A stretch of DNA of 64,000 nucleotides from positions 1-64,000 of the forward strand of contig JAUCBJ010007194.1 of the NCBI GenBank assembly GCA_032718475.1, given 5' to 3'. The notes beneath the pieces were generated by a model, which searched no databases, was not told the origin of the DNA, and worked only from the letters and a program-made list of their open reading frames with translations. Of this stretch, positions 1 to 64,000 are shown piece by piece. Position 1 is the first letter of the stretch. Each line of letters opens with the position of its first letter. The DNA is from Nemertoderma westbladi (taxonomy: Eukaryota; Animalia; Xenacoelomorpha). Both the position numbers and the translations under genes were made by a program.

Positions 1-22
1 TATTTACGCAAAAGCTTTTACA
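1..22 (-). repeat. First 22 bp of the copy A 3' LTR
   Basis: Reverse complement TGTAAAAGCTTTTGCGTAAATA matches the LTR starts at 41474 and 56116 with one mismatch. Confidence 0.9.
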
Positions 23-100
23 CCGCTCCCAGAAAATGGGATTTAAGTCTATAAAATATAACAAATCACAGTTTCTAAAATATAAAGATACTCTAAACAG

Positions 101-1876
101 TTAGTCTTTCTTACGCGGACGGCGTTTACGAAGTTTTTTAAAGCTAGCCAGAGTCCTTTTCTCTTTGGGGCGAGCCACTTTACGAGGAGGGCTGTAGCTC
201 CTAGGCGAAGGGTGCAATATAATTGCATCAGAAGGTGCAGGGTTACGATCGGTATACCCGCCGGTCGAAGTACCTGGTTGATTAATATCAACCTCAGTGG
301 AGCGAGGTCTAACGGCCTTTAGAGCACGTCTCAGGACAGCAGCTCCTACGGGTCCTTGACGGGTCGTCTGGACACTAGCGGTGGGTGGACCGTGAGTGGT
401 GAGGAACTTTCTCGGTTTAATGGTTCTCTCCAGCTCGCGTTCTCTGGTTCGATATTCATATGGTCGCCGAGATACTTCCTGTAGTTCAGGATGCGAGTTC
501 ACAAAGATGTCGCCATACTCAGGGTCCTGACGGATAAAATTGATCAGGTGATATGTGGTTATATCATTAGGGTTAACGTTTCTAAGGTATTTTCTGACAA
601 ACTTGGTGGAAATACACTCACCAACACGCTTTATTAACTCGTAACTTGGTACGCGTGTTTTCTGTTCAATCGACGCAAATAGGTAAGGATGGAATGCGTA
701 AACTCCCTCGTAAGCTCGTCCAGGGTAGTAGCGATGTCGGGATTCGCAATGTAAATCCGCGTTCGCTTCCCAAGCTCGGATGTATCGCAGGGTGATCATC
801 TCGTCTACGCTCTCTAAATTGCGATTAAAGGGACAATTGTAACTTTCATGTCCTTTAAGTTGACAGTAGTGACATTGAGTCATAAATTGTGGGCAGACGG
901 CAAAAATATGAGAGTTATTAAGTCTGCAATAAGCACAATATATTTCCATCATCGGTTGTTCGAGGAAATAGGAGCAAGGTACGCTCGAGTCCAGAGGGGT
1001 GAAGTGGTCTCTCGATGCGCATAATCGACAACGTTTTCGAGAAACGTAGTTGGCGTGTCGATAATCGTACGCTGTGAGACGTTGTGGACCTTGATACCAC
1101 TCTATGACATAATCATTGTCACTGCTCCGGGAAGCTGTAGGCTGAATCGCTTCTGATTCCAAGCATACTGGTTCATCCTCCAGCTGTATAAACGAAGTGG
1201 ATGCGTCTGTCTCAGTAAGTGGACCCACTGTCTGTATTTCCACGACAGAATAACCTGTAGGTATACGGGGTCTTTGTATAACAGATGAATGTAAGTTCTG
1301 TATACAAACGTCTTGAAAAACGGCAAATCCAGCGCTACTCAGTTTCTCCGCAGCTGAGTCTCTCAGACTGAGTTTGGTCAGCGCGCGGTCCTTGAACTGA
1401 CTATCGACGTTACGGAACGGAGTCAGAAAGCGCCGGAAACATTCGAAACGTATAAACTTATTGTGTTCGTCTAACTTGGCGAGTTTAGTTCCAAGTATTA
1501 ATGGGTGAGCGCGTATGGTACGACTGCACACATCGGCTAGCCAACCGGCAAGTGCTGCGTTTTCAAAGATCGTGTATATAGCTAAGGAAGGACGAAGTGG
1601 AACACTCATAAAGCTATATACGGCACCAGGCGCCGTTAATGGTCCATCAAAATATAAACGAGAGTAATGATCTCCATATACTTGCTGGTAATTGATAGGA
1701 TTTCCAACTTTGAAATTCCAACCATATTCTTGAAAGGCAAGATGTCCGATGGATGTCCGTTGTACTTTAGTAATGCCGCTGGGTGTATTGGCATACATAG
1801 TACGAAAGAAACCTCGGCCTTCGGCCCAAGGAGCAATCAGCTGAGTATCAACGAAAGAGTATGGAATGTTCTCCAT
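101..1876 (-). CDS. Accessory 591-aa ORF of BEL copy A: zinc-knuckle protein with basic NLS-like tail, family not recognised
   Basis: Intact ORF between pol and the PPT, same strand as pol. Motifs CRLCASRDH-x9-C, CAYCRLNNSHIFAVC and canonical CHYCQLKGHESYNC. C-terminus KKLRKRRPRKKD. No obvious signal peptide or transmembrane segment. Confidence 0.8.
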   Translation of the reverse strand: MENIPYSFVDTQLIAPWAEGRGFFRTMYANTPSGITKVQRTSIGHLAFQEYGWNFKVGNPINYQQVYGDHYSRLYFDGPLTAPGAVYSFMSVPLRPSLAIYTIFENAALAGWLADVCSRTIRAHPLILGTKLAKLDEHNKFIRFECFRRFLTPFRNVDSQFKDRALTKLSLRDSAAEKLSSAGFAVFQDVCIQNLHSSVIQRPRIPTGYSVVEIQTVGPLTETDASTSFIQLEDEPVCLESEAIQPTASRSSDNDYVIEWYQGPQRLTAYDYRHANYVSRKRCRLCASRDHFTPLDSSVPCSYFLEQPMMEIYCAYCRLNNSHIFAVCPQFMTQCHYCQLKGHESYNCPFNRNLESVDEMITLRYIRAWEANADLHCESRHRYYPGRAYEGVYAFHPYLFASIEQKTRVPSYELIKRVGECISTKFVRKYLRNVNPNDITTYHLINFIRQDPEYGDIFVNSHPELQEVSRRPYEYRTRERELERTIKPRKFLTTHGPPTASVQTTRQGPVGAAVLRRALKAVRPRSTEVDINQPGTSTGGYTDRNPAPSDAIILHPSPRSYSPPRKVARPKEKRTLASFKKLRKRRPRKKD

Positions 1877-2615
1877 ATTCCTGTTGTATGCCTAATATGT
1901 TCTCCGACAGGGATGGTAGAGCAGAGGAAAATATCGCATTCAATGAGATTATGAAATACGACGTCAATAGGAGGATTGTTACATTCGAAGACTATCTCCA
2001 AATGAATTTATCCTCAATTATTAAGAGGGTGAACAACCAGATTTATGACACATAATGGTACCAGTTGTTCATAAACTTTCAACGTGTCCTTTCAGTCCTT
2101 GAATCACGGTCGTGGACTTGAGGAAATTATTTATGGTTGATTATTCAATCAACAACAAGAGGAATGGAAGTTGATATCATAAATATCAACAGAATGGTAC
2201 AGGGACAGGAGGTGCGGACACCAATATTAGCATACAAATAAACAGTAAAGGATGGGAGGTTTAGTGTTCGTTTCCCGAAGCTCCGAGCGCGTTGGGAAGA
2301 GAAGGTGGGGGGAAGTATGTCGTATTTTTAATAACGATGTATAGAGGGATAAAGGGAGTAAAGAGGAGGAAGGATATATGGTAGTATCCATAAGATACCA
2401 CAATGGACGAGCTTTCCGTTACGTCATCATTCATTCTTGTCTTTTAATTGTGACACTGATCACAATAATTACAGGAAAACGATGAAGGAAGAGAAATTTA
2501 CAGCCTCCCGAAGGAGACCGCCCGCGAGCACCCGTGCCCCGGGGAAAACTATTCACATTATGGACCCTGGACATTAACACACGTCTCTTCTCCAGTGGTT
2601 CGCCTATATTTGTCT

Positions 2616-3014
2616 TTACAAGCCTTCTTCCACGTTCTTTCTTTCGAGCTGATTTCGAATAGAGTTCTCGTGTTCTATTCTTGATTTATCGTTTCGACTC
2701 CGCTGGGTATGATATTTAAATAAAACCATTTCCCTTTCGGTGTCTACATCGTTCGTATCGTGTAAATCGATAGGGTAACCAGTAGTCAAGAAGTCCATAT
2801 ACGTACCATTCCGATGCGTATAGTGAGCCGTGAACTTTCTATAGTCCAATTCACGCGTAAGTTGTTCCTGGGACATTGGCGGTTCGATATAACGACCATC
2901 GTCCTCCGTAGTAGTTGGATCAGCGTCGCCGCGTATCAAGCTATCGACAAACGCTTGTAAAGGTAGAGTATATCTCTCCCTGATACCAAGATCATCTTCT
3001 ATTAATTCAGTCAT
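2616..3014 (-). CDS. Small accessory ORF (132 aa) of BEL copy A, unknown function
   Basis: ATG-initiated ORF. A frameshifted homologue beginning MTELIEDGLGIRERY lies at the same position in copy B (from 54704). Confidence 0.55.
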   Translation of the reverse strand: MTELIEDDLGIRERYTLPLQAFVDSLIRGDADPTTTEDDGRYIEPPMSQEQLTRELDYRKFTAHYTHRNGTYMDFLTTGYPIDLHDTNDVDTEREMVLFKYHTQRSRNDKSRIEHENSIRNQLERKNVEEGL

Positions 3015-3059
3015 ATCTGCTATACGAGTTCACCAATATTATAATGAGTTTATATATCG

Positions 3060-3217
3060 TTAGGCGAGCGGGCGTCGCTGCCTATTTCTCCCTTGCCCCC
3101 GGACAGTAGGAGATTCTCAGCGCCGATGTACCGCTGTAGCTGTACTTTCGCCAACGACGTAGCTGTACAACGACAACGATAACCGGCACAAGTCACTCCA
3201 CTGTCCGTCCCAAAGGC
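3060..3217 (-). ncRNA. Conserved structured RNA element (long stem-loop plus second hairpin) upstream of the accessory ORF, copy A
   Basis: Stems cggacagt/actgtccg, ggag/ctcc, gtgccggt/atcggcgc and a 17-position stem with 16 pairs. Compensatory changes relative to copy B. Confidence 0.7.
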
Positions 3218-4663
3218 TTAGATGTACTTCAGGTTTTCCTTGGAGTTAGGTTACTTTTACGATTGCGACTAGCTACTGTAAACACACTTTAGCAGTAACA
3301 TTCACCTATAAACTCACAAATACCACACAACTTGTCACAACTACGCACATTCGGGCCATTTGTCCGTTAGTCAATGCCTTCCAGAATGTCACTGTATTGT
3401 TATGTATCCTTGGATACTAGCAGTGCGCTATTTATTCCCTATGCTATTCAATGGGACAAGCTTTCTATTGTTCTTTTTACTCAATTCTAATTCTAACGTG
3501 GTTGTTGCTATGGTGACATTATGTAAAGCTAGCGGTAGAATTAGGGTAATTCCAATGCATACAGATCTGGGATGTTATTTAATAGTAATTCTTTAATAGT
3601 CAATGTCCTGTTTATACATGACTTTATGAATTTTATCGGCTATTGACTATGTTTGGGAGACTTTCGTACACGCATACGCATAATAATATAAATCTCCACT
3701 CCCTTGATCTATTAATTAATGGAATTTTGGGAATGTTATAAATTGCGTAAAATGGCAATTTATTAAATTCATTAAAAGTCATGAATTTAAATTTATTCCC
3801 TGGAATTTTATTATTTGATAATTAAATGGGCATATTTTGATTCTAGAACATGTCTAGGGACACAAGATCCTTAATTCTAAGAAAATTGTCTCTTTAAGAA
3901 TATCAGTAAATGCTACGATATCTTAATTGACTAGAATTGTTGAAGGATCTGAATTTTACAGATTTTGACTTATTAGATTTGCAAATATTAACTAATTAAT
4001 ATTTGAGATGGGCACCGATTTATTCCAGAACTTGTCTGGGGACGTTAACCACTGATTCTATAATTTGTCTTTCAAGTATATCGGTGGGTGCCACGATATC
4101 TTAATCGACTAGAATTACAGATGGTCAAAGGGTTTAACAGATTTATTTTGCGTTATACGCTACTGTTAAAGGGACATCACGCTACTATATGTATTATTTA
4201 ATATACGGTATGAGAGCAATATCGCACGAAGCAATGTCAGTGTGAAGAGGCAAGTCGTTTCCAAGGTCTACCCAGAGCTTGGTTTAGCCGAGACACGAGG
4301 ATCTGAACTTTGCATTCCTAATACTCTGCCTACCAATAATACTTGAATATAGTAGTGGCTTTATTGTACTTTAATAAGTACAGACATTTCATCTTACTGT
4401 AGTTACATATTTATAATATAATACGGACAGTAAGGAAAGAGAAAAAAATAATTATTTCTTCGCCGTCGCACTAAATATAATATAAGTAATTACGTACGTA
4501 ATAAACACGAATATATTGCACTATTCTACTAAATAATCGCTAAATAATATTCTACTAAATTAAATAAAACGATTATAATAAAATTACATAGTAATACATA
4601 CATAAATATAAAAATAATAAAATAATATAAAATAATAGAGTCACACGCCCACTCCGAACGATA

Positions 4664-7600
4664 TTAAGTTGGGGAGTCCCTAGATGTCGGTTGGATTAGG
4701 GAAGTGGTCGTGGGAAGAGTTTCTTGCCTTCCATAGTTTCCGGAGAGCTCTCTGTCTCTTTCCAGTAAACATAAACGACCCACTGGGCGGTTGAGCTGTT
4801 GAGTCTCAAAGACTATCCCTGGTTTCTTAAAGTTACGCCGCATGACGACGAGCTCTACTGATCGCACCAAACCATCGCTCGAGATATAAGTCTCGATGAT
4901 ACGTCCTGTTTGCCATCGCTTACGTGGGAGATCGGGGTCCACAATAAGCACCATGTCTCCAGCGCTGACGTTTTCTTGTTGCGCAAACCACTTAGTTCGA
5001 AGTTGTAGAGTGGGCAGGTAATGTTTCTCGAAATGGTCAGCGAAACGACGGGATAGCAACTGCATAAGTTGCCAGGTTCGACGACAGTACTCGTCTCCGT
5101 CTGTGATCTCCGATCGTGGGAGCATGGCTACGGGCTTCTTCAGTAGAAAGTGCGCGGGTGTTAGCGCTTCCAGGGAATCAGGATTTGAAGAGACTGGCAT
5201 AAGCGGTCTTTCGTTGAGATAGGCGGCGATTTCTTCCATTAACGTCCGCAATAGTTCGTCGGTGAGATAAGCGCGACAAGGCACAATAAAGTGGAATGCA
5301 GTCTTCACGCTCCTAATCAATCTCTCCCAACTTCCTCCCCACCAAGGGGCGTCGGCGGCGTTGAAGGTCCAGCTAGACGCTGTTATCCTTAGCTGATCGT
5401 CCACCTGTCTCTTGTTCCAGTCCTTTACGTAAGCTTGAATTTCGTTGTTGGCTCCAATGAAGTTCGTTCCCTTATCCGATCTCATCGTGTTACTGGTTCC
5501 GAAACGAGCAATCTGTCGTCGTAAACTCAACACGAAGCTGTTGGTGGATAGATCGTTTACCATATCTAGATGGATAGCTCTACAAGTCATACAAACGAAG
5601 ATGACACACCATCTCTTGACTATAGTCCGGGCACAATATACTTCAATAGGGCCAAATAAATCCACACCGGTATTAGTAAAGGGTGGTTCATAGAAGCTTA
5701 CTCTTTCCCTAGGTAATTCTGCCTCTCGCTGTGTTAAAGGCCTACTGAATGCTTTCCTACAGGGTATGCAGTTCCTAAGAACTTGGTTCAGAGCCCTACG
5801 GGGTTTATAAAAATAGTAGCGAGTTCGAATTTCGCTCAGAACTCGTTCTCTACCAGCATGGTACAGTTTGCTATGAACATCTACAATCATCTTGATTTGT
5901 ATGTCAAGATTTCTAATGAGTATGGGAAATTTAGTGTCAAAGGATAATGGGGCGTTGGTTAGTCTGCCTCCAACACGTATTAACCCATCTATCATGGTAC
6001 TAGAGAAGCGATCCCTTAAGCGCATCTGCGGATTTCTTAACAACAGGAAATACTTATCGGAATCCTCATAGCATTGTAGGAGTCTCAGCATCTGTTTGTT
6101 GGTTTCATCATGCTCCTGGTAACTGATCTTCTCCTTTAGAAACCTGTCGGATATCTTGTATTTGGGGAGATCTTTAACAACATGGACTCGTGCAGATGTT
6201 GATGGAGCATCATCACTATTGGTCTTTGTCCCGGAGTAACGATGATGAAAACATCGTTTCAAATAGGTAACGGCTTTACAGAGCCGATTCCAGGAACTGT
6301 AGTGACGTATCACTCTCTGCAAGAGGGGTGAGAGTCCTTGCGCGATATCTGGTATTCCAGATTTCCAATCCTTGTCACGGATTTCCAAGACTTCTTTAGT
6401 CGTGGCGGTGGGTTTCTGATCCAAAGCATCCTCTCCGGAAGTGAATAATACAGATAGATCAACCGCAGGTTTAAACAACTTCGATTTACTCGCTCGAGTT
6501 TTGGGTTTAACTTTCTCCGCTCCCTTGGCCTGTCTGATCTCTGCTGTTGTGAGGTGGGGAGGCCATTCTTCTTCTTCTCTGTAGAGAAAGTCGGGTCCAC
6601 CTAACCATTCAGGAGTATTTACCAATTCCTTTGGAGTCGCTCCTCGGGAAGCGATGTCTGCTGGATTAATCGTTCCGGGGCAATGTCTCCATTGGTCCAT
6701 CGTCGTGCGACTAAGTATGATGGCTACTCTGTTGGTAACGAAGACGCTGAACTGACAGACTTCATTGGTTATATACTCTAACACGAGTAAAGCGTCGGTC
6801 CAATAGACAGTTTTCTCTAATGGATAGTCAATCTGTTCTGTTACATTCCGGCCGATGGCTGTAGCGTATAGAGCCGCCTTTAACTCCGCTCGAGGAACTT
6901 TCAACTTGTTGTTGATTAATGCCTTAGAAGTAACCAAGGCGACTTTGATTCCATCCGGAGTTTCCACTCTTAGGTAGGCTACTATACCTATTCCCATATC
7001 GCTGGCGTCTCCAAACACATGGAGTTGATAGGAATACGTAGGGAGAACATGACCAAAATATGAACGGGAAATTATAAAATCCTCGATAGCCGGTAGAGAA
7101 TCTTCCCATTTCATCCACTTCTTTAATATTTCTCCCTTAAGTGGATCGTCCCATGAGTGGTTTTCAAGCCACATTTGTTGTACCAAACTCCGAGCAATCA
7201 ATATAACTGGGCTAATAAATCCCAATGGATCGAAATAAGTGCTCAGTATACTTAAACAAATCCGTTTGATTCGAACTGGATTATCTCGCTGTTTTAGTTG
7301 GAAAAACAGGATATCTCTCTCTGTGTCCCATTTCAAGCCGAGTGTCTTGGTTTCTGGCAGATCATCTTTGATCAAATCGAGATCTTTCGCTCCTCGATCT
7401 TCCGCAGGGATCGACTCCAGAAACTCACGGGAGTTGCTGGTGAATTTCGTTAATCGAAACCCACCTCTTTTTAAGCACTCTACCGTTCCTTTAGCGACCT
7501 CAATGGCTTCCTCAACTGATGGAAGGGACTTCAGATTGTCGTCCATGTATATGTCCCGCTTGATGTTGTCGATCACTTCCTTAGAGAAGGCCTCTCGGTT

Positions 7601-10600
7601 GTCCTCTGCAGTGGTACGCACTACCGAACAGGCGTTGGAAGGGCTTGAGATTATCCCAAAGGCCTGGATGGTCATCCAGTACTCCACCGGTTTCTGGTTG
7701 AGGTCTCCTTCGGGCCACCATAGAAATCGTAGGCTATCTCGATCCCTATCCAACACTTTGACTTGCAAGAACATGCCTTCTATATCGGAGGCGAAAGCAA
7801 TCGAATATTGTCTCAATCTTAAAAGAATTCCCAACAAAGATTGAAGTAAGTTGGGTCCGGGTAACAATTCAGAGTTAAGGGATTGACCCATGTAAAGAGC
7901 GGAGCCATCAAACACTACTCTCACTTCATGGGGTTTACCGGGTTTAGGAACGTAATGGTGAGTTAAGTAATACGTTCTTTCAGTCACAGGTGTTTCTTCC
8001 GGTACTCTCTCTGCGTATCCCTTATTAATAAATTTTTTCAGCTGTGTTTGATACATTGCTTTAGCTGAAGAATTAGCCGTAAGGCGTCGATGGAGTTGCG
8101 CGATTCTTTTTTCAGCCAAAGGTCTGTTATTGATGAACTTCGGTTCTCTCTTGCGAAAAGGTAAACCGACTTCATACCTGCCTTGATCTTTGAGGAAATG
8201 TGTAGTTGTCTCTTGGATCTGCTTGGCCCTTTCCTCTTCCACCGATAAGGCTTTATCGTAGGAATTGGGCTCTACCGCCTCTTGCGTAAAGAATCTTACG
8301 GCATGTTCATCTCGAGTCTTGGCATTACAACGCTCAATGACGTCATTTAACTCGTCGTTATAAGCTTCTCGTTCAGATGGATAGAGAAGTTGACATAAGT
8401 TCACTTGGTTTTGCCAAGCCTCGTTTTCCTTAAGGAGATCGATGGTATTCTCCTCATCAAAAAGCTGGTGAATGTCGTCGTTATCTGAGGAGTATGGAAT
8501 TCCCTCAGTTAAATCGTCTCCTTCACTAGTATCATCTTCCCATTCACTCACCTGGCAGACGCTCTCTTGCGGTAGTCTTTCTCTGAGTGTTCTACGGGAA
8601 GGGCCAGTAAAGTACCAACCTACTCTAGTTCTTACCGCATAGGTCTGTAGGGGCTGCGGTTGAGCAGGCCGTTTCTCTAATGTCTCCAGCGCCTCATGCG
8701 CGTTTTGGCCGATGAGTATTTGCACTCCAGGATAATCAGTCTGGAATCGAGGTATGTTAAGATGTTGGATGCTCTCATCCTCGTCCCAATTATAAAGGTC
8801 TGCTTGGGTAGTAGCGAAGTTCTTTATAGCTACCATTTTCACTGACCTTATGCTATGTTCTCCTAGTTCGTCCTGGGGGGTGGACAACGCGCCTACATAA
8901 TAATCTGCCGTTACTGTAGATTTCCAAACTTGCATGATCCCTGACATGTTTAGCTTGGTTCGGAACTTGGGTTGTCCAGCAAATATGTCTTCGGCTAGCT
9001 CTTGGTCGATGAATGTTCCTGTACTACCGGAGTCAAGGAGAGCGTTCACTACATAACTCCGTTTAGGTCCGTGAACCCTTACCTGTACCACAGGAAATTC
9101 TCTAATCCCTACATTGGAAGATGGCTCTTTCCAAGATGGTTGTCGTTCAGAAGTAGTTAGAGTGAGGTCGCTGTCTGTATCTTTTTCATATGTGAGTGCT
9201 CGATACACTGCGGTATTTATCATGTAACAGGATTCGTTTTCGTCGGAGAACTCGTCTGTATAGAATCCTTCCATCTCAGATTGATCAGTGTCGTTCACAT
9301 CACTGAATTGGACATGTAGCTCGGAATCACTTACCTGATTCGGACTATTTCGCTCGAATTCAGTGTGCAACAAGATATGATGTTTCGCACCACACTTTGC
9401 ACACCTTATGTCAGAGAAACAGGTACGCCGTTGGTGTCCTTGTCTGAGGCAATTATAACATAACCGCTTATCCCACATGACTTCGCGTCTCTCAGTTAAT
9501 GATTTCTTTAGAAATTCATCACACATATTCAAACGGTGGGTCCCGTCGCATAGCGCACATTTCGGTTTGATGTTACTTACTTTATTCTGAGTCACATTGT
9601 GTACACTTGCTTTTTCTTCGGGCTTTCTCACCTGAATTCTCTTGGGAGACGTAGGAGGAGTTTTTCTTACCTGTTCTCTCCTGTCATTTGTTCGAGACTT
9701 GAATTTACTCACCTGATCTTTAGGCATTTTATTCACGTAATAAGATCTATCAGTGTCCTTCCTGCTATCTTCTCCTTGAGAAGTCTGGCTTTCGCCGTCG
9801 TCTGTATAACACACTGGTGTTACCTTTCTCCTAGAGACGGGTTTTTCACTTACCTTGTTTTCCGGTGTCTTCTCTCTGGACAGTTTCAGGAGCTGTAATT
9901 TCACTTCTCCATCTAGGAATGACATGAGATCAGACATGGTAGGGTCTCGTCGTTGTTGTTCCATCATATATAACACTTTCTTATCCCAGCGTGTACCTAC
10001 TCCACCCTTCGGTAAAGTAGAAGCCACTGCTCTAATAACCATAGCATTCTGATACTCATGAGACTTACCTAGCCAATCTAATTGTCTACAGATCTCCTGA
10101 ATCTCATCGGAAAACTCTATAATTCCGCTGCTAATAAATTTTCGGGGCGCTACCAACTTTGCATACAAATACCCAGCTATGTTATTCCTATTACCATACC
10201 TGATGTTTAGTGTATCCCAAACTTGTCTTAATCCATCTGGATGTCCAATAAACTTTAACGCCATTAACTTGGGAGATCCTTCCAAGCACTCGATGAGGAA
10301 TCTAAGTTTCTCTCCATTAGATAGCACAGAGTTCTGTATGTTATTTTTGTAATATTCATTAAAAGGTAACCATTTCATCTCATCTCCATTGAACTTGACG
10401 ATCTCTCCCACCTTTACCGCTTGCCGGGCTTCGGTTCTAGCCATTTGACGCGTAAAACTTTCTTGGGCCATCGTGTTATTTAATATCGAGTTATCGGTAT
10501 ATAAATTTCTCGGATTATGATCCGGTCTATAGGGAATATCATTATCAACAGGTCTATAATTACCCTTAATAGGGTTCACTATAGGAGTTTCTACTTCGCT

Positions 10601-10606
10601 AGCAGT
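4664..10606 (-). CDS. BEL/Pao gag-pol polyprotein, N-terminally truncated
   Basis: DUF1759-like gag (FNGDEMKWLPF...EKLRFL), CCHC knuckles, protease ALLDSGS, RT YMDD, RNase H HVFGDAS, integrase GVDLFGP/RSDKGTNF/WGGSWERL, in PR-RT-RH-IN order. No internal stops. The ORF-track extension to 10702 is antisense RTE sequence. Confidence 0.95.
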   Translation of the reverse strand, partial: TASEVETPIVNPIKGNYRPVDNDIPYRPDHNPRNLYTDNSILNNTMAQESFTRQMARTEARQAVKVGEIVKFNGDEMKWLPFNEYYKNNIQNSVLSNGEKLRFLIECLEGSPKLMALKFIGHPDGLRQVWDTLNIRYGNRNNIAGYLYAKLVAPRKFISSGIIEFSDEIQEICRQLDWLGKSHEYQNAMVIRAVASTLPKGGVGTRWDKKVLYMMEQQRRDPTMSDLMSFLDGEVKLQLLKLSREKTPENKVSEKPVSRRKVTPVCYTDDGESQTSQGEDSRKDTDRSYYVNKMPKDQVSKFKSRTNDRREQVRKTPPTSPKRIQVRKPEEKASVHNVTQNKVSNIKPKCALCDGTHRLNMCDEFLKKSLTERREVMWDKRLCYNCLRQGHQRRTCFSDIRCAKCGAKHHILLHTEFERNSPNQVSDSELHVQFSDVNDTDQSEMEGFYTDEFSDENESCYMINTAVYRALTYEKDTDSDLTLTTSERQPSWKEPSSNVGIREFPVVQVRVHGPKRSYVVNALLDSGSTGTFIDQELAEDIFAGQPKFRTKLNMSGIMQVWKSTVTADYYVGALSTPQDELGEHSIRSVKMVAIKNFATTQADLYNWDEDESIQHLNIPRFQTDYPGVQILIGQNAHEALETLEKRPAQPQPLQTYAVRTRVGWYFTGPSRRTLRERLPQESVCQVSEWEDDTSEGDDLTEGIPYSSDNDDIHQLFDEENTIDLLKENEAWQNQVNLCQLLYPSEREAYNDELNDVIERCNAKTRDEHAVRFFTQEAVEPNSYDKALSVEEERAKQIQETTTHFLKDQGRYEVGLPFRKREPKFINNRPLAEKRIAQLHRRLTANSSAKAMYQTQLKKFINKGYAERVPEETPVTERTYYLTHHYVPKPGKPHEVRVVFDGSALYMGQSLNSELLPGPNLLQSLLGILLRLRQYSIAFASDIEGMFLQVKVLDRDRDSLRFLWWPEGDLNQKPVEYWMTIQAFGIISSPSNACSVVRTTAEDNREAFSKEVIDNIKRDIYMDDNLKSLPSVEEAIEVAKGTVECLKRGGFRLTKFTSNSREFLESIPAEDRGAKDLDLIKDDLPETKTLGLKWDTERDILFFQLKQRDNPVRIKRICLSILSTYFDPLGFISPVILIARSLVQQMWLENHSWDDPLKGEILKKWMKWEDSLPAIEDFIISRSYFGHVLPTYSYQLHVFGDASDMGIGIVAYLRVETPDGIKVALVTSKALINNKLKVPRAELKAALYATAIGRNVTEQIDYPLEKTVYWTDALLVLEYITNEVCQFSVFVTNRVAIILSRTTMDQWRHCPGTINPADIASRGATPKELVNTPEWLGGPDFLYREEEEWPPHLTTAEIRQAKGAEKVKPKTRASKSKLFKPAVDLSVLFTSGEDALDQKPTATTKEVLEIRDKDWKSGIPDIAQGLSPLLQRVIRHYSSWNRLCKAVTYLKRCFHHRYSGTKTNSDDAPSTSARVHVVKDLPKYKISDRFLKEKISYQEHDETNKQMLRLLQCYEDSDKYFLLLRNPQMRLRDRFSSTMIDGLIRVGGRLTNAPLSFDTKFPILIRNLDIQIKMIVDVHSKLYHAGRERVLSEIRTRYYFYKPRRALNQVLRNCIPCRKAFSRPLTQREAELPRERVSFYEPPFTNTGVDLFGPIEVYCARTIVKRWCVIFVCMTCRAIHLDMVNDLSTNSFVLSLRRQIARFGTSNTMRSDKGTNFIGANNEIQAYVKDWNKRQVDDQLRITASSWTFNAADAPWWGGSWERLIRSVKTAFHFIVPCRAYLTDELLRTLMEEIAAYLNERPLMPVSSNPDSLEALTPAHFLLKKPVAMLPRSEITDGDEYCRRTWQLMQLLSRRFADHFEKHYLPTLQLRTKWFAQQENVSAGDMVLIVDPDLPRKRWQTGRIIETYISSDGLVRSVELVVMRRNFKKPGIVFETQQLNRPVGRLCLLERDRELSGNYGRQETLPTTTSLIQPTSRDSPT

Positions 10607-12854
10607 CACCACCTTATTGTGGCCAAGGTAAGACTTAGTCTGCGTGCTAGCAGCACAACGAAATCTGCCTTGCCGCGGCATGACTGGTCCTCTCTGTTGC
10701 AACAGCCAAGTGTGAGATCCAGCTTCACACTACAGCTGAGCAACAGGTATGAGGCTCTTGCCTCTGAGGCGGCAGATCACTGTGAGGGCTATACTGCCTT
10801 TACAGAAGCAGTTAAGTTAGCAGCTGCAGAAACAGTTCCTGTATACCCTCGCAACAGGAAAAGGGCCCCCTGGACTGACAACAAAATTCAGAAGTTCTGA
10901 AATGACCTTCATAAGGCGCAGAAAGAGTCCCGACTCAAACAGACTACAGCGGCCAAGAATGCAGTTAAGGCTGCATCTAGGTCCCTGAACAGGCAGTACT
11001 CTGTTAATCTACAGGAGCTAATAAACCAACAGGTTGATGCCATCAATGATGCTGACGACAGCAGGCAATCATCCCAGGCATGGAAATCGATCAATCTGCT
11101 TACTGGGCGGAAAAGCCAACCAACCACCAAGGTTAAGGCTGAATCACCAGCCGATTGCCTCAATGGTTGGAAAGCCCACTTTGAAAAGCTCCTCAATAAT
11201 GACAGGGTATTGCCCGATAACTTTATAGAAGTAAAAGTGTCTGAGTCTGTACTCCCAGATATTCCCATTGGCGATATCTCCTTTGCAGAAGTGAAGGCTG
11301 CTGCAAAGAGCATTAAGACCAATCGTGACAGTGGAGTAGATGGTGTTCCCCCTGAGGTCTTTAAAATACCTGAGTGTTTAAAGCTCATCTATCCCATCAT
11401 AGTAGACATATACCGAACAACAAGAAATGAAAACAAATAAGTTGGTGCCAGTTCCCAAGAAGGGCAACCTAACACTCTATGGTTCTTTTCGGGGAATCTT
11501 ATTGATCTCGATTGCTGCAAAGCTATACAATAGGATTCTATTAAATCGCATCAGGGATCCCATTGAGAGACTGCTCCATGAAAATCAGAATGGGTTCCGT
11601 AAAGTTCGTGGGACCATGGAGCCCATTTTGGCACTTAGAAGGATAATTGAAGAATTATCAAAAAAGAAAGACAGGCATCTGGCTGTTATCTTTGTTGACT
11701 TCTTCAAGGCCTTTGATCCAGTCTCTCGCTCACGTATGTTCAGCATACTTTCATTATATGGGATTCCTGATGAAATTATTGCAGCAATCAGATCAGTCAG
11801 TATACGATGGTTCGACAACATTTGTGTCTACTGTTGACGGTGACACAGAACCATTTGAAGTGTTATGGGGCGTCCTCCAAGGAGACACACTTGCACCATT
11901 CTTGTTCATTATTGTGGTTGACTATGTTCTACGCATGTCCTTAGATCATCATAATGATGATGGGGTGAAGATAACTCCACCTACTGGCTCCAGAAGTCCA
12001 GGAAATCCTGCGAAGTACCTAACTGATCTAGACTTTGCTGATGACTTAGGAGTACTCTCAGAATCATTAGAGGGAGCCCAATGGCTCCTCAGCTCATTAG
12101 AACATGCTGCTTCTAGTGTTGGTCTTTTTATTAACTCCAGAAAGACCAAAATTTTGACAGTTAACTTTGAAAGTCCTCAGCAAGTCTCTGATCGGATGAG
12201 CATAAGCTCAAAGGATGGTATGCTTGAGCATGTGGACGACTTCTGTTACCTGGGATCATGGATCCGGAAGTCAGGTGAGGACCTTCGAATACGTAAGGGA
12301 AAGGCATGGGCAGCCTTGAATAGGCTTTCCAGGATTTGGAAGGCACCGAGAATAATCGGAAACTTAAGGTCCGATTATTTAGAGCAGCAGTAGTTCCAGT
12401 ACTCCTCTACGGGAGTCCATGCTGGGCTCTAACTGCTGAGGACACCAAATCTCTGGATGGCACATTCACAAGAATGCTACGCCGGGTGCATTGTGTCAAA
12501 TACAATGCACACATCTCCAACCAGACACTATATAACATTGGGGGTGTCTCATTGGTTCCCCCAAGCTTGACACTAGAACAAAATCGCCTCCGCTTTGCAG
12601 GACATTGCTTTCGCCGTGAGGACCAGCCAGTGCATAATCTTGTACTTTGGCAGCCTCATGGAGTGAATAAGCATGGTGGACAGCCCATGACTTTCTTGAG
12701 ACACATCTTAAAGGACACTGGCCTTGAAGATGCGTATGATCTAGCAAATGTCATGGGTGATAGGGAGTTGTGGCGGTGCAATTTTGTTGACAAGCCGGCA
12801 CAGCATTCTCAAAAATGCAGCTGCAATGCAGCATGCCGATCCTAGTAGTAGTAG
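10607..12854 (+). mobile_element. RTE-clade non-LTR retrotransposon, 5'-truncated and frameshifted
   Basis: End of the AP endonuclease (SHHLIVAKV), RT motifs PVPKKG, NQNGFR, FVDFFKAFD, GVLQGDTLAPFLF, LDFADD, and RTE-like C-terminus (RLRFAGHCFR). (TAG)4 tail at 12843-12854. Confidence 0.9.
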
Positions 12855-15800
12855 AGAGAGAGGGATGGTGATTGATCTACCTAGAGAGAGAGGGGGATGG
12901 TGATTGGTCTACCTAGATAGAGAGGGAAGGTGATTGGTCTACCTAGAGAGAGAGGGATGGTGATTGATCTACCTGAGAGAGAGAGAGGGATGGTGATTGG
13001 CTACCTAGAGAGAGAGGGATGGTGATTGGTCTATCTAGAGAGAGAGGGATGGTGATTGATCTACCTCGAGAGAGAGGGATGGTGATTGATCTACCTAGAG
13101 AGAGAGGGGTGGTGATTGGTCTACCTAGAGAGAGAGGGATGGTGATTGGTCTACCTAGAGAGAGAGGGATGGTGATTGATCTACCTAGAGAGAGAGGGAT
13201 GGTGATTGATCTATCCTGACCAAACACCTACCTAGAGAGAGAGGGATGGTGATTAATCTACCTCGAGAGAGAGGGATGGTGATTGATCTACCTCGAGAGA
13301 GAGGGATGGTGATTGATCTACCTAGAGAGAGAGGGATGGTGATTGATCTACCTAGAGAGAGAGGGATGGTGATTGATCTACCTAGAGAGAGAGGGATGGT
13401 GATTGATCTACCTAGAGAGAGAGGGATGGTGATTGATCTACCTAGAGAGAGAGGGATGGTGATTGATCTACCTAGAGAGAGAGGGATGGTGATTGATCTA
13501 CCTAGAGAGAGAGGGATGGTGATTGATCTACCTAGAGAGAGAGGGATGGTGATTGATCTACCTAGAGAGAGAGGGATGGTGATTGATCTACCTAGAGAGA
13601 GAGGGATGGTGATTGATCTACCTAGAGAGAGAGAGGGATGGTGATTGGTCTACCTAGAGAGAGAGGGATGGTGATTGATCTACCTAGAGAGAGAGGGATG
13701 GTGATTGATCTACCTAGAGAGAGAGGGATGGTGATTGATCTACCTAGAGAGCGAGGATGGTGATTGATCTACCTAGAGAGAGAGGGATGGTGATTGATCT
13801 ACCTAGAGAGAGAGGGATGGTGATTGGTCTACCTAGAGAGAGAGGGATGGTGATTGATCTACCTAGAGAGAGAGGGATGGTGATTGATCTACCTAGAGAG
13901 AGAGGGATGGTGATTGATCTACCTAGAGAGAGAGGGATGGTGATTGATCTACCTAGAGAGAGAGGGATGGTGATTGATCTACCTAGAGAGAGAGGGATGG
14001 TGATTGATCTACCTAGAGAGAGAGGGATGGTGATTGATCTACCTAGAGAGAGAGGGATGGTGATTGATCTACCTAGAGAGAGAGGGATGGTGATTGATCT
14101 ACCTAGAGAGAGAGGGATGGTGATTGATCTACCTAGAGAGAGAGAGGGATGGTGATTGATCTACCTAGAGAGAGAGGGGTGGTGATTGATCTACCTAGAG
14201 AGAGAGGGATGGTGATTGATCTACCTAGAGAGAGAGGGATGGTGATTGATCTACCTAGAGAGAGAGGGATGGTGATTGATCTACCTAGAGAGAGAGGGAT
14301 GGTGATTGATCTACCTAGAGAGAGAGGGATGGTGATTGGTCTACCTAGAGAGAGAGGGATGGTGATTGATCTACCTAGAGAGAGAGGGATGGTGATTGAT
14401 CTACCTAGAGAGAGAGGGATGGTGATTGATCTACCTAGAGAGAGAGGGGTGGTGATTGATCTACCTAGAGAGAGAGGGGTGGTGATTGATCTACCTAGAG
14501 AGAGAGGGGTGGTGATTGATCTACCTAGAGAGAGAGGGATGGTGATTGATCTACCTAGAGAGAGAGGGATGGTGATTGATCTACCTAGAGAGAGAGAGGG
14601 ATGGTGATTGATCTACCTAGAGAGAGAGGGATGGTGATTGATCTACCTAGAGAGAGAGAGGGATGGTGATTGATCTACCTGAGAGAGAGAGGGATGGTGA
14701 TTGATCTACCTAGAGAGAGAGGGGTGGTGATTGATCTACCTAGAGAGAGAGGGGTGGTGATTGATCTACCTAGAGAGAGAGGGGTGGTGATTGATCTACC
14801 TAGAGAGAGAGGGGTGGTGATTGATCTACCTAGAGAGAGAGGGGATGGTGATTGATCTACCTAGAGAGAGAGGGATGGTGATTGATCTACCTAGAGAGAG
14901 AGGGATGGTGATTGATCTACCTAGAGAGAGAGAGGAATGGTGATTGATCTACCTAGAGAGAGAGGGATGGTGATTGATCTACCTAGAGAGAGAGAGGGAT
15001 GGTGATTGATCTACCTAGAGAGAGGAGGGATGGTGATTGATCTACCTAGAGAGAGAGAGGGATGGTGATTGATCTACCTAGAGAGAGAGGGATGGTGATT
15101 GATCTATCTAGAGAGAGAGGGATGGTGATTGATCTACCTAGAGAGAGAGGAATGGTGATTGATCTACCTCGAGAGAGAGGGATGGTGATTGATCTACCTA
15201 GAGAGAGAGGGATGGTGATTGATCTACCTAGAGAGAGAGGGATGGTGATTGATCTACCTAGAGAGAGAGGGATGGTGATTGATCTACCTAGAGAGCGAGG
15301 AATGGTGATTGATCTACCTAGAGAGAGAGGGATGGTGATTGATCTACCTGGAGAGAGAGGGATGGTGATTGGTCTACCTAGAGAGAGAGGGATGGTGATT
15401 GATCTACCTCGAGAGAGAGGGATGGTGATTGGTCTACCTAGAGAGAGAGGGATGGTGATTGATCTATCCTGACCAAACATCTACCTGGAGAGAGAGGGAT
15501 GGTGATTGATCTACCTAGAGAGAGAGGAATGGTGATTGATCTACCTAGAGAGAGAGGGATGGTGATTGATCTACCTAGAGAGAGAGGAATGGTGATTGAT
15601 CTACCTAGAGAGAGAGGGATGGTGATTGATCTACCTAGAGAGAGAGGGATGGTGATTGATCTACCTAGAGAGAGAGGGATGGTGATTGATCTACCTAGAG
15701 AGAGAGAGGGATGGTGATTGATCTACCTAGAGAGAGAGAGGGATGGTGATTGATCTACCTAGAGAGAGAGAGGGATGGTGATTGATCTACCTAGAGAGAG

Positions 15801-18800
15801 AGGGATGGTGATTGATCTATCTAGAGAGAGAGGGATGGTGATTGATCTACCTAGAGAGAGAGGAATGGTGATTGATCTACCTCGAGATAGAGGGATGGTG
15901 ATTGATCTACCTAGAGAGAGAGGGATGGTGATTGATCTATCTAGAGAGAGAGAGATGGTGATTGATATACCTAGAGAGAGAGAGATGGTGATTGATCTAC
16001 CTAGAGAGAGAGGAATGGTGATTGATCTACCTAGAGAGCGAGGAATGGTGATTGATCTACCTAGAGAGAGAGGGATGGTGATTGATCTACCTAGAGAGAG
16101 AGGGATGGTGATTGATCTACCTAGAGAGAGAGGGATGGTGATTGATCTACCTAGAGAGAGAGGAATGGTGATTGATCTACCTCGAGATAGAGGGATGGTG
16201 ATTGATCTACCTAGAGAGAGAGGGATGGTGATTGATCTATCTAGAGAGAGAGAGATGGTGATTGATATACCTAGAGAGAGAGGGATGGTGATTGATCTAC
16301 CTAGAGAGAGAGGGATGGTGATTGATCTACCTAGAGAGAGAGGGATGGTGATTGATCTACCTCGAGAGAGAGGGATGGTGATTGATCTACCTAGAGAGCG
16401 AGGAATGGTGATTGATCTACCTAGAGAGAGAGGGATGGTGATTGATCTACCTAGAGAGAGAGAGGGATGGTGATTGGCTACCTAGAGAGAGAGGGGTGGT
16501 GATTGATCTACCTAGAGAGAGAGGGGTGGTGATTGATCTACCTAGAGAGAGAGGGGTGGTGATTGATCTACCTAGAGAGAGAGGGGTGGTGATTGATCTA
16601 CCTAGAGAGAGAGGGGTGGTGATTGATCTACCTAGAGAGAGAGGGGTGGTGATTGATCTACCTAGAGAGAGAGGGGTGGTGATTGATCTACCTAGAGAGA
16701 GAGGGATGGTGATTGATCTACCTAGAGAGAGAGGGATGGTGATTGATCTACCTAGAGAGAGAGGAATGGTGATTGATCTACCTAGAGAGCGAGGAATGGT
16801 GATTGATCTACCTAGAGAGAGAGGGATGGTGATTGATCTACCTAGAGAGAGAGGGATGGTGATTGATCTACCTAGAGAGAGAGGGGTGGTGATTGATCTA
16901 CCTAGAGAGAGAGGGGTGGTGATTGATCTACCTAGAGAGAGAGGGATGGTGATTGATCTACCTGGAGAGAGAGGGATGGTGATTGGTCTACCTAGAGAGA
17001 GAGGGATGGTGATTGATCTATCCTGACCAAACATCTACCTAGAGAGAGAGGGATGGTGATTGATCTACCTAGAGAGAGAGGGATGGTGATTGATCTACCT
17101 GGAGAGAGAGGGATGGTGATTGGTCTACCTAGAGAGAGAGGGATGGTGATTGATCTATCCTGACCAAACATCTACCTGGAGAGAGAGGGATGGTGATTGA
17201 TCTACCTAGAGAGAGAGGAATGGTGATTGATCTACCTAGAGAGAGAGGAATGGTGATTGATCTACCTAGAGAGCGAGGAATGGTGATTGATCTACCTAGA
17301 GAGAGAGAGGGATGGTGATTGATCTACCTAGAGAGAGAGGGATGGTGATTGATCTATCTAGAGAGAGAGGGATGGTGATTGATCTACCTAGAGAGAGAGG
17401 AATGGTGATTGATCTACCTCGAGATAGAGGGATGGTGATTGATCTACCTAAAGAGAGAGGGATGGTGATTGATCTACCTAAAGAGAGAGGGGTGGTGATT
17501 GATCTACCTAGAGAGAGAGGGGTGGTGATTGATCTACCTAGAGAGAGAGGGATGGTGATTGATCTACCTAGAGAGAGAGGGATGGTGATTGATCTACCTA
17601 GAGAGAGAGGGATGGTGATTGATCTATCCTGACCAAACATCTACCTGGAGAGAGAGGGATGGTGATTGATCTACCTAGAGAGAGAGGGATGGTGATTGAT
17701 CTATCTAGAGAGAGAGGGATGGTGATTGATCTACCTAGAGAGAGAGGAATGGTGATTGATCTACCTCGAGATAGAGGGATGGTGATTGATCTACCTAAAG
17801 AGAGAGGGATGGTGATTGATCTACCTATAGAGAGAGGGATGGTGATTGATCTACCTAGAGAGAGAGGGATGGTGATTGATCTACCTAGAGAGAGAGGGAT
17901 GGTGATTGATCTACCTAGAGAGAGAGGGATGGTGATTGATCTACCTAGAGAGAGAGGGATGGTGATTGATCTATCCTGACCATTCACCTACCTAGAAAGA
18001 GAGGGATGGTGATTGATCTACCTCGAGAGAGAGGGATGGTGATTGATCTACCTCGAGAGAGAGGGATGGTGATTGATCTACCTGAAGAGAGAGGGATGGT
18101 GATTGATCTACCTAGAGAGAGAGGGATGGTGATTGATCTACCTAAAGAGAGAGGGATGGTGATTGATCTACCTAGAGAGAGAGGGATGGTGATTGATCTA
18201 CCTCGAGATAGAGGGATGGTGATTGATCTACCTAAAGAGAGAGGGATGGTGATTGATCTACCTAAAGAGAGAGGGATGGTGATTGATCTACCTAGAGAGA
18301 GAGGGATGGTGATTGATCTACCTAAAGAGAGAGGGATGGTGATTGATCTACCTAAAGAGAGAGGGATGGTGATTGATCTACCTAGAGAGAGAGGGATGGT
18401 GATTGATCTACCTAGAGAGAGAGGGATGGTGATTGATCTACCTAGAGAGAGAGGGATGGTGATTGATCTACCTAGAGAGAGAGGGATGGTGATTGATCTA
18501 TCCTGACCATTCACCTACCTAGAAAGAGAGGGATGGTGATTGATCTACCTCGAGAGAGAGGGATGGTGATTGATCTACCTAAAGAGAGAGGGATGGTGAT
18601 TGATCTACCTAGAGAGAGAGGGATGGTGATTGATCTACCTAAAGAGAGAGGGATGGTGATTGATCTACCTAGAGAGAGAGGGATGGTGATTGATCTACCT
18701 AAAGAGAGAGGGATGGTGATTGATCTACCTAGAGAGAGAGGGATGGTGATTGATCTACCTAAAGAGAGAGGGATGGTGATTGATCTACCTAGAGAGAGAG

Positions 18801-19128
18801 GGATGGTGATTGATCTACCTAAAGAGAGAGGGATGGTGATTGATCTACCTAGAGAGAGAGGGATGGTGATTGATCTACCTCGAGATAGAGGGATGGTGAT
18901 TGATCTACCTAAAGAGAGAGGGATGGTGATTGATCTACCTAGAGAGAGAGGGATGGTGATTGATCTACCTAGAGAGAGAGGGATGGTGATTGATCTACCT
19001 AAAGAGAGAGGGATGGTGATTGATCTACCTAGAGAGAGAGGGATGGTGATTGATCTACCTAGAGAGAGAGAGGGATGGTGATTGATCTACCTAGAGAGAG
19101 AGGGATGGTGATTGATCTATCCTGACCA
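12855..19128. repeat. 30-bp minisatellite, about 200 units (CTACCTAGAGAGAGAGGGATGGTGATTGAT)
   Basis: Directly visible tandem array with variable (GA)n length and recurring variant units. Confidence 0.99.
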
Positions 19129-19757
19129 ATCAGGTCAGGATAGGTATAGCTTTGTGTGTTCTATCCCTTTGGTGGGATAACGCATCTGACTTTAGACTAT
19201 TGGCTGCCTTCCAATAATATTGGGTACTGTCTGTACAATACGTACAGTACAGTACAGTTGACAGATTAATATTTTATAATAATTCTTACAGTATCTACTT
19301 AAAAATTTGGTAATAATAAACTTAGAATCTGTGGTTTATAGACTGTGACTGATTGGTCTTTGAGTCTAGCAGAGCCGAGTTGAGTTGAAGAGCAGTTAGC
19401 AGAAGATGGTTGATTCGTGAAGCATACAACTCGTCATAATAGTAATAAATAATAATGTCAGGTATTCGGCTTCGACCTTTTGCTATCATGTCTCTTTGTT
19501 GCCCCCCCCCCCCCCCTTCTACTGACTAAGAATTTAAATTAAATTATCAAATGTAATTCTATTTTTTGGCGATTTTGGGGCCAGTGCTCAAAAAAGCAGC
19601 AACTGTAAAGAACATTTTTATTTATGCCATAATACAGTGTAATTATAAAATATTTCAACACGGCCAATACTAATTTGTTAATTCGAATTCTAATTCTAAC
19701 ACAATAGTACTGATTCTTCCCTGCAGTTTAATCGAAAACATATAGAATATCTGCAGA

Positions 19758-20183
19758 TTACAAAATTACGTGTTGAATTGGAGGTATAGCGTTCCCATCA
19801 CAATCACTCAGATTACATCTGCAACTAATAGGTAAACGACCTGTCATCTTTATGCGATGGGAAACCTGGACTTCTCCAGTAAACTTGTTAACCACCCGAC
19901 AAGGACCGATAACGAATCCCGATCGAGTAGAAGTTGGTTGACAACATGAACAGAATCGATCCCAAGTAGTCACATTACTCGCGAAACTGGTTCTTAAGAA
20001 TGATCGCGACACACAACTGCCGACACAAACAGGAACCTTAGTCAACCTCCATGGTAAACAACCGGGTATGTTTACTCGCATTGACCGGTAGGAGACGCCG
20101 CATGCGTCATTTAACCCAGAAGTGACGCTTCCTATTAACAGTAGTGGCAGAGCAAGCGAAACCCAGAAAGGTTTACCTGCCAT
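19758..20183 (-). CDS. Secreted cystine-knot protein, bursicon-alpha/glycoprotein-hormone-like (141 aa)
   Basis: Hydrophobic signal peptide (MAGKPFWVSLALPLLLIGSVTSG) followed by 11 Cys in motifs PGCLP, CVGSCVS, DRFCSCCQ, PISCRC...C. These parallel bursicon alpha PGCVP/CVGRCAS/ERSCMCCQ/PLECMC. Acceptor-like ctttgtAG at 20214-20213 upstream of the ATG, and AATAAA at 19622-19617. Confidence 0.85.
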   Translation of the reverse strand: MAGKPFWVSLALPLLLIGSVTSGLNDACGVSYRSMRVNIPGCLPWRLTKVPVCVGSCVSRSFLRTSFASNVTTWDRFCSCCQPTSTRSGFVIGPCRVVNKFTGEVQVSHRIKMTGRLPISCRCNLSDCDGNAIPPIQHVIL

Positions 20184-23100
20184 CCAGAATCGCGCGCGTA
20201 AATCGAGTTTACCTACAAAGTAATCAAAGTAAGTTATACAGCTTCCAAAATGATCGCTAATGGGCCGTCTCAAACCAATTCCTCAATACCTTTGTAAATA
20301 ATATGATATTGGTGGTAAAAAAATTATAATTATTTCAGTAAATTCTTTATGTGCGGTCAATTTGAAGTTAACGAAATAAATTCATTGCATTATTAATCTA
20401 ATGTGTTCTATAATAATTTCATTTTCAAGTCGGCGTGAAATACGCCGTGAAATAAAGTAAAACTCAATGATGGGCTATGAGGTGCTATATATCACGGCGT
20501 GAAATACAGCAACAGTAATCTTTTAATATGATTGTACGGTATTCTACGGTTACGCTGAGGAAGATCTTACAGTATGTCCTTCATCACAGATCCAGACAGC
20601 ACAATCTACATAGGTCGTTACAGGTACCGGACCGCGTACTGTACCAGTGTCGCAGTGTCATTCATTATGTTGCTACCTACACTGTTGTTACTGGTACGGG
20701 TTTACGGTATAAAATTGATTTATAATCAATAAAACTTTGAAACTTGAAAATAAAACGACATAAACGATTTAAATAAAGTATATACCTGTATATCACTTTC
20801 AGGCACTCATTCCATATTTCATTCACTCGCTTACTCTAACCCGGAAATATTCCCTATCAAGTCAGCGTGAAATACAGTGCTATACTTTAGTTAAATCGCA
20901 TACATAGTTAATATTTCATTAATATAATATGAATTAACTATTACAAAGTTCTTACCTGTAATAAAGTTTTCAAAAAGTAGATTAGTAGTTTGGTTCATAA
21001 TTGGTAATTTTTATCATTTTATATAAATTTATCGTTCCTGACCTTGGACTGAATAAGGGGAAAAGTTTGTTGAGTAGTTTGGCCAATCAAGTTTGCATTT
21101 GGGTGATGACCAAATACACCCAATCAGGAACGATACCCAGAAAACTATTTCAGCAAAATCGTTATAACTTTTTGTTGGGCACAGTTTTTGCAATAACCCA
21201 CCCATAACACCAATAATAAAGCAAAATCGTGAAAGTTTTATGTGAGTCGAGACTGAAATTACTAAAATTTTAACTGAATCTAAGAAATTTTTATTTTTAC
21301 TGGCTACATATAATTATATACTGTAGTATTAAGTGTAGTATAATATTATTACTAATTGAAATTGTAATTGAAATAATAATGAAATACGGTGTATTAAAAT
21401 GTGACTTGAAATAAAATTCCAGAATAAACAAAAATACGTAGGCCTATATGGTACAGTAAGTTATAGATACATTATTACATAGAGTAGATATATTTATATA
21501 TTATTACAAAGATACATTAATACAATAAAAATATGAATTTCGCATATCTAAAAATGACCGTCGTGTTGTTAATGTTGGTATTCATGGTTATCCACGTTAC
21601 GGTAAGTAAAACAAGTTCTTCTGACTCGACCACTCAATATATAAAAAGTAAAAGTAAAAATATAGGGTTGAAATTGTCTCGGGCAGTGATAAAACCCGTG
21701 TAGGCCTACCAAATAAAGTAATTTTGGCTAGAAGTAGGTCTATGATAAAATTAGCGCCAAAAAAGCTTTTGACAGGAGAAGAATTACAAAATTAAAAGGC
21801 CTCTGCCATTTAGGCAAACTCTCGAATTAATTTGTAATATATTTATTTAGGAGGAATGTGAATTAATTCCTATATCTCGGTACTTACAAGCCTCGTTCAC
21901 AAACACCAGCGGAGAAAATATCCGTTGCTATGATTCCCACGAGACCATGGCCTGTGAAGGTGGGTGCCCATCCCATGTCGGCCCTGCGCTGAAATTACTT
22001 GGCACTGAGGTTGAGACTTTAAAGGTAAATAACATTTTTATAGATATATTATATAATGTAATACACAGGACAATATGATAATGCTCTCCATAGCGAAAAC
22101 TATCAACCGACACTGTTGGGGCTCGAACCCGGTTCCTCAGTTTCAATCTTCCGATTATCATCAGCCGGGTGTGTGTCGCTATGGATAGCATTATCACATT
22201 GTCCTATTATATTATATATTTAATTCACCGTCACTCCCCCCACAACAACTCACTTATTATTATAGATATTACACCATGTCCTGGAATATAGTGTCGTTAA
22301 TCAGGTACATGGCTCCCCCCCCCCCCCCAAATTTTTCTACAAATCTTAATGAGATTGCATGAAATTTGAAACAGAGATAGTTTCACCTCCCGACCACTTA
22401 CTGGGTGAGCCAGAATTTTTATTTTTGCTTTCAATCTTTAGCTACATGCGTTTAAAAAAGTGTCTCCAGCGATATTACACCAGTTACACCTCAGTTATTC
22501 TTCTATCATATAGCTGTGTGGTACCAAACCATTGGTGCTGGTACCAATGGAAAGCTGGCCATGCAAGGATTTCAAATATGTAACACAATTTGAATTTCGT
22601 TGAAAAATAGCTGAGCTATGAGCGTTCAAATGTTTCATGGTTTTGCACCGGCGCGAGGCTATTTTATTCTATTTAATAAATGCATCATAATCTGGAATTT
22701 TTTGTTTATCCAAATACGTATCAGCTTCTTCGTACTTATCGTACTTATCAGAGTTCGGTATGTGAAGAAAGGATTTTATGGATACTCATTTATACATTTT
22801 AATCTGTACTATATCAAATATAAGTGAAATTTATTAACAGGTACAAAGTATTAATTATCTAATATCTTAATAATCTCCTGCATGGATGTGATAAATCAGT
22901 AGTCCATCTTGACTATATTTGACAGAAGCAAACTTAGTCACCGTCTGTGTCCGTTCATTTTACTGAACACTCTCGCCATTTTCTTTGGTCATTTTTCTAA
23001 TGTTTCTTCTATTGGACATTTCGCCATAATGGCGAAATGTAATCCCCCATTCTCACCTCGATGGCTCGCCCCACTCACCTCGTTCAATGCGTCCACCCTC

Positions 23101-23789
23101 ACAGCCACGGCATAGGCCGCAACGCTGCAAAGTGGTACTTTGCAGCGTTGCGAGTAATTTACCAGAACGCTGTTAAGTTGACATAATGTAACAAAAATAA
23201 GTAGTTAACATGTCCATTTGTTTATTTATATTATCAAATTATCTATTATTAGCTAGTACATAAAAATGTGATTTAATGAAATTTTTTAAAGATGTTGCAG
23301 TGGAATATAATTATTTTATTAAAACGTTGCAGCAGCCATCAACTTCTGAACTTGTTGCTGGACTCATCACATATAGAAACTGTTGTAGCGAAATGTTTCT
23401 GAGTGTCCAGCTATTGCTGACCCCTCACACGGAGCAACTTTTGTTTAAGAAACAAGTTGCAGAAACAAAAGTTGCTCCGTGTTGAGGTTTAAGAGGACCA
23501 TTAGTCATTACCCAAAGTTTATTATATTTTATTTATAAAACTACTACTCTGAAATTTTAATATAAAGCTGCTGAACATTTTTGGTATTGAAATTTTAATA
23601 TAAAGCTGCTGAACATTTTGGTATATGTTAGATGAATATTATTATGAGTGAAAAATAATAAAGTAGTAGGGAATTTAGTAATAAAATATGTAAAAAAAAT
23701 TAAATAACAAAAAAGTTAAATCACACTATTTCTATTAAATCACATAATTAATTAAATTAATCTAGGCTGTGATTTTGTTTAATTTTCAA

Positions 23790-23939
23790 AAGTCGAATCG
23801 AATCGAATATTTTCTTTCGATTTTCGATTCGATTTCGGTATTTTTCGATTCGATTCGATTTCTGGAAAAACAGCTTTCGATTCGATTTCGACCCAGTGAA
23901 ATTCGTTCGATTCGATTTCGATTCGATCCCAGTCCCTGC
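23790..23939. repeat. (TTCGA)n-rich remnant, probably one end of a non-autonomous DNA transposon
   Basis: Dense TTCGA/TCGAA pentamers ending in CCCAGTCCCTG, a CAGGG-type terminus on the minus strand. Confidence 0.45.
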
Positions 23940-23989
23940 TCAAGGACTGTTTGGTGTATGTACAGTGTCACTTTAGCGATTCGGTAGTA

Positions 23990-24540
23990 AGTCTAAATAC
24001 ACAGATCCCTGTGGCAGATGGCTTTGTTAGACTGTTCAAGTAATTACAACTGCGAGTTGCATGTTGTACAAGTGTCTGTATCTAACTAAGGGTTTAGATG
24101 TTGACACTTTCCTTGGAATTTAATTATTCCAAATTCTGTTGTCCCCCTGTTAACACGGAAACCAAGTTTCTGGGTATTAAATCTTTTGTAAAATTACCCT
24201 AAAAGTTGTATTCGTAACTTGTTTTGTGTTTATATTAGAGATTGTGTAATCTCATCCGAATTTTAAGTATGTAAGTATTTTTTTTTAGTAGTTAAGATAC
24301 TTTAGTAATTAGCAATGTCATTATTTAGTGTCACTCAAGTAACCCTCCATAAAAGAGTGTTACCCTACCATAACTGCAACATTTTATACAGTATCTGAAC
24401 CTCCGAAATAATATCATATATTTCAGTATTGACATAATAAACCCACTTACGGTATAAATAAATCAATTAAACTTACTCAGATTTATTTAAACTCATAGCG
24501 TTATCATACTTATTACAACTTAGGTCAGTTATGTTAACTG
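23990..24540 (+). mobile_element. Degenerate BEL 5' leader fragment (old copy C)
   Basis: Collinear similarity to ~43700-44430 of copy B, e.g. ttgtaaaattaccctaaaa, tagagattgt...aatctca.ccgaatt, ttgaca...aaacccac. Confidence 0.75.
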
Positions 24541-25020
24541 AACACTATTGTTTAGTAGTTCACAGCCAGTGACATGATTGGAGCAAAAAATAGTTTTCAT
24601 GTATTGGGTAACATCCTTTGTTAAGGGTAATAATATTTAGTATTAAATAAATAATTAAATAGCATTTATATTAAAAGCCACCCATTTGCCCGAGTAAACA
24701 ATCTAATTAAACTTATAACATTATTATTACTAATGAGGTGTATTCTTAGAAGTATACTTACAGAAAGGTGAAAGTTCTTCCTAATAAAATTACAGTTTAT
24801 TAAATATAAGAAATAATTGTATATTATTATTAAGAATTCAGTGCATTAAGCGATATCGAAAGGGGTACATAGATTACACTTTGATTGCCTATTCCTATAT
24901 GAGACTGTGTGAGACTTGATTTGATTTTGTTGGACTATATGCATGCAATATAAGCAGCCAGAAATTTGTATAGCAAATTATATTTATATTATATTTAATA
25001 TATTTTAAGCAATATGCTCT

Positions 25021-26068
25021 TTAGGGCGGTGCGTTTTTTACTTTTTTTCGATTTCATTGTTCTACCGGTGCACAAAAGTTGCCAAATGGTAAAAAAAATA
25101 AGGCAAAAAAAATTTCTTTAAATTTCGTCTATGTCTTCATGGATCCCAAGAGGGTTGAAATTGTGTGCCATCGCAATGCACCATAATGAAATGTATAACA
25201 ACATAACACATTGATGAAAGATCAATGACTCAAAAAAGAACTTCCTGCATGCATCAAATGTCATGAAATGGGTCCAAACTTAGTTAGATACCAAAATTTT
25301 AATTTTTGGATCAAGGGAAGTTGTGCCACAGGCACATGACCAGAACCTACTCTTTGGCGCAAGTGATGATTATTCTCAATTTTGGTGATGGACAACTTTT
25401 AGTTCTCCTACGGCATTATTATTATGCTCATTAGAACCGCAATGACCGATTTAGTGGGGGTAGACACCATCAAAATAAGCATAGAGCGAATTTGATTCCT
25501 TGAGATAATTCAAAATATCATTTATTGTGTATTTGTCCATATCACATCAAGGCGGTAATGTAGACTTGTGCCGTACTTCACATTTTCTGCGATATCTCAA
25601 GAACTTTTCGCTCTACGTTTGTTTTGAATGTGTCTACCCCCACTAAATCGGCCATTGCGGTTCTAATGAGCATAATATGAATGCAGTAGGATAGTTGGCC
25701 ATCGCGAAAATTGAGAATTATCATCACTTGCGCCAAATGGTAGGTCCTGGCCATGTGCCTGTGGCACTAGTTCCCTTGACCCAAAAGTTAAAATTTTGGT
25801 ATCTAACTAAGTTTGGACCCATTTGATGACATTTGATGCATGCAGGAAGTTCTTTTTTGAGTCATTGATCTTTCATCAATGTGTTATATTGTTATACATT
25901 TCATTATGGTGCATCGCGATGGCACAAAATTTCAACCCTCTTGGGATCCGTGAAGATATAGATGAAATTTAAAGAATTTTTTTTTGCCTTATTTTTTTAC
26001 CATTTGGCAACTTTTGTGCACCGGTAGAACAATGAAATCGATAAAAAGTAAAAAACGCACCGCCCTAA
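25021..26068. mobile_element. Fold-back MITE with ~480-bp terminal inverted arms
   Basis: Begins TTAGGGCGGTGCGTTTTT and ends AAAAACGCACCGCCCTAA. Arms are complementary over most of the length. GCTCT direct repeat at 25016-25020 and 26069-26073. Confidence 0.92.
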
Positions 26069-26175
26069 GCTCTTATGTCTATCACAACATTACAATCGTC
26101 ATGTTTACGAATATGGCAACGAAATTCTCGAGAACCTACTCAAACTATTATTAAATTTTAAGAAAATAAGTGTAG

Positions 26176-26859
26176 CCCTTTGTGTACCAAAGATAAAGAT
26201 AAAGATTTTTACTTCCAAGAAAGTATATTTGATCGTACCAAGGTTTATTTTGTTGTTATATATAAAGAGGATAACCATATTATTACTTATCCTACCCTCA
26301 AAGGCGGCACACTGCCGCCTTTAACCATTTTCGAAATTTATAAATCTTTCATTTGAACTCCGGGGGGCACACTGCAGCCTTAATCATTTGTAACATAATT
26401 ATTGGCTAAATTTAAATTAAATTGCATAAACTATGTAATTTAAAATTAATCAAACCAACAGGAATCCCTTCAAGCAATAAATTAATTTTTCTAGACCAGT
26501 TTTTCCTGCACGACACGAATATGAACTCCATTTATCCGCCCCAATAGTTATAAGAAAGTTATAAGAGGTTTTTATAAAGAGGCGGCAGCCTGTCGCCATG
26601 GGAGTCAGGATAATATATGTAAAGGCGGCACTCTGCCTCCATGAGGGTTAGGTTATAATTATATAAAGGCGAAACACTGCTACCCTGGGGATCAGGATAA
26701 TATTATATATATGTAAAGGTGGCACTTTGCTGCCATGGGGGTTAAGTTATAATTACAGTATTTAAAGGCGGCATTATGAGCATTTTCATGAATTATGAAC
26801 ACGAGTACGTGTCGTGACAATACGTGTGATGAACTCGTACCGTGTTGGTACGCAAAGTG
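26176..26859. mobile_element. Degenerate piggyBac-like non-autonomous element with internal AAAGGCGGCA repeats
   Basis: Ends CCCTTTGTGTACC and GGTACGCAAAGTG, the latter followed by TTAA. Loose internal tandem units. The left TTAA is not intact. Confidence 0.45.
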
Positions 26860-29819
26860 TTAAAGGCAAATAGGTCTATGATACAGTTACTGAAGTTAGT
26901 AACGTTGTAGCAGGACGATATAGCTGGTTTTCTGCACTTGTACCTGGGTCAGTACAAAACGAAGACCAAGGACTTACAAAACTAAGAGGTAAAGTAGCGT
27001 TAGCTCCCAAAGAGCGTTAGGTCTCATTGGCATTTAAAGGAGCAGGTTAGTAAAGGAGCAGGTTACATAGTCATAGTTGGGGGAACCAAAACAATAAACG
27101 AAAGTTATCACATGTGTTTCGTACAGGTCTTAAGTTTTTGGGTCTTGTGTATTTGTTTTGTACTCACCCTTTTGTATTTATTATTGCACGGTTGTAGCAA
27201 ATTATTATTGCCAATCTGTTGTTCTATGTACTAATACCGTTGTGGACACCCAAGAGTCTATAGATCGGATTAGAGACCAAGTTTATTTTGCAAATTTTTT
27301 GACAATAATGCATTACGTGCTACGAGATGGGGGAGGCATGATTGATTATACGAGATAGGGTGTTAAAAGATTGGATGTTACGATATGGAATAAAACGAAA
27401 TATTACAATAATCCTTTTCTTCTATTTCGTGAAGCAATGATTCAAATTTCGCGATCGATTCAAATCTCGCGATTCAAATTGCGAGTTAGTAAAGGAGCAG
27501 GTTAGCAAAGGAGCAGGTTTCAGAGGAGTATTGGGGGAACCAAAACAATAAACGTTATTGTTTCGCAGGCTAAGAATACCCACTGGCTAGGAATACTCGC
27601 ATGCTAAGAATTCCTGAGACCGTACATTTACAAAGAAATTGAGCCTGGAAATTGCTTTATCGACCACCTTATAATAAAAATATAATAAAAATAATTTCCC
27701 ATTCATCATTCATATAATTTGTTCAACAACTTATACAATTAAAAATTAGTGATATTCGATGTTTCATTAAAAGCACTATAATATAACATCGCGACCTTAA
27801 ATATTAAATTTGTTATTCCCCTCGATTATACACGATATATGATGTTTCCGGACACCAAGTTGTGCCTACAGTCAAAGAAACTTAATATCAATAAATAACC
27901 AAAGACGAAAAAGCAATATCACACTCCCTCACATTACCCTCACATTATACACCACACCCCCTAGTGGTAGCACAGGAATTGATGTCACCACAATTTTCAA
28001 ATAATCAGTCCCACTGAAAGGGCACAACTCTGATTGTGGTGACAAAAAAATAGTGGTAACAAGTTGAGCTGACATTTGATCAAGGACATGTGTCCGACGT
28101 TTTGATCGGGTCCCCATGTACTCTTTGTAATGTTAGCACAAGTGCCACTTTGCAATGCCTGAAATGTGAGGGAAAAAAATCGTGTATCCCTTTAGCGTCC
28201 TCTTCTTGAACATTCAAAAATCATTGACTAGAGTTCTGCTAACATGTAATAGTTGTGCTAACATCAAACAAATGACACCATCAATATTGATTAAAATTAT
28301 CTCATGGAATTTATAACACCAGTTGTAGGAACATTTCTCCTCTGCAGTTAGGCAGCGAATTCGTGCTGTCTATAAAATATTCTAGAACATTTAATTATTT
28401 ACATGGAGTGAACGGCGATGCCATTGTTAGAGAAGGCAATATATCGAGCTTGAAGGCGAATATATGTCTGCTGGCCAGACAGTAGTGTAGCTAATGCAAT
28501 GGATGGGGAAGCCAGCCTGCGGCGATATTGATTTGTGATGTAAATAGGAAGGCCCTTTGCCCCACAAATTCGGGTTCATAATAATTCGGGGTAATGTAAA
28601 TTTATCTGTGAATATGAAGCACTACAGGAGGCAATATTAAGGGTACTCTTTCACTTGCTTCCTTTTCTTGTATTTACGTACAAGGCAAGGGGGACTGGAC
28701 TCCACACTAACTCCCACGGATGAACACAGAGGATGATCTCATATACATATTATATATTGTGCTGTGCGATGGCCGTATTTCGATTGTGAATCATGTTTTG
28801 CATTACAAACAAGATTTATTTATTCTTAATTAAATCAAATTGATTTTATGACCATATAGGTTTTTTGGGATACTGATCACGAATATAACACTGAAATATA
28901 TCGTACATTATTGATTAGGGAATTTATGGATATGTACGTGTCAATGTGCGGCATGAAAAATACAAGTAGCACTAATTGGATAATACAAAAATGATTATCA
29001 AATCAACCTGATTTTATGACATTGTGGGTTTTCTGGGACGCTGATCACGAATATGACACTCAAAAATATAGGATTATCGAACTAAATTCGATTTTTAGCG
29101 TTTGAAATTGTACGCCATTTGTATTTATCCGTCCCACCGGACAAGCAGCAAAAATGATAGTTGCGTTAACACGAATGATTTTTTACGAGTTATATCGTAG
29201 TAATCAGCGACTTTGAAAACCAGTATACTGTGGATATTTATAACCAAAGTCAAAATTTAACACTTTATAATTTTGTGCTACTTGTAGTTTTCGTTTTGGG
29301 GCACTTGAATGGCACCAAAATGGGATTTGCACATGCACATACCAGAAATATTTATAACTAGTGTCATCCTGTCCAGCGACATCGAAAACCCGTATACCTT
29401 CAGAATTATCAAACCAAACTCAACATTTTTCAGTTTGACATTTTTTACTTATAATATTTTGAGTTTGCAGCTATATATATATATATATATAGAGATGCTA
29501 TATATAGAGTAGACTCAAACTTTTTGGACAAAAATAAAAAAATTGACAGTGGAAAATGTCAAAATTGAGAAATTGTGAAAAAATCTTGTTTTATATACAG
29601 AATCATGAATATCAGATAATGGTCCCCTTAATATTAGAAATCAATTTTAACAATGACGAGCCTTGGAAAAGCTAAAACAAAGAAAACTTGCGATTCTTTG
29701 CCTGCCTCTTATGGTGGAATTTCACAAGATGGGTACGATGCAGTGGGTGAAACAAATTGACGGAAGCCATTTCAATAATTAGAAAACCGTGACAGACATC
29801 ATGGTCATTTATCATGATG

Positions 29820-30050
29820 GTATATGACTTCACTTGACTTTACAACACTTTTTAACAATTTAAATTATTTGACTTGATATCACTTGGTTTTATGACACTT
29901 GACTTGACATCATTGGACTCGACATCACTTCATAATTAATGCCTTGATTGACATCACGTGACTTGATAGTAGTTTGACTTGGCGCCATACGACTTGACAT
30001 ACTGACTTGACATCACTTGACTTGACAAACTTGACTTGACTTGATAATAC
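29820..30050. repeat. Loose GACTT/GACATCACTT simple repeat
   Basis: Repeated gacttgac/atcact words. Confidence 0.7.
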
Positions 30051-30399
30051 TTGTTATATTATCACCCTGATTTGTTGATACAGCTCGTTTCCTGCTTGTT
30101 TTATCCTCTATGCAAATTTAGGATGTAGGCCTACTTTGTAGACATTTCCTGTTTCGAGATATTATTAAAATTTGACTCAAAAATCTTTGAAATTCTCATT
30201 ACAGTAGTACGGCAATTCAATTACTTTAAGTAGAGGACATATTACATTTGTTCGTTTACTCCTCCTGCGTTACTACTCTTTGCTCCAGGGAAAAAGCCAT
30301 AAAATAATATTTTGTTTTATAATTTATTCAACATTTGTCTTACACGTGAAACTTACAGGAAGTTTCCATCATATTTATAATATACTCTATCAAATTCAA

Positions 30400-30800
30400 A
30401 TACTTACCAGAACAGGCAATACATATTTAAATACTTGCCAAAACAGGCAAGGTGTATTTATATACTTGCCAAAACAGGCAAGGTGTATTTATATACTTGC
30501 CAAAACAGGCAAGGTGTATTTATATACTTGCCAAAACAGGCAAGGCATATTTACATACTTGCCAAAACAGGCAAGGTATATTTATATACTAGCAAAAACA
30601 GGCAAGGTGTATTTATATACTTGCCAAAACAGGCAAGGTGTATTTATATACTTGCCAAAACAGGCAAGGTATATTTATATACTTGCCAAAACAGGCAAGG
30701 TATATTTATATACTTGCCAAAACAGGCAAGGCATACTTACATACTTGCCAAAACAGGCAAGGTATATTTATATACTTGCCAAAACAGGCAAGGTATATAT
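30400..30800. repeat. 31-bp tandem repeat, about 13 units (ATACTTGCCAAAACAGGCAAGGTGTATTTAT)
   Basis: Period of 31 visible directly. Each unit contains the inverted pair CTTGCC/GGCAAG. Confidence 0.95.
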
Positions 30801-31722
30801 ATTCAGCCAAATGGAGAAGTCTTGGTTTCGTACTGTAGACTGTTATAGTCTTCGTTGTTGGAACCTCTCTGCATCGTATTAAATTGAATTAAGATAGTTT
30901 ATTATTTTGTAAGTAATATTGTGGCTTATGAATAATTTGACTGTTGACCGTTCGTTACGTAATATAGTGTTTATTGAAGTTTATTTATAGTTAAGTTTTA
31001 CGCATACGGGATCCCGAGAGTGATAATCCCGGTCCCGATGCCGGAAATCCCGCAAATTTGCGCTAACCAAATTACCCGAGTAAGACAGTAAGAGTAGGAC
31101 ACGAGTCCAGTTTGCCCTTATCCGAGGCGCATCCCATTGCGTTCGTGGGTCACGCATCAAATGGAGAAGTGGGCTTGGACTGGAAGATGGTGCTGGGCTG
31201 CCATAAGGCCAGACAGGATAGGAACGTCATATGCAGCAACCAGCTAATTAATCTACATCGCCTCTTCTGTACTTAACTCTATTTTATAATTTTTAACTGA
31301 TATTTGTGCTGTGTGGGGGGGGGGGGGGGGGGGGGGTTCTCTATAGTTCTCTACCTATTAATTATCAGTAAATGTTTGTCTCTTTATACTTTTAATTAAT
31401 AGGGTACTATACCATTAATAGTGCCGGTGTGTCGATTTTTGTATTAAATGTTCCAGAATTTTTAGCACCACCCATGAAACTTTCTACTTTTTTATATTTT
31501 ATTCATCAATGAACGGAAATACTTAATACTTCGTATCATCTAGTAATACTGTAGCTGTGATTTATTAACTTTATTTGGATATAATATAGGTATTAAATGA
31601 TAGGCATATTGTTATATTGGTATATAATTGTGTCAGCCTATATACCGATATCAGAATAGTTGTTGTAGGCCTACCGCTATTATCGGTATATGTATACTAT
31701 TTCAGTTAGTGTATACCGGTAC

Positions 31723-31933
31723 TATGGTGGCCCTGGCCCAGAAGGGACAACTTAAAAAATATTTCATTTCGAGTAAAAAAAAAAAAAAACGAAACATTCA
31801 CGAAACTCTTGTATTTGTCGTTTTTTTTATTTTACTACAAATAAAAAAAATGACAAAAACGAATTATTCCTAAAATTATTATTTTTGTCGTTTTTTTAAA
31901 TATTTTTTAAGTTGTCCCTTCTGGGCCACCATA
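31723..31933. mobile_element. 211-bp MITE with 6-bp target duplication
   Basis: TIRs TATGGTGGCCC...AGAAGGGACAACTTAAAAAATATTT and its reverse complement. CGGTAC on both flanks (31717-31722, 31934-31939). Confidence 0.85.
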
Positions 31934-32399
31934 CGGTACGTATACTGTTGTAATGGTACTACTGTAATTATCGCATATAATAATTGAATAATAATAATTT
32001 AATTACAAATTCCGTTTGAATTTATATGTTCATTTAATTATTGATTTAACTATCTAGGCCTCTATCTAGTCCTATCTGTTTAAACACAGTTATACATAGA
32101 TAGTGTTGTTGTTTGCTACTATTGTTAATAGGGAGATAGTTATGGCATACATTTAGTATCAATATTCAATAATTGAATACGAGTGATATTATTGATCGTT
32201 TTGAATGATTTTTGCCATGCAGAATTATTTCGCTTGATATTATTGATAGATTTAAATAATGTTGTCTGTTGAATTATTTTGCTTGATATTTAATTATTTC
32301 AACCGATAATTATAGGTAGTGTTAAATGAGACTATGAATTATTTCGACTTATAATTAATTATAGGTCGTATTAAATGTAATCAGCTGACAGTGAATTAT

Positions 32400-35300
32400 T
32401 TCGACATATAATTATAGGTCGATTAAAATGTGATCTGGAAGACAGCCTTACTCGCTGGAAGGCTGTCACTTCCAGAGAGACCCAGTCTGAGCGTCCCACC
32501 ACTGAAAACAGTGGCGAAACTAGTAAACACCCTAGTACCCGAGATAGTACACTAGAACTAGTAAACACCCTAGTACCCGAGATAGTACACTAGAACTAGT
32601 AAACACCCTAGTACCCGAGATAGTACACTAGAACTAGTAAACACCCTAGTACCCGAGATAGTACACTAGAACTAGTAAACACCCTAGTACCCGAGATAGT
32701 ACACTAGAACTAGTAAACACCCTAGTACCCGAGATAGTACACTAGAACTAGTAAACACCCTAGTACCCGAGATAGTACACTAGAACTAGTAAATACCCTA
32801 GTACCCGAGATAGTACACTAGAACTAGTAAACACCCTAGTACCCGAGATAGTACACTAGAACTAGTAAACACCCTAGTACCCGAGATAGTACACTAGAAC
32901 TAGTAAACACCCTAGTACCCGAGATAGTACACTAGAACTAGTAAACACCCTAGTACCCGAGATAGTACACTAGAACTAGTAAACACCCTAGTACCCGAGA
33001 TAGTACACTAGAACTAGTACCACTGAAAAGTAGTGTAGAGTATTGCCCTGATGAAGAAACATATCCTCACCATGTAATAGCCGCTGCGGCCTCGGTTCCA
33101 GTTGAGCCTTACAGGGATCCATTACTTAGCATTGCCAGTGGTATGTTGGGACCTATCTTCGAATCCATAGAGGGATATCTAGCAGAAATAGCTCGAGGAG
33201 GGCCAGAACCTCAGCAGGACTGCTATGGAGATGATGTAGATGAGATGGCGTTATTGATGCAGCAGCAATGTTGCCTCCCTAGTTTAGGAGAACCTTTAGA
33301 CTTGGGAGCAGCTCCCTGGAAGGATTTATACCGTCTAGGTGTTTCGCCGAACACCAAATACCCAGCCATCTGGAAACGATCAGCCTCGGGATATGTTCAA
33401 GACATATAGAAACTCACCAACTTACCTCCATCCTCACTTTGAGACGGCCTTAATAGTAGCGCCACTTCCGGTAATGCATTGCCAGCAGATACCCCTTCCT
33501 GTTGCTTGCCCAGTATAACAGATGAGCCGGAGAATTAATGAGATCTGTCAAGTTAGGGAGCAAACTGTCGATCAGCTAAAAGACTTAGAAGGTACTGTAA
33601 GATCTTTAGAAGGTACAGTAAGAGAACGCAAATCAGAGCTGCAAGAAGTACAACAGTAGATTGCTTTAGATAGCGATTGGCTAGTCAATATACAGAAAGT
33701 TATACCTTCTCCTGTAACTATATTGAAACCACCTTGGAATATATCTAATAATGCTCGAGGTGTAGAGCAACTGCATATATATATAGGGGCGAGAATATGG
33801 AGTCTTCTATAAACAATACCACACAGAGACCACCCACAATATGAATATATACATATAGCCTTTCTCCAAATGCCCACCCTGTTCTATGTTCAGAATATCC
33901 CCTGTTTAACAACATAATAGCGCAAGAGAGTTTAACTCGACAGATGGTTCGAACAGAAGCGCGACAATCGGTTTCAGTGAGGGAAGTCGTTAATGGAGAT
34001 GAAATGAAGTGGTTACCATTTAGCGAATATTATAAGGATACTCAGTTTTATCTAATGGTGAAAAACTTCGATTTCTCCTAGAATGTTTGGAAGGGCCACT
34101 GAAGTCAGGTTACAGCTGATCAGACAGGTCAAGGAAAAGAACCCGGAACATAAGGTTAGTGATTGGAAGTCCACCATAGAGACTGACTATTATATGGTTT
34201 CACTATCTACCCCTCAAGATCAGGATGGTAAGAACAGTATTATGCGAGTAAAACTTGTACCCATCAAAAACTTCGCGACCAGTCAAGCTGAATTATATGA
34301 TTGGGATGATGACAACTTTGCCCGTAAGTATAAAAAACCTCGATTTATGGTAGATTATCCTGGAGTTCAACTACTGGTAGGACAAAACACTCATGAGGCA
34401 TTAGAGATCTTAGAGAAGCGACCTGCAGATCCATGGCCTTTACACACCTACAGACATAACTGATCATGTGGAAGAGTGGAACTAATGACAGGTGGATGAT
34501 CAGCTGCAAATAACAGCTTCTAGCCGGACGTTTAATTCAGCAGACACTCCTTGGTGGGGAGGTAGTTGTTACAGACTCATACGTAGTGTGAAGACCGCGT
34601 TTCACTTTGTAGTGCCCTGCCGCGCGTATCTCACCAACAAACTCCTGCACACTTTTATGGAAATCGCCGCCTATCTCAATGAGCGACCGTTGATGCCAGT
34701 ATCGTTCGACCCGGAATCCCTAGAGGCGTTAACACCAGCGCACTTCTTGCTGAAGAAACCTATGGTCATGCTTCCCGTGTCTACACACGAGCCAGGGGAT
34801 GAATATCTTAAAATCAGACCTGGCAAATGATACAGTTGTTGTCTACTCCGTTTGCGACGCATTTCGAATGATATTATCTTCCCACGCTGCAGCTTAGAAC
34901 TAAGTGGTTCGCTCATGGTATTAATTGTAGACTCAGACCTCCCACGTAAGAGATGGCAAATCAGTCATATTATCGAGACCCATTTTTCAGACAACGGTTT
35001 AGTAAGATCAGTAGAACTCATAGTCATGAGACATAATCACAAGATGAATGGAATCGTATTTGAGTCGCAGCAACTCAACCACCCGATTGGTCGCCTGTGT
35101 CTGCTAGAGAGGGACCGATAGTTATCCGGTAACTACGGTAGACAAGAGACTATCCCGACAACCACCTCCCAGATCCAGTAGACCTACATGGATTCTATTA
35201 ACTCATTATTTACGGGAGCGGGTACATATTGTCTTTATGTCCCTTTTTATATTTCCTATGTATGCTGTATTAAGTAATTTTATATTACTTTAATTATTTT

Positions 35301-36560
35301 TATCTTTTTCGTTATTTTATAATTTAGTAGAATAATTACAAGTGTAATTATTTTGTAGTTTAGTGCAATAACGTATATACAAAACATATCTATGAATCAA
35401 ATTAGTTATTATAATATTCATATTATTTTATATTATAGTTAGAAATAACTTCACTTTCTCGTTGGTCTTCCTGCCCGAATATATTTAATTTATTATCTTA
35501 GTCTTTCCTATTTATAGGAACCCATACCTTGGTCTCACTGTCCTATCGGCTTAATTAAATAATAAGCCGACAGTGACCCAGTGAGAAATGTTATTACTGC
35601 AATTTATATTGTAAGTATTTATTAATATGTCTTGTGACCTATTGTCACTATTACCTAAGAACCTGCTATGCTTTAGGTACTATTTGGTTAAGTAAAGTAA
35701 TGGGAATCTCGCAAAGTTCAGATCCTCGTATCTCGGCTAGCTAAACCAAGCTCTGGGTAGACCTTGGAAACGACTTGCCTCTTCTCACTGATATTGCTTC
35801 GTGCGATACTGCTCTCATACCTTAGGCCTAAAATATTACGTATAGTAGGAGATGTCAATATAACAATGAATCTGTTAAAATATTTAACCAATTGAAAATC
35901 TAGTTGATTAAGATATCATGGAACTCACAGATATACTTAATGGACAAATTTTCTAGAATTGTTGGTTAACGTCCCCAGACATGTTCTGGAATAAATAAAC
36001 AAAATAATAAAATAAATTTTACGGGAATATTTTTATTGATTCATGCACCCTCATGGATATAATAAATTTAAAACACATTATTTAAAAATCCCGAAAATTT
36101 AAGATAAAATAAGTCACGGGAGCGGCGCTTGCTTCTTCCATTAAAACTTATTAAAATTCCCTGGCTTGTATTTAATTAATCAAGCTATTAAAATAATAAA
36201 AATCAAATTAATAAAAATCATTAATAAAAAGAGTAAAAATAGCCGAAAGAGTTACTATCAAATAACATACCAGATCTGCTTGCATGAAACATATTCTAAT
36301 TCTACCGCTAGCTTTGCAAAATGTCAACATAGAAACAGAAACGCTAGAAAGAATTAGAGCAAAAGAACAATAGAATGAATGTTGTTTCATTGAATAGCAT
36401 CATTGAGTGTAGTATCCATATCCAAGGCTACTCAACAACACCGTGACATTGTGAATATGTGAACATTGTGAATAACGGAAAAGTGAGCGTAAATGTGCAA
36501 AATGTTGGTTGACACGTATGTGTGTTTATCGATGAATGTTACTACTAAAGGCATAGTCTG
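32400..36560 (+). pseudogene. Old, internally deleted BEL relative (copy C): gag, protease-adjacent and integrase remnants plus 3' non-coding region
   Basis: PAIWKRSASGY, AQESLTRQMVRTEA, IKNFATSQAELYDWD, PWWGGS..LIRSVKTAFHF and IGRLCLLERDR match the copy A/B proteins. RT and RNase H are deleted. The 3' region is collinear with 53066-54430. Confidence 0.9.
32518..33019. repeat. 38-bp tandem repeat, about 13 near-identical units (CTAGTAAACACCCTAGTACCCGAGATAGTACACTAGAA)
   Basis: Period of 38 visible directly. Confidence 0.97.
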
Positions 36561-36593
36561 AGGATCCTTGGCCATCCTAACGGCTCCTTTGGG

Positions 36594-36780
36594 ATTAAGG
36601 ACAATTGCCACCCGGCCAATTACCCCCCCCCCCCCCCCCCGGACAACTGACCACCGAGGACAATTGCCCCCCGTACGCCCCCCGACCAATTGCCCCCCGA
36701 GGACAATTGACCCCCGGACAATTTCCTCCCAAGGACAATTGCCCCCGGACAATTGCCCCCCGGACAATTGCCCCCCGATA
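36594..36780. repeat. GGACAATTGCCCCC tandem-motif repeat, probably a transposon terminus
   Basis: About 10 imperfect copies of ggacaattgcccc. Begins close to where copy C similarity ends. Confidence 0.75.
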
Positions 36781-36809
36781 TTTTGATATTGTCGATATTT
36801 GTCATGCAA

Positions 36810-39000
36810 AAATATGCATTTACATAAAAAAATATCGTAAATATAGGAACAATTTGTCCAAATTATTAAGAATTATTGCAGACAAGTCATATTATATGAA
36901 AAATTTAACGAATGCGGTTCTGTCAAGTGCGATATCAATATCAATGTGCGATATGAATCGCACTTGGAATGTAATAAATTCTGTAATTTCCAAAAAACAA
37001 TCTCAATCTCGACCAAACCAATTAAACGTTTACGAGAATGGGTTGAAATCGATCAATGACAATCCTATCTTAATCTCTGATGCTTTTAACAATTTTTTCG
37101 TTGATATTGGGTAGCGTACTACTAGACAATAAGTTACCGAAATTTTGTCCGATAAAGATGATTAAGGGAATTAAATCTCCCTCAAAATCATTTTCCCTGG
37201 TAGACGACACCACGGCAGTTGAGGTGCAATATCATCTTCTCCATTTAGATTAACATTCCTCGTCTAATGATCAACTTCCAATTCGTCTAATAAAAATAGT
37301 TTCTAAAATATTACCTCACCATCTGCGGGACTTAATAAATCTTTCAAGGGAATCTCTTTTTCCAGATGCTCTCAAATTGGCACGAGTTTCATCAATATTT
37401 AAGAGAGGAGATCCCCTCGACCCAGGTAATTATCGACCAATAATATCCTCACAATCAGTCGTTAGCAACATTTACGAGATGATAATAAACAAACAATTAT
37501 CTTCTTTCATCTCTCAAAATAATCTCCTATGTAACCAACAATTTGGTTTTCGCAAGAAGATGAGTACTTTCCACGCCATATTGGCTGTCACAGAACAAAT
37601 CCGTAGACTGTTTAAATTCAAAAGATACCGCATGTGCCATTTTTATGGATGGAAAGGGCATTTGATTCGATTGACCATAATGACTATTTACACCATCGTG
37701 TGCAAAGTAGCACTTTGCAGCGTTATGACCCGAGATTATTTATGTACCGAGCGAGCGCAGCGAGGGAGGTTTACATAAATAAACAAGGGTCTTTAACGAT
37801 GAAAAGTGACCTTTGCAAGCAATGATGTAATGATGTAATTTTTTACATCCTGTCAACTTATCAGCGGTCGGTATGTGAAGAAAGGATTTTATGGATACTC
37901 ATTTATACTCATTTACTATTTAGTATTATAGATACTCATTTAAAGAAATTATAATTTTACGGTGTGCTTGGAAAGCCATTTGCTTTGTTACAAAACTATT
38001 CTTTCTATCGGTGGCATATCATCTGCAGAGCGTACCATAACTACGGGAGTAGCACAGGGGAGCCTCCTTGGACCCCTGTTGTTCCTTCCATATGTTAACG
38101 ACTTATCCTGCGCCACAAAACTGCTTATGCTTACTTTAGCAGACGATGCCAGTTTCATATCAAGAAACTCAAATCTAGATACTTTGTGCTTAGAAACAAA
38201 CAAGGATTTATTAATTTTACAGGATTGGCTACTGGCAGACCGATTAACACTTCAACATAAAAAGACGGAATACATTCCAGCGAAAATACAAAAATGTGAA
38301 AATTAGTGTAGGCAATACCATTCTAAACCAAGTCAATATATTGACTTATTATAATAATAATATAATAATAATAATAGCATAATGAAATAGATTAAATATT
38401 ATTATTAAATATTATTAAATATTATTTATTATTAAATAATGAAATAATGAAATAGCATAATTATATGGCTATAATATCATAAAATATCTTGGAGTTCTAC
38501 TGGATCAAAAGGTAAATTGGAAACCACATATAGACCACATCCTATCAAAAATATAAAAAGTGACAGGAATTTTCTTTAAATTAAGACGGATTTTCACTCA
38601 AAAAGTTTTACGTACACTCTCTATTTCACCCTTGTGCATCCTTATGTAAAATACTGTTTGATAACTTGAGGTTCAGCTTGCAGCACACTAATTGCCAAAG
38701 TTGGAGTAAGAATAGATCTTGCGTTGCATAACGTATTCCGATAGTCAAAGCAGCGCTTTCCTAGCGTCAATTATGTATATATATCATGCATGCGATAATT
38801 CTGGGTTGTCAAGATTCTTCAAACGCTCTTACTTAGCCACACTCATCAAACGAGGTCGGTGTCTGAAAATAAATTTGTTATACATGCAAAAATTTAATCG
38901 TAGGACAGGGATCAATAGCGTATTCTGGGCCAATACTCTGGAACGCAATTCCAAGTGACTTTAATTTAATTCAGTTTACTTAACTTTAATTAAGTGGCTT
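36810..39000 (+). pseudogene. Degenerate CR1/L2-group LINE reverse transcriptase
   Basis: Fragments ARVSSIFKRGD..NYRPI, QQFGFRKKMST, AFDSIDH, GVAQGSLLGPLLF, LADD, KYLGV, with many stops and frameshifts. Confidence 0.85.
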
Positions 39001-39859
39001 TAATTAAAAACCGAAAATAATTTTTAGAAAATTTTAAATCGCATCTTTTTTCAATGAAATTCCCTTTCTTTAATATTCTAATACGGTATGCATGTCTAAA
39101 CAAAACAAATTAAAAAATTTTAAATTAATATTATTATAAATAAATATAACATAAATAGGCATATTAATTATTGATGTTATACACAAATAATTTTGATGAA
39201 AATAAAAATAGCAACATTTTTAAATCATTGGCACATTTCACTAGTTGCATTCGTGTTCCCGATGTTTTCGATCTTGTGCGACATTTCGCAGTGATTTGAC
39301 AGGGTGTGGAGGGTGTTGGGTGGTTCGAGGCGTGCAACGCAGCAACAGTACATGCGGTGACAGCTATCGTCCTTCTCATCAGCAAACAATTCTTACAGAA
39401 AGTCATCTGTCGGTTCCTAATAAACTGCAGAGGATAAGCCTACTTATCACTACATGAGCTGATGAATAGAACCACAGCGGGTTGTTCGTAAATTGGATAT
39501 ACAAATGAGAACATAATATGGTCGAGTTATCGTGGATAATTGCGTGATTAACGATCTCATTTATTTCCATCGTTTTTATAATGATGATGACGCCATTTTC
39601 GTGCGAGTGAGTTACAGTGCGTGGGTGGCACCGGTCAACCCGATGTCGTCATTCATTAATATTTCTTTAATAATGCGTAGAATGTAGAGAAATCTCGGTT
39701 ATAATAGTATTCTAATGTATAAGTGTTGTAAAAATAAATCTGAGTAGATAATAACGAAATAAATTTGATTTTAACGCTTCTAGAACAGTGAAAGGCACTG
39801 CTGGCGAAGTAAAAATGAAGTTATACCAGATCTACTTTCCCGGCAACCAACATATGGAA

Positions 39860-41323
39860 AGGAAACTATGTGTTGACTGTATATTGTATAGACAGCAATG
39901 CAAAGTGGTGGTGGACACAATCATTTCAGCAAAGGAATCTTTTTATAGAAATATTATTAATGAAAATTCAGGAGATCAGAAAACACTGTTTTCTGTGGCA
40001 AACAAAATACTCTACAGACATAACAGCAGCACACTCCCGACTCATGACTCAGACCTTCAGCTGGCAAATATGTTCGCCGACTATTTTGACAAGAAAATTA
40101 ATGATATACGTGAAACTTTAACGACTGAGCAGGTGGTTACTAAAAGTGTGCCTTGTTGTAACCAACGAGGAGACCCGCATCTGCACGTTAACCCACCCTT
40201 TGCCACCTGTGCGCAATCCGATCCACGTGTTGACATTAAGATTCCATTTAGTAAAGGTGGTCCTTTACAACGATTCTCTGAAATCTCACCGGAAACTACT
40301 TAAAACATTTTCGGCCTGTTTCAAATCTATTGTACATCGCTAAACTCTGTGAGAAAGTGGTATCTATCCAACTCACCTGAACTGAAATACTACTACTACT
40401 ACTAGGATCGGCATGCTGCATTGCAGCTGCATTTTTAAGAATGCTGTGCCGGCTTGTCAAAAAAATTGCACCGCCACAACTCCCTATCACCCATGACATT
40501 TGCTAAATCATCCGCATCTTTAAGGCCAGTTTCCTTTAAGATGCGTCTCAAGAAAGTCATGGGCTGTCCACCATGCTTATTCACTCCATGAGGCTGCCAA
40601 AGTACAAGATTATGCACTGGCTGGTCCTCACGGCGAAAGCAATGTCCTGCAAAGCGGAGGCGATTTTGTTCTAGTGTCAAGCTTGGGGGAACCAATGAGA
40701 CACCTCCAATGTTATATAGTGTCTTGTTGGAGATGTGTGCATTGTACTTGACACAATGAACCCGGCGTAGCATTCTTGTGAATGTGCCATCCAGAGATTT
40801 GGTGTCCTCAGCAGTTAGAGCCCAGCATGGACTCCCGTAGAGGAGTACTGGAACTACTGCTGCTCTAAATAATCGGACCTTAAGTTTCCGAATAATTCTC
40901 GGTGACTTCCAAATCCTAGAAAGCCTATTCAAGGACTGAAATGGACTGAAATGGACTTCATGAACCCTTGCAAACTGTTGCACATTCTGGAATTCGAGAT
41001 TGGAGTAACTGGTAATGCCCTAGAATGGTTTATATCATATTTATCCGATCGTACGCAGGAAGTTCGCATTGGTCGATCTTACTCAAAGCGCAAAGCCCTT
41101 AAATATGGCTTGCCCCAAGGCTCCGTTTTGGGGCCGCTTCTATTTAGTATATACACTCGCAGTCTTTCAACTGTTATAAGAAAGCACGGTCTAACCTAAC
41201 ACCTTTACGCAAATGACACACAAATCTATATTGCCTTTAAGCCTGAATGTATAGAATCAGCAGTTGGAGTTACTGAGAATTGTCTACGTGACATAAAGAC
41301 ATGGATGAGGTCTAACCTATTAA
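39860..41323 (+). pseudogene. L2-type LINE, left part (interrupted)
   Basis: AKESFYRNIINENSGDQKTLF, ALEWFISYLSDRTQ, GLPQGSVLGPLLF, YANDTQIY. Reads ...KTWMRSNLL up to a TTAA and resumes LKMNDDKTELL at 58224. Confidence 0.85.
40389..40934 (-). mobile_element. 5'-truncated RTE copy (same family as 10607-12854) inserted in the L2
   Basis: High similarity to 12315-12854, (TAG)n tail, ACTGAAAT target duplication (40381-40388 and 40935-40942). Confidence 0.93.
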
Positions 41324-41473
41324 GGGGGGGGAGAAAATGCGCTACCCCCCGGTAGCGCATTTTCTGACCAAAAAGACGAATTTTTGAAACATATCCTATC
41401 TGATGCAGAATTTCATGCTGAATCCAAATATGGAAACTGTTTTCCCATATCTTATTATTGGACCTACTGATCA

Positions 41474-42710
41474 TGTAAAAGCTTTTGCGTAATTAGCCGG
41501 TTATTATCCCCGTAAAGTACTCTGTGGTTGGTTTACCAGGCATATAAAGGCCGTGTCCTTGCTGTACTGGTGTTTTGGAGGACATAAAAGCCATTTCTTC
41601 TGTATTTGTACTTTAGAGGACATAATCTGTAATTTCGTGACGTAAAAGGCTCGATACTCTTGAAAACAGTGTCGCTACCATGACGACGGCTAACGGCTGA
41701 TATTGCCACGTTGCAACTTTCTGTATCTGCCAATAGGATTTGAGTTAGTTTTGATTTCGACCTATCACAGATCTACTGAACTGAATTTCCTATCTTTATG
41801 CTCATTCTCTGTGGTGGGTGGAAGCCTTTGTAAATAAGGTTATTCTTATCAGTGTTCAGTGTTATGTTTTTGCCCAGAGCCTAAGTACCGGCTTTTGGCA
41901 CCTCCGTGTTTCAGTCTTTAGTCTTACATTAGTAGGCTCAATTATAGAACGTATATCTGTTATCTTACTTAATTATCTTAACTTAACTTAACCACTCACG
42001 AGTTACACAAGTTAGCTCATTCACTTAATAATCATTTATACATTAATATTACTGCTTTTACTGTCGGTCATTCATTATATTGGTTGATGAAATATTATAT
42101 CGGAATACTGATCAATAGTCAGACACCCCACCTTCTTGATATACTAAAGGTTAGAGAGACCGGTTACAGATAAACGATTGCGACCTATGTTGAGTGGTTT
42201 GAAGTGAATCTAATGCTATTTCATATGCCCAACATAAATTGTCTGTTGCTCTCTTTATACGTGACCAAATTTAGTGAAGGTCGGCAGATTAGTGTGCAGT
42301 ATTGTGCAGCATTGTGTATGAGTGTAACTGATAACAAAACATCTCCTAAAGAATGTGCCATATACGTGAATCTATAGCCTTTTCGTTGTGACTAGTTTAA
42401 GTCATAACTCTGTTTATATAAATAGAGCGCCACGTCCTAAAGGAACTGTTAATATTTCCCGAAAGTGAATAATATTTGTCAGAGATTATATATCACGATC
42501 AGTCGAATAATACAGTAGGCTTACACCATCAATCATTAAGCCCCGAACTCAGTCTCCCGGGTATATCCAACGGGTGAATGATTGCGCATAGACTGGCTTC
42601 GGCTAATGTAGTGTATCAAATACTCGTCATAGGCTAAAGACTATCTATCATCCAAAAGACATTCTAATTTTGGCAGGTTAAACTGTCAAAGGTCTTTAAA
42701 AGCGCAAACA
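41474..42710 (+). repeat. 5' LTR of copy B (1237 bp)
   Basis: TGTAAAAGC...GCGCAAACA. About 10 substitutions and two small indels versus the 3' LTR by manual comparison. Confidence 0.97.
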
Positions 42711-42727
42711 ATAACAGATATACTTCT
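42711..42727 (+). promoter_or_regulatory. Putative self-complementary primer-binding site (non-tRNA)
   Basis: ATAACAGATATAC immediately follows the LTR-terminal CA and is the exact reverse complement of GTATATCTGTTAT (41951-41963). Pairing extends through TTCT/AGAA across a 1-nt bulge. Confidence 0.75.
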
Positions 42728-42992
42728 GGATTGCGGTGTAAGCAATCTAGTCGAAAGTACCGGTTGACCGGTAACCAGTAGGCCTGACTGCCTGATCATC
42801 CGGACCGGTACCTACAACAGTACAGGTACAGCAGTATTATTCGATTGTGATCTATTGTATACTGTAGGCTGCCAGGGGAATAGGGATTGATCACCCCTCA
42901 TTCTTTTGTAAAGTTTACTTATTTCTGCAAGTTTTATTTGTTTGTAGGCCAGTATTGAACAGAAGGCGTGTAAACCTGATCAGATTGTACAG

Positions 42993-43565
42993 ACAATTTG
43001 TAGGCTGAGCTGTTGTCTGATTGCTGTTAAGTCTGAACGGATTGCAGTGTGTGTAGATCACCTGTCCGATAAAGAACGGTTAGGAAGTAGGGGCAGCGAA
43101 TGCTGTAAGGTAAACCCCCAATTAAAGAATAAGTCGTACTACTGGGTTAGAACGCATACTACCTAATTATTTCGGAGTCTGCATGTCCTGTAGTTTATTT
43201 AGGCTTGAGAGTAGTCTGCCATCGTTTAGTCTGTACTTTGTTTGGGTAAGTCTGTATGGGTAGCGTATAATTTTATTTAGATAATTTGTAGGCTGGATAG
43301 TTGTCTGGCTGTTATTAGGTCTGAACGGATTGCAGCGTGTGTAGATCACTTGTCCGATAAAGAACGGTTAGGAAGTAGGGGCAGCGAATGCTGTAAGGTA
43401 AACCCCCAACTAAAGAATAAGTCGTACTACTGGGTTAGAACGCATACTACCTAATTATTTCGGAGTCTGCATATACCGTAGTTTGTTTAGGCTTGATAGT
43501 AGTCTGTCAGTGTTCGGTCTGCATTTTGTTTGAGTAGTTTGTACGCGTAGCGTAATATTTATTAT
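42993..43565 (+). repeat. ~288-bp tandem duplication in the BEL 5' leader
   Basis: Two copies of aatttgtaggctg...tctgaacggattgcag...ctacctaattatttcggagtctgcat. Confidence 0.9.
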
Positions 43566-44499
43566 TCAGAGTTTATGCGATTATCCGCAACATTCATTCC
43601 CCAAGTTTGTTCCTACAGTAATTGTGTTTGTTATACATACCGCTATAGTTAAATTAACCCCGGTACTACACAGGCTGCTCGGCGTAGGTAAAGATTGGTG
43701 ATTTTGTGCACCGGTCACTCCAGCAGATACCGTGGTTCTTTTAGCTGTTCAAGTATTTTTAACTACTGATTATTTGTTATACAAGTACTTGTACCTAATT
43801 TAGGGTTTAGTGTACAGTACTTTCCGAAAGTAATTATTGTAGGCATTATATTTGTGTTGTAAAGTGGTTGATAGGCACGTTCGATTAGCTCTATTAACTT
43901 CTAGGTAGGAACACTCCGTGATACATAACGTAGAACCTATAGCGATACGGCTATAGGTCGTCAGGCGGTGGTATTTTCCTATCTGGACAACGCAGTGTAT
44001 TTACTACTACTTATTATTTCAAATACCGTAGTACCCTGTCCGTTGTAATAACCAGATTTCTAACCCTTTGTTAGGCTGGTTTGTAGACTTCTTGTAAAAT
44101 TACCCTAAAAATTCGTATTTTGTGTTTTTTGTAAATTTTTGTGTTTATTTAGAGATTGTAATCTCACCCGAATTGTACGTAATTTGTAGTATTAAGTAAC
44201 TTAGGTAAATTAGCATTAATTGTTTTAGTGTCCTATAAGTAACACTTCACTGAAAGCGCACCGCTTTGTGTAGTGATTACTCCCCAGAAATAATAACATT
44301 TATTTCAACATTGACAAAACCCATTAAAACGGGTATATATATATTATAAATCAACTCAAACGATTTATAAATAGTAGGCCTGCCATACAACAATTAGGTC
44401 TCAATATCAGTTGGACTACTGCTTAAATAACGGCAATAAAGTAAGTTAAAGTAACCAAGTAACCCTTAAAATTCAGAAATTCAGTTATTTAAAATAATT

Positions 44500-44885
44500 G
44501 ATATACCGGTATTTACAATAGGCTTATTATATTTATTTTTATAAATTTTAGGTTGAAATCATACCGGTATTCTGTAATTAATTCTAGTTTGTAATTATAC
44601 TTATATATATATACTATAAGTGTAAACTGCATACCGGTATTTACGATAGGCCTATTATCTTTATTTCTATAAATTTAGGCTGAAATTATACCGGTACTTG
44701 TAATTAATTCTAGTCCAGAACTATATATACTACAAACTGTAAGCTGTATACCGGTATTCCCGATAGGCCTATTATATATTTATATATATTTGTGCTAAAA
44801 TTATACCGGTATTCTGTGATAAACCTAGTCTGTAATAATACTTATATAGTTATATATACTATAAGCATACCGGTATTCTAATATA
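44500..44885 (+). repeat. ATACCGGTAT-anchored loose repeats in the BEL 5' leader
   Basis: About seven copies of the palindrome (A)TACCGGTA(T) in roughly three ~125-bp units. Confidence 0.8.
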
Positions 44886-45011
44886 TTATATATATCACGC
44901 TACACTGAGTAGCAGTATCGGTAATTAATTACTAGGCTAGCAGTTAATACTGAATTACTAGACTTGCTTAGACTGTAATATAGCAGTAGGCATTCAACTG
45001 TACTCACAAAC

Positions 45012-48000
45012 ATGTCTGATACTAAGCCGAACCTGTCAGACAGTTTATTAGATGTAACTATCTGCGACTCAGATAGAGATATAGAACCGTCTAGTCGTAA
45101 GTTCAGTTCACCTCCCACTGTGAGGAAGGTCATCCCTCCAGTAGTAATAACAGAACCTAGGCTGGTCCAACATCGTAGGTCTATCATAGGCACTCGAGCT
45201 CAGGTCAAGCGGGACCAAGAAGCAGCGGAACAGCAACAACCCGCGAGTCAAGAACTTATTCCTCAACGGCCCAGCAGCTCCAGTAGTGAGGATACTGTAG
45301 AGCTGACACCCGAGCGCGGAGCAGAGATGACGGATGTGGTTTACACGGATCCCCTTCTCATCCTTCCTGCAGCCGTACTCACTAGGTTATTGATTGCGGT
45401 GGAAGAACACCAGATCGATTGGGCGAGAAGTCAGCGATCAACTAGAGATAGTTATGCGGGATACACGGGGGAAGAACTGAAGTCTATTGTCGAGTCGCAA
45501 TGGAACTTCCCCGGACCCGGACTCCCGTTTGATTTATCAGAAGCTGCCTGGGAAGTCATACACCGGATGGGAGTAGCCAAGGAAACCATCGATCCAGCTG
45601 TATGGAAGAGGTCCGCAGCCGGATACGCACAAGGATTCTTCAGCTCTATGGAGCGAGTAGAAAAACAACTGTTTAAACAACCTCAAGGACCTCAAGAGCA
45701 GGGACAACTGCTTTATCAAGTTAGAGAAAGAATTCTGCGAATTAGGCTAATCTTATCAGCCTTTGAGGAGGCTTCTAAAAGAAGACAAGACACGGCGTTG
45801 CAAGTTGCCGTAAAGTCTTGGTTTCAACGGGTGAGTCGCTATGTTCAAGGAGCAGCTCAGTGGAAAGCTCAGTTGGAGGAGCGCTCAACCCAAGGAGAAT
45901 CAACGGACGCTACTTCTTCCCAAATGGAAAGTGAAGCGACGGCAGAGAAACCGCATAAGAAGGATGCCATTGACATTTATCTGTCAGACTATCAGCGTTT
46001 TTTAGGTGATGAAGAGTTGAGGAGAAGGTTAGAGGGGCTTAGCCCTAATAGTGAAGGAGCCCAGCGTGTGTTGGATGCAATAGATGTAGATAGGTTAGCG
46101 GCGAACCAAGCTAAATTCGATGAACAACTCCGCATCGCTAGAGAAAAGGAAGAACAAGTAAGGAAAAAACGTATAGAAGACAGAAAGAGAGCAGCCGTGG
46201 CAGAGGCAGAAAGAAAAGCGGCAGCGGCAGAGGCAAAAGCGGCAGCGGCAGAGGCAAAAGCGGCAGCGGCAGAGGCAAAAGAGGCAGCGGTGGCGGAAGC
46301 AGAACGGAGAGCAGCGGAAGAGATCACCCAACTGGAGTTGGAACATCTTCAAGAGAATCAAGACTGCATAAATAAACAGTTGACAGCTAGTAATATGCAG
46401 ATGATGAATCGATCTACTCCCAAAAGACAAGGTTATACATCATCTGAGGAAGGCGATACCACTGATACTGAAGGCAAAGGAAATGGATCTCGTCTAAGCC
46501 GACGTAAAAGAACATTCCACCGTCAGAAATTGCCTGATTTGCCTCCAGCTGTTAGAAGGCAACTAAATAACACCAACTTAGGCAGTACAGAACCCACAGA
46601 CCAAATAATTAAAATAGAAAGACTCCCTACTATAGTAGATGAGCCTGAAATAATTAGGCCTGTTCTCGAAATCACCCCTTCGGTGATGGACACACCTGTA
46701 CTCCCCGAAGTTACCTCTAAATTCCCTCTGCATAGCACTAAGCTACCTGTGCCCCGTAGAACTGCCCAGGAGACAGTTCAGGTCCTGGATCCCGAGCGAA
46801 ATATTCATGATTTGTCGCCCGTTGTCCCTCGTCTGCCCGCTACGACGTTGGCGGATCCCGTTTCGGCGGTTGATTGGGTGGACGAGAGACGACGGGGGAT
46901 GGATCTCCTGCTCGGGCAGATGCAGGAGACTGTTCAGCAATTCAGGGGCACAGTAAGGGAAAGTAGACTAGAGTTGCAAGAAGTGCAGCAAAGTATCACG
47001 CTCGAACGCGATAAATTAGTAAATACACAAAAGGGTATACCACCATCCCCTGTAACAATGTGTCAACCTGTTAGGTCTGAAGTATCTCATGCGCAAGGTG
47101 TGGAGCCTACACGCATATATACTGCTAGCGAAGTAGAAACTCCTATAGTGAACCCTATTAAGGGTAATTATAGACCTGTTGATAATGATATTCCATATAG
47201 AACTGATCATAATCCGAGAAATTTATATACCGATAACTCGATATTAAATAACACGATGGCCCAAGAAAGTTTTACGCGTCAAATGGCTAGAACCGAAGGC
47301 CGGCAAGCGGTGAAGGTGGGAGAGATCGTCAAGTTCAATGGAGATGAGATGAAATGGTTACCTTTTAATGAATATTACAAAGATAACATACAGAACTCTG
47401 TACTATCTAATGGAGAGAAACTTAGATTCCTCATCGAGTGCTTGGAAGGATCTCCCAAGTTAATGGCGTTAAAGTTTATTGGACATCCAGACGGATTAAG
47501 ACAAGTTTGGGACACACTAAACATCAGGTATGGTAATAGGAATAATATCGCTAAGTATTTATATGCAAAATTAGTAGCGCCCAGAAAGTTCATCAGCAGT
47601 GGGATAATAGAGTTTTCCGATGAGATTCAAGAGATCTGTAGACAATTAGATTGGTTAGGTAAGTCTCATGAATACCAAAGTTCTATGGTCATTGGAGCTG
47701 TGGCTTCTACTTTACCGAAAGGTGGGGTAGGCACACGCTGGGATAAGAAAGTACTATATATGATGGAACAACAACGACGAGACCCTACCATGGCTGATCT
47801 CATGTCATTCCTAGATGGAGAAGTGAAATTACAGCTCCTGAAACTGTCTAGAGAGAAGACACCGGAAAACAAGGTAAGTGAAAAACCCGTCTCTAGGAGA
47901 AAGGTAACACCAGTGTGTTATACAGACGACAGCGAAAGCCAGACTTCTCAAGGAGAAGATAGCGGGAAAGACACTGATAGATCTTATTATGTCAATAAAA

Positions 48001-51000
48001 TGCCTAAAGATCAGGTGAGTAAATTCAAGTCTCGAGCAAATGACAGGAGAGAACAGGTAAGAAAAACTCCTCCCACGTCTCCCAAGAGAATTCCGGTGAG
48101 AAAGCCCGAAGAAAAGGCAAGTGTACACAATGTGACTCAAAATAAGGTAAGTAACATCAAACCGAAATGTGTGCTGTGTGACGGGACCCACCGTTTGAAT
48201 ATGTGTGATGAATTCCTGAAGAAGTCATTAACGGAGAGACGCGAAGTCATGTGGGATAAGCGGTTATGTTATAATTGCCTCAGGCAAGGACACCAACGGC
48301 GTACCTGTTTCTCTGACATAAGGTGTGCAAAGTGTGGTGCGAAACATCATATCCTGTTGCACACTGAATTCGAGCGAAATAGTCCAAATCAGGTAAGTGA
48401 TTCCGAGCTACATGTCCAATTCAGTGATGTGAACGACACTGATCAATCTGAGATGGAAGGATTCTACACAGACGAGTTCTCCGACGAAAACGAATCCTGT
48501 TACATGATAAATACCGCAGTGTATCGAGCGCTCAACTATGAAAAGGATACAGACAACGACTTCACTCTAACTACTTCTGAGCGACAACCATCTTGGAAAG
48601 AGCCATCTTCCAATGTAGGGATCCGAGAGTTTCCTGTGGTGCAAGTAAGGGTTCACGGACCTAAGAGGAGTTATGTAGTGAACGCCCTCCTTGACTCCGG
48701 TAGTACAGGAACATTCATCGACAAAGAGCTAGCCGAAGATATATTTGCTGGACAACTCAAGTTCCAAACTAAGCTCAACATGTCCGGCATTATGCAAGTT
48801 TGGAAATCTACAATCACAGCGGATTATTATGTAGGAGCGTTGTCCACCCCCCAGGACGAACTAGGAGAACATAGCATAAGGTCAGTGAAAATGGTGGCTA
48901 TAAAGAACTTCGCTACTACTCAAGCAGACCTTTATAATTGGGACGAGGATGAGAGCATCCAACATCTTAACATACCTCGATTCCAGACTGATTATCCTGG
49001 AGTGCAAATACTCATCGGCCAAAACGCGCATGAGGCGCTGGAGACATTAGAGAAACGGCCTGCTCAACCTCAGCCCCTACAGACCTATGCGGTAAGAACT
49101 AGAGTAGGTTGGTACTTTACTGGCCCTTCCCGTAGAACACTCAGAGAAAGACTACCGCAAGAGAGAGTCTGCCAGGTGAGTGAATGGGAAGATGATGCTA
49201 GTGAGGGAGACGATTCAACTGAGGGAATTCCATACTCCTCAGATAACGACGACGTTCACCAGCTTTTTGATGAAGAGAATACCATCGATCTCCTTAAGGA
49301 AAACGAGGCTTGGCAAAACCAAGTTAACTTATGTCAACTTCTCTATCCATCTGAACGAGAAGCTTATAACGACGAGTTAAATGACGTCATTGAGCGTCAT
49401 AATGCCAAGACTCGGGATGAACATGCCGTACGATTCTTTACGCAAGAGGCGGTAGAGCCCAATTCCTACGATAAAGCCTTGTCGGTGGAAGAGGAAAGGG
49501 CCAAGTAGATCCAAGAGACAACTACACGTTTCCTCAAAGATCAAGGTAGGTATGAAGTCGGTCTACCTTTCCGCAAGAAAGAACCGAAGTTCATCAATAA
49601 CAGACCTTTGGTGGAAAAAAGAATCGCGCAACTCCATCGACGCCTTACGGCTAATTCTTCAGCTAAAGCAATGTATCAAACACAGCTGGAAAAATTTATT
49701 AGTAAGGGATACGCGGAGAGAGTACCGGAAGAAACACCTGTGACAGAAAGAACGTATTACTTAACTCACCATTACGTTCCTAAACCCGGTAAGCCACACG
49801 AAGTGAGAGTAGTGTTTGATGGCTCCGCTCTTTACATGGGTCAATCCCTTAACTCTGAATTGTTACCCGGACCCAACTTACTTCAATCTTTGTTGGGAAT
49901 TCTTTTAAGATTGAGACAATATTCGATTGCTTTCGCCTCCGATATAGAAGGCATGTTCTTACAAGTCAAGGTGCTAGATAGGGATCGAGATAGTCTAAGA
50001 TTTCTGTGGTGGCCCGAAGGAGACCTCAACCAGAAACCGGTGGAGTACTGGATGACCATCCAGGCCTTTGGGATAATCTCAAGCCCTTCCAACGCCTGTT
50101 CGGTAGTGCGTACCACTGCAGAAGACAACCGAGAGGCCTTCTCTAAGGAAGTGATCGACAACATCAAGCGGGACATATACATGGACGACAATCTGAAGTC
50201 CCTGCCATCAGTTGAGGAAGCCATTGAGGTCGCTAAAGGAACGGTAGAGAGCTTAAAAAGAGGTGGGTTTCGATTAACGAAATTCACCAGCAACTCCCGT
50301 GAGTTTCTGGAGTCGATCCCTGCGGAAGATCGAGGAGCGAAAGATCTCGATTTGATCAAAGATGATCTGCCAGAAACCAAGACACTCAGCTTGAAATGGG
50401 ACACAGAGAGAGATATCCTGTTTTTCCAACTAAAACAGCGAGATAATCCAGTTCGAACCAAACGGATTTGTTTAAGTATACTGAGCACTTATTTCGATCC
50501 ATTGGGATTTATTAGCCCAGTTATATTGATTGCTCGTAGTTTGGTACAACAAATGTGGCTTGAAAACCACTCATGGGACGATCCACTTAAGGGAGAATTA
50601 TTAAAGAAGTGGATGAAATGGGAAGATTCTCTGCCAGCTATCGAGGATTTTATAATTTCCCGTTCATATTTTGGTCATGTTCTCCCTACGTATTCCTATC
50701 AACTCCATGTGTTTGGAGACGCCAGCGATATGGGAATAGGTATAGTAGCCTACCTAAGAGTGGAAACTCCGGATGGAATCAAAGTCGCCTTGGTTACTTC
50801 TAAGGCATTAATCAACAACAAGTTGAAAGTTCCTCGAGCGGAGTTAAAAGCTGCTCTATACGCTACAGCCATCGGCCGGAATGTAACAGAACAGATTGAC
50901 TATCCATTAGAGAAAACTGTCTATTGGACCGACGCTTTACTCGTGTTAGAGTATATAACCAATGAAGTCTGTCAGTTCAGCGTCTTCGTTACCAACAGAG

Positions 51001-53065
51001 TAGCCATCATACTTAGTCGCACGACGATGGACCAATGGAGACATTGCCCCGGAACGATTAATCCAGCAGACATCGCTTCCCGAGGAGCGACTCCAAAGGA
51101 ATTGGTAAATACTCCTGAATGGTTAGGTGGACCCGACTTTCTCTACCGAGAAGAAGAAGAATGGCCTCCCCATCTCACAACAGCAGAGATCAGACAGGCC
51201 AAGGGAGCGGAGAAAGTTAAACCCAAAACTCGAGCGAGTAAATCGAAGTTGTTTAAACCTGCGGTTGATCTATCTGTATTATTTACTTCCGGAGAGGATG
51301 CTTTGGATCAGAAACCCACCGCCACGACTAAAGAAATCTTGGAAATCCGTGACAAGGATTGGAAATCTGGAATACCAGATATCGCGCAAGGACTCTCACC
51401 TCTCTTGCAGAGAGCGATACGTCACTACAGTTCCTGGAATCGGCTCTGTAAAGCTGTTAGCCTATTTGAAACGATGTTTTCATCATCGTTACTCCGGAGA
51501 CAAAGACCAATAGTGATGATGCTCCATCAACATCTGCACGAGTCCATGTTGTTAAAGATCTTCCTAAATACAAGATATCCGACAGGTTTCTAAAGGAAAA
51601 GATCAGTTACCAGGAGCATGATGAAACCAACAAACAGATGCTGAGACTCCTACAATGCTATGAGGATTCCGATAAGTATTTCCTGTTGTTAAGAAATCCA
51701 CAGATGCGCTTAAGGGATCGCTTCTCTAGTACCATGATAGATGGGTTAATACGTGTTGGAGGTCGGCTCACCAACGCCCCGTTATCCTTTGACACTAAGT
51801 TTCCCATACTCATTAGAAATCTTGATATACAAATCAAGATGATTGTAGATGTTCATAGCAAACTGTACCATGCTGGTAGAGAACGAGTTCTGAGCGAAAT
51901 TCGAACTCACTACTATTTTTATAAACCCCGTAGGGCTCTGAACCAAGTTCTTAGGAACTGCATACCCTGTAGGAAAGCATTCAGTAGGCCTTTGACACAG
52001 CGAGAGGCAGAATTACCTAGGGAAAGAGTAAGCTTCTATGAACCACCCTTTACTAATACCGGTGTGGATTTATTTGGCCCTATTGAAGTATATCGTGCCC
52101 GGACTATAGTCAAGAGATGGTATGTCATCTTCGTTTGTATGACTTGTAGAGCTATCCATCTCGATATGGTAAACGATCTATCCACCAACAGCTTCGTGTT
52201 GAGTTTACGACGACAGATCGCTCGTTTCGGAACCAGTAACACGATGAGATCGGATAAGGGAACGAACTTCATTGGCGCCAACAACGAAATTCAAGCTTAC
52301 GTAAAGGACTGGAACAAGAGACAGGTGGACGATCAGCTAAGGATAACAGCGTCTAGCTGGACCTTCAACGCCGCCGACGCCCCTTGGTGGGGAGGAAGTT
52401 GGGAGAGATTGATTAGGAGCGTGAAGACTGCGTTCCACTTTATTGTGCCTTGTCGCGCTTATCTCACCGACGAATTATTGCGGACGTTAATGGAGAAAAT
52501 CGCCGCCTATCTCAACGAAAGACCGCTTATGCCAGTCTCTTCAAATCCTGATTCCCTGGAAGCGCTAACACCCGCGCACTTTCTACTGAAGAAGCCCGTA
52601 GCCATGCTCCCACGATCGGAGATCACAGACGGAGACGAGTACTGCCGTCGAACCTGGCAACTTATGCAGTTGCTATCCCGTCGTTTCGCTGACCATTTCG
52701 AGAAACATTACCTGCCCACTCTACAACTTCGAACTAAGTGGTTTGAGCAGCAAGAAAACGTCAGCGCTGGAGACATGGTGCTTATTGTGGACCCCGATCT
52801 CCCACGTAAGCGATGGCAAACAGGTCGTATCATCGAGACCCATATCTCGAGCGATGGTTTGGTGCGATCAGTAGAACTCGTCGTCATGCGGCGTAACTTT
52901 AAGAAACCAGGGATAGTCTTTGAGACTCAACAGCTCAATCGCCCAGTGGGTCGTTTATGTTTACTGGAAAGAGACAGAGAGCTCTCCGGAAACTATGGAA
53001 GGCAAGAAATTCTTCCCACGACCACTTCCCTAATTCAACCGACATCTAGGGACTCCCCAACTTAA
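45012..53065 (+). pseudogene. BEL/Pao gag-pol of copy B, disabled
   Basis: Same domains as copy A plus the full gag N-terminus with an (AAAAEAK)n coiled-coil repeat at ~46190-46320. Premature TAG at 49506-49508 (CAG in copy A) and two +1 insertions near 51460 and 51500. Confidence 0.95.
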
Positions 53066-54503
53066 TATCGTTCGGAGTGGGCGTGTGACTCTATTATTTT
53101 ATATTATTTTATTATTTTTATATTTATGTATGTATTACTATGTAATTTTATTATAATCGTTTTATTTAATTTAGTAGAATATTATTTAGCGATTATTTAG
53201 TAGAATAGTGCAATATATTAGTGTTTATTACGTACGTAATTACTTATATTATATTTAGTGAGACGGCGAAGAAATAATTATTTTTTCTCTTTCCTTACTG
53301 TCCGTATTATATTATAAATACGTAACTACAGTAAGATGAAATGTCCGTACTTATTAAAGTACAATAAAGCCACTACTATATTAAAGTATTATTGGTAGGC
53401 AGAGTATTAGGAATGCAAAGTTCAGATCCTCGTGTCTCGGCTAAACCAAGCTCTGGGTAGACCTTGGAAACGACTTGCCTCTTCACACTGACATTGCTTC
53501 GTGCGATATTGCTCTCATACCGTATATTAAATAATACATATAGTAGCGTGATGTCCCTTTAACAGTAGCGTATAACGCGAAATAAATCTGTTAAACCCTT
53601 TGACCATCTGTAATTCTAGTCGATTAAGATATCGTGGCACCCACCGATATACTTGAAAGACAAATTCTAGAATCAGTGGTTAACGTCCCCAGACAAGTTC
53701 TGGAATATACTGGTGCCCATCCTAAATATTAATTATTAATATTTACAAAAATCTGTCAAATATCAGATCCTTTAAAATTCTAGTCGATTAAGATATCGTA
53801 GCACTTACCGATACTCTTAAAAGGACAAAATTCCTAGAATTAAGGATCCTATGTCCCCAGACCTGCCTTGGAATCAAATTGTGTCAATTTAACATTAAAT
53901 AATAAAATTTACGGGAATGAATTTAAATTCATATATTTTAATGAATTTAATAAATTGCAATTTTATGCAATTTATAACATTCCCAAAATTCCATTAATTA
54001 ATAGATCATGGGAGCGGAGATTCACTCTATTAAGTGTATTTGTGTGTGAGAATCTCCAATGTATAGTCAATAGCCGATAAAATTCATAGAATCATGTATA
54101 AAGGGGATATTGACCATTAAAGAATTACTATTAAATAGCATCCCAGATCTGTATGCATGAGAATTACCCTAATTCTACCGCTAGCTTTACATAATGTCAC
54201 CATAGCAACAACCACGCTAGAATTAGAATTGAGTTAAAAGAACAATAGAAAGCTTGTCCCATTGAATAGCATAGGAAATAAATAGTGCACTGATAGTATC
54301 CAAGGATACATAATAATACAGTGACATTCTGGAAGGCATTGACTAACGGACAAGTGACCCGAGTGTGTGTAATTTGTGACAAGTTGTGTGTGTGGTATTT
54401 GTGAGTTTATAGGCGAATGTTACTACTAAGGTGTGTTTACAGTAGCGAGTCGCAATTGTGAAAGTAACCCTAACTCTCCAGTAAGAACCTGAGGTGTATC
54501 TAA

Positions 54504-54659
54504 GCCTTTGGGACGGACAGTCGAGTGACTTGTACCGGTTGTCGTTGTCGTTGTGCGGCTACGTCGTTGGCGAAAGTATAGCGGCGACGACACATCGGTG
54601 CTGAGGATCTCGCACTGTCCGGGGGCGGATTGGGGTAGGCAGCGACGCTCGCTGGCCTA
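54504..54659 (+). ncRNA. Conserved structured RNA element upstream of the accessory ORF, copy B
   Basis: Stems cggacagt/actgtccg, cgag/ctcg, gtaccggt/atcggtgc and tgtcgttgtcgttgtgc/gtatagcggcgacgaca (17/17 paired, 5 G-U), then a taggcagcga/tcgct-g-gccta hairpin. Confidence 0.7.
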
Positions 54660-54703
54660 AATATAAACTCATTATAATATTAATAAACTCATATATAGCA
54701 GAT

Positions 54704-56037
54704 ATGACGGAGTTGATAGAAGACGGTCTTGGTATCAGGGAGCGATATAATCTACTTTCAAGCGTTTGTTGATAGCTTGATAAGCGGTGATACTAGTCCA
54801 ACTACTACGAAGGATGATGGTTGATGGTTGTTATATCGAACCTACGATTTCCTGGAAGTAACTTACGCGTGAATTGGACTATGGAAAATTCACCGCTCGC
54901 TACACGCATTGTAATGGTATGTATATGGACTTCTTAACCATTGACCATTCTATCGGTTTACACGATACGGACTATGTCGAACATATCCTACCCAGAGGAG
55001 TCGAAACGATAAACCAAAATTCTAATGCGAAAATCCTATTCGAAATCGACTCGAAAGAAAAGACATTAAAGAAACAAATAAACGCGGTAACTCCAACATA
55101 TATTTGGAATTCTTGATAGAAGCATTGTAACAACAAATAAATATCATCCGCGTTTCCCCTACAAGACGTGCGTCTTTGGTATTATTACGATAAATGCCCT
55201 AGACCCAGCCAATAAACGGAAAGACATAAACATCCACGGAAACGTTGTGTTAAACACAGTTGTGCTCGTTATATTTACTGGAGTTTCGAGCGAAACTTGT
55301 TTGACATACAACCTATGCTCACTCGGCTCGAACGATCCTGGAGTAAACCTACGATCAGAGTCCCGGAATACTCGGTCAAACCTCCTCATTCCTTAGTTGG
55401 ACCTCAGACCTGCGATCCTGGTGGTGTCGCGGATCCTCGCGGACGGTATTCACTGTTCAAGATCTAGTGCTACCCTAACAATTAATCGGTAACACTCCGA
55501 CAGTGATTTCTAGCTAGCCGCCCATCTTACCTAGCCGGATTATGACGCGGACACCTAATATCACTATCCAACCGTATGGTCGTCCCGTTTAACGCGATAC
55601 AACCCTTCATCAAGGTGAAGGAGAGCGTTGTACGAAACGAGTTAAACGCTATTCTATAAAGATCAAAAAAGAAACCTGCGTTTGTTCAGATAAACGTAAG
55701 TTATAACAGTAAGTCCAATCGATAAACGAATTGGCCTTATCTCAGTTCGATTGGGAAATCTCGAATCTCAAAGAAGATATCAAGCTTAGAAAACCCTATT
55801 CTCTGCGAGAGTTTTGGACGAACGTATCCCATGACAAGCGGAGGAAAATCAGCTCGAGGAGAAGCATATCGAAATGGACGAGACACCGACCGTAAACCCA
55901 AACCTTCTAATGCAATCATATTGCACCCTTCACCCAGGAGTTATGGCCCTCCTAGTAAAGTGGCTCCCCCCAAAGAGAAAAAGACTCTTGCTAGCCTCAA
56001 AAAACTGCGTAAACGCCGTCTGCGCAAGAAAGACTAA
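54704..56037 (+). pseudogene. Degenerate accessory ORF region of copy B
   Basis: Start is homologous to the 132-aa ORF. The last ~42 codons (AIILHPSPRSY...KKLRKRRLRKKD) are homologous to the end of the 591-aa ORF. The middle ~0.8 kb does not align to copy A by eye. Confidence 0.65.
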
Positions 56038-56115
56038 CTGTTTAGAGTATCTTTATATTTTAGAAACTGTGATTTGTTATATTTTATAGACTTAAATCCC
56101 ATTTTCTGGGAGCGG

Positions 56116-57346
56116 TGTAAAAGCTTTTGCGTAATTAGCCGGTTATTATCCCCGTAAAGTACTCTGTGGTTGGTTTACCAGGCATAAAAAGGCCGTGTCC
56201 TTGCTGTACTGGTGTTTTGGAGGACATAAAAGCCATTTCTTCTGTATTTGTACTTTAGAGGACATAATCTGCAATTTCATGACGTAAAAAGCTCGATACT
56301 CTTGAAAACAGTGTCGCTACCATGACGACGGCTAACGGCTGATATTGCCACGTTGCAGCTTTCTGTATCTGCCAATAGGATTTGAGTTGGTTTTGATTTC
56401 GACCTATCACAGATCTACTGAACTGAATTTCCTATCTTTATGCTCATTCTCTGTGGTGGGTGGAAGCCTTTGTAAATAAGGTTATTCTTATCAGTGTTCA
56501 GTGTTATGTTTTTGCCCAGAGCCTAAGAACCGGCTTTTGGCACCTCCGTGTTTCAGTCTTTAGTCTTACATTAGTAGGCTCAATTATAGAACGTATATCT
56601 GTTATCTTAATTATCTTAACTTCTTAACCACTCACGAGTTACACAAGTTAACTCATTCACTTAATAATCATTTATACATTAATATTACTGCTTTTACTGT
56701 CGGTCATTCATTATATTGGTTGATGAAATATTATATCGGAATACTGATCAATAGTCAGACACCCCACCTTCTTGATATACTAAAGGTTAGAGAGACCGGT
56801 TACAGATAAACGATTGCGACCTGTGTTGAGTGGTTTGAAGTGAATCTAATGCTATTTCATATGCCCAACATAAATTGTCTGTTGCTCTCTTTATACGTGA
56901 CCAAATTTAGTGAAGGTCGGCAGATTAGTGTGCAGTATTGTGCAGCATTGTGTATGAGTGTAACTGATAACAAAACATCTCCTAAAGAATGTGCCATATA
57001 CGTGAATCTATAGCCTTTTCGTTGTGACTAGTTTAAGTCATAACTCTGTTTATATAGATAGAGCGCCACGTCCTAAAGGAACTGTTAATATTTCCCGAAA
57101 GTGAATAATATTTGTCAGAGATTATATATCACGATCAGTCGAATAATACAGTAGGCTTACACCATCAATCATTAAGCCCCGAACTCAGTCTCCCGGGTAT
57201 ATCCAACGGGTGAATGATTGCGCATAGACTGGCTTCGGCTAATGTAGTGTATCAAATACTCGTCATAGGCTAAAGACTATCTATCATCCAAAAGACATTC
57301 TAATTTTGGCAGGTTAAACTGTCAAAGGTCTTTAAAAGCGCAAACA
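56116..57346 (+). repeat. 3' LTR of copy B (1231 bp)
   Basis: Direct repeat of 41474-42710. Confidence 0.97.
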
Positions 57347-58223
57347 GATCAGTTTATAAGACAACTTCATGTCTACGGAATGAAGACGGGACTCGAATAA
57401 GCGACTCTGCGGTCTTTGCGGGATTACACGGAATAGACTTATCGGTCATCGGAGATCTTCAAAATGTATAATCTCCAGTTCTAGTGGTCGTACGAAGTTC
57501 GTTTTAGGCTCATTCGAAAGCTCTTTTCTTAGAGAACAAAGTTACCATTTGATTTAAGACAAAATGGTTCTAAAGCAACATAACATGAATTTTGATAAAA
57601 TATGCCTTGCAAATTTTGTTCAAGATATGATTGCTCCGGCACCTTTCAAGAGTTTGCCAAACCAAATGGTAACTTTGGTCTCTGAGAAAAGAGCTTTCGA
57701 ATGAGCCCTAAACGAACTCCGTACGACCACTAGAACTGGAGATTATACATTTTGAAGATCTCCGATGACCGATAAGTCTATTCCGTGTAATCCCGCAAAG
57801 ACCGCAGAGTCGCTTATTCGAGTCCCGTGTTCATTCCGTAGACATGAAGTTGTCTTATAAACTGATCAGTAGGTCCAATAATCATAAAAAAATACCTTCT
57901 CAATTAAAATTTTGTGCTCTTTCTCGTGGAGACATCCAATTAGCACCACTGAGCACAGAAATTTGCAGAAATTGAATGCAAACCCCAAACTTTATCGCCT
58001 TACCGATATCGCGATATATCGGAGCCAGTCTCTTCTATCCCAGATATCTCGAAAAGTAAGCAATATATAGGAAAACGGTTTCCATACTTAGATTCAGCAT
58101 GAAATTCTGCATCAGATAGGATATGTTTCAAAAATTCGACTTTTTGGTCAGAAAATGCGCTACCCCCCCAATTGGAGTAACTCGGTCTTATCATCATTCA
58201 TCTTTAAGGGGGGGGGGGCCCCC

Positions 58224-59110
58224 TTAAAGATGAATGATGATAAGACCGAGTTACTCCTATTGCAGAATCGTTTCGGATGCCACGTAGTCCCTCCGACAGT
58301 TCAATGTGGTGCTGACACAATAGTGACTAGCACGCATGCACGCAATATTGGGTTTGTTATGGACTCACACTTAACATTTTCAAAACAAATTGCAGCAACA
58401 GTACGTGATTAATTTTTTCAATTACGTAATATATCAAAGATAAAACGGTATTTGTCAAGATACGACCTCGAAATATTGATCCATGCCCTAGTGACAAGCA
58501 AACTGGACATCAGCAATTCCCTCTAGTATGGTCTGCCAGTTAAGTTCATAAAGAAATTACAATACGTACAGAATGCGGCAACACGATTGCTGGCTGGTAC
58601 TAGGAAGAGTGATCACATTACTCCAGTCCTTAAAGACCTGCATTGGCTTCCGATTAATCGCCGCATTCAGTTTAAAATAGCTCTACTAACATACAAATGT
58701 CTTAATGGCTGTGCTCCATCATATTTGGTAGACCTACTGACGCCTTACGACCCCTCTCGCCAGCTACGATCCCGTGATGCAGGAATGCTTGCTAGTCGTC
58801 CCCCGGTATCGCCTGGAAAACTATGGGTAACGGACATTCTCCATCGCTGCTCCTACAGTATGGAACACTCTACCCCTCAACATACGACGTTCGCCAACAT
58901 TAAATGCCTTCAAGACGGGACCCGAAACACATATTTTTAAACAGGAATATGTCATCTAACTCACAGAGAACATCTCTTTTTAACTCTTTCCTTTTTTTAG
59001 CGTTGTCTTTGTTTTTAATTCAGTAAATTTTATATTGTGATATTTTTATAGCGCCTTGAAATAATGGCCAGAAAGGCGCTCTATAAATTATTATTATTAT
59101 TATTATTATA
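58224..59110 (+). pseudogene. L2-type LINE, right part with 3' tail
   Basis: LKMNDDKTELL, HITPVLKDLHWLPI..RIQFKI and the L2-like end GGCGCTCTATAAAT(TAT)n. Confidence 0.9.
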
Positions 59111-59114
59111 AATG

Positions 59115-59648
59115 CGTTGAAATCATGTAAGGAATGGGGAAAGAGGTCGAACTAGTGTAATGGGTTTATACTCAGTTGGCTGGTAGAAATGTTCCAAACG
59201 CTGTAAGGAATGGAGAAATTGGGTGAATTCATGTAAGGGTTATTATACCAACAGTATTAGAAGAGTATACTTAGACTAACATGTGGTATTATTCTAGGCA
59301 GTATAACATTGGGATATGGTTTATACGGGGCTGTATGAGTAAGCTAAAACAATTAGAACATTAGCTATACTATTGTCTAGGGATACATTCCTTTGATTGA
59401 CATTGTTTTTGCCGTGAGGATCAGTATTGATCGGGAAACTCAAGGAGAAAATGGTGTGAAAAACGATTCCTTATACAACATTAGTTCCTCTCTAAATACA
59501 TGTATACCGCTATTTTTTACTATTTTTTACATTTTTTTTAAGTCACCTGACAATGAACCGTTTAATAGGCAGATACCAGCCAACTGAGTATAAAACCCTT
59601 ACACTAGTTCGACCCCTCTCTCCATCCATTCCTTACATGATTTCAACG
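59115..59648. mobile_element. MITE-like element with ~70-bp imperfect TIRs
   Basis: cgttgaaatcatgtaaggaatgg...tcgaactagtgtaa...tatactcagttggctggta is mirrored at 59575-59648. Confidence 0.75.
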
Positions 59649-59774
59649 TCCAATCAAATAATATCTCATTAACCAATCCCATGTGTTAATGCAAGAGGTG
59701 TTCCTGGTATTGTAAGGATTGGGAATACGCGCCCTGGAAGGATCTAATTTCCACTGACCGAGCTCGCTCGACCT

Positions 59775-60290
59775 AGTAAGAGTAGTACGAACAGGCAGTA
59801 CGGAGGGTAGAGGTTAATTGGTTGCGGTAAGTAGTAAAAACTAAGTGATTATTTTGAGAGGGGTTTTTAATATAGGCACGGTACAGTTTATTTTTTGTAA
59901 GGGTACAGTTAATTAGGTTTTCGGTCATCCATGGTTTAAGTGGAATGGAATGAGGGGGGACTGCGGTACGGGGGACGTGTCTAGAACTTTGTAAGCCTTG
60001 AGAACATAGAAGGACATTGTAAAAGTTGTCGAATTTATCGGAAGTGCTCAAGTTATTAGTAAAGGTACTAGTGCTCAATACAGATAGATTGAAGTTTGAG
60101 AAATCGAACTTAAATGTTTGTTTAGGGGCAATGGAAGAAGAGGAGTATTTTTCGAGAATAACAAAGGTGGGTTGGTGGTCGCTGGTGCCAATTTTACAAG
60201 AAATTGTAACGGGATTAGTTGAGTAAGTTGTGATGTTAGTAAAGATATGGCCGATTAGTGTTTCAGAGTGAATGGTACGACCTGTAAGTT
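59775..60290 (-). pseudogene. LINE fragment (end of AP endonuclease and linker)
   Basis: Minus-strand SETLIGHIFTN, SDHQP, KPWMT..LINC...KNKLY...YRNQL. Confidence 0.7.
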
Positions 60291-60477
60291 CACAGTGAAA
60301 ATTCGAGTAGGTCGATTAAATAATTCTCTCAATTAATAATAATTATATTATAATTATACAATTATCACAATTAATCATTTATAACACCATTGATCAAATC
60401 ATAATTAATTAATATTATTGCACACAAGAATGTTAGGAATAGCACGACTTAGGATATAGGTTACCCTGGAAGGTGAG

Positions 60478-63400
60478 TCAGTATCGCCTTGCGAGCCCCA
60501 CCCCACGGATCCCAGCCCCATCCCCAAACCCTAACCCACGCCACGGACGCCGCCCACCACGGAGGCAGAGGGAGTTGGACCGGAGGAGTGCGAATTGCAG
60601 CCGCCGGCGAACACCCCCCAGCACGCACGCGAGGCCCCTCTCCCGCATACCATCTCGCCTTGCCACGAGTGACTCTGCGAGATGGCGGATAAGGATCTGG
60701 GCCTCGGTGCACCAGACACCGTCAGTGGTGCCGACCAGGGGGGTGAAGGCCATTCTCCGGTCCTCGCAGACGGTGCTGTAGTGGCGTTTCTTATGCCGGC
60801 ACCGCTCCTCAAGCAGTGACTCGGTCGAACGGTTGGCCTGGGCATACGAGGTGGCGTCAGCGTTAATTAACGAAATATCAAACGACGCCACCCATTGATT
60901 GGCCCTGACCCCCCGAGCAACCAAGTCAGCTCGCACTCCCCCTACTGCCCAGCCATCACGGTCCAAATGACCTTGGGCAAGGGTCACCTCTCGTTCCACG
61001 CTCGATGGCCCAACCACCGAGGCCAACAACTCTCCAAAGACCTCTCGCACCTCATCATGGCGCTTAATGATCAGCCCGCCAGACTTGCAGCTCAGTGCGT
61101 GTGAGGTGGAGAAAGACTCCCCACAACCCTCGCACTTTGCTGGAAGACCTGGCGGGTCAAGGCCATAACGGAGAGCCAGGTTGTCCCTGAACTAATCCGG
61201 GCTGAGGTCCGTATGATCAAGGGCTGATGGCTGGGCCGTCAACCAACCCCCAGTCTTGTTATTAACGGTTCGTTCCACCGTTCGCCGATGTCTTGTTGGG
61301 AGTGCCACCACTGCAACCTCCTGCTTCTCCTTGTACAGGATGTCCTGGGCAATGCGGCTCTCCTTTAGGACCTCTGATAGCTGAGCGTTGTGGTCGGGGA
61401 CGTTGAGGGACAGTCCCGAAAGGTTACAATCGATGTCCCGCGGGTAGATGTGTCCCGAGCTGGGCCCTTCCGCATCAGCGGGTCCCGCAGACCGACTCCT
61501 CCATGCTGCGCCGGGAGGAGAACGAGATCCTCGTCGGCCTCGTTCAGGCGGGTTCCGAAGAGCGCAGGGATGTAGGTCTGCAGCAGCGCCGTCCGGATAG
61601 GGGCGATCTCACTGTCCTCCGTAGGAACAACCCGAAGGAGGTAGTCCCATTCGGCCTGAACACACCGGGACATCCCGGTGTGCGCGGTCTGGGGGTACAC
61701 TTTGCCCACCTCTGCGAGTTTCCCAACATTCGACACCCAGCCAGACACCTTTTTGGCTACGAACTGTTTCCTCCCCGACGCTGCCCCGATATAATCACCC
61801 AGGAAACGCTGACCGGAAACAACCTGGATCCCCCATGGCCCGAACATCGCACGAGCCTCGACTTCGAACTCAGGTTTTACCACCAGGAAACTCTTGGGTG
61901 CCTCTGGGTTATAGCCTATCTTAGGGCCCTCCTGGCAGAGTTCGCGCCACCAGCACCACACCCCGTACAGAGTGCCAGCCGACGAGGCATCGTCGGCATA
62001 CCAGCACTGGCGCTGTGATGGGGGGCTAGGTGATGTAGATGGCTGGGGGCCGGGGTCCGGTGGCGGACCGTGGGGTGGCGACGGCTGTGGGCCGGGGTCA
62101 GGTGGCAGACTGCAAGATAGCGGCATCTGGTGGCCGCGGTCCGGTGGCAGACCGTGTGGTGGCGATGGTTGAGAACCCGGGAAAGGTGGCAGACAGTGAG
62201 GAGGAGCCGGTTGAGAACCGGTGTCAGATTGGAGACTGCGATGTGGCGACGGTTGGGAACCGGTGTCCAGTGGCAGACCGCGTGGTGGCGACGGTTGAGA
62301 ACCCGGGACGGGTGGCAGACCGTGCAGTGGCGACGGTTGAGAACCGGGGTCAGATGGCAGACTGCGAGGTGGCGACGGTTGAGTACCCGGGTCAGGTGGC
62401 TGACTGCGATGTGGCGACGGTTGGGAACCAGTGTCCGGTGGCAGACCGTGCAGTGGCGACGGTTGAGAACTGGTGTCCGGTGTCACACCGTGTAGTGGCG
62501 ACGGTTGAGAACCGAGGTCAGGAGGCAGACTGTGAGGTGGCGACGATTGACCCCGAGTCCCGTGCAGCAGTGGAGACAGAGCACTGGGGGTGTGCAAACC
62601 TGGGTCTTGAACAGCCCGCAACCTCCTGATCATGGGGAGAACTCCACACCCATAGCCTAGCATAGCAGCTGGATCCCCCTGGGTCCACCCTTCCTGGCTC
62701 CACAATGGCTGGTCGCTGCCGTCGAGGAAGAGAGCCGCGTGGCCATTATATGAATTGAACAGGAAGCGCGAGGCACGATGCCAAAGAACACGGCAGTTCC
62801 AGAGTGCAACAGGGCGACTGATGCTATTAAAGGCGTTGCGAGCATCGACAAGCAACATCGCCTCGGTCCCGTTTTCCTCAAAAATTGAGGACATGGCGTG
62901 AATGGCCCCTTCAATCCCGGCTTTGACACCGGCACACAATTGGTCTGCCCCGCACTCTTTGGAGATATCCGCCTTCGTTTTCAACGTGGTGCAGTTGGAA
63001 AGGAGACGATATAGCACCTCACCAACCCCAATGGGGCGGACACCGGGCTCCTTGTCGAGTGCAACAAGCCGACAGGCCCGTAGGGCCCTAATCTCACCCC
63101 ATGGGACAATGGTGTTAGCGAGGCGGCGACATAGTCCAGCAACGGCTTCACGGAGGCGAGAGCTGTGCGCCTCATAGCGTGTGAGGATTGCGTGCCAGAA
63201 TTCGGCGTCCCCGCCGATGGGACCGGCACTACCACAGAGTTTCCTGGCAACCTTTAAAACAGTCTGTCCTGTAACATCCAGGCCCTCAAGGGGAGGGAGT
63301 TCGTTGCAGGGTTCGAGAGAGTCTGGGGAGGTGGGCATCTGAGGCGGGTGTTTCAGCAGGAGGACATCCCGAACCGTCACACCCTGTGGCTGACCCTCCG

Positions 63401-63998
63401 CCTGTGCGTTGGGGTCAAGGACACCCCCGCAGTCCCGCTCAGTTACCATCCGAACTGCGGCCCGGTTCATGCCAGCGAGAATTTTTCGGTTGAACGACCG
63501 AGCCAAGTCCGGTGGGGGTAGGTGATCACCAGACGGGAACTTTGTGTTGCAACGTGTGGCCTCGTTTATTAGAGTATCGAACTCACCACGCTCCCACATG
63601 TCTATTCGACGCAGAATCGTCCGCCTGATATCCGGAGTGTTGACCACGTCTTTATCTCGTTGGAAGATGGTAGCGATAAAGCAGAGGGGGCGCTCGGATG
63701 GGTGCGCCCCCTCCGTCAGGTTGTCCAACTCCCTTGTGAGGATGTCGACCACCTTGCGCCCCACGTTACCGCCAGGAACAATGTAGCGACGGCTTGGTAG
63801 AAGAGCAAGACGTGCATGGCGAGCCTCCCAAACCGGATCGGTAGATGAGCCTGGAGAGTTTACCCAGGCACCCCCAAATGCGTCTTCCAGCATCCCTGAA
63901 ATAGCAGAGGTGGTTGCGCTCGTGGTTTCATCGATTAAGGAGGGGCTTATAGCCGTAACACCGCTTGGGGAAAACATGAGCGATCTGAGTGGACGCAC
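60478..63998 (-). pseudogene. CRE RT-RLE ORF, disabled
   Basis: 877-aa RT segment, frameshift near 61410, in-frame TAG near 61193, then the RLE domain ending at 60478. Confidence 0.85.
62030..62555 (-). repeat. 42-bp coding tandem repeat (14 aa, SQPSPxHGLPPDxG, about 12 units) inside the RT domain
   Basis: Visible in translation between MIRRL and QCWYADD. Confidence 0.92.
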
Positions 63999-64000
63999 AG

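What the first reader, a model, noticed from the sequence alone, without database searches (positions are those of the whole stretch)
41946..42727. Tf1-like self-priming signature in a BEL/Pao retrotransposon
Seen: the 5' LTR ends ...GCGCAAACA at 42710, a boundary fixed by the 3' LTR and the TSD. It is not followed by the TGG of a tRNA-CCA primer site. The next 13 nt, ATAACAGATATAC, are the exact reverse complement of GTATATCTGTTAT inside the LTR (41951-41963; also 56593-56605), extendable to 17 bp with one bulge. The 3' end of that LTR segment would pair with the first base after the LTR, the register needed to start minus-strand DNA at the LTR edge. My rough chance estimate for a 13-mer anchored at this boundary matching within a 1.24-kb AT-rich LTR is about 1e-4. 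Established: priming by the transcript's own 5' end is described for fission-yeast Tf1 and related Ty3/gypsy elements, whereas BEL/Pao elements are regarded as tRNA-primed. Inference: this lineage primes reverse transcription without tRNA, which I do not know to be described for BEL/Pao. A TCAGT initiator-like word lies at 41911, and a weaker alternative partner (ttacagataaacg, ~42164-42176) lies inside the LTR.
Basis: partly seen in the sequence, partly recalled or inferred. Interest (0 to 1): 0.92.

Follow-up and report, generated by a model that had tools for sequence, protein, structure and literature searches.

The report
Self-priming BEL/Pao retrotransposon family
An animal jumping gene of the BEL/Pao group, a group classed as needing a host tRNA to start copying itself, has no tRNA docking site at the start point and instead carries 11 letters that match a conserved piece of its own terminal repeat, as do most distant relatives tested, so it likely starts copying with a piece cut from its own RNA.

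Summary
Observation confirmed, with one correction. The element is a BEL/Pao retrotransposon (LTRs 41474-42710 and 56116-57346, 5-bp target duplication). The 13 bases after the 5' LTR are the exact complement of 41951-41963 (1 of 20,000 shuffles). Most family depth in public contigs has one extra base at 42720, so the family duplex is 11 bp (chance about 0.0015), the length of the Tf1 primer. The LTR partner shows no variant at 2% or more and ends a low-variation block. In 12 distant BEL/Pao families, 8 pair 10-15 nt with their own LTR (0 of 132 cross-pairs): 6 only across an intron junction inside the LTR, 2 contiguously like this one. One has a tRNA-type site. Two sister elements show compensatory change. 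Most likely mechanism: Tf1-like priming by the RNA's own front piece, cut by RNase H (0.66). The start site and the cut are untested, because no RNA reads were available. Ten literature searches found no report of this for BEL/Pao, and the ICTV profile lists tRNA priming. This scan noted the same idea earlier in other genomes (8 notes).

The parts
41469..41473 (.). left target-site duplication (5 bp)
   Evidence: same 5 bases at 57347-57351
41474..42710 (+). 5' LTR, 1237 bp, TG..CA
   Evidence: 98.7% identical to 3' LTR; 10 substitutions and 2 small indels
41895..41964 (+). low-variation LTR block that ends at the partner
   Evidence: one substituted place at 2% or more (41925) and one minor insertion (41908) in 4 runs, against 139 variable places in 1601 bases for X1 at 3% or more; the two calls laid different contig sets
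41911..41916 (+). initiator-like word, one candidate transcription start (untested)
   Evidence: motif scan; consensus TCAKTY quoted in PMC3601003
41953..41963 (+). predicted self-primer, 11-nt core (13 nt from 41951 in this copy)
   Evidence: exact complement of 42711-42721; no variant listed in family contigs
41946..41949 (+). 4 further bases able to pair with 42724-42727 across a bulge
   Evidence: duplex fold
41965..42040 (+). hypervariable low-complexity stretch directly behind the partner
   Evidence: loose ends behind 41964-41975 in all 4 runs; joints from 41962-41969 to 41996-42044; both indels between the two LTRs lie here
42164..42176 (+). weak copy of the primer-site word; competitor for the partner, not an alternative primer
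42711..42721 (+). primer-binding site core, abutting the LTR with no spacer and not starting with TGG
   Evidence: first five bases are the same as those given for the Tf1 site in PMC11042837
42727..42738 (+). TGG-starting word 16 nt from the LTR; rejected as the working tRNA site
   Evidence: none of the tRNA 3' ends listed in PMC13524379 supplement 1 ends this way; one family variant lacks the TGG
44979..49508 (+). gag-protease reading frame, ending at an in-frame stop
   Evidence: DUF1759 E 6.6e-11
49509..51593 (+). reverse transcriptase and RNase H reading frame; YMDD and three acidic RNase H motifs present
   Evidence: Peptidase_A17 E 2.5e-36; motifs located
51470..53065 (+). integrase reading frame, in another frame (frameshift near 51.5 kb)
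   Evidence: Integrase_H2C2, DUF5641
56108..56115 (+). polypurine tract, abutting the 3' LTR with no spacer
56116..57346 (+). 3' LTR, with the second copy of the partner at 56593-56605
57347..57351 (.). right target-site duplication

Best explanation
This BEL/Pao retrotransposon has, directly after its 5' LTR, an 11-base site that is complementary to a conserved segment of its own LTR instead of starting like a tRNA site, and it likely primes reverse transcription with the front piece of its own RNA, predicted to be freed by an RNase H cut as in Tf1. Shown: the element type, the boundaries, the exact register, the missing TGG, the invariance of the partner in the family, and the same arrangement with other letters in most distant relatives. 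Inferred: transcription starts at, or up to about 40 bases before, 41953; the RNA front folds onto 42711-42721; RNase H cuts behind 41963; the new 3' end is extended from 42710; and the strong-stop DNA then jumps at the cut site to the 3' LTR copy.
For: (1) Register and chance. (2) Zero spacer at both the primer site and the polypurine tract, which matches a blunt cDNA. (3) The family duplex is 11 bp, the Tf1 primer length (PMC7175516 passage). (4) The partner is invariant, and diverged family members part ways just behind its 3' end. (5) Relatives: 8 of 12 families with an independently fixed LTR end pair 10-15 nt with their own LTR, against 0 of 132 cross-pairs (permutation p about 5e-6); reversed and shifted primer sites reach at most 6. 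With both sister elements, 9 of 13 against 0 of 180. (6) Sisters L069 and L070 differ at 2 of 3 first-exon positions, with matching changes in the primer site. (7) In relatives the partner mostly spans a GT..AG junction, so it exists only in RNA, which argues for an RNA-level role. (8) A CA step lies within -3..+2 of the partner's 5' end in 7 of 9 families (2.2 expected, p 0.001; post hoc), as expected if that end is the start of transcription. (9) Folding RNAs that start at 41913-41953 gives pairing probabilities of 0.75-1.0 for the core. (10) The RNase H acidic motifs are present.
Against: No start site, cut or primer was observed. There is no TATA box at -24..-36 of the partner, here or in relatives (2 of 15, p 0.40), and this element lacks the CA step. 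RNAs that start at 41851 or 41858 lose the pairing, and the single best structure from 41913 pairs the partner with 42331-42365 instead. No compensatory change was seen within this family: the extra base at 42720 is not matched in the LTR. The element sits on a long branch with no close relative, and its weakly supported neighbourhood (0.89) includes L013, the one tRNA-type element, so the evidence from relatives is by analogy. L065 and L082 show neither kind of site, and L071 pairs only with a mismatch (scored 8). With contiguous matches alone only 2 of 12 relatives reach 10 nt.
Confidence: 0.66

Rival explanations
1. The element is self-primed, but the primer comes from the 3' LTR copy (56595-56605): either the RNA's 3' end lies there, or the 3' copy pairs with the primer site, closes the RNA into a loop and is then cut.
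For: The partner is present in both LTRs. No start site is known. An earlier scan note (e1-7468529) proposes this for other elements.
Against: There is no AATAAA or ATTAAA anywhere in this LTR. In relatives AATAAA lies 0-87 nt downstream of the partner, which places the poly(A) site beyond it. In intron-bearing relatives the 3' copy would have to stay unspliced for the intron to be inherited, which favours the 5' copy as the primer (inference).
Confidence: 0.14
2. The pairing is structural (it regulates packaging, translation or strand transfer), and the primer is a cellular RNA such as an internal tRNA fragment.
For: Half-tRNA priming is known in Ty1/copia lineages (PMC6317226). Host tRNAs could not be searched.
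Against: The post-LTR letters differ freely between families yet follow each family's own LTR; a fixed host RNA would not track them. A structural helix has no reason to begin within 0-3 nt of the LTR edge and be 10-12 bp long in most families.
Confidence: 0.13
3. Chance complementarity in an AT-rich LTR, with the true primer site lost in this broken copy.
For: This copy carries a stop and a frameshift.
Against: Family contigs run across the junction with the same core, the partner is invariant, and the cross-family test is strongly positive.
Confidence: 0.04
4. A tRNA binds at the TGG at 42727; the nearest listed 3' end is a leucine tRNA.
For: By eye, 42727-42738 shares TGG plus six more bases with the complement of the Leu(AAG/UAG) entry in PMC13524379 supplement 1, across a 2x3 mismatch.
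Against: It would leave 16 extra bases beyond the integrated end, far more than integrases trim (own knowledge). No listed end matches its first five bases (positive control found). One family variant lacks the TGG (X3).
Confidence: 0.03

Closest known systems
Tf1/Tf2 (Schizosaccharomyces pombe), Tj1 (S. japonicus) and the Tf1/sushi and Tcn1 chromoviruses (Ty3/gypsy, Metaviridae)
   Same: The primer site abuts the 5' LTR and is complementary to an LTR segment. The duplex is 11 nt (PMC7175516 passage). The first five bases of the site are the same as in Tf1 (PMC11042837 passage).
   Different: Different superfamily (BEL/Pao domains; no chromodomain hit in Pfam). The loop between partner and primer site is about 750 nt. 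In most relatives the partner is formed by splicing. The start site and the cut are shown for Tf1 and untested here.
TAR / Houba / Osr-1 Ty1/copia lineages of plants
   Same: Self-priming predicted from sequence outside the Tf1 group, so an independent origin has precedent (PMC6317226 passages).
   Different: Copia elements of plants; not BEL/Pao.
Belpaoviridae (BEL/Pao), e.g. Tas, Achilles, Sinbad
   Same: Domain set and order, TG..CA LTRs, 5-bp target duplication, polypurine tract.
   Different: The ICTV profile describes an 18-nt site complementary to a host tRNA 3' end and tRNA priming (PMC8742986, whole text), and Achilles has a tRNA-Tyr site (PMC4580426 passage). This element has none. 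At 15.9 kb it is above the profile's 4-10 kb. The Sinbad paper has no occurrence of 'PBS' or 'tRNA' (PMC554778, term search).

Membership tests
Belpaoviridae (BEL/Pao) | gag (DUF1759), protease, RT, RNase H (Peptidase_A17), integrase with DUF5641, in that order | tested here: met
   2061 proteins at E <= 0.001, and the 120 listed all carry PF05380
Belpaoviridae (BEL/Pao) | LTRs with TG..CA, target duplication, polypurine tract | tested here: met
Belpaoviridae (BEL/Pao) | 18-nt primer site complementary to a host tRNA 3' end (ICTV profile; descriptive, since membership rests on Pol) | tested here: not met
   no TGG within 15 nt of the LTR; compared with a published list of tRNA ends, not with this host's tRNAs
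Named BEL/Pao clade (Sinbad/Sailor, Suzu, Tas, Pao, BEL, Dan, Flow) | RT/RNase H groups with clade reference elements | not tested
   the tree held no named reference elements; long branch, best protein identity 45%
Tf1-type self-priming mechanism | primer site next to the LTR complementary to an LTR segment, about 11 nt, correct register | tested here: met
Tf1-type self-priming mechanism | partner is the 5' end of the transcript | tested here: inconclusive
   no raw RNA reads; TATA test negative; CA step enriched in relatives but absent here
Tf1-type self-priming mechanism | RNase H cut at the duplex edge frees the primer | not testable with these tools
   only the RNase H motifs were checked
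Tf1-type self-priming mechanism | complementarity maintained while letters change | tested here: met
   met across distant families and in L069/L070; not seen within this family
Tf1/sushi chromoviruses (membership) | Ty3/gypsy-type Pol with chromodomain | tested here: not met
   BEL/Pao domains, no chromodomain family listed

The most novel reading that the evidence does not exclude
A broad branch of marine-animal BEL/Pao retrotransposons has abandoned tRNA priming and uses an about 11-nt primer cut from the front of its own RNA. Most lineages build that primer by splicing a very short first exon across an intron inside the LTR; this family encodes it in one piece. That would be an origin of self-priming separate from Tf1 and the plant copia cases, and would contradict the current description of Belpaoviridae.
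Probability: 0.55. Interest if true: 0.82.

Novelty: new variant of a known kind. Interest (0 to 1): 0.68.

Why it matters
Belpaoviridae are officially described as tRNA-primed, with replication 'poorly understood' (PMC8742986). Self-priming in this family would mean that tRNA-free initiation arose in all three major LTR-retrotransposon superfamilies, and that BEL/Pao RNase H can cut an RNA-RNA duplex. It would also explain why primer-site searches fail on these elements. The prediction is sharp and cheap to test: a capped RNA piece ending at 41963, joined to DNA that begins at 42710.

Tried and rejected
No host genome is held, so host tRNAs and full-length family copies could not be searched; ARAGORN found no tRNA in the window. 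No RNA holder was listed except X5, an RNA guess kept as contigs; it had no cover over 41940-42101, which is not evidence either way. The second family copy (1-10606, minus strand) lacks its 5' LTR and primer site, so it gave no co-variation test. Viral contigs gave no relatives in 2 scans. Rfam found nothing in 41400-57400. TATA spacing as a start-site marker was not enriched. The TATA-like word at 42415 depends on a base that the 3' LTR and most family depth do not share. No strong splice donor lies in this LTR, and splicing does not improve its match. For 8 relatives with an unfixed LTR end, choosing the end by the terminal inverted repeat alone did not recover the pairing. Choosing the best-pairing ACA gave 10-11 nt junction matches in 7 of 8, but this is post hoc and two of them are kin of primary loci, so it is not counted as proof. 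Supplement searches in primer-site orientation were uninformative because the table is in tRNA orientation. Look-ups of earlier scan notes by sequence and by place gave nothing on this element.

Full report
THE ELEMENT. The finding lies at the 5' end of a 15.9-kb LTR retrotransposon, 41474-57346. The LTRs (1237 and 1231 bp) are 98.7% identical, begin TG, end CA and are flanked by a duplicated 5-mer. Pfam finds DUF1759, Peptidase_A17, Integrase_H2C2 and DUF5641 in BEL/Pao order. This copy is broken by an in-frame stop at 49506-49508 and a frameshift near 51.5 kb; the RT and RNase H motifs are present. The best database proteins are 39-45% identical BEL/Pao polyproteins, and those with names come mostly from marine invertebrates. 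The host is an unidentified animal, and no genome is held.

THE OBSERVATION. Bases 42711-42723 are the exact reverse complement of 41951-41963, starting at the first base after the LTR, and there is no TGG until 42727. The polypurine tract also abuts the 3' LTR with no spacer. Shuffles give 13 nt or more in 1 of 20,000.

THE FAMILY. Public contigs show a high-copy family (summed contig depths are not copy numbers). Most depth over the primer site carries one extra T behind 42720 (X1 10,492 of 13,339; X3 9,827 of 15,546, where only 12 of 68 indel rows and 40 of 220 substitution rows were shown). In a narrow lay over 41895-42005 (4 runs, 3 samples) the only substitution at 2% or more is at 41925; none falls in 41926-41964, and no insertion matches the extra T. 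So the family duplex is 11 bp, with chance 30 of 20,000 at offset 0 and 81 of 20,000 at offsets 0-3. Many contigs follow the window up to 41964-41975 and then continue with unlike, low-complexity sequence (joints). The partner thus closes a low-variation block. For comparison X1 has 139 variable places in 1601 bases, but the two calls laid different contig sets, so this contrast is soft, and slippage in simple repeats could explain the variability behind 41964.

RELATIVES. Of these 83, 34 had a direct repeat around the coding region. From the flanks, before any pairing test, I kept 13 whose 5' LTR right end is fixed by divergence of the two copies (L035 by a contig end at ACA; L006 and L082 do not end in CA). 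Eight with only the left end fixed were set aside, and 13 were dropped as contig overlaps or non-LTR repeats. For L005, L013 and L020 the searched segment started somewhat before the true LTR. One of the 13 (L013) has a TGG site resembling tRNA-Tyr. Contiguous matches of 10 nt or more occur in 2 (L006, L045). In several others the short match sat right behind a pyrimidine tract and AG. Following that, and a lead from earlier scan notes, I allowed GT..AG junctions with consensus donors: 9 of 13 then reach 10-15 nt with their own LTR, against 0 of 180 cross-pairs. With one sister dropped it is 8 of 12 against 0 of 132, permutation p about 5e-6, and reversed or shifted sites reach at most 6. L071 pairs 11 nt with one mismatch (scored 8); L065 and L082 show nothing. 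L069 and L070 differ at 2 of the 3 first-exon bases, with matching changes in the primer site. Read, the paired site begins with GT or AT in 13 of 15 pairing relatives (the other two have GT one base in) and with AT in the window element and in Tf1, which hints at a shared cut preference. In the RT/RNase H tree (91 sequences, 9 loci dropped for short hits, FastTree, midpoint root) the window element is a long branch, weakly grouped (0.89) with divergent sequences that include L013. Relatives therefore support the mechanism by analogy, not by close descent.

WHERE THE PRIMER COMES FROM. No raw RNA reads exist for this stretch. TATA boxes are not enriched at -24..-36 of the partner (2 of 15, p 0.40). 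A CA step lies within -3..+2 of the partner's 5' end in 7 of 9 primary families (2.2 expected, p 0.001) and 11 of 13 overall (3.1 expected). This was noticed post hoc, AA, AC and CC are also raised, and the window element has TA and CG there instead. Folding favours the duplex for starts at 41913-41953 (ensemble 0.75-1.0) and loses it for 41851 and 41858; the single best structure from 41913 pairs the partner elsewhere. Long-range folds of this size are weak evidence. The LTR has no AATAAA, and in relatives AATAAA lies behind the partner, which argues against the RNA's 3' end as the primer.

tRNA ALTERNATIVES. A mature tRNA needs TGG at the site (own knowledge: CCA end), which is absent. The TGG at 42727 is 16 nt out. 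None of the roughly 190 tRNA ends in PMC13524379 supplement 1 (sheet 2, read) ends with its first five complementary bases; the nearest by eye is Leu(AAG/UAG) with a 2x3 mismatch. One X3 variant lacks the TGG. That list is not this host's tRNA set, and internal tRNA fragments remain untested.

MECHANISM. Shown: boundaries, register, absence of a tRNA-type site at the edge, invariance of the partner, and cross-family tracking. Inferred: start site near the partner, fold-back, RNase H cut behind 41963, extension from 42710, strand transfer at the cut. Confidence 0.66 for this Tf1-like route and about 0.8 for self-priming of any kind.

LITERATURE. Ten searches (listings and abstract starts only) surfaced no paper on self-priming in BEL/Pao. 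The two papers holding both 'Bel-Pao' and 'self-priming' discuss it for gypsy or copia only (PMC6317226, PMC2864245; passages). Whole text read: PMC8742986. Passages only: PMC4600332, PMC6934838, PMC7175516, PMC13524379, PMC3601003, PMC3118150 (no occurrence of primer, PBS or tRNA), PMC554778, PMC8220671, PMC11042837, PMC6238403, PMC4580426, PMC5443660. The original Tf1 papers (Levin 1995, 1996; Lin and Levin 1997, 1998) were not read and are cited through PMC7175516. Subscription journals, Repbase Reports and GyDB pages are outside the library, so a prior mention cannot be excluded. Earlier notes of this scan report the same idea in other genomes (8 notes); they are leads, and the tests above were run here.

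VERDICT. A real feature: a known mechanism in a superfamily where I found no description of it. New variant of a known kind, interest 0.68.

Noticed in passing
window 1-10606 (minus strand): Second copy of the same family (94.5%), with an unbroken 2021-codon frame. It is cut at its 5' side by unrelated sequence that looks by eye like a non-LTR element (not tested); its 3' LTR is cut by the window edge.
   Followed up: partly
window 101-1891 (minus strand): Extra 596-codon frame between pol and the 3' LTR of the second copy, with several Cys/His clusters; no Pfam hit at E 0.1 and no usable ESM Atlas hit. The main element keeps only its last part (55885 onward). No homolog search was run.
   Followed up: partly
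L005, L009, L020, L035, L069, L070, L071, L074 (LTRs): Consensus GT..AG introns of 71-451 nt inside the LTR, whose junction recreates the complement of the primer site with only 3-9 paired bases in the first exon.
   Followed up: yes
window 41923-41947: A branch-point-like word whose degenerate position is the only polymorphic site of the block (41925), followed 20 nt later by TAG: a possible splice acceptor 5 nt before the partner, with no strong donor upstream. The consensus is recalled; trans-splicing is a speculation.
   Followed up: no
window 42787-42807 and 41932: One X4 contig (depth 14) joins leader sequence ending at 42807 to LTR sequence from 41932: a deleted derivative or a mis-jump product. 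A single observation; a jump from the predicted cut would join at 41964, not 41932.
   Followed up: no
window 33905-36550: Degraded third BEL/Pao relative, about 70% identical in pieces.
   Followed up: no
window 42995-43554 and 44502-44880: A 288-bp tandem duplication and short repeats of about 120 bp in the 2.3-kb leader.
   Followed up: no
window 12852-19119, 30400-30798, 32518-33019, 62138-62550: Tandem arrays with 30-, 31-, 38- and 42-bp units.
   Followed up: no
L068-L083: Sixteen contigs in prokaryotic genome bins carry BEL/Pao elements, several with LTRs and some with target duplications, probably host-animal DNA binned by error.
   Followed up: no
L082 after position 4678: The post-LTR sequence starts with the same five bases as in the window element and Tf1, but has no LTR partner above 5 nt.
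   Followed up: partly
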